Shown here: positions 1 through 64,000 of the stretch, piece after piece
How the letters are laid out: the number at the start of each line of letters is the position of its first letter
Position numbering within the stretch: the first letter of the stretch is position 1
NCBI RefSeq assembly: GCF_000143415.4
Contig: NW_003314311.1
Location: 1,124,769-1,188,768 of the forward strand
Reading direction: 5' to 3'
DNA from: Selaginella moellendorffii
Taxonomy: Eukaryota > Plantae > Lycopodiophyta
Length of the DNA: 64,000 bases
Made by a program: the position numbers and the translations under genes
The notes under the pieces: generated by a model
Told to the model about the DNA's origin: nothing
Seen by the model: the letters and a program-made list of their open reading frames with translations, nothing else
The model's database searches: none

Positions 1-1281
1 AAGTTGAGGGCGTTCTTGGGGCTATGCAACTACTATCGAAAGTTTATCAGACACTATTCGAGAGTAGCCCTGCCCTTAACGGACCAAACAGGAAAAGGGA
101 AGATGGTATGGACAGCGGAATGCGAGGCAGCATTCGTCCACCTTAAAGGGAAGTTGAGGAAGGCTCCCGTGTTGGCATTACCAGACTTTGGTAAGGACTT
201 TGAGGTAGAAATGGATGCTTCGGACTTTGCGTTGGGCGCAATTTTGAAGTAAGACAACTATCCAATAGCGTTCTTCTCGAAGAAGTTGGACAAGGCTCAA
301 CGGAAGTGGCTTGCCCACGAGAAGGAATTGTTTGTGGTGGTCAAGGCGCTCAAGGATTGGCAACACTACCTTGGGAGACACTTCAAGGTTTACACGGACA
401 ATGTAGCAACGAAACACTTTTGTCATAGCCCGACCTGAGAGGGAAACAAGGTCAGTAGGCCAATGCCTTGGCCGAGTTTGATTGTGAGATTCTGTACAAG
501 CATGGGAAGAGCAACATCGTGGCGGATGCGCTAAGTCGAAAAGCGAGCTTGAGGTTGGCGATATCCAACGCAACAGCAACCTTCTGGGACGATGTGCGGA
601 CAGCATATGAGAACGATGGTCTAGCACAAGAAGTGTTGCTGAGGAATCTAGAAGCACGGGAAGCTCACCAGAGAGGTGAGCTGCCAACGGAAGAAAAAAC
701 GGGCTATGCGGAACGCAACAGACTCATCTATTACAAGCAAACGAGGGTGTATGTTCTAGAAGGGGAACTAAGGAAGGTAGCCTTAGAAGAGTGTCATAAT
801 GAACCTCTTGCGGGACACGGCGGAGTGCCTAAGACGATGGGCTTACTCAAGAGGAAGTACCATTGGCCAGATATGGCTAAGGACGTCCAAGACTATGTAA
901 AGACATGTCCAACATGTCAGCAGGTCAAAGCCGTGACTAAGGCTAGTGGGGGCTTGTTGCAAAGCATCCCAATTCCAGATCATCCGTGGAAATGTCTTAC
1001 GATGGACTTCATCACGAGACTTCCCCCAAGCGAGGGGTTTGATGCGATATTCGTGGTGGTGGACCGATTTTCGAAAATGGCACATTTCATACCCACCACA
1101 ATGGAAGTGGATGCGGAAGGTGTGGCGAAGCTATTCTTCGAACAAGTGGTTCGAGTGCGAGGAAGGCCGGAAGAGATCATCTCAGACCAAGATAAGATCT
1201 TCACTAGTAGGTTCTAGAGGACTCTCCTAGAACAGTATCGCACCAAGTTGAAATTCAGCACAGCCTATCACCCACAGACAG

Positions 1282-1328
1282 GTATGGGGTATTAAGTCAA
1301 GTTGGTTGGCACTAACACTTCTTGATAG
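1282..1328 (+). other. Spliceosomal intron 1 in integrase (copy A), 47 nt
   Basis: GTATGG...CACTAAC...TAG. Removal restores the conserved STAYHPQT-D-GQTERVN integrase motif in frame. Confidence 0.85.
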
Positions 1329-1746
1329 ACGGACAAACGGAAAGGGTGAATAGGCAGCTGGAGGATTATTTGCGATGCTATGTCTCAGGAGACCACACCG
1401 ATTGGGTAAGTCATTTGGGACTTGCAGAAATATGTTATAACAACTCACCATATTCGAGTATCAGGGTGAGTCCATGGGAAGTCATCAATGGGCGAGCTAT
1501 TGAAGGTCTTGTGGAGCTCGGTGTGGCCGAGTACCATGGAGAGTTACCCGCAGTGGAGGCATTCATGGCGGAAAGACTCAGCATTTAGAATCTAGTGAGG
1601 GATTCCTTGGAACGGGCTCAACAAAGGCAAACCAAATACGTGAACCAGAAGCGTCAGGATGTAGAGTTCCAAGCTGGGGAAAAGGTGTGGCTGAACACCA
1701 AGAACCTCAGGCTACCAAGTGGGATCAGCCGAAAGTTGACCCAAAG

Positions 1747-1798
1747 GTAAAAATGCATGTATTCCTGTAAATGAATTGATCTTGAGTTCCTTAAGCAG
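1747..1798 (+). other. Spliceosomal intron 2 in integrase (copy A), 52 nt
   Basis: AG|GTAAAA...AAGCAG|G. Removal restores KLTQR-FAGPY (GPY/F motif) in frame with the chromodomain. Confidence 0.85.
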
Positions 1799-2581
1799 GT
1801 TCGCAGGGCCTTACGAGATCGAGACACGAATCGGTAAAGTGGCTTACCGACTCCGACTTCCTCGAGTGATGGGGAAGATGCACCCAGTGTTCCGCGTGAA
1901 CTTACTCAAGCCGTACTTTGAGGATCCGCTTCGCAAGGACCAAGTAAGACCTTTACCTGAGGTTATCCAAGGGGAAGAGGAATACGAAGTTGAGGCCATC
2001 CTCAATGCGCGCAAGAGCAAGCGACAAGGACGCGAGGTGAAAGAGTTCCATGTGAAGTGGAAAGGATTTCCACACTGCGAAGCAACGTGGGAACCGGAGG
2101 AGAACCTAGAAAACGCGCGAGATCTAGTGGAGGAATTTCTGCAAGGCAGAACTCTATGTATTTATGCAAAGTTCAATTAAAGTATCAATTTGTGGAGTTG
2201 AGCAATGGCATATGTTGGGACCCGAAAGCGCGCCGAAGGTAAGCTAATTAGCATGGGTTAGCTAGGTCGACCAGGCGTAGGGCACTACGCCCGACTCCCC
2301 GCGGGGATGTCAAATCCATAGACATATTCTACGGAGGTTGGGTTCAAGTCCCAACCCCCTAGTAAAGCAAGGCTGGGTTCAAGTCCCGACCCTATACTAG
2401 GGCGTGGTGAGGTGAGGAGTGTAGGGACACCTATACTCTGTTGTCATGGCTCTTGGCCAGGGAGGCTAATTTAGGCACACCGCTAAGTGGGGGGATGCCC
2501 CCGGAGACATGGTCAACAAGTCGTAAGATAAAAAAGAGACGTTCGATGTGGGCATCGAACTTCTTCTATGGGTGGTGGAGT

Positions 2582-3738
2582 TGTAAGGAACCGACTCCCC
2601 GAGATGTCGTAGGCTAAAGGATCCCCGAAAGCATGACCGAAATGACAAAGAGTTCATCGGATGGGACCGAGTCGAAGATTGAGTCCAAGACCGACTCTGA
2701 GACCGAGTCGAGATAGAGTCCGGGATCGAGTCCGAGACCGAATCGAAGACCGAGTTCGAGACCGAGTTCGAGACAGAGTCCGAGATCCAAATCGGGTCCG
2801 AGACCGAGTCCGAGGTCGAGTCCGAGGTCGAGTCCGAAGTCGAGTCCGAGATCGGGTCCGAGATCGAGTCTGAAATCGAGTCCGAGACCGAGTCCGAAGT
2901 CGAGTCCGAGATCGAGTCCGAGATCGATTCTGAGACTAATTCCAAATACTAATACAGCTCAAGGCGTGAAAGCCCAAAGCATGCATCTCCCAGGGGGGGG
3001 GGGCTGCAAGGGGTTCCAAAAGTATAGTAGGGATAGTGAGGTCCAAGAACCAGTCTTGAAGGAACTCTCCAGTGGGGCTTCCAAACTGACTTGAGGTTGA
3101 GATTGGGGCCGAGGGGCCTTGGGTGGGAGTGAGCATGGGCTTGAGTGGTGCCGAAGGGGCCAACCAGGGAAGTGCTCAAGAGTAGCTCCCACTCCCGAAA
3201 GGGAAACCGACTACAGTGCTCCCGGCTCATGTGGAGTGGTGCCCCACTTGAGTACCTTGTGGCTCATTGGTCCTCGCCCTTCCTAGGGGCTTGGGCCTTG
3301 CCTTCGGGATGGAAGTGCGGGGGTAGAGGTACCCATACCGGGCCGTTAGGCCACGGTGTTTCTCCCTGACGTCCCGAAGCAAGTGCTGCACCCAAGGCTT
3401 GGGATTTAGAGGGTCCCATGATCAAGTCTTGTGGTACCAAGGGGTGTTAGGAATCTGGAGGCTTGGTGTGCTTGGCTGCTTGTGCCTGCGGGGAGTGTAA
3501 CCGAACCTTAATTCCAGTCTAACCCGGGGAGGGGGATTCGGAGAGATTTGGGAATCCGTAGATGGATGGCTAACACTTCGTTGCTCATGCAGTGAGTAGC
3601 TAAAACCAAGTAGGACCAAGTAGGAGCTGGTACCATAGGCGAGAACCTTGGCGAGGGACCTTAGCACAAGCCAAGGCAGTGTTGGTCGAATAGACGAGGT
3701 AAGCTGGCAAATTGGAAAGGAAAAATTTGTGGCTTACA
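2582..3738 (+). repeat. 3' LTR of copy A (1157 bp)
   Basis: TGTAAG...CTTACA termini, preceded by a purine-rich PPT; matches 12370-13521 and 18755-19900. Confidence 0.95.
2662..2937. repeat. 6/12-bp degenerate tandem array (GAGTCCGAGAYC) in LTR U3; also at ~12450-12717 and ~18836-19097
   Basis: Directly visible periodicity; generates spurious SDSI / RVRD ORFs. Confidence 0.9.
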
Positions 3739-3876
3739 CACTGCTGTGGCGCTATGCATTTCGCCAGGGATCACCAACGATGTCATCGGAGTTCTCAACG
3801 TCTTTTTATGCTAGCACTTGTCCCGATCTCCCTCAAATCGTGAGAAGTGTGATTCGCTTTGAATTTTCCAATGACA
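3739..3876 (+). pseudogene. Peroxidase exon-1 remnant downstream of the LTR insertion, truncated at a local duplication junction
   Basis: Matches 28557-28695 (LLRRYAFRQGSPTMSSE...EFSND), then jumps back into upstream spacer sequence. Confidence 0.85.
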
Positions 3877-4925
3877 TTTTGAGTTTTCAACTGTGGAGTG
3901 ATAAATATGTTAAAGGCTATATTATCATATAATTTCCCCTTTTTCAATTGGTTGGTGAAATTTTTTTTGCTACCTTGGAGTAGGAAAATATATGGTGCTT
4001 GCTTCACTTAGATTAGGATTAACTTGTTGTAGTTAGTGATGAAGCACAAGTGAAAAATCATGAGAAGGAAATAAGTGGGAGATTATTTTAAGCCTAGATA
4101 AAAAATTTGATGATTTACAAATGAAAAAAGTCTATATTAATGGGAACAATAGTATATAGTTGGTTAATTAGGATGTGATTATAGGATGAGATTTAGATAA
4201 CTATCATTATAGATCCTTGAGATAAATAGCTATTAAATTTATTTTTATTAAATAATTACCTTTTCTCCAGTTGACTTAAATAAAATATGTTACATTTGGG
4301 TAGGATGGGTTTAATTCCTAAGAAAGTGGCACATTCACAAAAATGAAGAAACCGAAGTGGCATAATATTTATATATAGGAGAAAAAATATTAAAAAAAAC
4401 GAGAGGCACATCACAATTATAAGAAAAAGGTACAACATTCCATGCATAAGGAACTTAAGAGAAGGCGGCAAAGAGTATTGTGCCACGCCATTCATGCTAG
4501 ACAAGCAATGGGGATGCGGACAAAAACTTGGTTTCATCTCACGGGCGGAAAACCTTCGACCTCTCCAAGTTTTCCCTGTCAAACTCATGCTGAAGAGAAA
4601 CATAAAATGGAAAAAAAATATTAAAAAAAGAGAAAAGAAGATAAGAAAAAGTCACCAAAAAGAGAAAAAATATTAAAAAAAGGAGGAGGAAGACTTTTAA
4701 AGAGGATGAAAAATATTAAAAACGAAGGAGAGAGGAAAAGGTCTATGGCAGAGGAGACAAGAAAACATAGTAGAGTGGGGAAATATAATATAGTCAAAAG
4801 TTCAATAGATGCTAGCTGTAATTGAATTTTGTTATTTCCAATCCAACAGAGGAGAAGACAAAAGAGAAAAATTGTATAAATAGACTTCATTTGCGACGGG
4901 TGGAAGAAAATTTTTACTGATCAAA

Positions 4926-5969
4926 ATGCAGCGATTCAAACTTCAAGCTCCAGTCGCCTTTGCCGCATTACTACTAGTGCTAGCACTGCTGCGGCACTAT
5001 GTATTTCACCAAGGATCACAAATAATGTCATCAGAGCTCTCAACTTCTTTCTATGTTAGCACTTGTCCCGATCTCCCTCAGATCGTGAGAAGTGTGATTC
5101 ACTCTGAATTTTCCAACAACAGTCGATCTGCTGCATCAATCCTCAAGCTCCACTTCCAAGATTGCTTCGCTGGAGTAAGTTAGAAATTAAAATAGCGTTG
5201 CTCATTAATGGCTGCCAGGGCTGCGACGGATCGCTGCTCCTCCAGCGAGGAGATGGGCGCTCCGCCAAGGGACTCAAAACCATCAACAACGTCAAGCGCG
5301 CCGTGGAGACTTCATGCCCGGCAACAGTATCGTGCGCGGACATTCTTGCGCTGAGCGCCCGTGAATCCGTCATAGCCGTGAGTGAGAATCTCCATCGCGG
5401 CTTGAGTTGATCATTCTCTTTCGACTTTGCAGCTGGGCGGCCCTTCATGGACAGTAGAATTTGGCCGACGGGACAGTCCCGCGACCGTCGCCACCGCAAT
5501 GGAGGCCATTCCCAGCCCAAACCTCACCGCAACGCAGCTCATCGAGCGCTTCCAAAGGCGGGGTCTTTCCAAGCGTGATCTCGTAGCGCTTTCAGGAGGC
5601 CACTCCATCGGCCAGGCCCAGTGCTCTGCATTTAGCGCACGCCTCTTCAATGGAACCCCAGGAGATAGCATCGATCGGGCCTTCAAATCTCGACTCGAGA
5701 AGAATTGCCCTCCAACAGCCCCAGACAGATTGACCAATTTGGATCCATCCCCCACCACCTTCGACAACTTGTACTTTCGAGCTCTCCTGGCCAATCAGTC
5801 GCTCCTCTTTTCAGACCAGCAGCTCTTGCAGAGTGATCTGGTGGGCTTTGTCAAGGAGTTTGCGGCCAATCAGCAGACGTTCTTTACCGCGTTCGCCGCT
5901 GGCATGATCAAAATGGGCAAGCTCTCGCCAATCACAGGAGGGCATGGTGAAATTCGATCCTCGTGCTAG
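4926..5969 (+). CDS. Class III peroxidase-like protein, copy A (exons 4926-5174, 5219-5377, 5433-5969; 314 aa)
   Basis: Signal peptide, FY..TCP, LHFQDCF|GCDGSLLL, CPATVSCADILAL, LGGPSW.V.FGRRD, VALSGGHSIG, TFDNLYF, FSDQ, MIKMG. GT-AG introns at the canonical class III positions 1 and 2. Confidence 0.88.
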
Positions 5970-6464
5970 TTTTTTTCCTATACATGTAAATCTATTCCTC
6001 ACATAAAAATATACACCACAGCCTTGACTAGAGAAAGGAATGTTGGCATATCCCGTAGCTTGATGATGGTGGTGGAAATTTTCTCGTCCTGCTAAATCAC
6101 TCTGGTGAGAGATTCCATTCTTCCCAATCAAGATCCCCCTTAAGCTCGGCCACTTGGCCAATGAGCCAAGATTTTCGCCGCGAGCCAGGGCACGTCATCG
6201 CAGCCGCATCGGCGAAATTTCAATTCCCACGGTTAGGAATCTTCAACTCCCTGCGAATAACGAAACCGAAGCTTTGACAATGGCGAAGAAAGAGGCTGCA
6301 CTCTTAAACCCTAACGTTAATATATATAAACCTTAGGTTTTAGACGTATTGCCACGCAATGGCGAATATTCACTGGCATATACTTGCTTGCTGTGGAGAA
6401 AATTTTGTGCTGCCTAAGGCGCTGCGATCGGTAGGAGTGATGCGCTTGGGCGCTCGGTGTCGTC

Positions 6465-9400
6465 ATGTTTGAGGCTCATGTGAGTGATCGATCGCTAGTT
6501 TGGGGATTGGAGAGATGGATTGCATTTGGCGGACTGGATTGAGCTCGCGATTTTCTCCATTTCTTGTTTCTGCAGGTCTTGTATCTTCTTCGCAGATACC
6601 TGGGCCAGTATGTGCGGGGTCTCTCAGCGGAGGCGCTCCAGATCAGTGTGTGGAAAGGTGAGAGCTAGATCTTTTGCTCGGGGGGTGTTGAAATTTTGGT
6701 GTTTTTTGGACAGGCGATGTAGTGCTCAAGGACTTGCAGCTCAAGGCTGAAGCACTGAATGCTCTGAGGCTTCCTCTCACTGTCAAAGCTGGATTCCTTG
6801 GGTCTGTCACGTTGAAGGCAAGGCATTGATCAAGAAAAGTGTACCTTTGATTCTTATGCTTTCGTTTTTCTTAGATTCCTTGGAACAAGCTTGGAAGAGA
6901 TCCGGTGATTGTACTTCTCGACCGGGTTTTTGTTTTGGCGGAGCCTGTTGAAGATGAACAGCTTTTCAAGGTAAGATTTGGTTTTTAGCTTCAAGCGTTA
7001 CGGAAACTTTCGTGAAATGCGGTTGCAGAACGAGAACATGGAAGCCTGGCTTGACGCTAAGCGGAGCCAGATTGAGGTTAGTACATACTTGCCTGTCAAG
7101 TTTATTCTCAAACGCTTTTTGTGTCTTAAGGAGCTGGAGATGGCATTGCTTGATGCGAAGGCAGGAAGATCCGGTGATGATGCGGTATGTGCCGCAAAAT
7201 GCTGTTTGAGGTTTCGTGTTAAATTTTCTGTTTTTTGCAGTTGCCGGAAAGTAAGTCCTGGTTAGGCTCGCTCGTTGCGACGATCATTGGCAATCTTAAA
7301 GTCTCCGTGACTAATCTTCATATTCGTTACGAAGACACCCTCAGGTCGCGTTCATCTCTATCAAGTTAAATGCTGGTACTGATACTGGCTTCATTTTTCC
7401 GCAACCCCTCCCATCCATTTTGTTTTGGCGTTACTTTAGCCAAACTTGCCGCTGTGACCATCGACGAGAATGATGTAGAAACCTTCGTAACTAGCGGAGC
7501 TCTTGACAAGCTTCACAAGGTATTTTGATCAATTTTGTAACGTGTACTTCAGTTTCTTTTTTCCTGCTTGCTGTGCAGTCGCTCCAGCTGGATAGTTTTT
7601 CTATCTACCATGACTCGGATACTGGGCCGTGGACCCTGGAGAAACGGTGGGATGAGATGACATCCAAAGAATGGAGCGAGGTTTGTGTTTTCTTCAATGA
7701 AAACAGCATTTTACATTATTATGGTTTCAGATGTTTGAACTGAGCATTAAAGGGAAAATACAACACAAGTACCTGCTTCATCCGGTTGCTGGCCTGATGA
7801 AGTATCACCGGTGTGGAAAGAGAGAGAAAAGGGATTCTAAAACACCTTTTCAGAAGGCTTCTCTCGTTTTGGATCAAGTGTCTATTGCTGTGTCTGAGGT
7901 TGGTTTCTCTAAATGCTACACTTGGGTTAACTTTCATTCTGTTTTAGGATCAATATCGGGATGGTATTCAACTGTTGGAGGGTGTTTCACGGTACAGGAT
8001 ACGAATGGAGTTCTCTCTCTTCAGACCTATGATACCCGTGTTGGTAGATGCTAAGGCATGGTGGCGCTATGCTGGTCGTGCAGTAACGCAGCAGCAGAGA
8101 AAGTCAAGGTTCGTTTTGATATTTAACCGAGTATGCTAAAGCAAATTTTTGCAGGTGTAACTTCTCTTGGGAAAATCTGTCTCGAGCATCAGGATTACGA
8201 AAGAAATATGTGGATCTTTATGTTAGCGGGCTCCAGCAGGGCAAGTTTGACAATTTTGAAATAAGGCAAATCGACCGGGAGCTAGACGTAGAAGTTAATC
8301 TACTTTGGAGGTCGGTAGTTTGTGTATGCTTTCTGTTAGTTGATGGAGAAGTGGTGGCTGCAGAATGCTTGCCCATGCAAAAGTTGAGACGGCAAAGTTA
8401 AAAGAGGCAGCCGCGGCCCGGGAAAAGTCCAGGAAAAGCACCTGGTGGCCATTTGGCGGGTATTGTGGCATATGTTTTCATTTGTTTTACATTAATCGCT
8501 TGCTATGCAGGAGCGGCGCTGGTCCAAGGGCCTCAGTTGCCCAAGGCCCTGAAACGGAAGCGGCCCCAGCGCAACTTACAAAGGAAGAATGGAATAAGAT
8601 TAACGAGCTTCTAAGCTATCAACCGGGGCAAGACTATCCGCTGCTTTCTACTCAAGAGCCACAGAACATGCTGCAAACAATGCTCGACGTGACCATAAAA
8701 CAGAGCTTGGCGTGCATAAAAGACAGCACCGATTTGGTCATATTATGTGGGACTTTCTCCAATTTAAACGTTTCTCTCAAGCTGTTCCCGAAAACGTTCT
8801 TCTGCGACACTAAGTTGACGTACTATGGCCTTTCATCTCCAGAGGGGCCTCTCGTTTCGGTAAGCTGAATGGAATTTGCATGTCTTAAGATGATAATATC
8901 TGTCTGGTTTGACAGAGCGTGAGTAGAGAGGGAAGAGCACAAGCGTTGGATTTGACGTTTGTGTATGTTCCTTTCGAAGAACATTTGGATTGGAAGCTGT
9001 CTGTCACGATGTCATCATGCTATGTGACGGTAACGTTTTGTGTTGAAAGAGTTCATCCCAGCTTACATAATGCGTGCAGGTTTGGAGATCCAGTTTTGAC
9101 AGGGTCATGCACTTTATGAAATCTGGCCAAGCTATGAGCCCGACAGTGGCTTTGGAAACTGCTGTCGCTTTGCAGGTATGAGGCTCCGTAGCAAAAATAT
9201 ATGTTACTCATTTCACAGTGCATGCATGCCAGACAAAGCTAGAAGAGGTAACGAGGCGTGCTCAAGAACGGATACTATCTCAACTAGAGAAACAGAGAAG
9301 GTATTCAAAAGTTTATGCTACTCTTTTTGGCTTGACTTTTTCTTGCATGCAGGTTCTCTATAGATATTGATCTTGACGCTCCAAAAGTCTTAATTCCTGC

Positions 9401-10105
9401 ACTCAAAGATGAAGGAATTGGAAAGAAAAGCCAATTGTTGGTAGACTTGGGACATTTTAATCTTCGAACACTGGTACGTGCATAAGATGCATCTAAAACT
9501 TACAACATCCTTCTTCAGGGGAATGACGACGTTGAGTTCCTGAAACGAAGTCGCTACACTAAACTTCATGTATCTGGACGGGATATATCGGCTTTTCTTT
9601 GTTGATGGTGATTTCGAATGGGCTCACTTTCCTGCGCTGGCCACAGATGCTTGTGACAACGCATATTTAATCTTTCCTGTACTTGACCGTTGTGGGATGT
9701 CGATTATGCTACATATGGTGATGCTAGTTACGACATAGTTTGTGGCTATTGACTTTATGTTCCAGGCTCAATATGAAGATTTGAATTGGCCTTCAACATG
9801 CGTTGCAATTGAAGTTCCTCGCCTTGGTATCCATTTTTCTCCTACAAGATACCTTAGGCTGCTCTATCTTCTGCACGCTCTGGAGTCGGCTGACCGGTCC
9901 AGCTCCCAGCCGAACGCTTTATCTTGGCAACCATCAGAGGCAGCTGGAGATGCACGAGTGCTTAAATTGTTACTTTCCTCGCCCATCAGCGTCTAAGCAT
10001 CACTCATTCTGCAGGGAATTGGTAATATTACTGCAGAATGGCAGCCTTGTTGGATTGCGTTGGCAGGGCCATACCTGTACGTTCTAGAGGCAGAAGACTC
10101 AAAGA
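6465..10105 (+). pseudogene. 3'-truncated VPS13 duplicate (copy A)
   Basis: Collinear with 30048-33697. Acceptor CAG->CCG near 7400, +1 T near 9595, 11-nt deletion removing a donor near 9963, abrupt end after ...GACTCAAAGA. Confidence 0.9.
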
Positions 10106-12369
10106 ACAGCCCACATCAATGCATGAGCTACTCCTCAAAGGACAGGAGGAAAGCCTCCTCTACCCTGGAAATCCCAAGCTTTTGGAGAAGATCACACTCT
10201 AGAGTCTCTACTGCAATGAAAGGCCCATGACATACTGGAAACTCTCACTTAAGCATCTTGCACTGGAGATTTCCCTTGTGGCCGGAGATGAATGCGGTGA
10301 TGTTGTGATGTTGTGAGGTTTATTTATGATGCACTTGCACTGGACACACTTCTTCCAGTAAGATCTGAACCACATCACGTACTCTAGTCTAGATTCATAT
10401 GCTTTTTGTTGAAAAATGAACAAGGTTATGAGTAAGTGATTTGCTAGTCATTATTGATCAAAGTGATTTTGGAAAGATGCTTTGAATGTGGAGTAGTTAA
10501 CTATGTTTGCCTCCAAAAGAGTGTTTTTTCCATGTTGTTTGGCCAATGAGTGATTGCAAAAAGTTGTAAAGCTTGTGCCAATGCTATTTGATGGACAATA
10601 TTGTTCAAAGTGAGTGATATATGTTTTGGCAAAGATGTCACCATTGCTAAAGAAGTGTGCCTTGCTATAGAATATGGATGTGCATGGGGAGAACCATCAA
10701 TGGTAGACTCTTTCACTCAGTATCTATGGTAAACAATGCTTCTTTCTTGCTAGAAAGAGCATTTTGGTAATCTAGCTTGCATAGGTATCAAAACATCCCT
10801 ATACCCTATGCATTATATGAAAGATTATTGGCTGCCATCTCTGCCTGAAATGAGTTTGAACTAGCATAATAAAGTGTCTAATATGTAGCAAATGCCAAGT
10901 CATAGAAAGATGTTAAAGAATTTTAATTTGTGTCAGAATAAAATGTCCAAAATGGGATAGTTCCAAATAAATAAGTATACTACTGTGGATTTCCCCTAAC
11001 CAAGATTGTTGTCCTTTTGCAAATCCCAATTCCTCATAAAGAAAAGAGAAATTTAGCTATAAAATTGAAGAAAGATATGAAAGATATCATGAAAGAATAT
11101 AGATATAGGATATCACCTAAAAACAGTGGAAAAAAAAAAAACAAAGAAAACAAGCTATAACTTTTAAAATGTTTCAAAGTGAATATGAAATTTGATATAG
11201 ACTCATTAAAAAAGCTTATACTTAAACAAAGAGAATGAGATTAAAACGATGGAGCTAAAACACCAAAATGCCTGTAGAAAACTGATTTAAACTTTAAATT
11301 TATAACTCATGTAATTATGAGATAAGATTTAGATATATTATTATTATGAATCTTTGGAACCTTGAGGATCCATTTGGACAATTTCCTTGTTTTAACACAC
11401 ACATTTTGAGTTTTCAACTGTGGAGTGATAAATATGTTAAAGGCTATATTATCAAATAATTTCCCCTTTTTCAATTTGTTGGTGAAATTTTTTTTGCTAC
11501 CTTGGAGTAGGAAAATATATGGTGCTTGCTTCACTTAGATTAGGATTAACTTGTTGTAGTTAGTGATGAAGCACAAGTGAAAACTCATGAGAGGGAAATA
11601 AGTGGGAGATTATTTTAAGCCTAGATAAAAAATTTGATGATTTACAAATGAAAAAAGTCTATATTAATGGGAACAATAGTATATAGTTGGTTAATTAGGA
11701 TGTGATTATAGGATGAGATTTAGATAACTATCATTATAGATCCTTGAGATAAAATAGCTATTAAATTTATTTTTATTAAATAATTACCTTTTCTCCAGTT
11801 GACTTAAATAAAATATGTTACATTTGGTTAGGATGGGTTCAATTCCTAAGAAAGTGGCACATTCACAAAATGAGGAAACCGAAGTGGCATAATATTTATA
11901 TATAGGAGAAAAAATATTTAAAAAAACGAGGGGCACATCACAATTATAAGGAAGGGGTACAACATTCAGAAAGAAGAGAAACATAAAATGGAAAAAAAAT
12001 ATTAAAAAAAGAGAAAAGAAGATAAGAAAAAGTCACCAAAAAGAGAAAAAATATTAAAAAAAGGAGGAGGAAGACTTTTAAAGAGGATAAAAAATATTAA
12101 AAACGAAGGAGAGAGGAAAAGGTCTATGGCAGAGGAGACAAGAAAAACATAATAGAGTGGGGAAATATAATATAGTTGAATGTTCAATAGGTGCTAGCTG
12201 TCATTAAATTTCATTATTTCTAATCTAATAGAGGAGAGGACAAAAGAGAAAAATTGTATAAATAGACTTCATTTGCGAGGGTGGAAGAAAATTTTTACTA
12301 ATCAAAATGTAGCAATTCAAACTTCAGGCTCCAGTCGCCTTTGATGCATTACTGCTGGTGCTAGCACTG
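10106..12369 (+). repeat. AT-rich spacer/peroxidase promoter, older paralog of 26278-28561; its distal part recurs at ~3874-4925 and ~20036-21087
   Basis: Collinear with many substitutions and indels; TATAAAT at ~12257 and ~28458 upstream of the peroxidase ATG. Confidence 0.85.
12307..12369 (+). pseudogene. 5' half of LTR-disrupted peroxidase exon 1 (continues at 19901-20038)
   Basis: ATG TAG... homologous to ATG CAG... at 28500; interrupted at CACTG by the retroelement. Confidence 0.85.
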
Positions 12370-13521
12370 TGTAAGGAACCGATTCCCTAAGATGTCGTAG
12401 GCTAAAGGATCCCCGAAAGCATGACTGAAATGACAAAGAGTTTATCGGATGGGACCGAGTCGAAGATTGAGTCCAAGACCGACTCTGAGACCGAGTCGAG
12501 ATAGAGTCCGGGATCGAGTCCGAGACCGAATCAGAGACCGAGTTCGAGACCGAGTTCGAGACAGAGTCCGAGATCCAAATCGGGTCTGAGACCAAGTCCG
12601 AGGTTGAGTCCAAAGTCGAGTCCGAGATCGGGTCCGAGATCGAGTCTGAAATCGAGTCCGAGACCGAGTCCGAAGTCAGGTCCGAGATCGAGTCTGAGAT
12701 TGATTCTGAGACTAAGTCCAAATACTAATACAGCTCAAGGGGTGAAAGCCCAAAGCATGCATCTCCCAGGGGGGGGGGGGGGGGGGCTGCAAGGGGTTCC
12801 AAAAGTATAGTAGGGATAGTGAGGTCTAGGAACCAGTCTTGAAGGAACTCTCCAATGGGGCTTCCAAACCGACTTGAGGTTGAGACTAGGGCCGAGGGGC
12901 CTTGGGTGGGAGTGAGCATGGGCTTGAGTGGTGCCGGAGGGGCCACCTAGGGAAGTGCTCAAGAGCAGCTCCCACTCCCGAAAGGGAAACCGACTGCAGT
13001 GCTCCCGGCTCATGTGGAGTGGTGCCCCACTTGAGTACCTTGTGGCTCATTGGTCCTCGCCCTTCCTAGGGGCTTGGGCCTTCCCTTCGGGATGGAAGTG
13101 CGGGGGTAGAGGTACCCATACCGGGCCGTTAGGCCACGGTGTTTCTCCCTGACGTCCCGAAGCAAGTGCTGCACCCAAGGCTTGGGATTTAGAGGGTCCC
13201 ATGATCAAGTCTTGTGGTACCAAGGGGTGTTAGGAATCTGGAGGCTTGGTGTGCTTGGCTGCTTGTGCCTGCGGGGAGTGTAACCGAACCTTAAGTCCAG
13301 TCTAACCCGGGGAGGGGGATTCGGAGAGATTTGGGAATCCGTAGATGGATGGCTAACACTTCGTTGCTCGTGTAGTGAGTAGCTAAAACCAAGTAGGACC
13401 AAGTAGGAGCTGGTACCATAGGCGAGAACCTTGGCGAGGGACCTTAGCACAAGCCAAGGCAGTGTTGGTCGGATAGACGAGGTAAGCTGGCAAATTGGAA
13501 AGGAAAAATTTGTGGCTTACA
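12370..13521 (+). repeat. 5' LTR of copy B (1152 bp)
   Basis: TG...CA termini; direct repeat of 18755-19900. Confidence 0.95.
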
Positions 13522-13547
13522 ATTTGGTATCGAAGCATTTTTCTCAG
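13482..13547 (+). other. Candidate 66-nt leader intron spanning LTR end and PBS
   Basis: GAG|GTAAGC donor, CTTAC branch-like motif at 13516-13520, TTTTTCTCAG acceptor 33 nt before the gag ATG. No coding frame to confirm. Confidence 0.55.
13525..13536 (+). promoter_or_regulatory. Primer binding site, tRNA-iMet-like (TGGTATCGAAGC)
   Basis: 3 nt downstream of the 5' LTR; resembles the canonical plant iMet PBS TGGTATCAGAGC with two mismatches. Confidence 0.8.
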
Positions 13548-16500
13548 TTCTAGCGAAGGATAGAGGTGGATTGCTGGGAGATGGCAAAGGCAGGGCGTAA
13601 GCGAACCTAGGCGGAGATAGAACCTCCGCCAAAGCTAGAGCCTCCGGTCGAACAAGAGGCTATGGATGAGGAATCCTTGCATGAGGAGGACTCCAGTGAG
13701 GAAACATCCAAACAGGAGTCCGGTGGCGAGGTTCGGTCGTCCAAGGCTCGATTGGACGTTCTAGAAGGACAATTGGCACAGACCAATGCCCTGCTAGAGA
13801 CTCTCGTACACAAGCTAAATTGTGACGAGAAGCGGAAGAAAAAGCGAAAGACTGCGGATGCTGGCAGCGCAGAAGGTGTGGACCCTTCGGCAGGGACTAA
13901 GGCAAAACCAGACAAGGTCGAACAGACCGAAGTGGAATCAATCCCTCAGGCAGTTCCCAAGTACAAACCAAAGCCCCCACCGGTCTTCAAGGGAGTGAAC
14001 GACTATAAGGTGGTGGAGGATTGGTTTTATGATATGGAGAACTACTTCTGAGCGTTGCGATTACCGAGCTCGGAGAAGGTCCCATATGCAAAACCATACT
14101 TGGCAGATAATGCCAAGTCTTGGTGGAGAACGACAAAGGCCAACGAAGGACCGGTGGCCACTTGGGAAATGATGAAGGCGAGGATTCGCGCAACTTACGT
14201 TCCTCCGAATGCTACTCTGCATCTAAGGGACGAGCTGAGTAGGCTGAAGCAGACCAGAACCATTCAGGAGTATGTGAATAGGTTTATGGCAAAGAGGATA
14301 CTTGTCATGGACATAAGGGATATGGATGTGTTCCATGCCTTCATATCAGGTTTGCAAACCTGGGCTCGCGATGAAGTGATGCGATGGAACCCGACCAACT
14401 ACAAGGAAGCGTTGGATGCGGCCATCAAGGTGCATTTCAACGATAACCTGCGAAAGGGGAACACGACGGGGTCAAGATGCACGTTTAGCAAAGGGGCCAA
14501 ACCAAGGGGAACGTTTAGCAGAGGGAAATTCAAGAAGAGTTTTTCTAAGAATGAGTCTTCGGGGTTCCGGAAAGGCAAATCTGGTGGCCAGCGAGCGAGT
14601 ACGTGGGGGAGTCAAGCGAAAAGAGACAAACCCACAGATAAGAAGGTCAAGTCATATAGCAGCGTGGGAAACAACGTATGCTACAACTGCGGTGAAGCGG
14701 AACACTTTTCGAGGGAATGTCCCTACCCGAAAAAGGCCAGAGCCAATATGGCCATCAAGTCGGGTGAAGTCCAAATTAAGATATGTGATCCAGTCCCTAA
14801 CTCAAAGTTACTCATTACACGAGCAACTTTGGTAGAGAGTCGTTCGCGACATCTACTAGCCCTCCGAGGGAAGCTCGGAGGTAGCTTTGTTAAGATCCTT
14901 ATTGACACGGATGCTTCGGATAATTTTGTGGCTGCAGACATAGTCCGGCAAGCCGGACTAATGGCGTAGCGGCTAGGCGAACCAAGGACTATAGAGTTTG
15001 TTCAAGGTAGCCAAAGCACCGATGAGGTACTTCGACAAGCGAGAGTCGAAGTAGGGACATGGAAAGTGGACATGGATTTCACTGTGTTGGACATGGTGGG
15101 ATTTGACGTGATCTTCGGAATGGACTGGTTCAATCGGTTCGTGGTAGCCCTGCATGGACGAGGTAGAAACCTTGTGGTACTGGCGAATGCCCAAGGAAGA
15201 AGATCTAGGGTGGAGGCCTAGGATCTAAAGGTAGGGCAAAGCAAGGCCAAAGAATCCTGCTTAAACTTGGTGTCCACGAGAGGGCAACTCACTAAAGGAA
15301 CTAAGGCAGCATTTTTGTGCTTACTCTCGGTGAAGAGTGACAAAAAGACAGGAACGGAAGAAGTACCTTTAGTGATCCAACGGGTGTTGGACCAATTCCA
15401 GGATACCATGCCGGAGGAGTTACCGGCGGGGTTGCCCCCCACACGATCGATAGAACATAAGATTGAGCTGGTCGAGGGTGTTGAGGCAGTGGTTCGTCCC
15501 CCCTATCCTTTGAATGAGAAAGAACTCGAGGAGCTCAAGCGCCAACTAGAGGAGTTGGTGGACAAAGGGTATGTTAGGTTGAGCAAGTCGCTGTATGGGG
15601 TGCCAGTGTTATTTGTGAAAAAGAAAGATGGATCTATGTGCATGTGCATAGACTACCGATTGCTCAACAAGTATACAAAGAAGAACAAGTACCCTTTGCC
15701 CAGGATTGAGGACCTGTTTGATAGGTTGGGAAAGGCAAAATACTTCTCGAGAATTGACCTGAGGTCAGGATACTACCAAATCAGGGTAGCAGAGGAAGAT
15801 GTCGAGAAGACAACCTGTCGAACTAGGTATGGGAGCTTTGAGTTTCTGGTCATGCCCTTTGGGCTGTGCAATGCGCCGGCAACGTTTTTGGCATTGATGA
15901 ACCATATCTTTGTACCCTATCTGGATCACTTCGTGGTCGTCTATATTGACGACATCCTAATCTATAGCGAGATGCTAGAGGAGCATGCCGAACACTTGGC
16001 GAAGGTATTTGAGAAACTAAGGGAACACAAATTGTATGCTAAAGAGAGCAAATGTGACTTTGCTCAACAAGAGGTAAAGTTTCTTGGGCATGTGGTGGGC
16101 CAGGACGGGCTCAAGGTGGACCCAGAGAAGGTCCAAGCGATCCAGGAATGGGAGCGACCATCAAATATACATAAGTTGAGGGCGTTCTTAGGGCTATGCA
16201 ACTACTATCGAAAGTTTATCAGACACTATTCGAGAGTAGCCCTGCCCTTAACGGACCAAATGGGAAAAGGGAAGATGGTATGGACAGCGGAATGTGAGGC
16301 GGCATTCGTCCACCTTAAAGGGAAGTTGAGGAAGGCTCCCATGTTGGCATTACCAAACTTTGGTAAGGACTTTGAGGTAGAAACGGATGCTTCGGACTTT
16401 GCGTTGGGTGCAGTTTTGAAGCAAGACAACTATCCAATAGCGTTCTTCTCGAAGAAGTTGGACAAGGCTCAACGGAAGTGGCCTGCCCACGAGAAGGAAT

Positions 16501-17454
16501 TGTTTGTGGTGGTCAAGGCGCTCAAGGATTGGCAACACTACCTTGGGAGACACTTCAAGGTTTACACGGACAATGTGGCAACGAAACACTTCTTGTCACA
16601 GCCCGACCTGAGAGGGAAACAAGGTCGGTAGGCCAATGCCTTGGCCGAGTTTGATTGCGAGATTCTGTACAAGCATGGGAAGAGCAACATCGTGGCGGAT
16701 GCGCTAAGTCGAAAAGCGAGCTTGAGGTTGGCGATATCCAACGCAACAGCAACCTTCTGGGACGAGGTGCAGACAGCATATGAGAACGATGGTCTAGCAC
16801 AAGAAGTGTTGCTGAGGAATCTAGAAGCACGGGAAGCTCACCAGAGAGGTGAGCTGCCAACGGAAGAAAAAATGGGCTATGCGGAACGCAACGGACTCAT
16901 CTATTACAAGCAAAGGAGGGTGTATGTTCTAGAAGGGGAACTAAGGAAGGTAGCCTTAGAAGAGTGTCATAACGAACCTCTTGCGGGACACGGCGGAGTG
17001 CCTAAGACGATGGGCTTACTCAAGAGGAAGTACCATTGGCCAGATATGGCTAAAGATGTCCAAGACTATGTAAAGACATGTCCAACATGTCAGCAGGTCA
17101 AAGCCGTGACTAAGGCTAGTGGGGGCTTGTTGCAAAACATCCCAATTCCAGATCATCCGTGGAAATGTCTTACGATGGACTTCATCACGAGACTTCCCCC
17201 AAGCGAGGGGTTTGATGCGATATTCGTGGTGGTGGACCGATTTTCGAAAATGGCACATTTCATACCCACCATAACGGAAGTGGATGCGGAAGGTGTGGTG
17301 AAGCTGTTTTTCGAACAAGTGGTTCGAGTGCGGGGAAGGCCGGAAGAGATCATCTCAGACCGAGATAAGATCTTCACTAGTAGGTTCTGGAGGACTCTCC
17401 TAGAACAGTATCGCACCAAGTTGAAATTCAGCACAGCCTATCACCCACAGACAG

Positions 17455-17501
17455 GTATGGGGTATTAAATCAAGTTGGTTGGCACTAACACTTCTTGATA
17501 G
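17455..17501 (+). other. Integrase intron 1 (copy B), 47 nt
   Basis: GT...CTAAC...TAG; splicing gives HPQT-D-GQTERVNR. Confidence 0.85.
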
Positions 17502-17919
17502 ACGGACAAACGGAAAGGGTGAATAGGCAGCTGGAGGATTATTTGCGATGCTATGTCTCAGGAGACCACACCGATTGGGTAAGTCATTTGGGACTTGCGG
17601 AAATGTGTTATAACAACTCACCATATTCGAGTATCGGGGTGAGTCCATGGGAAGTCATCAATGGGCGAGCTATTGAAGGTCTTGTGGAGCTCGGTGTGGC
17701 CGAGTACCATGGAGAGTTACTCGCAGTGGAGGCATTCATGGCGGAAAGACTCAGCATTTGGAATCTAGTGAGGGATTCCTTGGAATGGGCTCAACAAAGG
17801 CAAACCAAATACGTGAGCCAGAAGCGTCAAGATGTAGAGTTCCAAGCTGGGGAAAAGGTGTGGCTGAACACCAAGAACCTCAGGCTACCAAGTGGGATCA
17901 GCCGAAAGTTGACCCAAAG

Positions 17920-17971
17920 GTAAAAATGCATGTATTCCTGTAAATGAATTGATTTTGAGTTCTTTAAGCAG
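17920..17971 (+). other. Integrase intron 2 (copy B), 52 nt
   Basis: GTAAAA...GCAG; splicing gives KLTQR-FAGPYEI. Confidence 0.85.
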
Positions 17972-18740
17972 GTTCGCGGGGCCTTACGAGATCGAGACAC
18001 GAATCGGTAAAGTGGCTTACCGACTCCGACTTCCTCGAGAGATGGGGAAGATGCACCCAGTGTTCCGCGTGAACTTACTCAAGCCGTACTTTGAGGATCC
18101 GCTTCGCAAGGACCAAGTAAGACCTTTACCTGAGGTTATCCAAGGGGAAGAGGAATACGAAGTTGAGGCCATCCTCAATGCGCGCAAGAGCAAGCGACAA
18201 GGACGCGAGGTGAAAGAGTTCCATGTGAAGTGGAAAGGATTTCCACACTGCGAAGCAACGTGGGAACCGGAGGAGAACCTAGAAAACGCGCGAGATCTAG
18301 TGGAGGAATTTCTGCAAGGCAGAACTCTATGTATTTATGCAAAGTTCAATTAAAGTATCAATTTGTGGAGTTGAGCAATGGCATATGTTGGGACCCGAAA
18401 GCGCGCCGAAGGTAAGCTAATTAGCATGGGTTAGCTAGGTCGACCAGGCGTAGGGCACTACGCCCAACTCCCCGCGGGGATGTCAAATCCATAGAAATAT
18501 TCTACGGAGGTTGGGTTCAAGTCCCAACCCCCTAGTAAAGCAAGGCTGGGTTCAAGTCCCGACCCTATACTAGGGCGTGGTGAGGTGAGGAGTGTAGGGA
18601 CACCTATACTCCGTTGTCATGGCTCTTGGCCAGGGAGGCTAACTTAGGCACACCGCTAAGTGGGGGGATGCCCCCGGAGACATGGTCAACAAGTCATAAG
18701 ATAAAAAAGAGACGTTCGATGTGGGCATCGAACTTCTTTT

Positions 18741-18754
18741 ATGGGTGGTGGAGT
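18741..18754 (+). promoter_or_regulatory. Polypurine tract (ATGGGTGGTGGAGT)
   Basis: G-rich tract immediately 5' of the 3' LTR; same at 2568-2581. Confidence 0.75.
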
Positions 18755-19900
18755 TGTAAGGAACCGACTCCCCGAGATATCGTAGGCTAAAGGATCCCCG
18801 AAAGCATGACCGAAATGACAAAGAGTTCATCGGATGGGACCGAGTCGAAGATTGAGTCCAAGACCGACTCTGAGACTGAGTCGAGATAGAGTCCGGGATC
18901 GAGTCCGAGACCGAATCGAAGACTGAGTTCGAGACTGAGTTCGAGACAGAGTCCGAGATCCAAATCGGGTCCGAGACCGAGTTCGAGGTCGAGTCTGAAG
19001 TCGAGTCCGAGATTGGGTCCGAGATCAAGTCTGAAATCGAGTCCGAGACCGAGTCCGAAGTCGAGTCCGAGATCGAGTCTGAGATCGATTCTGAGACTAA
19101 GTCCAAATACTAATACAGCTCAAGGGGTGAAAGCCCAAAGCATGCATCTCCCAGGGGGGGGGGGGCTGCAAGGGGTTCCAAAAGTATAGTAGGGATAGTG
19201 AGGTCCAAGAACCAGTCTTGAAGGAACTCTCTAGTGGGGCTTCCAAACCGACTTGAGGTTGAGACTGAGGCCGAGGGGCCTTGGGTGGGAGTGAGCATGG
19301 GCTTGAGTGGTGCCAGAGGGGCCAACCAAGGAAGTGCTCAAGAGCAGCTCCCACTCCCGAAAGGGAAACCGACTGCAGTGCTCCCGGCTCATGTGGAGTG
19401 GTGCCCCACTTGAGTACCTTGTGGCTCATTGGTCCTCGCCCTTCCTAGGGGCTTGGGCCTTCCCTTCGGGATGGAAGTGCGGGGGTAGAGGTACCCATAC
19501 CGGGCCGTTAGGCCACGGTGTTTCTCCCTGACGTCCCGAAGCAAGTGCTGCACCCAAGGCTTGGGATTTAGAGGGTCCCATGATCAAGTCTTGTGGTACC
19601 AAGGGGTGTTAGGAATCTGGAGGCTTGGTGTGCTTGGCTGCTTGTGCCTGCGGGGAGTGTAACCGAACCTTAAGTCCAGTCTAACCCGGGGAGGGGGATT
19701 CGGAGAGATTTGGGAATCCGTAGATGGATGGCTAACACTTCGTTGCTCGTGTAGTGAGTAGCTAAAACCAAGTAGGACCAAGTAGGAGCTGGTACCATAG
19801 GCGAGAACCTTGGCGAGGGACCTTAGCACAAGCCAAGGCAGTGTTGGTCGGATAGACGAGGTAAGCTGGCAAATTGGAAAGGAAAAATTTGTGGCTTACA
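18755..19900 (+). repeat. 3' LTR of copy B (1146 bp)
   Basis: TGTAAG...CTTACA followed by TSD CACTG. Confidence 0.95.
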
Positions 19901-21087
19901 CACTGCTGCGGCGTTATGCATTTCGCCAGGGATCACCAACGATGTCATCGGAGTTCTCAACGTCTTTTTATGCTAGCACTTGTCCCGATCTCCCTCAAAT
20001 CGTGAGAAGTGTGATTCGCTTTGAATTTTCCAATGACATTTTGAGTTTTCAACTGTGGAGTGATAAATATGTTAAAGGCTATATTATCATATAATTTCCC
20101 CTTTTTCAATTGGTTGGTGAAATTTTTTTTGCTACTTTGGAGTAGGAAAATATATGGTGCTTGCTTCACTTAGATTAGGATTAACTTGTTGTAGTTAGTG
20201 ATGAAACACAAGTGAAAAATCATGAGAAGGAAATAAGTGGGAGATTATTTTAAGCCTAGATAAAAAATTTGATGATTTACAAATGAAAAAAGTCTATATT
20301 AATGGGAACAATAGTATATAGTTGGTTAATTAGGATGTGATTATAGGATGAGATTTAGATAACTATCATTATAGATCCTTGAGATAAATAGCTATTAAAT
20401 TTATTTTTATTAAGTAATTACCTTTTCTCCAGTTGACTTAAATAAAATATGTTACATTTGGGTAGGATGGGTTTAATTCCTAAGAAAGCGGCACATTCAC
20501 AAAAATGAGGAAACCGAAGTGGCATAATATTTACATATAGGAGAAAAAATATTAAAAAAAACGAGAGGCACATCACAATTATAAGAAAAGGGTACAACAT
20601 TCCATGCGTAAGGAACTTAAGAGAAGGCGGCAAAGAGTATCGTGCCACGCCATTCGTGCTAGACAAGCAACGGGGATGCGGACAAAAGCTTGGTTTCATC
20701 TCACGGGCGGAAAACCTTCGACCTCTCCAAGTTTTCCCTGTCAAACTCATGCTGAAGAGAAACATAAAATGGAAAAAAAATATTAAAAAAAGAGAAAAGA
20801 AGATAAGAAAAAGTCACCAAAAAGAGAAAAAATATTAAAAAAAGGAGGAGGAAGACTTTTAAAGAGGATGAAAAATATTAAAAACGAAGGAGAGAGGAAA
20901 AAGTCTATGGCAGAGGAGACAAGAAAACATAGTAGAGTGGGGAAATATAATATAGTCAAAAGTTCAATAGATGCTAGCTGTCATTGAATTTTGTTATTTC
21001 CAATCCAACAGAGGAGAAGACAAAAGAGAAAAATTGTATAAATAGACTTCATTTGCGACGGGTGGAAGAAAATTTTTACTGATCAAA

Positions 21088-22132
21088 ATGCAGCGATTCA
21101 AACTTCAAGCTCCAGTCGCCTTTGCCGCATTACTGCTAGTGCTAGCACTGCTGCGGCGCTATGTATTTCACCAAGGATCACAAATAATGTCATCAGAGCT
21201 CTCAACTTCTTTCTATGTTAGCACTTGTCCCGATCTCCCTCAGATCGTGAGAAGTGTGATTCACTCTGAATTTTCCAACAACAGTCGATCTGCTGCATCA
21301 ATCCTCAAGCTCCACTTCCAAGATTGCTTCGCTGGAGTAAGTTAGAAATTAAAATAGCGTTGCTCATTAATGGCTGCCAGGGCTGCGACGGATCGCTGCT
21401 CCTCCAGCGAGGAGATGGGCGCTCCGCCAAGGGACTCAAAACCATCAACAACGTCAAGCGCGCCGTGGAGACTTCATGCCCGGCAACAGTATCGTGCGCG
21501 GACATTCTTGCGCTGAGCGCCCGTGAATCCGTCATAGCCGTGAGTGAGAATCTCCATCGCGGCTTGAGTTGATCATTCTCTTTCGACTTTGCAGCTGGGC
21601 GGCCCTTCATGGACAGTAGAATTTGGCCGACGGGACAGTCCCGCGACCGTCGCCGCCGCAATGGAGGCCATTCCCAGCCCAAACCTCACCGCAACGCAGC
21701 TCATCGAGCGCTTCCAAAGGCGGGGTCTTTCCAAGCGTGATCTCGTAGCGCTTTCAGGAGGCCACTCCATCGGCCAGGCCCAGTGCTCTGCATTTAGCGC
21801 ACGCCTCTTCAATGGAACCCCAGGAGATAGCATCGATCGGGCCTTCAAATCTCGACTCGAGAAGAATTGCCCTCCAACAGCCCCAGACAGATTGACCAAT
21901 TTGGATCCATCCCCCACCACCTTCGACAACTTGTACTTTCGAGCTCTCCTGGCCAATCAGTCGCTCCTCTTTTCAGACCAGCAGCTCTTGCAGAGTGATC
22001 TGGTGGGCTTTGTCAAGGAGTTTGCGGCCAATCAGCAGACGTTCTTTACCGCGTTCGCCGCTGGCATGATCAAAATGGGCAAAGCTCTCGCCAATCACAG
22101 GAGGGCATGGTGAAATTCGATCCTCGTGCTAG
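21088..22132 (+). pseudogene. Class III peroxidase-like copy B with a late +1 frameshift
   Basis: Near-identical to copy A but GGCAAAGCTC (extra A at ~22081) alters the C-terminus and removes the last Cys; could be a sequencing error. Confidence 0.75.
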
Positions 22133-22636
22133 TTTTTTTCCTATACATGTAAATCTATTCCTCACATAAAAATATACACCACAGCCTTGACTAGAGAAAG
22201 GAATGTTGGCATATCCCGTAGCTTGATGATGGTGGTGGAAATTTTCTCGTCCTGCTAAATCACTCTGGTGAGAGATTCCATTCTTCCCAATCAAGATCCC
22301 CCTTAAGCTCGGCCACTTGGCCAATGAGCCAAGATTTTCGCCGCGAGCCAGGGCACGTCATCGCAGCCGCATCGGCGAAATTTCAATTCCCACGGTTAGG
22401 AATCTTCAACTCCCTGCGAATAACGAAACCGAAGCTTTGACAATGGCGAAGAAAGAGGCTGCACTCTTAAACCCTAACGTTAATATATATAAACCTTAGG
22501 TTTTAGACGTATTGCCACGCAATGGCGAATATTCACTGGCATATACTTGCTTGCTGTGGAGAAAATTTTGTGCTGCCTAGGGCTAGCTAGGCGCTGCGAT
22601 CGGTAGGAGTGATGCGCTTGGGCGCTCGGTGTCGTC

Positions 22637-25600
22637 ATGTTTGAGGCTCATGTGAGTGATCGATCGCTAGTTTGGGGATTGGAGACATGGATTGCATTTG
22701 GCGGACTGGATTGAGCTCGCGATTTTCTCCATTTCTTGTTTCTGCAGGTCTTGTATCTTCTTCGCAGATACCTGGGCCAGTATGTGCGGGGTCTCTCAGC
22801 GGAGGCGCTCCAGATCAGTGTGTGGAAAGGTGAGAGCTAGATCTTTTGCTCGGGGGGTGTTGAAATTTTGGTGTTTTTTGGACAGGCGATGTAGTGCTCA
22901 AGGACTTGCAGCTCAAGGCTGAAGCACTGAATGCTCTGAGGCTTCCTCTCACTGTCAAAGCTGGATTCCTTGGGTCTGTCACGTTGAAGGCAAGGCATTG
23001 ATCAAGAAAAGTGTACCTTTGATTCTTATGCTTTCGTTTTTCTTAGATTCCTTGGAACAAGCTTGGAAGAGATCCGGTGATTGTACTTCTCGACCGGGTT
23101 TTTGTTTTGGCGGAGCCTGTTGAAGATGAACAGCTTTTCAAGGTAAGATTTGGTTTTTAGCTTCAAGCGTTACGGAAACTTTCGTGAAATGCGGTTGCAG
23201 AACGAGAACATGGAAGCCTGGCTTGACGCTAAGCGGAGCCAGATTGAGGTTAGTACATACTTGCCTGTCAAGTTTATTCTCAAACGCTTTTTGTGTCTTA
23301 AGGAGCTGGAGATGGCATTGCTTGATGCGAAGGCAGGAAGATCCGGTGATGATGCGGTATGTGCCGCAAAATGCTGTTTGAGGTTTCGTGTTAAATTTTC
23401 TGTTTTTTGCAGTCGCCGGAAAGTAAGTCCTGGTTAGGCTCGCTCGTTGCGACGATCATTGGCAATCTTAAAGTCTCCGTGACTAATCTTCATATTCGTT
23501 ACGAAGACACCCTCAGGTCGCGTTCATCTCTATCAAGTTAAATGCTGGTACTGATACTGGCTTCATTTTTCCGCAACCCCTCCCATCCATTTTGTTTTGG
23601 CGTTACTTTAGCCAAACTTGCCGCTGTGACCATCGACGAGAATGATGTAGAAACCTTCGTAACTAGCGGAGCTCTTGACAAGCTTCACAAGGTATTTTGA
23701 TCAATTTTGTAACGTGTACTTCAGTTTCTTTTTTCCTGCTTGCTGTGCAGTCGCTCCAGCTGGATAGTTTTTCTATCTACCATGACTCGGATACTGGGCC
23801 GTGGACCCTGGAGAAACGGTGGGATGAGATGACATCCAAAGAATGGAGCGAGGTTTGTGTTTTCTTCAATGAAAACAGCATTTTACATTATTATGGTTTC
23901 AGATGTTTGAACCGAGCATTAAAGGGAAAATACAACACAAGTACCTGCTTCATCCGGTTGCTGGCCTGATGAAGTATCACCGGTGTGGAAAGAGAGAGAA
24001 AAGGGATTCTAAAACACCTTTTCAGAAGGCTTCTCTCGTTTTGGATCAAGTGTCTATTGCTGTGTCTGAGGTTGGTTTCTCTAAATGCTACACTTGGGTT
24101 AACTTTCATTCTGTTTTAGGATCAATATCGGGATGGTATTCAACTGTTGGAGGGTGTTTCACGGTACAGGATACGAATGGAGTTCTCTCTCTTCAGACCT
24201 ATGATACCCGTGTTGGTAGATGCTAAGGCATGGTGGCGCTATGCTGGTCGTGCAGTAACGCAGCAGCAGAGAAAGTCAAGGTTCGTTTTGATATTTAACC
24301 GAGTATGCTAAAGCAAATTTTTGCAGGTGTAACTTCTCTTGGGAAAATCTGTCTCGAGCATCAGGATTACGAAAGAAATATGTGGATCTTTATGTTAGCG
24401 GGCTCCAGCAGGGCAAGTTTGACAATTTTGAAATAAGGCAAATCGACCGGGAGCTAGACGTAGAAGTTAATCTACTTTGGAGGTCGGTAGTTTGTGTATG
24501 CTTTCTGTTAGTTGATGGAGAAGTGGTGGCTGCAGAATGCTTGCCCATGCAAAAGTTGAGACGGCAAAGTTAAAAGAGGCAGCCGCGGCCCGGGAAAAGT
24601 CCAGGAAAAGCACCTGGTGGCCATTTGGCGGGTATTGTGGCATATGTTTTCATTTGTTTTACATTAATCGCTTGCTATGCAGGAGCGGCGCTGGTCCAAG
24701 GGCCTCAGTTGCCCAAGGCCCTGAAACGGAAGCGGCCCCAGCGCAACTTACAAAGGAAGAATGGAATAAGATTAACGAGCTTCTAAGCTATCAACCGGGG
24801 CAAGACTATCCGCTGCTTTCTACTCAAGAGCCACAGAACATGCTGCAAACAATGCTCGACGTGACCATAAAACAGAGCTTGGCGTGCATAAAAGACAGCA
24901 CCGATTTGGTCATATTATGTGGGACTTTCTCCAATTTAAACGTTTCTCTCAAGCTGTTCCCGAAAACGTTCTTCTGCGACACTAAGTTGACGTACTATGG
25001 CCTTTCATCTCCAGAGGGGCCTCTCGTTTCGGTAAGCTGAATGGAATTTGCATGTCTTAAGATGATAATATCTGTCTGGTTTGACAGAGCGTGAGTAGAG
25101 AGGGAAGAGCACAAGCGTTGGATTTGACGTTTGTGTATGTTCCTTTCGAAGAACATTTGGATTGGAAGCTGTCTGTCGCGATGTCATCATGCTATGTGAC
25201 GGTAACGTTTTGTGTTGAAAGAGTTCATCCCAGCTTACATAATGCGTGCAGGTTTGGAGATCCAGTTTTGACAGGGTCATGCACTTTATGAAATCTGGCC
25301 AAGCTATGAGCCCGACAGTGGCTTTGGAAACTGCTGTCGCTTTGCAGGTATGAGGCTCCGTAGCAAAAATATATGTTACTCATTTCACAGTGCATGCATG
25401 CCAGACAAAGCTAGAAGAGGTAACGAGGCGTGCTCAAGAACGGATACTATCTCAACTAGAGAAACAGAGAAGGTATTCAAAAGTTTATGCTACTCTTTTT
25501 GGCTTGACTTTTTCTTGCATGCAGGTTCTCTATAGATATTGATCTTGACGCTCCAAAAGTCTTAATTCCTGCACTCAAAGATGAAGGAATTGGAAAGAAA

Positions 25601-26277
25601 AGCCAATTGTTGGTAGACTTGGGACATTTTAATCTTCGAACACTGGTACGTGCATAAGATGCATCTAAAACTTACAACATCCTTCTTCAGGGGAATGACG
25701 ACGTTGAGTTCCTGAAACGAAGTCGCTACACTAAACTTCATGTATCTGGACGGGATATATCGGCTTTTCTTTGTTGATGGTGATTTCGAATGGGCTCACT
25801 TTCCTGCGCTGGCCACAGATGCTTGTGACAACGCATATTTAATCTTTCCTGTACTTGACCGTTGTGGGATGTCGATTATGCTACATATGGTGATGCTAGT
25901 TACGACATAGTTTGTGGCTATTGACTTTATGTTCCAGGCTCAATATGAAGATTTGAATTGGCCTTCAACATGCGTTGCAATTGAAGTTCCTCGCCTTGGT
26001 ATCCATTTTTCTCCTACAAGATACCTTAGGCTGCTCTATCTTCTGCACGCTCTGGAGTCGGCTGACCGGTCCAGCTCCCAGCCGAACGCTTTATCTTGGC
26101 AACCATCAGAGGCAGCTGGAGATGCACGAGTGCTTAAATTGTTACTTTCCTCGCCCATCAGCGTCTAAGCATCACTCATTCTGCAGGGAATTGGTAATAT
26201 TACTGCAGAATGGCAGCCTTGTTGGATTGCATTGGCAGGGCCATACCTGTACGTTCTAGAGGCATAAGACTCAAAGA
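22637..26277 (+). pseudogene. 3'-truncated VPS13 duplicate (copy B)
   Basis: Same lesions and same breakpoint as 6465-10105. Confidence 0.9.
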
Positions 26278-28499
26278 ACAGCCCACATCAATGCATAAGC
26301 TCTCCTCAAAGGACAGGAGGAAAGCCTCCTCTACCCTGGAAATCCCAAGCTTTTTTGGAGAATATCACACTCTAGAGTCTCTACTGCAATGAAAGGCCCA
26401 TGACATATTTGAAACTCTCGCTTAAGCATCTTGCATTGGAGATTTCCCTTGTGGCCAGAGATGAGTGCAGTGATGTTGTGAGGTTTATTTATGATGCACT
26501 TGCACTGGACACACTTCTTCCAGTAAAATCTGAACCACATGACGTACTCTAGTCTAGATTCACATGCTTCTTGTCGAAAAATGAACAAGGTTATGAGTAA
26601 GTGATTTGCTAGTCATTATTGATCAAAGTGATTTTGAAAAAATGCTTTGAATGTGGAGTAGTTAACTATGTTTGCCTCCAAAAGAGTTTTTTTCCATGTT
26701 ACTTGGCCAATGAGTGATTGCAAAAAGTTGTAAAGCTTGTAATCATCCTTGCCAATGCTATTTGATGGACAATATTGTTCAAAGTGAGTGATATATGTTT
26801 TGGCAAAGATGTCACCATTGCTAAATAAGTATGGCAAGTTAATGCCTTGCTATAAAATATGGATGTGCATGGGGAGAACCATCAATGGTAGACTCTTTCA
26901 CTTAGTATCTATGGTAAACAATGCTTCTTTCTTGCTAGAAAGAGCATTTTGGTAATCTAGCTTGCATAGAAGGTGTGAAAACATCCCTATATCCTATGCA
27001 TTATATGAAAGATTACTAGCTGCCATCTCTGGCTTAAACAAGTTTGAACTAGCATAAAGTGTCTAATATGTAGTAAATGCATTAAAGAATTTTAATTTGT
27101 GTGAGAATAAAATGTCCAAAATGGGATAGTTCCAAATAAATAAGCAAACTACTGTGGATTTCCCCTAACCAAGATTGTTGTCCTTTTGCAAATCTCAATT
27201 CCTCATAAAGAAAAGAGAAATTTAGCTATAAAATTGAAGAAAGATATGAAAGATATCATGAAAGAATATAGATATAGGATATCACCTAAAAACAATGGAA
27301 AAAAAAACAAAGAAAACAAGCTATAACACTCAAAATGTCTCAAAGTGAATATAATTTGATAGAAATCTCTCAAACTCTGGCTACAAAATTTGATATAGAC
27401 TCATTAAAAAAACTTATATTTAAATAAAGAGAATGAGATTAAAAAGATGGAGCTAAAACACCAAAATGCCTATAGAAAACTGATTTAAACATTAAATTTA
27501 TAACTCATATAATTATGGGATAAGATTTGGATATATTATTATTATGAATCTTTGGAACCTTGAGGATCCATTTAGACACTTTCCCCATCTCAACACACAC
27601 ATTTTGAGTCTTCAAGTGATAAATATGTTAAAGGCTATATTATCAAATAATTTCCCCTTTTTTAATTGGTTGGTGAAATTTTTTTTGCTACCTTGGAGTT
27701 AGAAAATATATGGTGCTTGCTTCACTTAGATTAGGATCAACTTATTGTAGTTAGTGATGAAGCACAAGTGAAAGATCATGAGAGGGAGACAAGTGGGAGA
27801 TTATTTCAAGTTTGATGATTTACAAATGAAAAAAGTCTATATTAATGGGAATAATAGTATATAGATCCTTGAATTAAATTTATTTTTATTAAATAATTGC
27901 CTTTTCTCCAGTAGACTTAAATAAAATATGTTACATTTGGTTAGCATGTGTTGAAAGGGGCACAAGGAAACAGAAGGGGCACAACATTCATACATAGGAG
28001 AAAAAATATTTAAAAAAAGAGGGGCACATAGGAGAAATATAAAGTGGAAAAAAATATTAAAAAAAAGAGATAAAAAGAGAGGAAGAAGTTACCAAGAAGA
28101 GAGAAAAAATATTAAAAAAAGAGGAGGAAGACTTTTAAAGAGGATAAAAAATATTAAAAACGAAGGAGAGAGGAAAAGGCCTATGGCAGAGGAGACAAGA
28201 AAACATAGTAGAGTGGGGAAATATAATATAGTTGAGAGCTTAATACGTGCTAGCTATGCCCACCGTTAGATCTTGATATGTCTAATCCAACAGAGGAGAG
28301 GACAGAGGAGAAAAATTGTATAAATAAACTCCTATGGCAAGCGAGACAAGAGTGGGAAAATATAATATAGTCGAGAGCTCAATACGTGTTAGCTGCACCC
28401 GCCGTTAAATCTCGTTATGTTTAATCCAACGGAGGAGAGGACAGAGGAGAAAAATTGTATAAATAGACTTCGTTTGCAAGGAGGTGGAAACTGATCAAA

Positions 28500-29543
28500 A
28501 TGCAGCGATCCAAACTCCAGGCTCCAGTCGCCTCTGCGGCATTACTGCTGGTGCTAGCACTGCTGCGGCGCTATGCATTTCGCCAGGGATCACCAACAAT
28601 GTCATCGGAGCTCTCAACTTCTTTCTATGCCAGCACTTGTCCCGATCTCCCTCAGATCGTGAGAAGTGTGATTCACTCTGAATTTTCCAACGACAGTCGA
28701 TCTGCTGCGTCGATCCTCAAGCTCCACTTCCGAGATTGCTTCTCTCGAGTAAGTCAGAAATTAAAATAGCGTTACTCATTTATGGCTGCCAGGGCTGCGA
28801 CGGATCGCTGCTCCTCCAGCGAGGAGATGGGCGCTCCGCCAAGGGACTCAAAATCATCAACAACGTCAAGCGCGCCGTGGAGACTTCATGCCCGGCAACA
28901 GTATCGTGCGCGGACATTCTTGCGCTGAGCGCCCGGGAATCCGTCATAGCCGTGAGTGAGAATCTCCATCGCGGCTTGAGTTGATCATTCTCTTTCGACT
29001 TTGCAGCTGGGCGGCCCTTCATGGACAGTAGAATTTGGCCGACGGGACAGTCCTGCGACCGTCGCCGCCGCAATGGAGGCCATTCCCAGCCCAAACCTCA
29101 CTGCAACGCAGCTCATCGAGAGCTTCCAAAGGCGGGGTCTTTCCAAGCGTGATCTCGTAGCGCTTTCAGGAGGCCACTCCATCGGCCAGGCCCAGTGCTC
29201 TGCATTTAGCGCACGCCTCTTCAATGGAACCCCAGGAGATAGCATCGATCGGGCCTTCAAATCTCGACTCGAGAAGAATTGCCCTCCAACAGCCCCAGAC
29301 AGATTGACCAATTTGGATCCATCCCCCACCACCTTCGACAACTTGTACTTTCGAGCTCTCCTGGCCAATCAGTCGCTCCTCTTTTCAGACCAGCAGCTCT
29401 TGCAGAGTGATCTGGTGGGCTTTGTCAAGGAGTTTGCGGCCAATCAGCAGACGTTCTTTACCGCGTTCGCCGCTGGCATGATCAAAATGGGCAAGCTCTC
29501 GCCAATCACAGGAGGGCATGGTGAAATTCGATCCTCGTGCTAG
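28500..29543 (+). CDS. Class III peroxidase-like protein, copy C (exons 28500-28748, 28793-28951, 29007-29543; 314 aa)
   Basis: Intact spliced frame; all class III framework motifs but distal motif reads KLHFRD instead of RLHFHD. Confidence 0.9.
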
Positions 29544-29879
29544 TTTTTTTCCTATACATGTAAATCTATTCCTCACATAAAAATATACACCACAGCCTTG
29601 ACTAGAGAAAGGAATGTTGGCATATCCCGTAGCTTGATGATGGTGGTGGAAATTTTCTCGTCCTGCTAAATCACTCTGGTGAGAGATTCCATTCTTCCCA
29701 ATCAAGATCCCCCTTAAGCTCGGCCACTTGGCCAATGAGCCAAGATTTTCGCCGCGAGCCAGGGCACGTCATCGCAGCCGCATCGGCGAAATTTCAATTC
29801 CCACGGTTAGGAATCTTCAACTCCCTGCGAATAACGAAACCGAAGCTTTGACAATGGCGAAGAAAGAGGCTGCACTCTT

Positions 29880-29904
29880 AAACCCTAACGTTAATATATA
29901 TAAA
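29880..29904 (+). promoter_or_regulatory. Telo-box (AAACCCTAA) plus TATA-like tract upstream of VPS13
   Basis: About 150 nt upstream of the VPS13 ATG in a 504-nt intergenic region; repeated in both truncated copies. Confidence 0.5.
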
Positions 29905-30047
29905 CCTTAGGTTTTAGACGTATTGCCACGCAATGGCGAATATTCACTGACATATACTTGCTTGCTGTGGAGAAAATTTTGTGCTGCCTAGGGCTAGCTA
30001 GGCGCTGCGATCGGCAGGAGTGATGCGCTTGGGCGCTCGGTGTCGTC

Positions 30048-33000
30048 ATGTTTGAGGCTCATGTGAGTGATCGATCGCTAGTTTGGGGATTGGAGAGATG
30101 GATTGCATTGGCGGACTGGATTGAGCTCGCGATTTTCTCCATTTCTTGTTTCTGCAGGTCTTGTATCTTCTTCGCAGATACCTGGGCCAGTATGTGCGGG
30201 GTCTCTCAGCGGAGGCGCTCCAGATCAGTGTGTGGAAAGGTGAGAGCTAGATTTTTTGCTCGCGAGGTGTTGAAAGTTTGGTGTTTTTTGGACAGGCGAT
30301 GTAGTGCTCAAGGACTTGCAGCTCAAGGCTGAAGCACTGAATGCTCTGAGGCTTCCTCTCACTGTCAAAGCTGGATTCCTTGGGTCTGTCACGTTGAAGG
30401 CAAGGCATTGATCAAGAAAAGTGTACCTTTGATTCTTATGCTTTCGTTTTTCTTAGATTCCTTGGAACAAGCTTGGAAAAGATCCGGTGATTGTACTTCT
30501 CGACCGGGTTTTTGTTTTGGCGGAGCCTGTTGAAGATGAACAGCTTTTCAAGGTAAGATTTGGTTTTTAGCTTCAAGCGTTACGGAAACTTTCGTGAAAT
30601 GCGGTTGCAGAACGAGAACATGGAATCCTGGCTTGACGCTAAGCGGAGCCAGATTGAGGTTAGTACATACTTGCCTGTCAAGTTTATTCTCAAACGCTTT
30701 TTGTGTCTTAAGGAGCTGGAGATGGCATTGCTTGATGCGAAGGCAGGAAGATCCGGTGATGATGCGGTATGTGCCGCAAAATGCTGTTTGAGGTTTCGTG
30801 TTAAATTTTCTGTTTTTTGCAGTCGCCGGAAAGTAAGTCCTGGTTAGGCTCGCTCGTTGCGACGATCATTGGCAATCTTAAAGTCTCCGTGACTAATCTT
30901 CATATTCGTTACGAAGACACCCTCAGGTCGCGTTCATCTCTATCAAGCTAAATGCTGGTACTGATACTGGCTTCATTTTTCAGCAACCCCTCCCATCGAT
31001 TTTGTTTTGGCGTTACTTTAGCCAAACTTGCCGCTGTGACCATCGACGAGAATGATGTAGAAACCTTCGTAACTAGCGGAGCTCTTGACAAGCTTCACAA
31101 GGTATTTTGATCAATTTCGTAACGTGTACTTCAGTTTCTTTTTTCCTGCTTGCTGTGCAGTCGCTCCAGCTGGATAGTTTTTCTATCTACCATGACTCGG
31201 ATACTGGGCCGTGGACTCTGGAGAAACGGTGGGATGAGATGACATCCAAAGAATGGAGCGAGGTTTGTGTTTTCTTCAATGAAAACAGCATTTAAAATTA
31301 TTATGGTTTCAGATGTTTGAACCGAGTATTAAAGGGAAAATACAACACAAGTACCTGCTTCATCCGGTTGCTGGCCTGATGAAGTATCACCGGTGTGGAA
31401 AGAGAGAGAAAAGGGATTCTAAAACACCTTTTCAGAAGGCTTCTCTCGTTTTGGATCAAGTGTCTATTGCTGTGTCTGAGGTTGGTTTCTCTAAATGCTA
31501 CACTTGGGTTAACTTTCATTCTGTTTTAGGATCAATATCGGGATGGTATTCAACTGTTGGAGGGTGTTTCACGGTACAGGATACGAATGGAGTTCTCTCT
31601 CTTCAGACCTATGATACCCGTGTTGGTAGATGCTAAGGCATGGTGGCGCTATGCTGGTCGTGCAGTAACGCAGCAGCAGAGAAAGTCAAGGTTCGTTTTC
31701 ATTAATAACCGAGTATGCTAAAGCAAATGTTTGCAGGTGTAACTTCTCTTGGGAACATCTGTCTCGAGCATCAGGGTTACGAAAGAAATATGTGGATCTT
31801 TATGTTAGCGGGCTCCAGCAGGGCAAGTTTGACAATTTTGAAATAAGGCAAATCGACCGGGAGCTAGACGTAGAAGTTATTCTACTTTGGAGGTCGGTAG
31901 TTTGTTTATGCTTTCTGTTAGTTGATGGAGAAGTGGTGGCTGCAGAATGCTTGCCCATGCAAAAGTTGAGACGGCAAAGTTAAAAGAGGCAGCCGCGGCC
32001 CGCGAAAAGTCCAGGAAAAGCACCTGGTGGCCATTTGGCGGGTATTGTGGCATATGTTTTCGTTTGTTTTACATTAATCGCTTGCTATGCAGGAGCGGCG
32101 CTGGTCCAAGGGCCTCAGTTGCCCGAGGCCCTGAAACGGAAGCGGCCCCAGCGCAACTTACAAAGGAAGAATGGAATAAGATTAACGAGCTTCTAAGCTA
32201 TCAACCCGGCCAAGACTATCCGCTGCTTTCTACTCAAGAGCCACAGAACATGCTGCAAACAATGCTCGACGTGACCATAAAACAGAGCTTGGCGTGCATA
32301 AAAGACAGCACCGATTTGGTCATATTATGTGGGACTTTCTCCAATTTAAACGTTTCTCTCAAGCTGTTCCCGAAAACGTTCTTCTGCGACACTAAGTTGA
32401 CGTACTATGGCCTTTCATCTCCAGAGGGGCCTCTCGTTTCGGTAAGCTGAATGGAATTTGCATGTCTTAAGATGATAATATCTGTCTGGTTTGACAGAGC
32501 GTGAGTAGAGAGGGAAGAGCACAAGCGTTGGATTTGACGTTTGTGTATGTTCCTTTCGAAGAACATTTGGATTGGAAGCTGTCTGTCACGATGTCATCAT
32601 GCTATGTGACGGTAACGTTTTGTGTTGAAAGAGTTCATAACAGCTTACATAATGCGTGCAGGTTTGGAGATCCAGTTTTGACAGGGTCATGCACTTTATG
32701 AAATCTGGCCAAGCTATGAGCCCGGCAGTGGCTTTGGAAACTGCTGTTGCTTTGCAGGTATGAGGCTCCGTAGCAAAAATATATGTTACTCATTTCACAG
32801 TGCATGCATGCCAGACAAAGCTAGAAGAGGTAACGAGGCGTGCTCAAGAACAGATACTATCTCAACTAGAGAAACAGAGAAGGTATTCAAAAGTTTTTGC
32901 TACTCTTTTTGGCTTGACTTTTTCTTGCATGCAGGTTCTCTATAGATATTGATCTTGACGCTCCAAAAGTCTTAATTCCTGCACTCAAAGATGAAGGAAT

Positions 33001-36000
33001 TGGAAAGAAAAGCCAATTGTTGGTAGACTTGGGACATTTTAATCTTCGAACACTGGTACGTGCATAAGATGCATCTAAAACTTACAACATCCTTCTTCAG
33101 GGGAATGACGACGTTGAGTTTCCGAAACGAAGTCGCTACTCTAAACTTCATGTATCTGGACGGGATATATCGGCTTTCTTTGTTGATGGTGATTTCGAAT
33201 GGGCTCACTTTCCTGCGCTGGCCACAGATGCTGGTGACAACGCATATTCAATCTTTCCTGTACTTGACCGTTGTGGGATGTCGATTATGCTGCATATGGT
33301 GAAGCTAGTTACGACATAGTTTGTGGTTATTGACTTTATGTTCCAGGCTCAATATGAAGATTTGAATTGGCCTTCAACATGCATTGCAATTGAAGTTCCT
33401 CGCCTTGGTATCCATTTTTCTCCTGCAAGATACCGTAGGCTGCTCTATCTTCTGCACGCTCTGGAGTCGGCTGACCGGTCCAGCTCCCAGCCGAACGCTT
33501 TATCTTGGCAACCATCAGAGGCATCTGGAGATGCACGAGTGCTTCTGTGGGGGGTAAATTGTTACTTTCCTCGTTCATCAGCGTCTAAGCATCGCTCATT
33601 CTGCAGGGAATCGGTAATATTACTGCAGAATGGCAGCCTTGTTGGATTACATTGGCGGGGCCATACCTGTACGTTCTAGAGGCAGAAGACTCAAAGACAT
33701 ATCAACGTTATTGTAGGCAAGTAGTCGTGCGGTGTATAAAGTTCTTGTCTTAATCTTTTTTTGCGTTTTACAGCTTAAATGGCAAACAAATAGTTGAAAT
33801 ACCTCCCGAATATATTGATGGTTCAGAAAACGTGGTTGCGGTTTGTAACAGGGGTATTGATTTGCAGAAGGTATGCTTGTTTTAGAGATGGAATTCAAAC
33901 AGTTCATGTCTTGCTCTAGGTAATCGAATCTTCGAGCGCAGTTGTTCTCCAGTTGAAAAGTACAGAATCAAAGGCGTCTTGGTTTAAGTATCTTACACTT
34001 GCTACTTACCGTTCGTCCGTAAGTTTTTCATATCACTTTTACATGGTTTCATGAAGCTATTTAACTGTTCAGGCATCAGTTTCTCTTCTGTCTAATCCCG
34101 AAGAGACGAGTACAAAGGTGTTGGATTCTTCAAAACAACTCACTTTATTTGTTTCGGGCGCTCTAAAGGAGTTAAGCATCTCTGTTTCCGGAAAGGTATG
34201 GTTCCTCCTTTAGTTTTGTAGGTCTTAATGAACGTTTATAGATTGGTAAGCCGGGAAATGACGAGATTGTCATAGCAGAGCTCCAAGCATCAGGTGGTAA
34301 GGTGAGTTTGGCTCAACACAGGATTCTAGATATGTGAACTTAAAAACTGTTGCAGGTGAATTTGCTGCAGCGGCCGTACGACATGAAAATAGCAGTGAAG
34401 CTACATTCCTTAAAGATTGAGGACAAGCTCCAGGGATCAGTTTCTCAGTCCTGTCGGTATGTTGCTCGATCAGTTTTGTCCAAAACTTTTGTGGGAGCAG
34501 AAGAACCACAAGAACCAGAAGCACCGAAACCAGATGACGATGAACAGTTTAAAGACGCTCAGCCTGATTTTGGAGGATTTTCTGAAGAGGCCGTAAAGCT
34601 CGTTCTAAGCTGGCAGCCTGACCAGGCCAACTTCCTTGAGATATGGGGGAGCTTGGATCAGTTGTCCGAAAAAGCTGAAGGTTCAGAGGCATCTGATTTT
34701 GTCAAGGTGATACTTGTCCTGAGGGAAACAGAGTCTTCCGAATATGTTGATACTGATACGCAGGTATTCGTTTCTGTAGTTTTGTATGCTCTCCTTATCT
34801 AAAGTCTTCATGTTTTGCAGATGATTATGAAGATGGCCACCTTAGACTTTTTCTGTAATCGTCCAACAATAGTCGCGTTGATCGAGTTCGGAATGCAGCT
34901 CAGTGAAATTATGGAGGCAGAAGAGTCACCATCACAGGCTGCTCTTTCTCTGGAGGTGGAGCAAAGACAACTTGTTAAAGGATTACTAGGACGAGGAAAG
35001 TCCCGGGTTGTGTTTGGGCTCAAAATGGATATGGAGAGCACTCGCATTTTCTTGAATCTGGAAGACGGATCTCAACTTGCTATGTTGGCTCAAGAAAAGT
35101 TTCAAATGGACTTAAAGGTGCGTGCTTGATAAGCTTGGAGAGGCTTAATGTGTTGAATGCAGGTATATCCTGGTTCTTTCACCATCTCAGGAAATCTGGG
35201 AAACTTGCGGGTCTGTGACATGAAGCTTGGCCCTGAACACCGATGGGGCTGGCTTTGTGACATTCGAAATCCTGACTCCGGTTCACTTGTCGAGGTACTT
35301 TCTTCGGGCAGCTTGTCTGTCGTAAAATAACATTTCTTTTATAGATAGAGTTTCAATCCTTCAACAGAGACGATGACGACTTTGAAGGCTGTGACTATAG
35401 TTTGGTTGGAAAGTTTTCTGCGGTTCGAGTAGTTTTTCTTTACAGATTTATACAAGAGGTTTGTATCTTTGCTGCTAATATATTTTAGCTTGATGTTCTT
35501 ACTTTTTCCCATCTTCAGGTGGCTGCTTATTTCTATGCACTAGCCTCCCCTCAAACTCAACAGATAATCACAGTTTTCGACGCCGCTGGTGGTACTGAAA
35601 AGATCATGCAGCAAGCTGATATGGACGGAGCACCCGCTTTGAGGCTTAATTTATCGATGGATACACCGATCATTATTATGCCTCGCAGTTCCAGCAGCAA
35701 AGAGTCCGTATTTTTTCCGTTAATCTTGTTGTTTCTCTAACATTCTTGTCACCAGGTTTATGGAGGTTGATCTCGGCCATTTGAAGCTGTCAAACACATT
35801 TGAATGGCATGGAGGCTCGCGGGACGTAGTTTCTGCTGTCCATCTCGATGTTTTAGACGTGGATGTAAGCATGAGGAATTTTTTTCTTTTATATATCCTA
35901 TTCACTCCTCCTCATAGATTTCAGGAGTAAACATGGTGGTCGGAATTGATGGTAAAGCAGGGAAGCCCATGATACAAGAAGCTCAAGGTCTACATTTGAC

Positions 36001-39000
36001 CATAAGGCGTCCTTTGCGCGATCTTTTTCAGAAAGTACCTGAAGTGCAAGTTGATGTCCAGGTAAAATTCCGGCGTTGTGCTTGCCTTTCTTGCTTACTT
36101 TGCGGTTGCTAGGTGCTAACTTTGTGCGGAGTAATGTCGGACCGAGAATATCTGGTCATTATTGATTGTGCTTCAACGAATATAAACGAGCCACCTGACT
36201 TGCCGCCAAACTTTCGAGAATCGACTTCGAGCGAATCCGATGACCAAGAAACTCCAAATTTCAAATCAGTGGAGCTCGAAGAACATTTCCGTGATTCTCA
36301 GACATACTTCACCAAAGTTTGGGTTATAGTAGATGTGTTATATGCAGAGCTGGAACTATTCAAAGGTATAGAACGTGAATCTCCTCTTGCTCGTGTCGAG
36401 GTAATTCTACAAAACGTTTCCTTGATTTCATATACTGACGATTGGTTCTAAAACTAGGTGCACAGTTTTTGGCTTGGTTATCGTTTCGCATCAACACTGG
36501 AAACCGATATTTATGTCACATTACCAAAGCTCTCGGTTGTGGATCTCCGGCCTGGCACGAATGCAGAGATGAGGATGATGTTTGGCTCTATTCCCGATGT
36601 CGAGAAAGACGGCCAGCCTGGCGAAAGCGAACATAAGTCTGTCACTCGACTAACGATGTTAGTAATGGACCTGCGAATGAAGCCTCATGCTCAGACTATT
36701 GTTATTCGGATGCAACGACCTCGGCTGCTGGTGGTGGTGGATTTTCTCTTGGAAGTCAGCCAGTTTTTTGTCCCATCGGCGGTGGCATCAACTGGTGATG
36801 AAGAAAAAGATCCACTCGCAACAGCAAAGCACGTCAGGCTTGTTAGTTCTCATTATCGGCAAGAAGAGCCAATGTCGATAATATCACCGGAGCGTCAAGT
36901 TATTGCTGATGCAGTTCACATCCAAGAGTTTTTATACGACGGATGTGACCGGGTGCTGGAGTTACAAGTTGAAGATGATTATGCTGGTGCCAACGCAGAA
37001 CCTGTTATCGTTGTTGGACATGGGAAGAAGCTGCGTTTCAAAAATGTTAAAATCAAGGTATAGATGTGCTGTGCTACTTTTTTTTACCAACACATCTGCA
37101 GAATGGAGCGCGTATTCACGAGTGCATCAAACTCGCAAGTGGTGCTAGCTACAGTTTTCATGAAGAAGATGGTGTCACATTTGTAAGTAACGAGGAAAAG
37201 ATCACGACAGTAGTGGATGGAGGGTCAGCAACAGATCCAGGGAGCCCAAAACTTGACGATCGTGGGGACTCCAACCAGGACTTTCTTCTGGATGTACAGG
37301 TATATGCATTTGAACTTTTTCGTGTTTGCTCATATTTTCTAGCAGATTGTAGCACCGGAACTGACATTTTACGATAGCACAAAATGGCCATCGTCTACAA
37401 CATTGTCCCGGCAGGAAAAACTCCTGAGAGCAAAAATGGATTTTAACCTTATGTAGGTTGCTTGTTTCTTTTCCTCTTGCGCTAATGCTAGTCTTACAGG
37501 TTCGCGTTGAAAGGTGAAAACAGATGGGTGAGGAGTTTTGTGAAGGGACTAAGTGTAGAAAACAGCTCGGGAGTCATGATATTAGATCCACTCGATATTT
37601 CTGCCGAGTACGTCTGTGCCCAAGGAAAGTCCAATATTCTAGTCACCGCATCAGACGTTTTCTTGCGGCCCTCTTTCAACGTTATGCGGTTGGTAATGCG
37701 TTTGCACAGTGATGCTGTTGCACGATTCCATCTTGATCGCGGAGTCATACATCGTTGCACCCATTTTGACCGAATATGGGTGAACAAACCAGGTTTAAGC
37801 TGGTCTTTATTTAATTATTGTTCTTAACTTTCGTATCACCGCAGGGAATACTTCTTCGCCCGAAGTTACTTTCTGGAGGCCAAAAGTTCCTCCTGGCTAC
37901 GTGATATTAAGCGATTGTGTAACCTCGGGGTGAGTAATTCTTCGTGGCGAGAAAAAAAATTATGTACTGATCTTTTGCATTTGCAGGACGGCACCCCCGT
38001 CTCAAGGGGTTGTAGCTGTTTTCAATTCTCACCATCGAGTTAAAAAGCCTTTAAAGTTCGACCTTGTCTGGAGCTCGTATGGGAATTCCAGCAACTCAGT
38101 TTTGAATGAAGAACCATGCTGTGTTTGGCTCCCGGTTGCGCCGCCAGGATACAAAGCCGTTGGCTGTGTGGCCGAGCGAGGAACTTCTCCTCCCTCTTTA
38201 AATACTGTCCACTGCGTCAGATCGGACCTTTTGACATCGAGTGCAGTCACTGACTGCGTTCTGTGCATTCCTCCTGGTGACAGGTATTTAGCTGAGTCTT
38301 GTTTCTTTCTTTCGGTGAAGAAGCTAAACTTTTGTGTTTCCTGTGAAGGGATTATGCGGATGGTTGCAGCATTTGGCGTGTAGACAACACGATTGGCTCC
38401 TTCTTTGCACGCTCTTCTGTTAATCCACCACAAAAGGATATGTTGTGCGACCTGCGTCACCTAGTTCTGAATCACTTGAGTAGTCCGACCGAGAGAACGG
38501 ACGACGCTGTCGAAGTTAAAGTGGTGGAACGTACGCCTCATCCTGCACCACGAGCTAGCAGAAACTCCTTAACTACTCCGCAGTTTGAAAGGCTTTGGTG
38601 GGACAGAGGCACGGAAACCAGACGCGTAGTTTCGATTTGGCGGCCTATCCCAGCCAGCGGGTATGCAATTGTTGGCGACAGCATCGTTGACGGGTACGTG
38701 AAGTCTTTCAGTCATAGAGAAAGTTTTAACGTTTCCTTTTGTTTTTCAGGCTCGAGCCACCAGGCATTGGATTAGTTTTACGCGATGATGGCACAGGACG
38801 TCTCTGTAAACCCATTCGTTTCCAGCAAAAGGTTCACATTTGTGGGAGAGGCCTTGAAGATGTGTACATCTGGTATCCAGTCGCACCGGCGGGCTATGTT
38901 GCCTTGGGATGTGTTGCAACAACAACGCCGGATCATCCTCCACTTGATATGGTCCGGTGCGTTCGTATGGATCTTGTGAGTCAAGGAAGTCTTTCCAAGC

Positions 39001-42000
39001 GTCCAGTGTGGAGCTATATAGGCAGCCGTGGTGGTCACAGCTGCTGCTTGTGGAAAGTGGAGAACCAGGTATCTTCAAGATCTCATATCATCTTGGCTCA
39101 TTCCACGACTTTTCGTATGCAGGCTAGCACCTTCATTGCTCGTGCTGACTTGAAAAAGCCTCTCGTGCGGATGGCATACTTCCTTGCCGAAACTGGACGG
39201 CCTAAAGTCCGAGAAAACCTGACTGCCGAAATGAAACTTGGACGTTTATCGGTTACTGTCGTTGACGATCTTTCTGGCATGGTATGCGCAGTTTTTTATA
39301 TACTGTTTGAAAACACTAGTAACTTTGTTATTGCAGGCAACACCTCTTGTTAATGCGACTTTAACCGGTGTCAACTTAGCAGCCCATGGTCGACCGGATG
39401 CTCTGAATGCCGTGGCATTGACATCGATTGCTGCGTCCACGTTCAACGCGAGCCTTGATGCTTGGGAACCACTGATTGAACCATTTGATGGCATTCTGAA
39501 GTATGTGACACCTTTTATAAGTTTCTAGCCATGACCTTAACGTGCTTGTTTCTGTGTTTGGCTATAGATACGAGTTCTATGGTGGGGATTCGGATGCAAC
39601 GTTAAAGATTGGTAGACGTGTTCGAATCACCGCAGCCAGCACGGTCAGCATTAATATTACATCTGCTAGCCTGGAAGCTCTGATAGGAGCTATGGCTGTC
39701 TGGCAAAAGCAAACCGAGTCGGAACAAGAGGCGCTAAGCGCGATGAGGACGGTATAATTTAATTTTTTTTTGATGGAATACATACACTGACTGCGTATGG
39801 TTGTGATGATAGGAGAAAACGGATTACAAAGCAGGAATGACGGGCAAAGCTGCATTGGAGGAAGATGACAGTGAGAAGCTTGTAGTTCAAAATATGCTCT
39901 TTTCTGAGCTCTACCTGAGAACTTTCCGAAGCGGCTTTGAGAATGTAGAAGTGCTGCAAGAAGGAGAAACTTCCATTATTCCTTTGCCACCCCCTAGCTT
40001 TCCCGACAAGCTGGCAAGCGGGGTTCAAAAACCATCCCGGCAATTTGTCGCAGTTCACGTGCTTGAAGCAAAGGTAATTTACATTATTTTGTTATCTACA
40101 TTGTTAACGGCTTTTCGATGCAGGGCTTGTTGGTAAATGACGATGGTAATTGTCCCGATTTTCTGTGTGCTCTTCGTTTAGTGACTACGAAGCAGCTACC
40201 TGAAGATCCGAAAGCGCTCCCACAAAGTGCTAGATCTCGTTGCGTGCGTCCAAATGACGTGCAGTCCCTGTCCCGGGCTTCAGCAAGCTGGAATGAAGTT
40301 TTCATTTTTGAAGTTCCGTCACAGGTAAGTAATTTCATTACTGTTTCTTTACAGTATTGATTGTTTAGCACACAGGGGTCTGTGAATTTGGAAGTGGTTA
40401 TTACCAATCAAGCTGCTAGAAGTGGAAAAGGTAATTTCTTCGTTGTTACTTGAAGTACCATATGTTTTATTACTCTTTGCAGGAGAGGCAGTCGGTATTC
40501 TCTCACTTCCTGTGAAAGAAGAAGCGAGTCATAAAGTATCTCAACCTTCGACGTTGTGGAAAATGGTCAGGCAGTCGATTAGTCAAGAATCCTGGCCAGC
40601 TGCTCAAGCCAAAATTCTCTCCTTGAGACCGCCTCGAAAGCGGGTATATACAGCTGACATTTCCAATGCTAGTTTAGCTAATGGTTGGCTGTGCAGGGAA
40701 ACATTGCAGAGTTGCAGTCTCAAGAGTGTGGCAACATAGCTGTTCAGCTTTACTTCTTCTCTACTGCACCAGATTGGCGACGTGACAAGGATGAGAAACT
40801 GCCGACGAAAGACTATGGCCTGCTGTTTTCGTGCCGTCCTGATGGTCCTTGGGAAAGCTTGCGGTGCGTGCTACCTTTCGCAACAATTCCCAAAACAGTT
40901 GGTGAGCAACAAGTTGCTGTGGACGTAACGATGGATCAGGGTCGAAAGCATGCTACGTTTCGGAGTTTGGTTATCGTCGCAAACAACACAGACATGGCGT
41001 TGGAAGTGGCTATATGCCCATATTCTCTGCTCCATACGCCGAATGACACAGATGGTGGCGCTACATCTTTAGACAATTCTACTCGTGTTGACGAAGAATG
41101 CTTTGAGAACCAAAGATATCAACCTTTAGCAGGGTGGGGAAGCAAATGGCCGGGACATCTTATTCCGACCGATCCCGGAAGGTGGAGTACGCGAGATTTT
41201 ACTCAATCATCTCAGGTACAAAGTCGATCATTTGTAGAATTGCTTGAACTGACTTGAGTGTATCCTCTTGTAGGAAATACTAAAGGTTCAGCTGCCGCCG
41301 GGCTGGATTTGGACTTCAGACTGGACAGTGGATCTTTCTGGAAACGTAGATCAAGACGGCTGGTTCTACGGTCCGGACTTCCAGAGCTTAAGGACGCTGC
41401 CAGTTTCTTCTAAGGCATCGAGGAAGTCCACTTTCGATTTTGTTCGACGACGACGTTGGATCCGCACTAGACAACGTGTACCAGACAACAAGAAGGCGCA
41501 CAAAAGAGAGGTGGTGGGAGTGATTCAACCGGGGTCGTCCATCCAGCTGCCTCTTGCAAGCACTGCTCGTCAGGCAGATTACTGTGCTCAAGTTCGTCCG
41601 GTGACAGACACATGCGGAAGTTATCTGTGGGGTCGGTTAATAAGCGATCCAAATCCCATTGCTGCGAACTCATCCACGCCAAGAAAGTCTATCAAGCAGA
41701 GTAAAAGCAACATCTCCTCACAGGATTTCACGTTGGGCCACCTTGAGAAAAGAGAACAGCTGCTACTATGCGTCACGGCTGATATGACAAGCTCAAAAGG
41801 CCATTGCTGGCTCAGCATGGAAGCGGATGCTACTATCCTGTCTGGCGACTTGAACACTCAAATTTACGACTGGAGATTATCAGTGAACGCACCCTTGCGG
41901 CTGGAAAACCTTCTGCCTTGCAACGCAGAGTACATAATCTGGGAGAAGATAAATGAGGCCAGGCCGGTCAAACGGCAGCATGGGATAGCTTCAGCCGGTG

Positions 42001-45000
42001 ACTCTGTTTGTGTCTACGCTGCGGATATAAGGAGGCAGATCTTCTTGACGTGGCTGCCACAAGGTGGCTGGAGACCAGAGAAGGTACGTTTTCTATGTTC
42101 TTAAGTCTTATTTTCGAAATAAGCTTGCCTTGCAGGAAGGCGTCCTTATTTTTGATCCAAAGTCTGAAGACCTTCCTCTTGGGTTCTGGATGGTGCATCA
42201 TGCTAGCAACAGGTGCGTCAGGATTTTATAGCGTGTGTTCTAAACAATGGTATCCTGCAGGAGGCTACGCGTAAGCCTGGAGTATGACTTTGGAAGCTCA
42301 CTTCTGGCTGCTAAAACCGTGCGTTTACTCGTGCCATACTGGATATCCAACGATACCGGGTTACCACTGGCCTATAGAGTGGTTGAAGTCGAAAGCTCGG
42401 AGCCTCTTTCTACACCGAAGGGCACGAGGAATTCTAAACTGGCTACACCTGCAAGAAAAGCAAGGATGCTGCCCGTTACTCGCGTTCTTGATGTCATAGA
42501 AAGCTCTCCTGCCCCGCTCATGCTTTCGCCTCACGCTCAACTGGACCGACTAGGTCCACTCCCGAATACTCCTCGAGTGGAGGACGTGCTTTCGCCTCGT
42601 ATTGGGCTAGCTGTGTCTGCTGCAGACAGCGACAACTTCAAATACGGCTTTTCGTTCAGAGAATTGGAGGATAATGTAAGTAGTTTCTTCTTCTCTGTTT
42701 TTTTTCTCTTATAAATGCATTTGGACTGTTTTCAGAAGGATCTGATAGTTGTGAAGGCATACGATTCAAACGGTGGATATGTAAAGCTGACAACCACTTT
42801 GGATCTATCATCTGAGAGAACCAAGGTTCGTTTAGACGGAAAATCCGTTGAAGTTTTCTCACGGCTTTAAATATGTGCAGGTTGTTCGTTTTCAGCCTCA
42901 TTCAGTGTTCATCAACAGGCTTGGCAAAAGGCTACAGATTCGTCAAGGTGATATACAAGCTCAAGACTTTCTATATCCCAATCAAACTCCAAAAACATTT
43001 GTCTGGCGCACAAATGATGAGCCTGAACTTCTCAAGGTATGCCAACACGGAAAGGTCACACTTTTCAAGCTTTGTACTGAATTTAAAATGCAGGTCTATC
43101 TCGAGGGCTACAAATGGAGCCCGCCCTTCAACATTGAGACTATTGGAACAACACACTTGAAACTAACAAGTACAAACGGCAGCTCCAAACTCTATATTCG
43201 CATAGAGGTGCGAAGCGGATCTAGGCATGCCTCGCAGCTGGTCATTTTTCGATACGCTTCAATTCATGGGCCATACAGGTATAGCCTTTCTACTGTCAAA
43301 ACTTCCTCTATTTACATTGCTTTCCCAGGATTGAGAACAAGTCCACAGTCTCAATCAACTATCGACAGGAAGGTACATCTTCTGAATCCTGGCAACATCT
43401 ACCAGCCGGGAGCTGTGATACGTTTGCATGGGAGGATCTTGATCTCCCTCGCATGCTGGAGATCAACGTCGAGGGAGCGGATCCGCATTCATCACAGACG
43501 TACAAAATTGATGAAGCCAGAACTCATCAGCTTATTACTTCGAGTAGTCCGGGTCCGGTTTTGCAAGTTAAGGTTCATCGTGATGGTGCCATTCACCTGG
43601 TTTCCGTGACCAATTCGATCACAAGACCCGAGGACATGAGTATTGTTCCTGTGTCATCATCCTCCACTCAGCTTCCCGAGCGAACTCAAACTAGCCAAGC
43701 GGAGAACCAGTTCCACACGTCAATAGAACTGGCCGAGCTTGGACTGTCGATTGTTGATCACACTCCGGAGGAACTCCTCTACCTGTCCGTGATAAACTTC
43801 TTTGTTTCATATTCTACAGGACTTGGATCGCAAATCAGCAGGTAACTTTGTGTTCGTTAAGTTGGATCTCTTCTAATGGTCTGCTTACAGGTTTAAAGTA
43901 AAAGTGGACGGCCTCCAAGTTGATAATCAGCTGCCATTGACTCCCATGCCTGTGCTTTTCTCGCCTCAGGACACTGCAAAGAATTGCGAGTTCTTGTTGA
44001 AGTTTACAGTGACTCTGAAGGAGAACAGTTTGTCGGATCAGCAGGTTTACCCATACATCGGCATCCAGGTATTACTCGTGTTGCATGCTTTTTTGGTTGC
44101 TTATACTGAGAATTTCAGGGTCCGAACGTTCCAAACGTTTCATTTTTGGTGAATATTCACGAACCAATCATCTGGCGGCTTCATGAAATGTTCACCCGAC
44201 TAAACTTGGGACAGTTAAGAAGCAGCCAGACGACTGCTGTAGCTCTGGATCCGATTATTAGCATTGGGTAAGATAGTGTCAGCTTTTTTTCTCAAGCCTG
44301 TGTTCCTTATTATATTTTGCACTTACAGACTGCTGAATACGTCGGAGATACGCTTCAAGGTGACCTTAGCAATGTCTCCAACACAGCGGCCTCGCGGAGT
44401 TCTTGGATTCTGGTCCACGCTTCTTACTTCCCTTGGCAACACCGATGATATGCCGGTACGCTGTTTTTATTCTTTCCTTTGTGTACAGCAGGAAAGAGCT
44501 AATTCATGGCTTCTAGGTTCGCATTACGCCTCATGTCCACGAAAACATATGCATGAGCCAAAGTGCGCTGGTTGCAGCTGCAATCGCAAGTGTTCGTAAC
44601 GATATGCTCAGTCAACCTCTCAAGCTATTATCTGGTGTGGATCTTTTGGGAAATGCGAGCAGCGCGTTGGGACACATGAGCAAAGGCGTTGCTGCACTCT
44701 CGATGGATAAAAAGTTTATCCGGAGCCGTCAAAAGCATGTACGTATCCAAAGTTTCTCACTCTTCACAACTTACAACTTCCACTTGATTTTTCAGGAGAC
44801 AAAGGCGGCAGTAGAAGACATAGGTGATGGTATTCGTGAAGGTGGCGAGGCCCTTGCCAAAGGATTTTTCAGGGGGGTGACCGGGATATTAACAAAGCCA
44901 CTGGAAGGTGCTCGATCGGCGGGAGTGGAGGGATTTCTTCAAGGTGTTGGGAAGGGAGTTATCGGCGCAGCAGTGCAGCCGATGAGTGGCGTGCTTGACC

Positions 45001-46740
45001 TGCTGTCGAAAACTACTGAAGGAGCCAATGCTACGAGAATGAAGCTGGCAGCTGTTCTCACGTCCGAGGAACAGCTCCGGCGTCGTCGTTTGCCCAGAGT
45101 TATTGGCGGTGACAACATTCTCCGCCCATACGATGAGTACAAAGCTCAAGGACAGGTATTCTTGAGGTTCTTTGCAAACTTTATATACGAAACGTTTGCT
45201 TCCTTAGGTGCTATTGCAACTGGCCCAACGAGGAACTCTTTTTGGACCCGTAGACATCTTTAAAATTCGTGGGAAATTTGCGGCATCAGATGCATACGAG
45301 GACCACTTTAATCTTCCTAAAGCTCGTACACTGATTATCACTCATCGGCGAGTGATCTTGTTGCAGGTAACGGAACGAGTTGCTCTTTCTTTTTTTCTCT
45401 TCGTCGACTCCTCACTTCTTGTTTTGCAGCATCCGACTGGCATTCTGGTGCAGAAGAAGCCCGACTTGTTAAAAAACCCGTGCACTATTGTCTGGGACGT
45501 GACATGGGGAGAACTCATGACAATGGAGCTAGCTATCGGCAAGCAGGAAACCAAGGAGCCGCATGAGCCTAAACCATCGCGGTTGATCTTGCACCTTCGG
45601 ACATCCAGCCAGGAGACCTCCATATTCGACACGAGAGAAACTATGCGTGTCGTGAAGTGTCATCCTGGTACCAATCAGGCCGCGGAGATAATGGCATCAA
45701 TCCAAAGAGCGTATGAAACATTCGGACCTGAACGCGCCGCTATTCGTTCAGAGGTAAGTGTGTTCTACTTCTCTTCCTTGTTTTTCTTATAGTAGATTTT
45801 CAGACTATGAAGCTAAAGCCAGGAAGTAGACCATACGCAGGATCTAGTTCAAGCGCGGCTCCTGCACTCGGACTTTTAGCCGGGCCTGCAGCCCCGGTTT
45901 CCATACCAATGCTGGCTACGTTTGGTGCATTGCTTGGCTCCGCGCACCGGAGCTCGCTTCTAGCAAAAGAGTCCGATGCTGCCACGGACAAAGTTTTGAG
46001 CATCGACGAAGGCTCGTCCACTGGTTCTCCAAGAGCCGGGAGGTTCATCAGCGATTTTGATCTCATATGGTCGAACCAGGTACGTGGATCTTGGCCGCTT
46101 TCTTTTCGTGCTCACAAGTTTCTCTCTAACAGGGTGATCCCGATGGTGAAACCAATCCCATGTCCATTTGGCGACCGGCCTGTCTGTCCGGGTGAGTGAT
46201 AGTCATGACACTCTTTCTTTTCTTTTCTTTCTTTCTTATTGTCTAAGACTCCTCTGGTTTGTAGATATGCCACCGTTGGAGACGTCGCTCACGCTGCTCA
46301 TGACCAGCCTGAGAGCGTGCTCGTGTATCCTCTTTCCGACCAGATCTTCCTCCATCCTCAAGGCTTTGATCAGGTAAAAGAAACTATCCTACACAGGACT
46401 AGGTCTCTAAACTTCTCAAACTTCACAGGTCTGGCGAGAGCAAGGCCCGTCCCCTCTCACAATCTGGAGGCCCCGAGCTCCACCCGGATATGTCTCGGTG
46501 GGATGCGTCGCGGTGGCCGATTTCTACGAGCCCGAGGTGGAGGTGGTGTTTTGTGTACTTAGTAAACACACAACGCAGGCGGTTTACGTGGAGCCAGCGC
46601 TTGTGAGGAGTCCATCGCCGGGCGGTGCAGCGTTTTTGACATGCAGGTTTTGGAGAGTGGCGAATGAGGCCCGGACTTTCGTGGTGCCTAGGGATGATGG
46701 CCAGCCACCGTCGAGCCTGGCGTGTATGGTAGTGTTGTAG
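30048..46740 (+). CDS. VPS13: VPS13 family bridge-like lipid transfer protein (plant VPS13M2/At1g48090-like), roughly 60 short introns
   Basis: Spliced N-terminus MFEAH|VLYLLRRYLGQYVRGLSAEALQISVWK|GDVVLKDLQLKAEALN (Chorein_N); PH-like region (WITLAGPYLYVLE); Vps62/DUF946-like repeats (VWLPVAPPGYKAVGCV); C2 (WNEVFIFEV); DysF-like (ENQRYQPLAGWG, DGWFYG, RRRRWIR); SHR-BD/VAB; DNQLP; ATG2_C-like (GVTGILTKPLEGA...GFLQGVGKG); stop at 46738-46740. Not every exon boundary was traced. Confidence 0.93.
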
Positions 46741-47103
46741 ATAAGTGCTTTTTCCATTCCGGGACTAAAGCTGTACAGGAGCTCTCCTTCATTGTTTTAT
46801 ACACATTGCAAATAAGTTTCTTTAATCTTTGGCCAGTTCTTGACGTTTCCTTGTTCGTAGAAATCTGCAGCGATGGTAATTTCAGACGAAAACTTACTAA
46901 AAACTTGTTGTAGCAGATTTCTCGCGTCGTCTACTCCTTTCGTTGATCGCGGTAAAGTTAACGTGGGTAAGTTGGTAGTATCAAAATCTTCGCCAAGCCC
47001 ACATTGATGGACGTGGAGGGCTCGAGCGAGACAATAATTATGTGCTCGCTAGCTATCGGGTCGCGACGAAAAACAGAACAAACTCAGCTCAAATTATTTA
47101 AAA

Positions 47104-47376
47104 TTATGGGTTGCAACAGGGGGGTTGTCCAGGATTCCGCGGTCGGAACTCTTGAAAGAAGTGGTAAAGAGAAAACTAAAGATTTTCATGCGAAAACTTA
47201 CTAGGATTCTGCTGCTCTGGCTTTCTCACAAGTGTTCTCCGGTCATTCCGAAGCTCGTTGATTGTGAGTGGTGATGAAGAACTATCAAAGAGAAGGCGAG
47301 CAGCACCTGAGAAGTGAAGTTCCCAATGGAGTAGTATGAACATCGCCATGATGATAGTGTTGAAAAATCTCCTCAT
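47104..47376 (-). CDS. Small secreted peptide precursor, family member 1 (exons 47376-47202, 47150-47104; 73 aa, ends KFRPRNPGQPPCCNP)
   Basis: Hydrophobic N-terminus MRRFFNTIIMAMFILLHWELHFSGA, GTAAGT donor, 51-nt intron, conserved C-terminal 15-mer shared with paralogs. Confidence 0.72.
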
Positions 47377-47859
47377 TTTTGCTGGTTTTGTAGACCCATC
47401 TCTGCGAGCGCTGGCAATTTATTAGGAGATGCAATGCAACACGCGGTGTAGTGATTGACTAGCCCACTAGGCAGTGGCAAATGCTTACAATCTTCTTCCT
47501 TAAAACAACAAAGCAGTTAAAATCTAAACTTGTAGTTATCAGGAGTTTTTGCATTTGACTCCTCATGTTTCCAGAAACGAAGACTAAGATTTGTCAAGAT
47601 TTCGAACCCGTAAGTTCCATGTTTCTTCATTTTTGTCTGGCTTGGAGAGTTTAGTCCCAGCTCACTTGAGTTAGGCTTGTTCCCTACTCTCAGTTGTCTG
47701 GAAGATGAACTTGACAAATCGTAGTCTTCATTCGACTCAGTCGAAAAGTATGAGTCAAATGCAAAGGCAAGAATACTACAAGTGGTTGCCAATGCCTAGT
47801 GGGCTAGTCAAACATATTGCGTGTTGCAGCACGTGAAAACCACACAATCATGTTCTCAT

Positions 47860-48094
47860 TTGAGGAGATTTTGCAACACTTCCACCGTGGCGATGGTGAT
47901 ACAACATTTGCAACTTAATGCTTCTCTTTTATACTTCTTCCTCAGGCACTACACCTCTCACAATCAACAAGCTTCAAAACGAGTTTGGTATCATCATAAG
48001 CCGCCAAGTCCTAAGTTTTCAGATGAAAACCTATAGTTTTCTTTACCATGCCTCAAATTTTTGTACAATATCAAGAATTTCTACCAACAAGATG
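47860..48094 (+). pseudogene. Degenerate inverted copy of the peptide gene
   Basis: TTG-RRFCNTSTVAMVI..., TTPLTINKLQNE, damaged donor, intron remnant, QEFLPTR*; promoter motif inverted at 47793-47811. Confidence 0.7.
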
Positions 48095-50654
48095 AAGAGT
48101 TTACAACAGTCGGGGCACCGCGCAAATTCCTCACATAGAGATGGGAACCTTTCCGTGGGCACGCTCCACGGCTACCACTACTTGGCGAGTTAGTCCCTCT
48201 TCCACCAATGCTTCCAAGCTTCGAGCGCTGGAGTTGTTCCTGTCGCGCCTGAAAGCAATCTCACATCCTTAAAGCGGATCCCTAATTGATGAGCGCCTGG
48301 ATCAGGAGAGATTTGCTTGGAGATGCGATGGAGCTCGAGTTAAGCTGTTAGAGTCGACGTCGAGCGGAGTATAGCCTGGGCGCTTAAGCCATGGCGCTGG
48401 CAAGCTTCAAACTTCGTCGGCTATAAGTCAGGCGTTGCTTTAACTTCCTCATCCCACAATTGATCACTAAACAAAGGGATGTACTCATGGCCTTGATTTG
48501 TGACCAGCAAGTCTAGATTTGGATTTCATGGGGGAGGGGGGTGAATATAACTTTAGTTTACACAATGGAAAAATTGGTAGATTTAGTGTAGAAGTCTTTG
48601 GCTCAATAAAAGTTGTTAATTAATAGTAAATGAAAACATTAATATATTTGAATGAGGCTTTTAGCTCAATAAAGATTGTTAATCAATAATCAATAAAAAC
48701 ATTAATATCTCTAAAGGGGGGTAAGTGTAGCCTTGGTCTATACAATGAAAAGATTAGTAAATTTAATATGGAAATACCCACAATCACATTTGGAACATTT
48801 TCAATTGACAACCTCACAATCTTGAACATTTTTATATAGAACATTAGTGCATCTAGAGTCTCTAGATGAAGTTTTATACATATTTCAAATTTTGTATCGT
48901 TTTGTAATGAAAATTCATATTGCAAGGGTATATATTTTCTGAGATAACCCGAGCTAACCATAATTCACGCTAATAGTGTGCAAATTAAAAATAGCAAGTG
49001 TTCATCAGCATTTACGAACCTTACAAATTTTGTGAAACTTGATATTTGGTGCTTATGCCCAGAATGGGTAAGCTTGCTATAGCTTTATTAAGCTTGAAAT
49101 ATTCACAATCAATTATCAAATGAAAATGTAAAAATAAATTCACCTAGATATGTTTTCCACCACTACTCATTTCTAGAACATTGTTTTATACATCCTTCAT
49201 ATATTTATATGCTTGGAGTTGTGAATGTATCCTTTCTCTTTTCTTTCTAGTAATAACAATACTAATCTTTCACTAAAATATCATTTTATTTATACTATAA
49301 TGAATAAAAATAATTTACCTTTCTTCCCCTTTCTATCACGGTTAGTTCTGTTGCTTTGTTTGCCCTAAACATTTATAATATTTGGGAACATTCTTTTATA
49401 TATATGAAAAGATAAAAAGATGTGTGTGTATTATGTATTTTACTTTTGCATATATTATGAAAGGTATATAAAAAATTTACTTTTTTTTGTTAAAAGGTAC
49501 TTTTCCAAAAATTACATTTCACTTGCAACATAAATTAAAAAAATTTTAAGCAAAAATATAATTTGAAATTAAATCCATTGGTAAATTTATGCTTTTAAAT
49601 TAACATCCAAACTTTAACACTAACAATCTCCAACTGCCAAAATATCATGAATGCATGCTGTTGAAATAACTTAATGGCTGGATTGAAGCTATGCTTGTGT
49701 CCTCTCTATCCCGAGGCACTCACTCTCACACTATTGATTCTTTTGTTTTGTTTTTTTATAGAATTTTTTTGTATGGAGCAAAAAAGAAAAAAATTGCTGT
49801 TTTTTTGGCACTGGGCTAATGTTGATCTTTCTCTTTTTTAATTTTTACAGGCTTCAATAAACACTTGCCTGGAGAAGCGTCAAGTATTCTAATGTCAAGC
49901 GTTTCAAGTCAGTAGTGACCAGAGCAATCAGGAGGATTGGCGTCCTCACCAAATGTTTCTGAGAGCCCACTCTATCTTCAAGTACTTACAACGAAATCAC
50001 TCTTGTTTCTGCAAAAAGTGGACGCCAGATGCATCATGATTGAGTTCATCGAGCTCAGTCGACCAATGCTTGTACCCACAGCCCAAGCTTTCACGTCGAC
50101 ATTACTTGGTTCTTTAAAGACCTGTGGAGTTCTTCGCTCAAACTCTACTACCAGGAAAATCCGGAGTGTTGCAACGTCATGACCATGCCAGGTCTGTCCC
50201 GTCACAGGAAATGACCTGGATGAACATGATCCTGCAAGAAGCTGTCCTCAAGTTGGAGAGTACACGGTAGAGCATCGTTGGTTGCTCCTCCAGAGCCTGG
50301 TGCAGCTGCTTGCTTCCAACGTAATTGGGTTTACTGCTTAGCAAAAGGGAGCTATTTGGGATGCCGTACGTGGTGGTTTCTTCTTGGGAGGCCGATATCA
50401 AACTGAATCCTGGAGGGGCTCATTCAACAAATCTAACACTGTTTATTGTTTAGTCTAGCTCTTTGCCAAGAATTAGACTAAGGAGACAGACAAGTCTCTG
50501 ACCTCAGCTGCCCACACTCCCATCCCCCACTATCCTTCCAGAGCTTGTGGCTTACCACGCCCCAGGGAGACAAGTGTTTGGTTTGCAAACCTCTAAACCA
50601 ATTTAATACATTGGTCTTAAACCAATTTTAAGGTTTAATTGGAGAGCGAGAGGT

Positions 50655-50770
50655 GAGGGGCGCATAGCCTTGGCACAAGCTGGGATCGTTAATTGCTCTC
50701 GCCATTTGCGGCACATGCACCTAGCCTGGCACAGCTTGATTCCTGACAGCCTGAAGAAGACGAGCTGCCA
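50655..50770 (-). pseudogene. F-box gene fragment
   Basis: LVFFRLSGIKLCQARCMCRKWRE matches the N-terminus of 52154-53203, then frameshifts and ends. Confidence 0.75.
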
Positions 50771-52153
50771 CCCTCCTCTTCGCCACATCCTACTTGATAA
50801 TTTTGATAGACTTAAGGGTGCGCTTTATAAACGCATTCGTGATTCCAAATGATGTGACGAGAATGAGCTAGAGGCCTTGACAGAAAAGGTGAGCGGCAGG
50901 CTCGGAACTGTCACCTGACAGGGTAGAGTGCAGTGGCGCTTACCAAGCCAAATGGCTCCGATGATCTCGGTTACTACCGCCATGGCCAACTTTGGTGAGC
51001 GAACCTAGCCAGAATAATAATCAACGCGTCGATTCATCATAGGATGAACAAGTATCAGTTCATGCAGATGGTTGCCAAGCATTCCGTGCTTACACGTGTC
51101 CATCGCAGGTACGATGAAAGCTTGAAAGCGGGCTTAATAAGCTATGCCTTATGGGCTATGACTGGAAGTATTGGACCGTCTTTGACCACAGTTCTTCTTC
51201 TGGTGTTGTGTTACAGAACAAGAAACATAGCAAACGAGAAATGTTTTATCACCATATACAAAACCTTACATAACTTGAATATATATATAGAAGAGGAGGA
51301 AACAACAATGTATGTAGACATTGTGTTTCCAACGTATACACCGACACTCGACTTCCCAGGGTTGTTCCTTTTGGCAAATTTATCACCACCAATCATGTTG
51401 CAGCTTCATGAGAAATGGTCACACAATCAGCAAGAATGAAGATATTTTGTAACACTTATATGGTGATAAAACATTTCCAACTTGCTACTCTCCGCAGTCT
51501 CATAACCACAAGCTTCGAAACCAGTTCGGCTGCAAAGTCACAACTTTCTTCTGTTTCATATTCATTCATATAGTTCAAGTAGTACTAACCGCGACACAGC
51601 TTCAAAAATCACTGCCACGTCCCCACTCCAGCTCAAACGTAGAAATTGTTTCAAGATTACATAGGCACAAACATAATCTCACCAACCTGAAATAGAACAT
51701 TATAACTCTGGCCGAAGATGGCTGGCGCAAGATTCACCGAGCGACTAAGCAATTCGAGCGCATTGCACAGTGCACGGCTTGAGATCGATCGACCGAAACT
51801 AATAAATCCGCGAGCGCAGGCTACTTCACAAAGAGAGAAGTACCCATTATTACCATTTGAGCTCCCAAGACCACCAAGCCGGTAGACCAAAATCTCTCCT
51901 GCCTTGGCACAATCATGAAACTCATCGGAAGACAAACCTTTTCTTGCTTCTGTGGAAGGAGGCGCGTTTATCACACCCGGAAATTCGGCACCACTTTTCT
52001 TCCTCTCGCGAACTTTGCACACTTTTCGTCAGTGTCACAAACATGCTCAATCTTGTTTTTCCCAAAGCAGCGATTTACCACCCGATGCCGATCATCACAG
52101 CACTAGCTCACAGCTCCTGGATCTTCTTCGAGAAGAGCTCCCAGTTTTCAGCA

Positions 52154-53203
52154 CTAACAAGAGAACCAAGCAAGCTCCTTGAATCCTGTCACACCGTCGG
52201 GCGCCTCCTCCAATGACCAGCTCCTGGAATCGACTCCAAAGTGCACAATCCGCGAGTTAACCCGGTCAACCAGCCATATACTGTTGCTCCCATCAGTGCA
52301 CACCTCTCTCGCTCTCACCAGCAAATCATCAAACTCTTCGTCTCGCCTCGAAACAATCTCCCACTTGTCTCCCCGCCTCTCAGCGACAATCAGCCCCTCG
52401 CGATCTTCCGCCTGCCCTTCGTCAGTAACCACGAACAGCCGATCCCGATCCAGCTGAAGCAAGGACCACGTCTCTCCGAACTCCAACTCGCGGCTATCAA
52501 GCTTGAAGATGCGCCAGGAATCATGCCACACGTTGTATCTCGCGAGGCTCCAGGTATCCGTGCACAGCACCACCACCTCGCCGTGATCCAGGATCGGATA
52601 GAACCCATTCTCGTCGAGCATGGCCCCTGAGTCTGGGTAGTCTTCGTTCTCACGCAAGGACCACTCGCCCGACGCCGAGTCGTAGATGTAGAAGGCGAGC
52701 GATGGCCGGTCGAAGCTAGCGACGCAAAACTCTCGCGTGGATCGATCCCTCTCGCGGCAGTACACCGTCAAGTCCGTGTCATGGTTGCTCACTGGCGGCA
52801 AAGGAACTCTCACCGGGGAGGAGTTGAGATCGCTGTAGCGCCACACGAAGATGGAGGATGGCGCCCACCACTTCGCAAAGGTGGCCAGGCACAGCAAGCC
52901 CGCGTCGGTGCTGGCGATGGTCATGTCCGTGGGGAGCGTCTGGAAGTGGCGCCACTCGCAGCGCGGGGAATTCGGCTCCACCGGCTTGACAAGGAGGGAT
53001 CCAGAGTCGAGGAGGAGGCAGAGGTGAGGGATGCAGCGGTGGGAGCGCGCGTAGCCTTGGCGGAAGCTGGGATCGTCGATTGCTCGTCGCCATTCGCGGC
53101 ACACGCACCTGGCCTGGCACAGATCGATCGCCGACAGCCTGAAGAAGACGAGCTCCAGCTCTGCCACGAATCTGCCGCTGGAGATCGCTCCTCTTTGCGG
53201 CAT
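52154..53203 (-). CDS. Intronless F-box protein with probable beta-propeller (kelch/FBA-like) C-terminus, 349 aa
   Basis: F-box signature ELVFFRLSAIDLCQARCVCREWRRAI..PSF; ASTDAGLLCL, IYDSASGEWS, YNVWHDSW repeats; GC-rich open frame. Confidence 0.88.
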   Translation of the reverse strand: MPQRGAISSGRFVAELELVFFRLSAIDLCQARCVCREWRRAIDDPSFRQGYARSHRCIPHLCLLLDSGSLLVKPVEPNSPRCEWRHFQTLPTDMTIASTDAGLLCLATFAKWWAPSSIFVWRYSDLNSSPVRVPLPPVSNHDTDLTVYCRERDRSTREFCVASFDRPSLAFYIYDSASGEWSLRENEDYPDSGAMLDENGFYPILDHGEVVVLCTDTWSLARYNVWHDSWRIFKLDSRELEFGETWSLLQLDRDRLFVVTDEGQAEDREGLIVAERRGDKWEIVSRRDEEFDDLLVRAREVCTDGSNSIWLVDRVNSRIVHFGVDSRSWSLEEAPDGVTGFKELAWFSC

Positions 53204-54325
53204 CCTGCGTGCCCTAGGGCGGGAATGTAACCTTGTGCCCTAATTCTAATTGCAAGCCAAAGTATAATCTGGTATATCTAGCTGTTTATAAATTATAAAC
53301 ATATTTATAATTTAAACACTCCAAGTATATTTTTTATATTCTTTGGTTGATATGGCTTTTGCAGGTTTTGTAACCCTCTCCAAATAGTACTGAATGATAG
53401 CATTGATATTATATTTGAAGTGATGGCTCTAGAAGATCTACAGGAAGCTCATCTTGAGTGTTGCAAGCAGGTAGGAAGCTCGTCTAATCTCTGCTTCATG
53501 GTCAGCATCTCAAGCATGTCAATCAGGCAGTGGAGCTCAAGTAGCATTCCTATGTGGAGAGAATGCAAAAGATCACTTCTTTTGTTGCTAGTCCCTTCCA
53601 AGCCTACAACCTCCTTCTAAACAGTGCTGTGCAAATCCTGCCCATTGAGCCCAACCACCTGGGTGGTGATCATGGGATGATTGTAACGCTACTGCCTTAT
53701 AGAGGTGCTGCTGTTCTTGGAGAGTGGAGATTGGATTGGACCGGTCAAAGGACTTACCCGCCCATGGGCGATCGTTGTTTTCCTCCTGATCTGGGATTTT
53801 CCACGTTCATCCGTCAGAGTCATTCCACAATCTTCACACCCGAACCGTTAGATTTTGAATGGACGGATTAAATTTAACAGCTATCTTATGCAAGAAAAGA
53901 CTCTGCAGTTCACATAAAGCACCAAAGAGACCCCACAAAGAATATGAAAAGATTCTGTTTCTCTCATCCTTTACACAATAAGGGATACAAAATCGATCAA
54001 GAAAACTCCCTCTGCTACTGATTTCAGCTGCTAGCGATGGAAGATCCAGCGACTCATCACCAGCGCCATTCTAAAATAGCGAATTTGCCCCGGTATATTT
54101 CTTGGTTTGTAAGCTTGCTGAAACGTAGTAGATGTAATTGCAATGTCTCCAGTCTCTGTGCGAATCTTACAATAAAAATCTAACATAGATCAAACTCAGG
54201 ATGAAATTTTAATATCATTTCGAAAATATTTTAAAAAATTATAAATCCTACGTTCAGTATTTAAATAAATAACCAAATGCCGCAATCAGCAAATTATTCA
54301 TGAGTTGAATCTTTGATTCTTTCCT

Positions 54326-54636
54326 TTATGGGATGCAACAGGAGGGTGGCTGGCGACTCTTCGGTCGAAAATCTCAATCGACTGCTAGAAAATTGAGCAA
54401 TAGAAAACTAAAAGACTTTCACACGAAAACTTACCAGGAAATTGCCAGTCCGCATTTGAAGGGGAGTGCAGCAGTTTTTGCATTCTCCACACATTTCGAC
54501 GCTCGCTGACTGTGAATGGTGCAGTGGTTGATGAAGAACTATCAAAGAGCACACGAGTAGCACCTGCCAAGTGAAGCTCCAAATGTAGTAGTATCACCAT
54601 CGCCATGATAAAAGCCTTATGAAATCTCCTCCTCAT
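54326..54636 (-). pseudogene. Peptide family member 2 (exon 1 54636-54435; ends DFRPKSRQPPSCCIP); premature TGA with the first acceptor
   Basis: Same signal peptide and phase-1 intron. Acceptor at 54385 gives AVD*DFRP...; an alternative GAG acceptor just before the motif would bypass the stop. Confidence 0.65.
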
Positions 54637-54839
54637 CCTTTCTGACCCATCTCTCCCAGCACTATCCATTTAAAGCTGCAATGTAGCATGCGGTGTATTG
54701 ACTAGCCCACTAGGCAATGGCAAATTCTTACTCGTAAGCTTCTTCGTTAAAAGGCAAGCTTTTTCGCAAAGAAAGCAGTTAAAATTTAAAACTCGTGGTT
54801 ATCCGCCTGAAAAAGGAGATTGAAGATTTGTCACTAGGA

Positions 54840-56580
54840 CACAATGTTGAAGGATTGGTCTTGGATACTAAGTATAGTATCTTTGACTTTGGTTAGCTTG
54901 GTTGCAAGAGAGTTTTGAGTGGTGATTCACTCTTGCTTTCTTTTAGCTTTGTTCTGATGTTGATGGCATTGAGGTGATGCCTTGTCATTGATATTATTGA
55001 TGTTGAGATTCAGGTGAGATGATATATCTATCCTTAGGATTGATATTGAGTTTCATTGCTCTCGATGAAGATAGTGTTGATGATTTGGCCATAGCTTTGT
55101 GTTATTGGCATTCGTGCATTTGTTAGTTAACAACTGTGTTGACGTTCAAACAAACTGAGTGGCAAGTTTGAGTTAGTTGTGTTCTAGATGAGATTATTTA
55201 GTAGAGGTTGAGCTTTGGCTTTTCCTTGAAAAGTGATTCAGTCGTGGACTATGCTAACTCTACAAGTGGAAGAGTTAGTGATCGATATTGGAATGTTTGA
55301 ATCCTGCTTGGATTTGAGTTGGAATATATCGATCATTGATGATTCTTTTTTGTGCTTGTTATGAAGTGAGTTACGTCTTGCTATAGATGGATTCATGGAG
55401 GATCGTTTGGTGATCACTTGTTGAGCATAGCTTCATTATGCTTAGCTTTTGGATTGATGCAGATATGCTCTTCATTAACTTTGGCATTATGAAGTTTAGC
55501 TTATGGATGTGTTGAGGAGGATATTGTGGGTTGTACCATGGTTTCTTCTTTACCATTGAAATTGGTTCATGCGAAACTTGTGATCATTGTTAGGCAAGAC
55601 TTGGCTATAGACTTCTTCGAGCTTTTGGTTCTTTGAGTTTTATGCTTATTGTTCCATTTGTTAGAAGTTGTTGGGGAAGGCATTTTAGCTTGTTAGCTTC
55701 GATGTTGAAGTTGGCTCTTGCATTTGGCAATCATTGGTAATGATTGACTGTCATCTAGGATATTGATTATCCTTGTCAAAAGTGTTGCTTGGTTATTGTT
55801 GATATAGAATGATTCGCTGTTTTTCGGGATGGTAGATTCTTTTTTCAACGATGATTCAGCATCTCTTTATTGATGGGATGATTGATGTTCTTTCATGATG
55901 GTTAGTTGTTCTCCTTAGTGGCTTTTGGATTTTTGCAATACCACATGTTCTTTGTGGTTTGCTCTGGATTGGTCTTTTGGGTTTGAGACGTCGGTAGGAT
56001 GTTGCTGACACTTGCTTGAGCAACTCTAGTTCCTTGGTATTATTGACCAGAATCTATAAAGATTAGCTAGTGCAATAGTTAGCATGAACGAGTGTTTGTT
56101 GACCATGCAACATTCATTCTATTCTGTTGATTGTTGCTCGAGTTAGCTTTGATAGATTCAGATGTTATTTCCTTCGGGTACTACATTCGCGAGCATTTTG
56201 CTTGCTAGTCGATGATCCTTTGTGTACTATGAGTTATCTTTCGTAAGTTGTTTGGCATACTGTCTGCCATCTTCGATAGTTAGATTTCATCATTGAGTTT
56301 CCTTGATGATATACTAGCTATTGAATTTTGTTGGCTGGTGAATCCTATGTTTTCCAGATCTTGGTGGTTCCTATACTCTACTATTCGTTTATCAGATGAT
56401 AACTTACTTGGAATACTTTTGTGTTCTAATCTAAGATTTAATCATTGGTAATTAAGTCTCTAAGATATCATTGTTTATGACTTTGATATTGTCCATCTAT
56501 TGATCTTTGAGTTTGGGCCAGTATAGGCAGACTGGCTTCGACACTTTGTGTGCATGGTGAAATCTCTAGTCATGGGGTAG
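54840..56580. mobile_element. Probable highly degenerate transposon remnant
   Basis: No ORFs, strong T/G strand skew like the gag remnant at 58.1-59 kb; it interrupts the upstream homology of peptide member 2. No motif recognised. Confidence 0.3.
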
Positions 56581-57025
56581 CTACTGTCAACTGGTCACAT
56601 AACCCGCCTCTCTGTCGATGTTCCTTATTCCATTAAAAGGGCGTGACCGTGTAAACAACTCTAACTGCCTATTTACAGTAGTCTATCTAAACCTTACCGA
56701 CGGGTTTGGTTTCTTTGTTTAGGAGGGTTGGGGCCTCTGGCTTCTCTCTCTATGTTCCTGCGGGCAGGGCATATCACACTTTTGTAAGCTGGGTGACTCC
56801 CAGAGCAGCAAGGGTGGCTGAATCCGTTGGTCATTTCCTTGTCGGCGACGGCCGGAAGGTGTCTGAGCTGGTAGCGCATCCACGTTAGACAAAGAGGTTG
56901 CTCCTTAACTCATTTAAGTTGGTGCATTTCTCACATAGTGTGAGTACCGTGAACTTTTTCTGGAGTTGTTTCTTTGGCGGTATTCTAGACTCGAGTATGC
57001 ATCGACGAGGACGTCGATCTTCCCT

Positions 57026-57830
57026 AAGGGGGGGAGAGTGTCGCGAATGTGACTTCGGGTATCGAAAGTTACCTGTCGGCTAGTCCTTTCAGATATTCTT
57101 TCCTTATTGCCATGATGGCAAGAGGTCGGTATTGCTGGGCCCGTTATCAGTCTCCGCCTAAGCTAGTTGAGAAACTGGTCTTCGCGTGTGCACTTGACCA
57201 GATGGGCATAAGGACGGAATTCCTACGTGCTATTTGTCAAGCATACTTGACCTGGTTAGAGAAACTCATTCGTTGACTTGCACTTGCTAGTGTTGGGAAC
57301 CCCTGCGATATTGAGTTTGGTCCCTCAATATCGTTAGATGATAGCTTACCGTGTCTGCCAAACACCCTTGCTATCATGCCCTTTGTGTTGGTCTCATTTC
57401 AGTCCCAAATGCTATTTATGGAAAGTGTCCAGATTTGCTCATTTGGCATATCTACGGAATGTAGAAATTGTCCTGAACACAATGGTGTTCGTCCCGTGTC
57501 CAAATTCGCAATCTAAGGACATTCCATATTTAGTAAGTTTTGAGCTTGTCCCAGAGACTAACTCTTGATACTAAGGGAGGGTTGGGGTGAAAGCCCAAAG
57601 CGTGTGTTCCTCAAGGGGGGGGGGGGCTGTGGGGGGTTCCAAATGTATAGTAGGGATAGTGGGTAGGTCGGGCATGGCCATCCAACCTGAGGCATAGTCT
57701 AACTCCCGCTTGCGTGCCTGTCCTTGTTCTGCGTCCGGCTTGGGGCTAAGCCCAAGTTCCATTCCATGCTAGTTGGTGGAGTACCCATGTCCTCGCGTTA
57801 GGCCACCGGTATGCCGAAATAGTGCCAGAC
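57026..57830 (+). mobile_element. PPT plus partial LTR of a second, related gypsy family (3' end not defined)
   Basis: AAGGGGGGGAGAG then TGTCGCG at 57039; blocks at 57553-57670 and 57781-57806 are homologous to the copy A/B LTR. Confidence 0.7.
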
Positions 57831-58389
57831 TCCGTTTGGCTCCGTTTTGCGTGCTGGTCCTGGCATTGGGATGCTGGTTACTCTAGGACTGTTCCAAGTT
57901 GCTCCGGGCCCCTGTCCCTTCGCTCCTTGGGCTTTATGCTTGGGAGTTGCTCCGTGGTTCAGTTCCATCACTCTTTGGCTCCATGCTTGGGAGTTTGGCA
58001 CCGTTCCTTCGTTCAGCGGCCCAAGGCCCTGAACCTCGGGTTCCTATGGACACGTGGCATGTGACACGTGGCATTTGTCACGTGGCACAAAGAGGGTTTA
58101 GGTTCCGCTTCGTGGTGTTATCTTATGGTAAATCACTATAGGATAAAGGGTCAAAACCACGTGCGCTACATTGTCGATCATTGTAGTTGTTGTTGTAGTC
58201 GTTATTGTAATTGTTGTAGTTGTTGTAGCAAGGTTGATCATTCCATTGTCGACTTTGGTGTTGGAAGTTGTTTCTTGGTAGTCTCCAGTTTGTCGGAGGT
58301 TGTGCCTGGTAATTGTCGAAGTATTGATTTGGATATGGTTGTCGAAACTGCTGTCGGGGATAGTTTGAGACTTGTCGAACTTCTGGAGA

Positions 58390-58520
58390 ATTTCGAAATC
58401 TGCAAGTCTTGGCATCATGACCTTCTTTGGTACAGATCTGGCATTTGGAGATTTAGAGCTTGCAGTCACTTGCTAGATGTCCTTCGTTCTTGCACTTAGC
58501 ACACCAAATTCCAGATCAAA
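58390..58520 (-). pseudogene. Gag remnant with two CCHC zinc knuckles
   Basis: Minus strand reads WCAKCKNEGHLASDCKL*ISKCQICTKEGHDAKTCRFR. Confidence 0.8.
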
Positions 58521-60169
58521 ATTCTTTGATGTCGGCCTTGGCTTTTCCCTTGAGCTTGTCGATTGTTTTCCTGAGTTTTCGAAGTTTTGACTTGGTGCTC
58601 TCTCTAAGTTCATCATTGGAGTTGTCGTCGGAACTGCTATCAGAATCTGAGTTATCTGTGTCATCTACTTGTGCTGTCATTCGTCGAGCTTGAACATCTT
58701 GAAGGGCTCTTGCGAGTTCGAGATAAGTGGCAACGTTGATGTGTGTTGCCGCTTCTCAGAGGGATCGTCGTAGGCCTTGCATGTACCATTGGTAAAGTAA
58801 TGTTTCGGTGGCACTGTTGCCGCATTTGTTGGCATGTCGAGTGAAGGTTTGAGTGTAGTCGTCGATGGATTGACCAGACTTCTGCTTGAGTTTTTGGATC
58901 TTGTGAAGTCATTGGCTTTGAGTGAGGGAAGACTTGAATCGGTCTACGAGCTTGAGTGTGAGGTCGTCAAAACTTGTATTTGAGGAAGTGTTTGAGCCCA
59001 TTCGTTGGCTCTATTTCGAAGGGTACATCAGAAGTAGTATGGAAGTTCGGTCGTCTGACCGTTGATTGTTAAGGACTGATCACCGGGAGAGTGAGAGAGA
59101 GAGAGGGAATATTCTGGTCCTCAGAATATTCCCCGTCTTCCTTGTATAAAACCCTTGCCTCACAAGGGCGAGGGGGGGCATTTTTGCAGAGAGCAGTGAA
59201 GCATTTCTCGTGTTTGAGCGAGCGTTGGGGGAGGCGCCCCTCCTTTCCCCAACAAATGGTGAACCCAGCGTGACGTGCAGGACTTTCTGAAGCGTCATTT
59301 CTCTCTTTTCTTTTGGCCGCAGAGTTTGGGAAGGAATTCCTTGTTCATTTTGCGGTGGTTTTCTTTGATCTTGAGTGTGTTGGATAGGTCTGGAGCTCCT
59401 CTTTCCAGCAAGGTATGGCGCTCATCAAGCCGTGCAGTATTTGAAGAGATACAACGTTTCTTGGCTCGGTCGGATGAGCATTTTGGGGTTTTCACTTTCT
59501 CGCCTGGATCCTCGGCCGAATTTCTCAAGGTAGTGCATTTGGGTTTGTAGATCTGGCCTAGATCTATGAGTAGTGGTAGTTCTTGGCACTAGATTTGGGA
59601 GAATTGACGGCATGCAAAAGGATTTTCTTCTCCGGCTAGATTGGGTTATCTTTGTGGTAGGAATTCATGCTCCTCCAGGCTTGGTTTTGGATGCCGTTTA
59701 TTTCTAGAGGTGCTCCTGGTCCTAGGCTTTCGAGAAGTACCAACGGCGCCTTAGTGTCGATCTACATCATGGACATGCACATGTTTTTCCATAATGTTGG
59801 CGTTCTGGGCTACCTCTTCGTGGATTTTAGGGAATATTGAGGCAGTTTCTTCCCAAATTCTTGCGATATAAGGTAGACGGGGCTGAGCTCTTTCCAACGA
59901 GCCCACCAACAATCAAAATGGAGAAGGATCGAGACTAGAGGACTCATTTTTCTCTTTTGGGTTAAACTTCGTTGGGGGTTCCTTGGGAACGAAGCAATCT
60001 TCAAGGAACAGGTAACCGTAGGAACAGGAACAGGAGGAGCAGGAACAAGCGTTGGCGTAGAAACAGGGACAATAGGAATAGGCACAGGGATAGGAGTTGG
60101 TGTTGGAGCAAGTGCAGGAGTAGGAGCGAGAGTAGGGGTTACCGGTTACATGTCACAGGTCCCCGGTTA

Positions 60170-60305
60170 TCGGCTACCGGCTACTCCCGCGGCTACTCCA
60201 GTGGCTGCTCCAGCGACTACCCCGATTACCGGCTACCGGCTACTCCAGTGGCTACTCCAGCGGCTACTCTAGTGGCTCCTCCAGTGGCTACTCCAGTGGC
60301 TACTT
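60170..60305. repeat. 12-bp degenerate tandem repeat (GGCTACTCCAGT)
   Basis: Directly visible; preceded by a low-complexity AGGAAC/AGGAGC tract at ~60000-60140. Confidence 0.75.
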
Positions 60306-61468
60306 CGGCGGTCGGGTCAAAGGCATTTTGAGCAACTTGAGCACTAGCCTACAGTCTTCTTACTCCTGTCAACCCAGTTGCCTTGACCGGGCATTTGCAG
60401 TGTTCAGGGTATTTGATGCCGGTACAAACTAGACGTACGACGAATTGGCACCCTTTTACCATACCTCAAGGCCCTAAGTACGGAGTAAACTTTCCAACAT
60501 CCAAAGGCAGCTTAGGTACGACACTGCACCTTCTCAGGCCGAGTCCTCTTCCTCCTCGACAGATTCCAGTGACTTAGATCTACGAGCTATGGCGCAGCCA
60601 CCCTTAGCTCGACCTCAGCTCCATGTTCTGTAGAACGGGAGTGATCTGCCGGTCTTTTCAGGTGTTGGAACAGTCTCTCCAACATCACATATTAGTCGCT
60701 TTGATTACTACTGCACGCCAGATTAAGCGCTAGCGAATGCAGCACCTCCCAAGATTAACCCCGACCCAGGATTTCATGAGACAGCCAGCCACCTTGCATT
60801 GCAACGCATTAAACGTCTCCTTGATCTCTCGACCTCAGTCACTAGATTTTATGTACGGTTGCCACCACTATTAATTGAAAATATTCGGTTCGTCCCTTAC
60901 CCCAATGCAAGAGTACTACTTCCAACGAAGCAAAGAAATACCGGGCATTGCTTTAAGGGCTAAGGCTGTTCGTTGTGCCTGCCTGAACATATGCGGAAAA
61001 ACCTTAAGTTTTATACTTTAAGTTGAAGACATTCGTAGGTTGGCACCCAAACCGGTCACCAAAGACGACCAGTGTTGCTTGAAGTATGAGGCAAAGAGAT
61101 AACCACAAGGCTATAACTAGCCTTTGACGGGGCAGTTCAATGTATTGCATGAAGTTGCAAATGCAGTACCATCACTATGTGCAAATTGGACCAAATTGAA
61201 CAGTATTCTTCTACCACCTTGCTACCGTCAACTTTGCAACTCTATAAAACTATGTGATGGATGAATGTAACTAACTGTCAAAGTGGGATTGGAACACACA
61301 CCCTCGTGAGGTTGAGTCTACCAACTTAGACCGCTTGGCCATCCTGACATTTTGCCCTACTTAACACAGGGGTGTAATCAATGAGTATTCAACCACATGG
61401 CAATGCATGCTGGCTTGTAACATGATATATAAGGCATCCAAGCAATCAGCAGGCATTATTAAGCTCTA

Positions 61469-61765
61469 GTGAAGTCTGCTTTGGTGGTATTTCTTGTTGC
61501 ATTTGCCAAAGCATTGCCTTTTTCAGCTTTATGTGGAAGGGAGCTTCTGTCTTTGGATAATTGTGTTGCTGAGCATGATTCATCAGTGGTAGAACCATTT
61601 TCTAGTTCTCTAATGCATGGGATGGATGATAATGATCATGAAGATGGGGTTCATGGCCAAAGCAAGCAGAGGAATAATACCAACAACAACAACATCAAAT
61701 CAACATTTGCAGAAAGAAGATTAGGGATCATGAACGAAAAACGTAACAAATTTAGAATAACATAG
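61469..61765 (+). other. Possible small secreted-protein ORF with GTG start (98 aa)
   Basis: TATATAA at 61426-61432; KSALVVFLVAFAKALPFSALCGRELL looks like a signal peptide plus cleavage site, but there is no ATG. Confidence 0.35.
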
Positions 61766-61855
61766 CAAATTTCATGTGTTGTCATCAACAAGGTACCAGC
61801 AGCTTCTTGACCAAAGCTTGAGGCAGCCCAGTTTTCGGCTGTGATTCTTCGTCCG

Positions 61856-62112
61856 TTAGAGGTTGTAACAGGAGGGTGGCAATCCTTGAGCAGCTGCTAG
61901 AAACTTGAGCAAGATCAGAAAGTGAAAGATTTTTATTCGAAAACTTACTAAGATACCCGTCCTCAGACTGCCACAGCTCTCCACTCATTTTGAAGCTCGT
62001 TAATTGTTGATGAAGAACTATTAAAAAGAACGCAAGTACCACCTGAGAAGTGACATTCCAAATGTAGTAGTATCACCATCGCCGTGATAAAAGCCTTATG
62101 AAATCTTCTCAT
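61856..62112 (-). pseudogene. Peptide family member 3, frameshifted
   Basis: MRRFHKAFITAMVILLHLECHFSG...; stop at 61963 before the GTAAGT donor; exon 2 remnant ...LPPSCYNL*. Confidence 0.75.
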
Positions 62113-63375
62113 CCTTTCTGGTTTTGTGAGATCTCGGCGAGCACTATACATTTATCACAAGCTGCAATGCAACACGCGGCCACTAGGCAAATGGCTTCTT
62201 CGTTAAAAGGTAAGCTCTTAAAAAGATCTAAACTCGTGGTTATCCGCATGATAACGGAGATTGAAGCTTTGTCAAGATCAAGTCGGACACGGGACTCAAG
62301 TTCTTCACCCCATGCATCTGGAGCGTCTTTTTCGTCTTGGTCCACCACCCCAGGCTCGCCTTCGGAAAAGCCCCGGTTCTGACTTAATTACGTAAATTTG
62401 CACCTCCACAAAAATTTACATGACTTGAATAAATATATGTACTACTCGGCAAACTAGGATTGTTCCTTGTGGCAAATTTACACAGAATCAAAAAGAGATT
62501 ACCACCAATCATGTGGGATAGGAGTTCACATGTTGCCGCACAATCAGCAAGAATTGTAACACTGCTGGTGATAAACATTTGCAACTTTCTACTTGGTTTC
62601 TCTTTGACTTCTTCCGCAGTCTCACAGCCACAAGATTCAAAACCAGTTCGCAAAGTTTTCTTCTAACCCAAAATATATTTCTCATTCATGTAAAGTATGC
62701 TCGAAGATCAAACATGACTCGTACAAACTGAACATGGACTTTCCCCTGAGAACATGACAACTTGCACTGGACAAAGTTTGATCCTGCTGTGTTTCGTATG
62801 TAGTCGTTCATATAGTTCAAGTAGTATTAGAAATAGTTTCAAAAACACAATCTCACCAACACCAGATGGTTCTCCAAGACCGAAAGAAAACGTTACAACT
62901 CTGGTCAAAGATGGTTCAGGACTTCCAGTCGTAACAACAACAGGGGATGCATTCAAGCCATTCTAGTGTCCCTGTGTATTAGTTAAGCCCCAGCCATTGC
63001 ATGCGCTCAGATTTCCTGCAACGCACATTTGTGACCACGGGATGCTTGGCCACCATCTGCATGAGCAGCTCGTTCATTCTCACGATGGATAAATTGCCAC
63101 CCAATGCTTGATTATTCGAGAGAATAATCAGCTGGCCTTGTCCATTCTCTCACTGAAGTTGGCCGCGAGCTCCACCGAGTAATTCTAGAGTTCTAGAGCA
63201 TAATAGTCTTGCAGAAGTATGCTACCTTTCTATTTATTCCGGACTGTACGGAGCTGTCCATTGTTTTATACAAGAGAAAAATGTTAAGCATATCTTTGTG
63301 ATTCTTAGTTCTTTATCTTTGTGTAGCCAGCATTTCCCGTCGTGAGATATGGGATGGGGCTTTTCGAATCGCGTT

Positions 63376-63660
63376 TTATGGGTTGCAGCAGAGGGGTGGC
63401 TGACGATTCCCCGGTCGAAATTCTCCAAATTCGGCTGGAAATTTATAGCGATGGTAAAGAGAAAACTAGAGATTTTCAAACGAATACTTACTAGGACTTG
63501 GAGGAGGAGCTTCCTCCAGCAGCTTTCTCACAATCCCCTTGTTGATTGTGAATGGTGCAGTGGCCGAGGAAGAACTACCAAAGAGAGGCCATACGAAGTG
63601 AAGATGTAAATGTAGTAGTATCACCATCGCCACAATGAAAGTGATGCAAAATCTCCTCAT
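63376..63660 (-). CDS. Small secreted peptide precursor, family member 4 (exons 63660-63492, 63434-63376; 75 aa, ends EFRPGNRQPPLCCNP)
   Basis: Signal-peptide-like MRRFCITFIVAMVILLHLHLHF; GTAAGT...TTCCAG 57-nt intron; intact frame into the conserved C-terminal motif. Confidence 0.78.
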
Positions 63661-64000
63661 TCTTGCTGGTTTTGTGACCCATCAATCAATTTATCACGAA
63701 TGCAACACGTGGTCAATTGACTAGCCCAGCAAATGCTTGCTTCTCTAAATTTTCACGTGCACGAATTTAGTCATACCGCCTGAAAATGAAGACTACAGAA
63801 TGTCATAATTGACATCTTCAAGCTGTTCCTGGTTGACTTTTACAATCATAGTTGGTCAAATTATTTATAGTTTAATAGTTCAGATTCCATGTCCACCTCC
63901 ACCTTTCAATGTGTTGTGACAGAACACTTGATTAGCCTGTATTTTGAGAGGAACTTACTGCTTAACACAGCTAAAAAAACGTGATCAAATTGTGTCCAGT

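Follow-up and report, generated by a model that had tools for sequence, protein, structure and literature searches.

The classic textbook evidence for retrotransposition is that introns disappear in a single round of copying, and an RNA without the primer-binding site (PBS) and the U5 end cannot prime tRNA-dependent reverse transcription. Several viruses and elements provide precedents for parts of what is described here. In foamy viruses, the major splice donor sits in R, upstream of the PBS, and suppresses 5′ polyadenylation via U1 (PMC3694450, PMC3185757, PMC7828637). Isoforms of the CaMV 35S RNA that lose the PBS are not reverse transcribed, and those that keep it are (PMC4498817). The translated and packaged RNA pools of BARE1 are kept separate by promoter and cap (PMC3735527). 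In Arabidopsis Copia elements, the protease is spliced out to give a short Gag mRNA, and in EVD this splicing is coupled to premature termination; no comparable conserved splicing was found in Ty3/Gypsy elements in that study (PMC5580714). The Ogre element has an inter-ORF intron that must be removed to translate the whole polyprotein (PMC6317226), and Cer1 produces a spliced, SL1-led mRNA for an accessory protein (PMC3315495). Penelope and Chlamys elements retain introns, including one in the 5′ UTR that lies across the boundary of the terminal repeat or overlaps it (PMC8557442). According to a 2025 review, plant LTR elements are generally intron-less, with Ogre and EVADE (Copia short-Gag) as the only exceptions (PMC12786077).

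Here, we analyzed a 64,000-nt stretch of the Selaginella moellendorffii genome (the window), in which a 66-nt interval at the border between the 5′ LTR and the internal region of an LTR retrotransposon had been proposed to be an intron. This leader interval is real and spliced, and it belongs to an expression plan with four introns, one of them likely, in a family that was already known but had been misread. All coordinates are those of the window, and the features of the element lie on the + strand.

Results

Structure and family of the element

The LTR retrotransposon measures 7531 bp (12370–19900), and the leader intron lies at its 5′ LTR/internal border. It is flanked by the target-site duplication (TSD) CACTG (12365–12369, no strand assigned; repeated at 19901–19905). 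The 5′ LTR (1152 bp, 12370–13521, TGTAA...TTACA) is 96.7% identical to the 3′ LTR (1146 bp, 18755–19900). The differences between the two comprise 31 transitions and 1 transversion; their final 60 nt are the same, which is not significant because only ~1.7 differences are expected there. The U3 region of the 5′ LTR contains a 12-bp tandem array and an 18-G tract at 12769–12786, and the length of this poly-G tract is variable. A G-rich polypurine-tract-like (PPT) stretch lies at 18743–18753, ahead of the 3′ LTR. The LTRs bounded by TG..CA, the TSD, the PBS, and the PPT are those of a Ty3/gypsy chromovirus, and the domain order obtained with Pfam (gag, zinc knuckle, protease, RT, RNase H, integrase, SH3-like region, and C-terminal chromodomain) is that of Ty3/gypsy. 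The protease match is weak in its N-half (E 0.055) and has an E value of 7e-8 in its C-half. The closest RT homologs are distant (≤60% identity). In unspliced RNA, the gag-pol frame (13581–17468) starts at the gag ATG (13581) and extends over 3885 bp plus a stop at 17466 inside integrase intron 1. The window copy is decayed and has five premature stops, at 13608, 14049, 14967, 15219, and 16629.

The element matches SM1-Galahad, as judged from the published description rather than from a consensus sequence (PMC3350952). SM1-Galahad is a Galadriel-related chromovirus of Selaginella moellendorffii, a clade placement that is taken from this paper only. As described there, the family has a length of ~7.5 kb, LTRs of >1 kb, poly-G tracts of 11–25 nt, hundreds of copies, and a PBS-like sequence complementary to tRNA-Met (PMC3350952). 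The window element fits these traits with 7531 bp, LTRs of 1152 and 1146 bp, and G runs of 18 and 12. The published consensus, built from several copies, contains a 3885-bp ORF without a chromodomain and two further ORFs of 316 and 309 bp (PMC3350952); the corresponding ORFs of the window measure 3885, 318, and 309 bp, the last two being hand-counted from the first Met to the stop. In the same paper, Novikov et al. report that no intact SM1-Galahad copy was found and that the sister family SM2-Galahad has a single unbroken intact ORF (PMC3350952). The words "intron" and "splic" are absent from the main text of that paper. Here, the three published ORFs prove to be exons of a single gene; the leader and protease introns do not appear in the published description.

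The 3′ part of a second copy (1–3738) is also present in the window and retains both integrase introns. Because it shares the same TSD and belongs to a 16,172-bp segmental duplicate, it is a copy of the same insertion and was ruled out as independent evidence.

Leader intron

The leader intron (13482–13547, 66 nt, GT..AG) holds the last 40 nt of the LTR, which include the integrase attachment end, together with the PBS. The donor GAG/GTAAGC (13479–13487) lies 40 nt upstream of the LTR end (TTACA, 13521), the tRNA-Met-type PBS (TGGTATCGAAGC) occupies 13525–13536, and the acceptor TTTTTCTCAG ends at 13547, which is 11 nt downstream of the PBS and 33 nt upstream of the gag ATG. Two middle letters of the PBS differ from those of the canonical initiator-Met PBS. 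A putative branch motif, CTTAC (13516–13520), overlaps the LTR terminal repeat; because the terminal inverted repeat also dictates CTTAC, the motif has no independent weight as a branch point. An earlier note on this DNA had listed the donor, the branch-like motif, the acceptor, and the PBS with their distances, all of which proved exact, and the junction that it predicted between 13481 and 13548 is present in transcript contigs (see below).

The AT content is 64% in the leader intron versus 47% in the flanks. The chance of such a pair of sites was estimated by searching first-order Markov-resampled element sequence for AG/GTAAG within 60 nt upstream and seven pyrimidines plus YAG within 60 nt downstream of a fixed point, and 4 of 20,000 positions qualified, with motifs that had been picked post hoc. 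Generic AG/GTRW donors show no enrichment in the element (13 observed versus 9.85 expected), and the folding of the leader RNA is unremarkable (z −0.91). All three LTRs in the window carry the same leader donor, and the window has only one acceptor; the donor copy in the 3′ LTR, at 19861, is followed by neither a PBS nor an acceptor of the element. Among metagenome contigs, the exact LTR–PBS pattern had 0 matches, and a search with integrase exon 2 gave two distant loci at 33%, which were set aside.

Seven upstream AUGs are present in the ~750-nt leader of the window copy (12855–13349). None of them is within the leader intron, and splicing therefore removes none; translation past them may need shunting or internal entry. 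Contigs of two runs from two studies (X16 and X18, introduced below) begin at 12833 and 12839, ~30 nt downstream of a TATA-like TATAGT, and hint at a possible transcription start region (12833–12839), although contigs as such cannot show starts. A 358-nt fragment of the LTR (12979–13336) was also seen within the transcript of another locus, with the same loose ends in runs X22–X24, X16, and X19. The first mates over this fragment are on the minus strand, so it is likely sense RNA.

Splice junctions in transcript contigs

Eight of the 24 matching runs were compared, namely the four contig runs X16–X19, three raw RNA runs, and the DNA run X1. The contig runs (X16 and X17 from study P2, X18 from P3, and X19 from P4) are presumed to be RNA by a guessed label, and their transcript contigs derive from another family copy that is ~94–95% alike (5–6% different) to the decayed window copy. 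The leader junction from 13481 to 13548 was found in X16 (short side, 79 nt) and X17 (255 nt), that is, in two of the four presumed-RNA contig runs and in one study. As aligned, this joint reads 13479>13546 and skips 66 nt, with GT..AG at a cut of +2. An 806-nt contig of X18 crosses the leader unspliced from 12839 to 13652, and X19 does not bridge the leader. Both integrase introns are skipped in X16, X17, and X19 (three of the four runs, studies P2 and P4), and intron 1 is kept in X18. A further joint, 14775>14936 with three other letters between, occurs in X16 and X18 (short side in X18, 25 nt).

When the bin depth at the leader and protease sites was compared with that of the spliced contigs alone, the values for X16 and X17 were equal (3.25/3.25, 6.07/6.07, 1.58/1.58, and 1.45/1.45). 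Therefore, these runs have no unspliced contig at either site, contigs being a form of data that drops rare forms and hides single molecules. The assembled RNA in X16 and X17 is spliced at the leader and protease sites together in bulk. In the contig runs, no read or contig joins the leader junction to the integrase junctions, and none of the contigs is an isoform with the protease intron kept and the integrase introns spliced. The unspliced leader and the protease joint of X18 would fit PBS-bearing, partly spliced molecules, or DNA or nascent RNA in the library. In the three raw RNA-seq runs, of which ~12% each was sampled (68, 26, and 41 reads aligned), the depth in the leader bin was ≤0.31, too thin to count as evidence, and no joints emerged. 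In the DNA run X1, none of the four intron skips was among the 15 best-supported of at least 129 joints.

Integrase introns

Integrase intron 1 (17455–17501, 47 nt, GT..AG, with CTAAC) falls within the Asp codon of HPQT-D-GQTER, ahead of the catalytic Glu, and carries an in-frame stop. At its junction, exactly one residue is present in all 120 of 120 homologous integrases, and this residue is Asp in 119. Exon 2 (17502–17919) encodes the end of the catalytic core. Its start, GQTER, aligns to GQSER at 1269–1273 of Ty3 Gag-Pol, the Glu of which we take to be the third catalytic residue of Ty3, E261. Integrase intron 2 (17920–17971, 52 nt, GT..AG) lies within an Arg codon of the SH3-like region, and one residue is found at this junction in 52 of the 67 scored homologs (53 of the 120 were unscored). 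Exon 3 (17972–18353) encodes the SH3-like region and the chromodomain. Frameshifts acquired by decay were considered as the origin of the two breaks and were excluded by the precise GT..AG borders, the splicing in RNA, and the single residue at the junction in homologs. The family consensus breaks at the same places; therefore, intron-bearing copies are the family norm.

As judged from the reading frame, translation of unspliced RNA would give an integrase without the catalytic Glu, the SH3-like region, and the chromodomain. Since the frame stops in intron 1 ahead of the catalytic Glu, unspliced RNA cannot make active integrase, and the enzyme must therefore come from spliced RNA. The integrase introns are obligatory, yet they are retained in DNA.

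Protease intron and the 3′ end

The joint with three differing letters in X16 and X18 places a likely Gag/protease intron of 157 nt at 14781–14937. Its donor is non-canonical in the window copy; in DNA run X1, G accounts for 569,474 of the 570,424 contig depth summed at 14781. Position 14904, where the protease active site falls, lies inside this intron and aligned to D-T/S-G in 30 of the 33 homologs that scored, out of 240. A single codon separates the junction from a stop, and splicing at this site is likely to produce a Gag-only mRNA. Premature termination right after the intron was not seen in X16, where the joint contig continues for 765 nt into RT. The element thus likely uses a Copia-like short-Gag strategy in a Gypsy background, without immediate termination.

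The spliced contigs of X16, X17, and X19 stop at 18300, 18310, and 18305, respectively, without a loose end, and X18 continues. Downstream of these positions, possible internal poly(A) signals are present (TGTA at 18330 and AATTAAA at 18348; region 18330–18417), and beyond them lies a second AG/GTAAGC donor-like site (GT at 18412) that matches the leader donor exactly. This slight hint could point to an internal poly(A) site, controlled by U1, near 18300–18417. The same contig ends faintly hint at a second lock, by which spliced RNA would end upstream of the PPT and the 3′ LTR.

Discussion

Proposed division between message and genome

We consider it fairly probable that unspliced RNA serves as the genome and spliced RNA as the message, and that excision of the PBS locks the message out of replication. 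Three RNA classes are probably involved: an unspliced genome, a Gag-Pol message spliced at the leader and integrase introns, and a fully spliced Gag message. The fully spliced form is the one assembled in study P2, and the Gag-Pol message is predicted. Integrase would be made from spliced RNA. When the leader and integrase introns are removed and the protease intron is kept, full Gag-Pol would be produced, and RNA spliced at all four introns would give Gag only, supplying the excess of Gag. Leader-spliced RNA would be unable to start reverse transcription because its PBS and U5 attachment end have been removed. The pool that escapes splicing at all sites together would be packaged and copied, and new insertions would thereby inherit all introns. 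Such all-site escape would need a coupling device, which could be Gag binding, selective export of RNA that has stayed unspliced, or a promoter of its own.

In this scheme, the leader intron acts as the lock and need not be the switch. Loss of the PBS alone is insufficient to preserve the integrase introns, because RNA that is unspliced at the leader and spliced in the integrase could still be copied, and because template switching from co-packaged spliced RNA could erase introns. These escape routes imply that splicing is coupled per molecule or that spliced RNA is kept out of particles. The earlier note had held that spliced transcripts serve translation only, that unspliced RNA alone propagates, and that this would explain the survival of the integrase introns. 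The leader is indeed spliced and both of its forms were seen, and the integrase introns are real, spliced, and retained in DNA; its explanation further requires that retention of the leader intron and of the integrase introns be coupled on single molecules. It missed the likely fourth intron over the protease. In a broader and tentative reading, to which we give slightly less than an even chance, the lineage inverts the usual rule: a split integrase works only after splicing, and a micro-intron over the LTR end and PBS dead-ends every spliced message. With this lock, introns in enzyme genes could be gained and kept for good, and introns spanning the LTR and PBS may be recurrent and overlooked in plant and fungal LTR elements.

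Alternative explanations

The leader intron might instead be mainly an expression element, acting by intron-mediated enhancement or export or as a U1 site that suppresses 5′ LTR polyadenylation. The integrase introns would then survive by another filter (selective packaging or export, a BARE1-like promoter, or poly(A) addition before the PPT and 3′ LTR), and PBS loss would be a side effect or a redundant lock. We regard this explanation, taken as a whole, as unlikely but worth serious attention. In foamy viruses, gag expression depends on the R donor, which holds back polyadenylation in the 5′ LTR; the BARE1 pools are divided by promoter and cap, and EVD couples splicing to premature termination. 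The spliced contigs (three runs, two studies) ending at 18300–18310, before the poly(A)-like motifs and the second AG/GTAAGC, also hint weakly at another filter, but the internal 3′ end is a hint drawn from contig ends. The position of the acceptor argues against an expression role: it lies only 11 nt past the PBS, whereas the ~750-nt leader offers other places, so that its excision takes out little more than what is needed to remove the attachment end and the PBS. In addition, a U1 role requires no acceptor.

That SM1-Galahad is non-autonomous for integrase and moved in trans by the intron-less SM2-Galahad, with splicing being incidental or host-imposed at one expressed locus, is improbable in our judgment. 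The five premature stops of the window copy agree with such mobilization, as do the lack of an intact SM1-Galahad copy and the intact ORF of the sister family reported by Novikov et al. (PMC3350952), and the three raw RNA runs, in which the leader and most of the interior had no reads, carry no weight on expression. However, removal of the integrase introns brings the exons back into exact frame, and sequence of the catalytic core, the SH3-like region, and the chromodomain is preserved in the exons downstream. The junctions are present across three studies combined, and the protease intron with its clean Gag-only message looks selected. We assign a far smaller probability to the leader junction being a cryptic splice of one copy rather than a family trait. 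The junction was found in one study only, but the window copy and the expressed copy, ~5–6% apart, agree in the coordinates of the junction, the three LTRs of the window have one and the same donor, and the spliced contigs explain all of the leader depth in X16 and X17.

Comparison with known systems

Returning to the proposed lock on the message, foamy viruses share several features with it: the donor is inside the LTR upstream of the PBS, spliced mRNAs consequently lose U5 and the PBS, and an essential enzyme (Pol in foamy viruses) comes only from spliced RNA. However, the foamy virus intron is kilobases long and spans gag, Gag is made from unspliced RNA, and the role of the LTR donor there, U1-mediated suppression of 5′ polyadenylation, is a different one. 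In SM1-Galahad, the 66-nt intron removes little beyond the attachment end and the PBS, gag lies downstream, and short gene-like introns are in the integrase. The leader donors of CaMV likewise cut out the PBS, but PBS-keeping spliced isoforms are copied to intron-less DNA, and CaMV has neither a splicing-dependent enzyme gene nor an integrase. As in BARE1, the RNA for translation is distinct from the RNA that is copied, and as in Copia short-Gag, a protease-spanning intron with a stop soon after the junction gives a Gag-only mRNA. BARE1 and EVD differ in being members of the Copia superfamily, in separating their pools by promoter, cap, or premature termination rather than by PBS excision, and in making Pol from unspliced RNA. 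Ogre and Cer1 are also gypsy-type elements with both spliced and unspliced RNA; Ogre differs in having one intron between ORFs, and its available description mentions no PBS-removing intron. Penelope and Chlamys are not LTR elements and have no tRNA primer and no DDE integrase, and the paper gives the basis of their intron retention as unknown (PMC8557442).

In the open-licence literature, a scope that leaves most subscription papers and Repbase notes outside, we found no LTR retrotransposon whose integrase contains obligatory introns or in which a short intron covers the LTR end and the PBS, and the design is without mention in the available portions of PMC9804982, PMC4558846, PMC12477816, and PMC13736810. 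The suggestion that the design was undescribed is too broad, as foamy viruses and CaMV also lose the PBS by splicing, and BARE1 has separate RNA pools for translation and replication. The principle is thus not new; a micro-intron that serves it in an LTR retrotransposon whose integrase is split appears to be undescribed. A high-copy family that needs two integrase introns removed, yet keeps them, must split message and genome almost perfectly. It offers a natural, countable system for how retroelement RNA goes to translation or packaging, and may serve as a model of how Penelope elements retain their introns. It is also a warning for annotation, as "broken" LTR elements may be intact split genes.

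Host locus

The neighboring peroxidase shares 98% identity with a protein of Selaginella moellendorffii. The peroxidase locus (1–33700) consists of tandem segmental duplications with a 16,172-bp period and units of ~7.4 kb. The element is inserted in the 5′ part of one peroxidase copy, and empty sites are found near 4984, 21146, and 28558. Pieces of a VPS13-like gene (+ strand) and an F-box ORF (− strand) are located at 36000–47000 and 52154–53239.

Follow-up and report, generated by a model that had tools for sequence, protein, structure and literature searches.

A locally duplicated family of two-exon candidate secreted-peptide genes in Selaginella moellendorffii, with one member transcribed and spliced

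Organization of the family

The window analysed, a 64,000-nucleotide stretch of the Selaginella moellendorffii genome (NW_003314311.1:1124769-1188768), harbors five paralogous loci, m1 to m5, each a unit of about 400 bp. Every unit consists of a promoter-like box, a leader exon with the pattern MRRF..AM[VF]ILLH, a phase-1 intron of 51-62 nt and a tiny last exon that ends in FRP..(Q)PP.CC.P and a stop codon. BLAST comparisons between units give E-values of 1e-24 to 1e-47, well past chance expectation; the pairwise homology ends precisely at the stop codon in every pair, and the introns are still alignable. All five loci listed in a first-pass annotation are thus present where it placed them and with the products it gave, and the alignments and spliced translations support its description of an unannotated, tiny two-exon family with a signal-like leader. 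That annotation counted two intact and three damaged members; m1 and m5 are intact, m3 is doubtful, and two additional decayed fragments, f6 and f7, had been overlooked. The window therefore contains seven copies, two intact, one doubtful and four dead (m2, m4, f6 and f7), which upholds the proposed birth-and-death evolution. Two pairs, m1/m2 and m4/f7, are arranged head-to-head.

The predicted precursors of m1, m3 and m5 have 73-82 aa. Their C-terminal 15-mers, the readable ones, all begin with x-F-R-P and end with C-C-(N/I)-P, and F-R-P, P-P, C-C and the final P are retained in all readable copies. The mature part has exactly two cysteines, adjacent to each other, and a Pro-rich tail; such a pair fits neither the Cys-poor nor the Cys-rich class of peptides cleanly. 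The spliced frames of m1 and m5 read into the CC.P exon despite using non-homologous acceptors 12 nt apart.

On the minus strand, m1 (47104-47376) would yield a spliced product of 73 aa ending in KFRPRNPGQPPCCNP. Its exon 1 (47202-47376) encodes the signal-like leader MRRFFNTIIMAMFILLHWELHFSGA followed by a variable spacer, its predicted intron (47151-47201, 51 nt, GTAAGT..TTCAAG) has a 5' half that is conserved across all copies, and its phase-1 exon 2 (47104-47150) encodes (K)FRPRNPGQPPCCNP and the stop in the in-frame spliced translation. The putative promoter region (47417-47473) comprises the box TGCCTAGTGGGCTAGTCAA (47455-47473) and the TATA-like TAATAAAT (47417-47424). In the RNA-like run X4, 18% of the words sampled from 46900-48200 are present, only a hint of expression around m1. 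Head-to-head with it, on the plus strand, lies the pseudogene m2, which spans 47793-48094 with its intact upstream box (47793-47811), the unit first listed being 47860-48094; TTG replaces its ATG, a frameshifting 17-nt deletion and others interrupt it, the donor is lost and the exon-2 region has diverged. The fragment f6 (about 51417-51530, plus strand), recognized by BLAST, alignment and the ORF list, is a decayed leader exon with ..RMKIFCNTYMVIKHFQL...

The doubtful status of m3 (54326-54636, minus strand; to 54716 with its box) concerns splicing. Its box lies at 54698-54716 and its exon 1 at 54435-54636, and m3 reaches DFRPKSRQPPSCCIP and a stop only via a distal and weak acceptor, ttgag (54373/54372), which would give an intron at 54373-54434 and an exon 2 at 54326-54372. 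Two proximal acceptors (ttttctag and cag), located beside a pyrimidine tract and homologous to the acceptor used by m5, lead to an in-frame TGA. In the pseudogene m4 (61856-62112, minus strand), exon 1 is cut short by a TGA lying 18 nt ahead of the donor, CC has become CY and, in the alignment, an 18-nt gap deletes the FRP.. codons; its depth is zero in X24, X26, X27 and X8. The decayed leader-exon fragment f7 (about 62539-62650, plus strand), head-to-head with m4 and identified by BLAST and alignment, is silent in the sequencing runs mapped.

Transcription and splicing of m5

Expression is demonstrated for a single member, m5 (63376-63660, minus strand), whose spliced product of 75 aa ends in EFRPGNRQPPLCCNP. 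Exon 1 (63492-63660) encodes the leader MRRFCITFIVAMVILLHLHLHF.. and then the spacer, and the 57-nt GT..AG intron (63435-63491) is seen to be removed in RNA. The joint 63434/63492, which skips 57 nt (CT..AC), is present in contigs of X24 (depth 28) and X26 (depth 4.3) and in four raw RNA-seq reads of X8 with four distinct starts, so that the predicted junction is used exactly, in RNA from three studies (contigs in two, raw reads in the third). Only the DNA-like contig X27 retains the intron. Spliced RNA contigs and reads also cover the phase-1 exon 2 (63376-63434), which encodes (T)EFGEFRPGNRQPPLCCNP and the stop; a 3' UTR of at least 82 nt (63294-63375) follows, the X24 contig running to 63294. 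The spliced RNA contigs match the window without mismatch. They end at 63645, 15 nt before the ATG at 63658-63660 is reached, which leaves initiation at the first Met, and with it the charged n-region, unproven. The presumed promoter region (63688-63723) carries the box core TGGGCTAGTCAA, a CACGTG and the TATA-like GATAAATT (63688-63695).

X27 represents a divergent allele with 16 SNPs in 589 nt. None of them falls in exon 2 of m5, an absence that is not significant (P about 0.19), and three of the four allelic changes in exon 1 are non-synonymous.

Leader and search for relatives

Heuristic scoring gives the leader an n/h/c layout typical of a signal peptide. The charge of the n-region is +2 to +4, and the 8-aa hydropathy peak reaches 3.0-3.6. 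The uncharged core comprises 12-15 residues in m1 and m3 and extends further in m5; sites compatible with the (-3,-1) rule occur at residue 25-26 in m1, m3 and m4 and at residue 28 in m5. The leader had been called signal-like at first reading, a description that these heuristic criteria bear out. The length of m1, m3 and m5, below the limit of about 120 aa, this leader and the transcription of m5 all fit the general class of small post-translationally modified secreted peptide precursors.

No relatives were found among 5.8 or 1.84 billion proteins, in Pfam or in the ESM Atlas. The claim that the family is lineage-specific agrees with these very large protein searches, which gave nothing outside the genus. 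The family in the window is expressed and lineage-restricted, and is a candidate for encoding secreted peptides, of unproven function.

Constraint on the coding sequence

Exon 1 differs among m1, m3 and m5 by indels of 9, 9, 6 and 15 nt, each a multiple of three. This regularity is absent from the intron and 5' region, where indels measure 1, 2, 4, 5, 7, 11 or 13 nt, and from the two pseudogenes m2 and m4, with 17, 10, 5, 2 nt and similar; the difference argues for coding constraint. Under neutrality, the probability that an ORF of this size stays open would be about 0.2 considering substitutions alone, and roughly 0.02-0.04 per copy when indels must also be in frame; the neutral chance of finding at least two intact copies among seven is roughly estimated at 0.01-0.03. 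The longest conserved stretch is the 19-nt upstream box, identical at 19/19 positions in m1, m2 and m3, a run length attained in 0 of 5000 shuffles, and its 12-nt core is also found in m5.

Selection on the peptide itself is not supported. Nucleotide identity is 70-80% in the 15-mer, 67-74% in exon 1, 68-84% in the intron and 68-81% in the 5' region, and dN/dS is 0.47-1.08 for the 15-mer, 0.55-0.79 for the leader and 0.57-0.76 overall. With only three paralogues, a comparison of low power, the conservation of the 15-mer does not exceed that of the variable region by either measure. A motif no more conserved than its flanking DNA had been named beforehand as an outcome that counts against the proposal, and this is what was found with respect to the intron and 5' region.

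Alternatively, the units may be a young orphan 'proto-gene' family, transcribed and in one case spliced, whose peptides have no selected function, whose copies are drifting towards pseudogenes and whose intact members are the survivors so far. The equal divergence of exons, intron and 5' region, the dN/dS near 1 in several comparisons, 15-mer included, the mainly non-synonymous allelic changes in exon 1 of m5, the four dead and one doubtful copies of seven and the empty protein searches all favor it, but it does not account readily for coding-exon indels that are all in frame in intact copies and out of frame in non-coding parts and pseudogenes, for the low neutral chance of two open copies, for an exon 2 held in frame in m1 and m5 through different acceptors, or for the perfect conservation of the promoter box. 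This explanation is considered a possible one, well short of an even chance.

Proposed precursor and its processing

The reading preferred here, to which about an even chance is given, is that of a Selaginella-restricted family of two-exon secreted-peptide genes, duplicated locally, subject to birth and death, and encoding a functional precursor. Its observed basis is the existence of the family, the transcription and splicing of m5, a maintained frame, a conserved promoter box and the lack of detectable relatives in the databases searched. The model proposes that the family spread by local duplication, including the head-to-head pairs, and that the pre-pro-peptides of m1, m5 and perhaps m3 are tripartite. 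They would begin with a signal peptide, probably cleaved near residue 25 (between SGA and A, or AGA and T), continue with a variable spacer, Ser-rich and charged, and close with a Pro-rich C-terminus of 14-15 residues, x-F-R-P-x-(N/S)-..-P-P-x-C-C-x-P, set in its own tiny exon behind the phase-1 intron. The precursor would enter the secretory pathway and be trimmed to a short C-terminal peptide, whose prolines may be hydroxylated and whose adjacent cysteines may be oxidised, an intermolecular disulfide dimer being more plausible than a vicinal ring. The peptide would then act extracellularly as a signal or defence peptide. The constraint on its exact sequence is weak, as in fast-evolving secreted peptide families.

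A more specific version holds that these are functional, lycophyte-specific Pro-rich signalling peptides with a Cys-Cys disulfide-linked dimer or a vicinal disulfide, either an independent invention of spikemosses or an ancient CEP-type sister group that predates seed plants. This is judged improbable; to our knowledge, such Cys-Cys dimer or vicinal chemistry is without example among the ligands of plant LRR-RLKs.

Alternatively, the functional part could be other than the 15-mer: either the conserved N-terminal leader with LFDSSSS..TIN is what counts, for instance as a micro-protein anchored in the membrane, or the gene specifies a defence-type peptide whose signal is conserved and whose mature part evolves fast. 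It is the leader and the Ser run that hold the longest invariant coding stretches (GAGGAGATTT, TGGCGATG, ATACTACT, TAGTTCTTC); within the 15-mer no such stretch reaches 8 nt in the copies compared, and H17 and H21 of the leader are invariant; a conserved leader with a variable remainder also recalls defensin-like peptides. However, dN/dS in the leader is not clearly below that of other parts, the ~13 residues of its strongly hydrophobic core would make a short membrane anchor, and every readable copy keeps F-R-P, P-P, C-C and the final P. This alternative seems unlikely indeed.

Since genes of such small size escape annotation, few peptide-hormone families of non-seed plants are well catalogued, and the cell-to-cell signals of lycophytes are of interest because roots arose there independently. 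The family described here is expressed and unannotated, is built like a peptide-hormone precursor and has an unprecedented Cys-Cys-x-Pro end. It is a candidate for lineage-specific signalling or defence, and it also provides a test case for the birth and loss of tiny secreted-peptide genes.

Comparison with known peptide families

Kinship with CEP or RGF peptides, to which the first-pass annotation had compared the family, is unsupported: the defining termini, GxGH and DY...HN, are missing, and all members share just FRP. CEP1 is DFRPTNPGNSPGVGH and RGF1 is DYSNPGHHPPRHN (Table 1, PMC8462819). Against this CEP1 sequence, the 7/15 identity reported for m1 is correct, although it is borderline for a Pro/Gly/Asn-rich peptide given the many families and offsets compared, and m3 and m5 match at 4/15 each. 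The NPG..P that makes m1 look CEP-like has probably been derived, because m3, m4 and m5 share the RQPPxC nucleotides and the tree puts them on either side of m1, and the resemblance would most simply be convergence or chance. Membership of the CEP family was rejected for lack of the GxGH C-terminus, a motif common to CEP and PIP/PIPL ligands (PMC8462819), and for the distance of the 15-mer from the canonical DFRPTxPGxSPGxGH. RGF membership was likewise rejected, since the peptides have no Asp-Tyr, the site of the sulfated Tyr in mature RGF/GLV/CLEL peptides (PMC8462819), and no C-terminal His-Asn, and end in Pro after Cys-Cys-x. None of the 15-mers contains a Tyr, the residues at this position being D-F in m3, E-F in m5 and K-F in m1, and Pro-Pro, at P9-P10 in m3 and m5 and P10-P11 in m1, is a weak criterion by itself in a Pro-rich peptide. 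No CEP genes were recovered from S. moellendorffii by HMM surveys (PMC4197245), and the family is held to have originated in gymnosperms/seed plants (PMC8462819). That the family represents true, highly divergent CEP homologues or members of a CEP/PIP/IDA/RGF superfamily, which would make CEP-type ligands older than seed plants, is very unlikely, in spite of the x-F-R-P opening shared with CEP1 (DFRPT...) and the similar architecture.

Like CEP precursors, the members of the Selaginella family are small and combine a predicted N-terminal secretion signal with a variable region and, at the C-terminus, a Pro-rich 15-mer, with F-R-P at positions 2-4 in all members and, in m1, also N6-P7-G8 and P11. 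The family differs from CEP in its C-C-x-P end with two adjacent cysteines instead of GxGH, in its lycophyte host and in the phase-1 intron before the peptide exon, CEP genes being typically intronless. With RGF/GLV/CLEL precursors it shares the secreted-precursor architecture and, in m3 and m5, Pro-Pro at positions 9-10, but its 15-mers carry cysteines and lack both the Asp-Tyr sulfation motif and the His-Asn end. Defensin-like and other Cys-containing secreted peptides likewise pair a conserved leader with a part that varies more, and defensin-like/NCR families resemble the present one in this respect as well as in their local clusters and many pseudogenes; they have, however, 4-8 cysteines and a folded domain, whereas here two adjacent cysteines are set in a Pro-rich tail.

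Architecture and copies of the peptide units

The five loci claimed by the first-pass annotation, m1 (47104–47376, minus strand), m2 (47860–48094, plus strand), m3 (54326–54636, minus strand), m4 (61856–62112, minus strand) and m5 (63376–63660, minus strand), are all present, and sequence and translation give the products that it had read from them. In a MAFFT alignment the five units are homologous from about 100–170 nt 5' of the ATG through the stop codon, and BLAST comparisons of unit against unit give E-values of 1e-24 to 1e-47. Each unit follows the same plan: an upstream box (consensus GCCAnTGCCTAGTGGGCTAGTCAA), a GTGTTGCATTGCA-like element and a TATA-like ATAAAT 29–48 nt 5' of the ATG, a leader exon that begins with MRRF and includes AM(V/F)ILLH, a phase 1 GTAAGT donor, an intron of 51–62 nt and a last exon of 47–59 nt. 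Two further decayed fragments found by BLAST and alignment, f6 (about 51417–51530) and f7 (about 62539–62650), both remnants of the leader exon on the plus strand, bring the family copies in the window to seven. Head-to-head pairs are formed by m1/m2 and by m4/f7.

In silico splicing of m1 yields a product of 73 aa with the C-terminus KFRPRNPGQPPCCNP before the stop, and the spliced product of m5, of 75 aa, ends in TEFGEFRPGNRQPPLCCNP before its stop. The corresponding end of m3, DFRPKSRQPPSCCIP followed by a stop, is obtained only via the distal acceptor ttgag/; its two proximal acceptors, which follow the pyrimidine tract and are homologous to the one used by m5, lead to an in-frame TGA, and the intactness of m3 appears doubtful. 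The remaining units are damaged, m2 by a TTG in place of the ATG, out-of-frame deletions and a missing donor, and m4 by a premature TGA, deletion of the FRP codons and CY replacing CC.

Transposon cargo was rejected as the main reading, as BLAST of 40–64 kb against the whole window revealed no repeat reaching past a unit and just seven copies are present there. The inverted m1/m2 pair was likewise rejected as a hairpin or miRNA precursor, since its promoters point outwards from the centre and its arms are only 67–76% identical.

Transcription and splicing of m5

RNA and DNA records were compared with positions 61700–63900, which hold m4, f7 and m5. The junction 63492/63434 had been predicted for m5, and exactly this joint is found in RNA records of three studies. 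It skips 57 nt, and its CT..AC borders on the plus strand are GT..AG on the minus strand. The joint is present in an RNA-like Logan contig (X24; depth 28, 315 nt, zero mismatches), in a contig from a separate study (X26; depth 4.3) and in four raw reads with four distinct starts from X8, which belongs to a third study and is declared as RNA-seq. The RNA contigs of m5 hold the spliced form only, and the intron is kept solely in X27, a DNA-like contig that differs by 16 SNPs and by a deletion of 8 nt and therefore represents a different allele or accession. Over the same region, m4 and f7 have zero depth among the runs compared. The RNA contigs of m5 cover 63294–63645, so that the 3' UTR measures at least 82 nt, and the putative start ATG (63658–63660) lies outside the covered span. 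For m1, expression may be indicated by X4, guessed to be an RNA run, which contains 18% of the words from 46900–48200.

At its end at 63645, 15 nt inside the m5 ORF, the X24 contig bears a 20-nt inverted copy of 63600–63619; either it is an artefact, of assembly or of a cDNA hairpin, or it hints at an m5 mRNA whose 5' end lies downstream of the first ATG. The TATA-like element of m5 stands merely 29–35 nt 5' of the ATG. Five X8 reads match just 63328–63358, 31 nt of the m5 3' UTR, with unrelated sequence on both sides; this segment is also part of another transcript elsewhere in the genome.

Layout of the precursor

The layout of the leader was judged by simple hydropathy and a (-3,-1) heuristic rather than by SignalP. 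The n-region has a charge of +2 to +4, the 8-residue Kyte–Doolittle peak reaches 3.0–3.6, and the uncharged core extends over 12–15 residues in m1 and m3 and is longer in m5. Cleavage compatible with the (-3,-1) rule falls at residue 25–26 in m1, m3 and m4 (SGA/A, AGA/T and SGG/T, respectively) and at 28–34 in m5. By this heuristic, the leader has the predicted layout of a cleavable signal peptide. The remainder of the protein is hydrophilic and rich in proline (7–9 Pro), and contains exactly two Cys residues, adjacent to each other and four residues before the C-terminal end.

Conservation and selection

The C-terminal 15-mer, which is encoded by the last exon of m1, m3 and m5 and ends in Cys-Cys-x-Pro, had been expected to be more conserved than the flanking intron and UTR DNA. 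Among these three units, the 45 nt that encode it are 70–80% identical, and it does not stand out from the intron (68–84%); the values are 67–74% for exon 1 and 68–81% from the upstream box to the ATG. Nei–Gojobori dN/dS is 0.47–1.08 for the 15-mer, 0.55–0.79 for the leader and 0.57–0.76 overall, in tests that are low in power because just three paralogues are readable. Compared with m5, the X27 allele carries none of its 16 SNPs in exon 2 (P ~0.19) and four in exon 1, three of them non-synonymous (C5S, H19Q and S55N). These conservation and selection data weaken the first reading, and it is on them that the main rival, an orphan family that is expressed but has no selected function, would draw.

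The indels bear on the same rival from the other side, as they suggest retention of the intact copies as coding genes. When the DNA is aligned without regard to codons, the exon 1 indels among m1, m3 and m5 measure 9, 9, 6 and 15 nt, every one a multiple of three; the corresponding lengths are 1, 2, 4, 5, 7, 11 and 13 in the intron and 5' region, and 17, 10, 8, 5 and 2 where the pseudogenes m2 and m4 are concerned. The same exon 2 frame is reached in m1 and m5 via different acceptors 12 nt apart. In a Monte-Carlo simulation with substitutions alone, an ORF as long as these remains open, given the divergence seen, with a probability of about 0.2; by our rough estimate, adding the requirement for in-frame indels gives about 0.02–0.04 per copy, and hence about 0.01–0.03 for at least two intact copies of seven. 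With both sets of data in view, an orphan family without selected function is possible, on the unlikely side.

The 19-nt upstream box has one and the same sequence in m1, m2 and m3, a run length matched by 0 of 5000 shuffles, and its 12-nt core is also found in m5, which points to a putative constrained cis-element. The longest invariant runs sit in this box and in the leader, and the 15-mer holds none of 8 nt or more. A function borne by the N-terminal part would suit this distribution; we regard it, or a fast-evolving peptide of the defence type, as improbable.

Whichever two units are compared, their homology breaks off precisely at the stop codon: the 300 nt 3' of it have no similarity between copies (z < 3), compared with z = 9–19 for the introns. 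The break may mark where the duplicated unit ends or where constraint does. The intron, in its 5' half (GTAAGTTTTCGnATGAAAATCTTTAG; 47170–47201, 63460–63491, 48012–48040 and 54405–54434), is conserved as much as the exons, and its retention would give alike tails in the exon 1 frame, SKFSHENL in m1, SKYSFENL in m5 and PKFSDENL in m2, each followed by a stop. This conservation may come from splicing signals crowded into so short an intron, or from an alternative product. The promoter element GTGTTGCATTGCAT (47431–47443) resembles the coding end CTGTTGCAACCCAT (47107–47119) at 10 of 13 positions in the same orientation, and the likeness recurs at the same places in m3 and m5. The two elements lie near the two ends of the repeated unit; their likeness may be chance, or may hint at the way in which the unit was duplicated.

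Neighbouring features

An intact single-exon F-box gene of 349 aa (52154–53203, minus strand; Pfam F-box) lies between f6 and m3. Its best relatives are S. moellendorffii proteins with 62–70% identity, by which the window is assigned to Selaginella, and the exact protein is absent from the public protein collection. A second F-box copy, a fragment of 107 nt with 87% identity (50660–50766), lies 2.3 kb away, and duplication seems to have affected both the peptide units and the F-box genes in this one region. In the gap between m3 and m4, some 3.3 kb (54845–58172) match S. moellendorffii GL377673.1 (L001 1649–8100) with 83–88% identity, one part matching twice, and are probably a dispersed repeat or transposon. 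Three ATG ORFs of exactly 167 aa each on the plus strand (8365–8868, 24537–25040 and 31947–32450), which sit amid many further long ORFs at 1–46 kb, look like repeated retrotransposon material.

Search for relatives

Homologues were searched for with the leader exon only as query. A word-index search of 5.8 billion protein clusters, first for m1 exon 1 and next for four aligned leader exons, returned zero homologues. When this alignment was run in full HMMER against 1.84 billion representatives, two proteins matched, both long (410 and 554 aa) and aligned in 5–6 short stretches; they were taken as low-complexity noise. Pfam found nothing real in the exon 1 ORFs, a YezG-like match (E = 0.18) being noise, and a feature search of the ESM Atlas gave no usable match. 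Exact look-up found none of the unspliced and neighbouring ORFs in the protein collection. The S. moellendorffii loci GL377673.1 and GL377602.1, around F-box paralogues, are without a peptide unit, and a 106-aa gene adjoining one of the fetched paralogue loci is unrelated to the family. A literature search retrieved no description of a peptide family terminated by Cys-Cys.

Proposed interpretation

We give about even chances to the reading of these copies as a real, weakly constrained, lineage-restricted family of secreted pre-pro-peptides. Beyond transcription, splicing and maintenance of the frame, what we infer is that the precursor would be secreted and trimmed to its C-terminal peptide, that its prolines would be hydroxylated and its Cys pair oxidized, probably to a dimer, and that the peptide would act outside the cell.

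Comparison with CEP and RGF peptides

The 15-mer had been described as CEP-like. CEP1 is DFRPTNPGNSPGVGH and RGF1 is DYSNPGHHPPRHN (Table 1, PMC8462819); the origin of CEPs is placed in seed plants (PMC8462819), and no CEP genes are reported from S. moellendorffii (PMC4197245). All members share F-R-P with CEP, and m1 matches CEP1 at 7 of 15 positions, whereas for m3 and m5 the count is just 4 of 15. The members lack the GxGH end common to CEP and PIP peptides, and they also lack the DY start and the HN end of RGF, to which the likeness is limited to a Pro-Pro pair. A tree that leaves out the peptide exon and draws on the 5' region, exon 1 and intron has the topology ((m2,m5)82, m1, (m3,m4)99). 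Given this tree, and the RQPPxC-coding nucleotides common to m3, m4 and m5, the N-P-G..P of m1 is most simply a change on its own branch, and would thus be a matter of convergence or chance, not a CEP signature kept from an ancestor. Therefore, with GxGH, DY and HN missing and CEP reported absent from the species (PMC4197245), the family is not to be filed as CEP or RGF, and true CEP kinship is very improbable. All that the family shares with the precursors of plant secreted peptides is their overall build.
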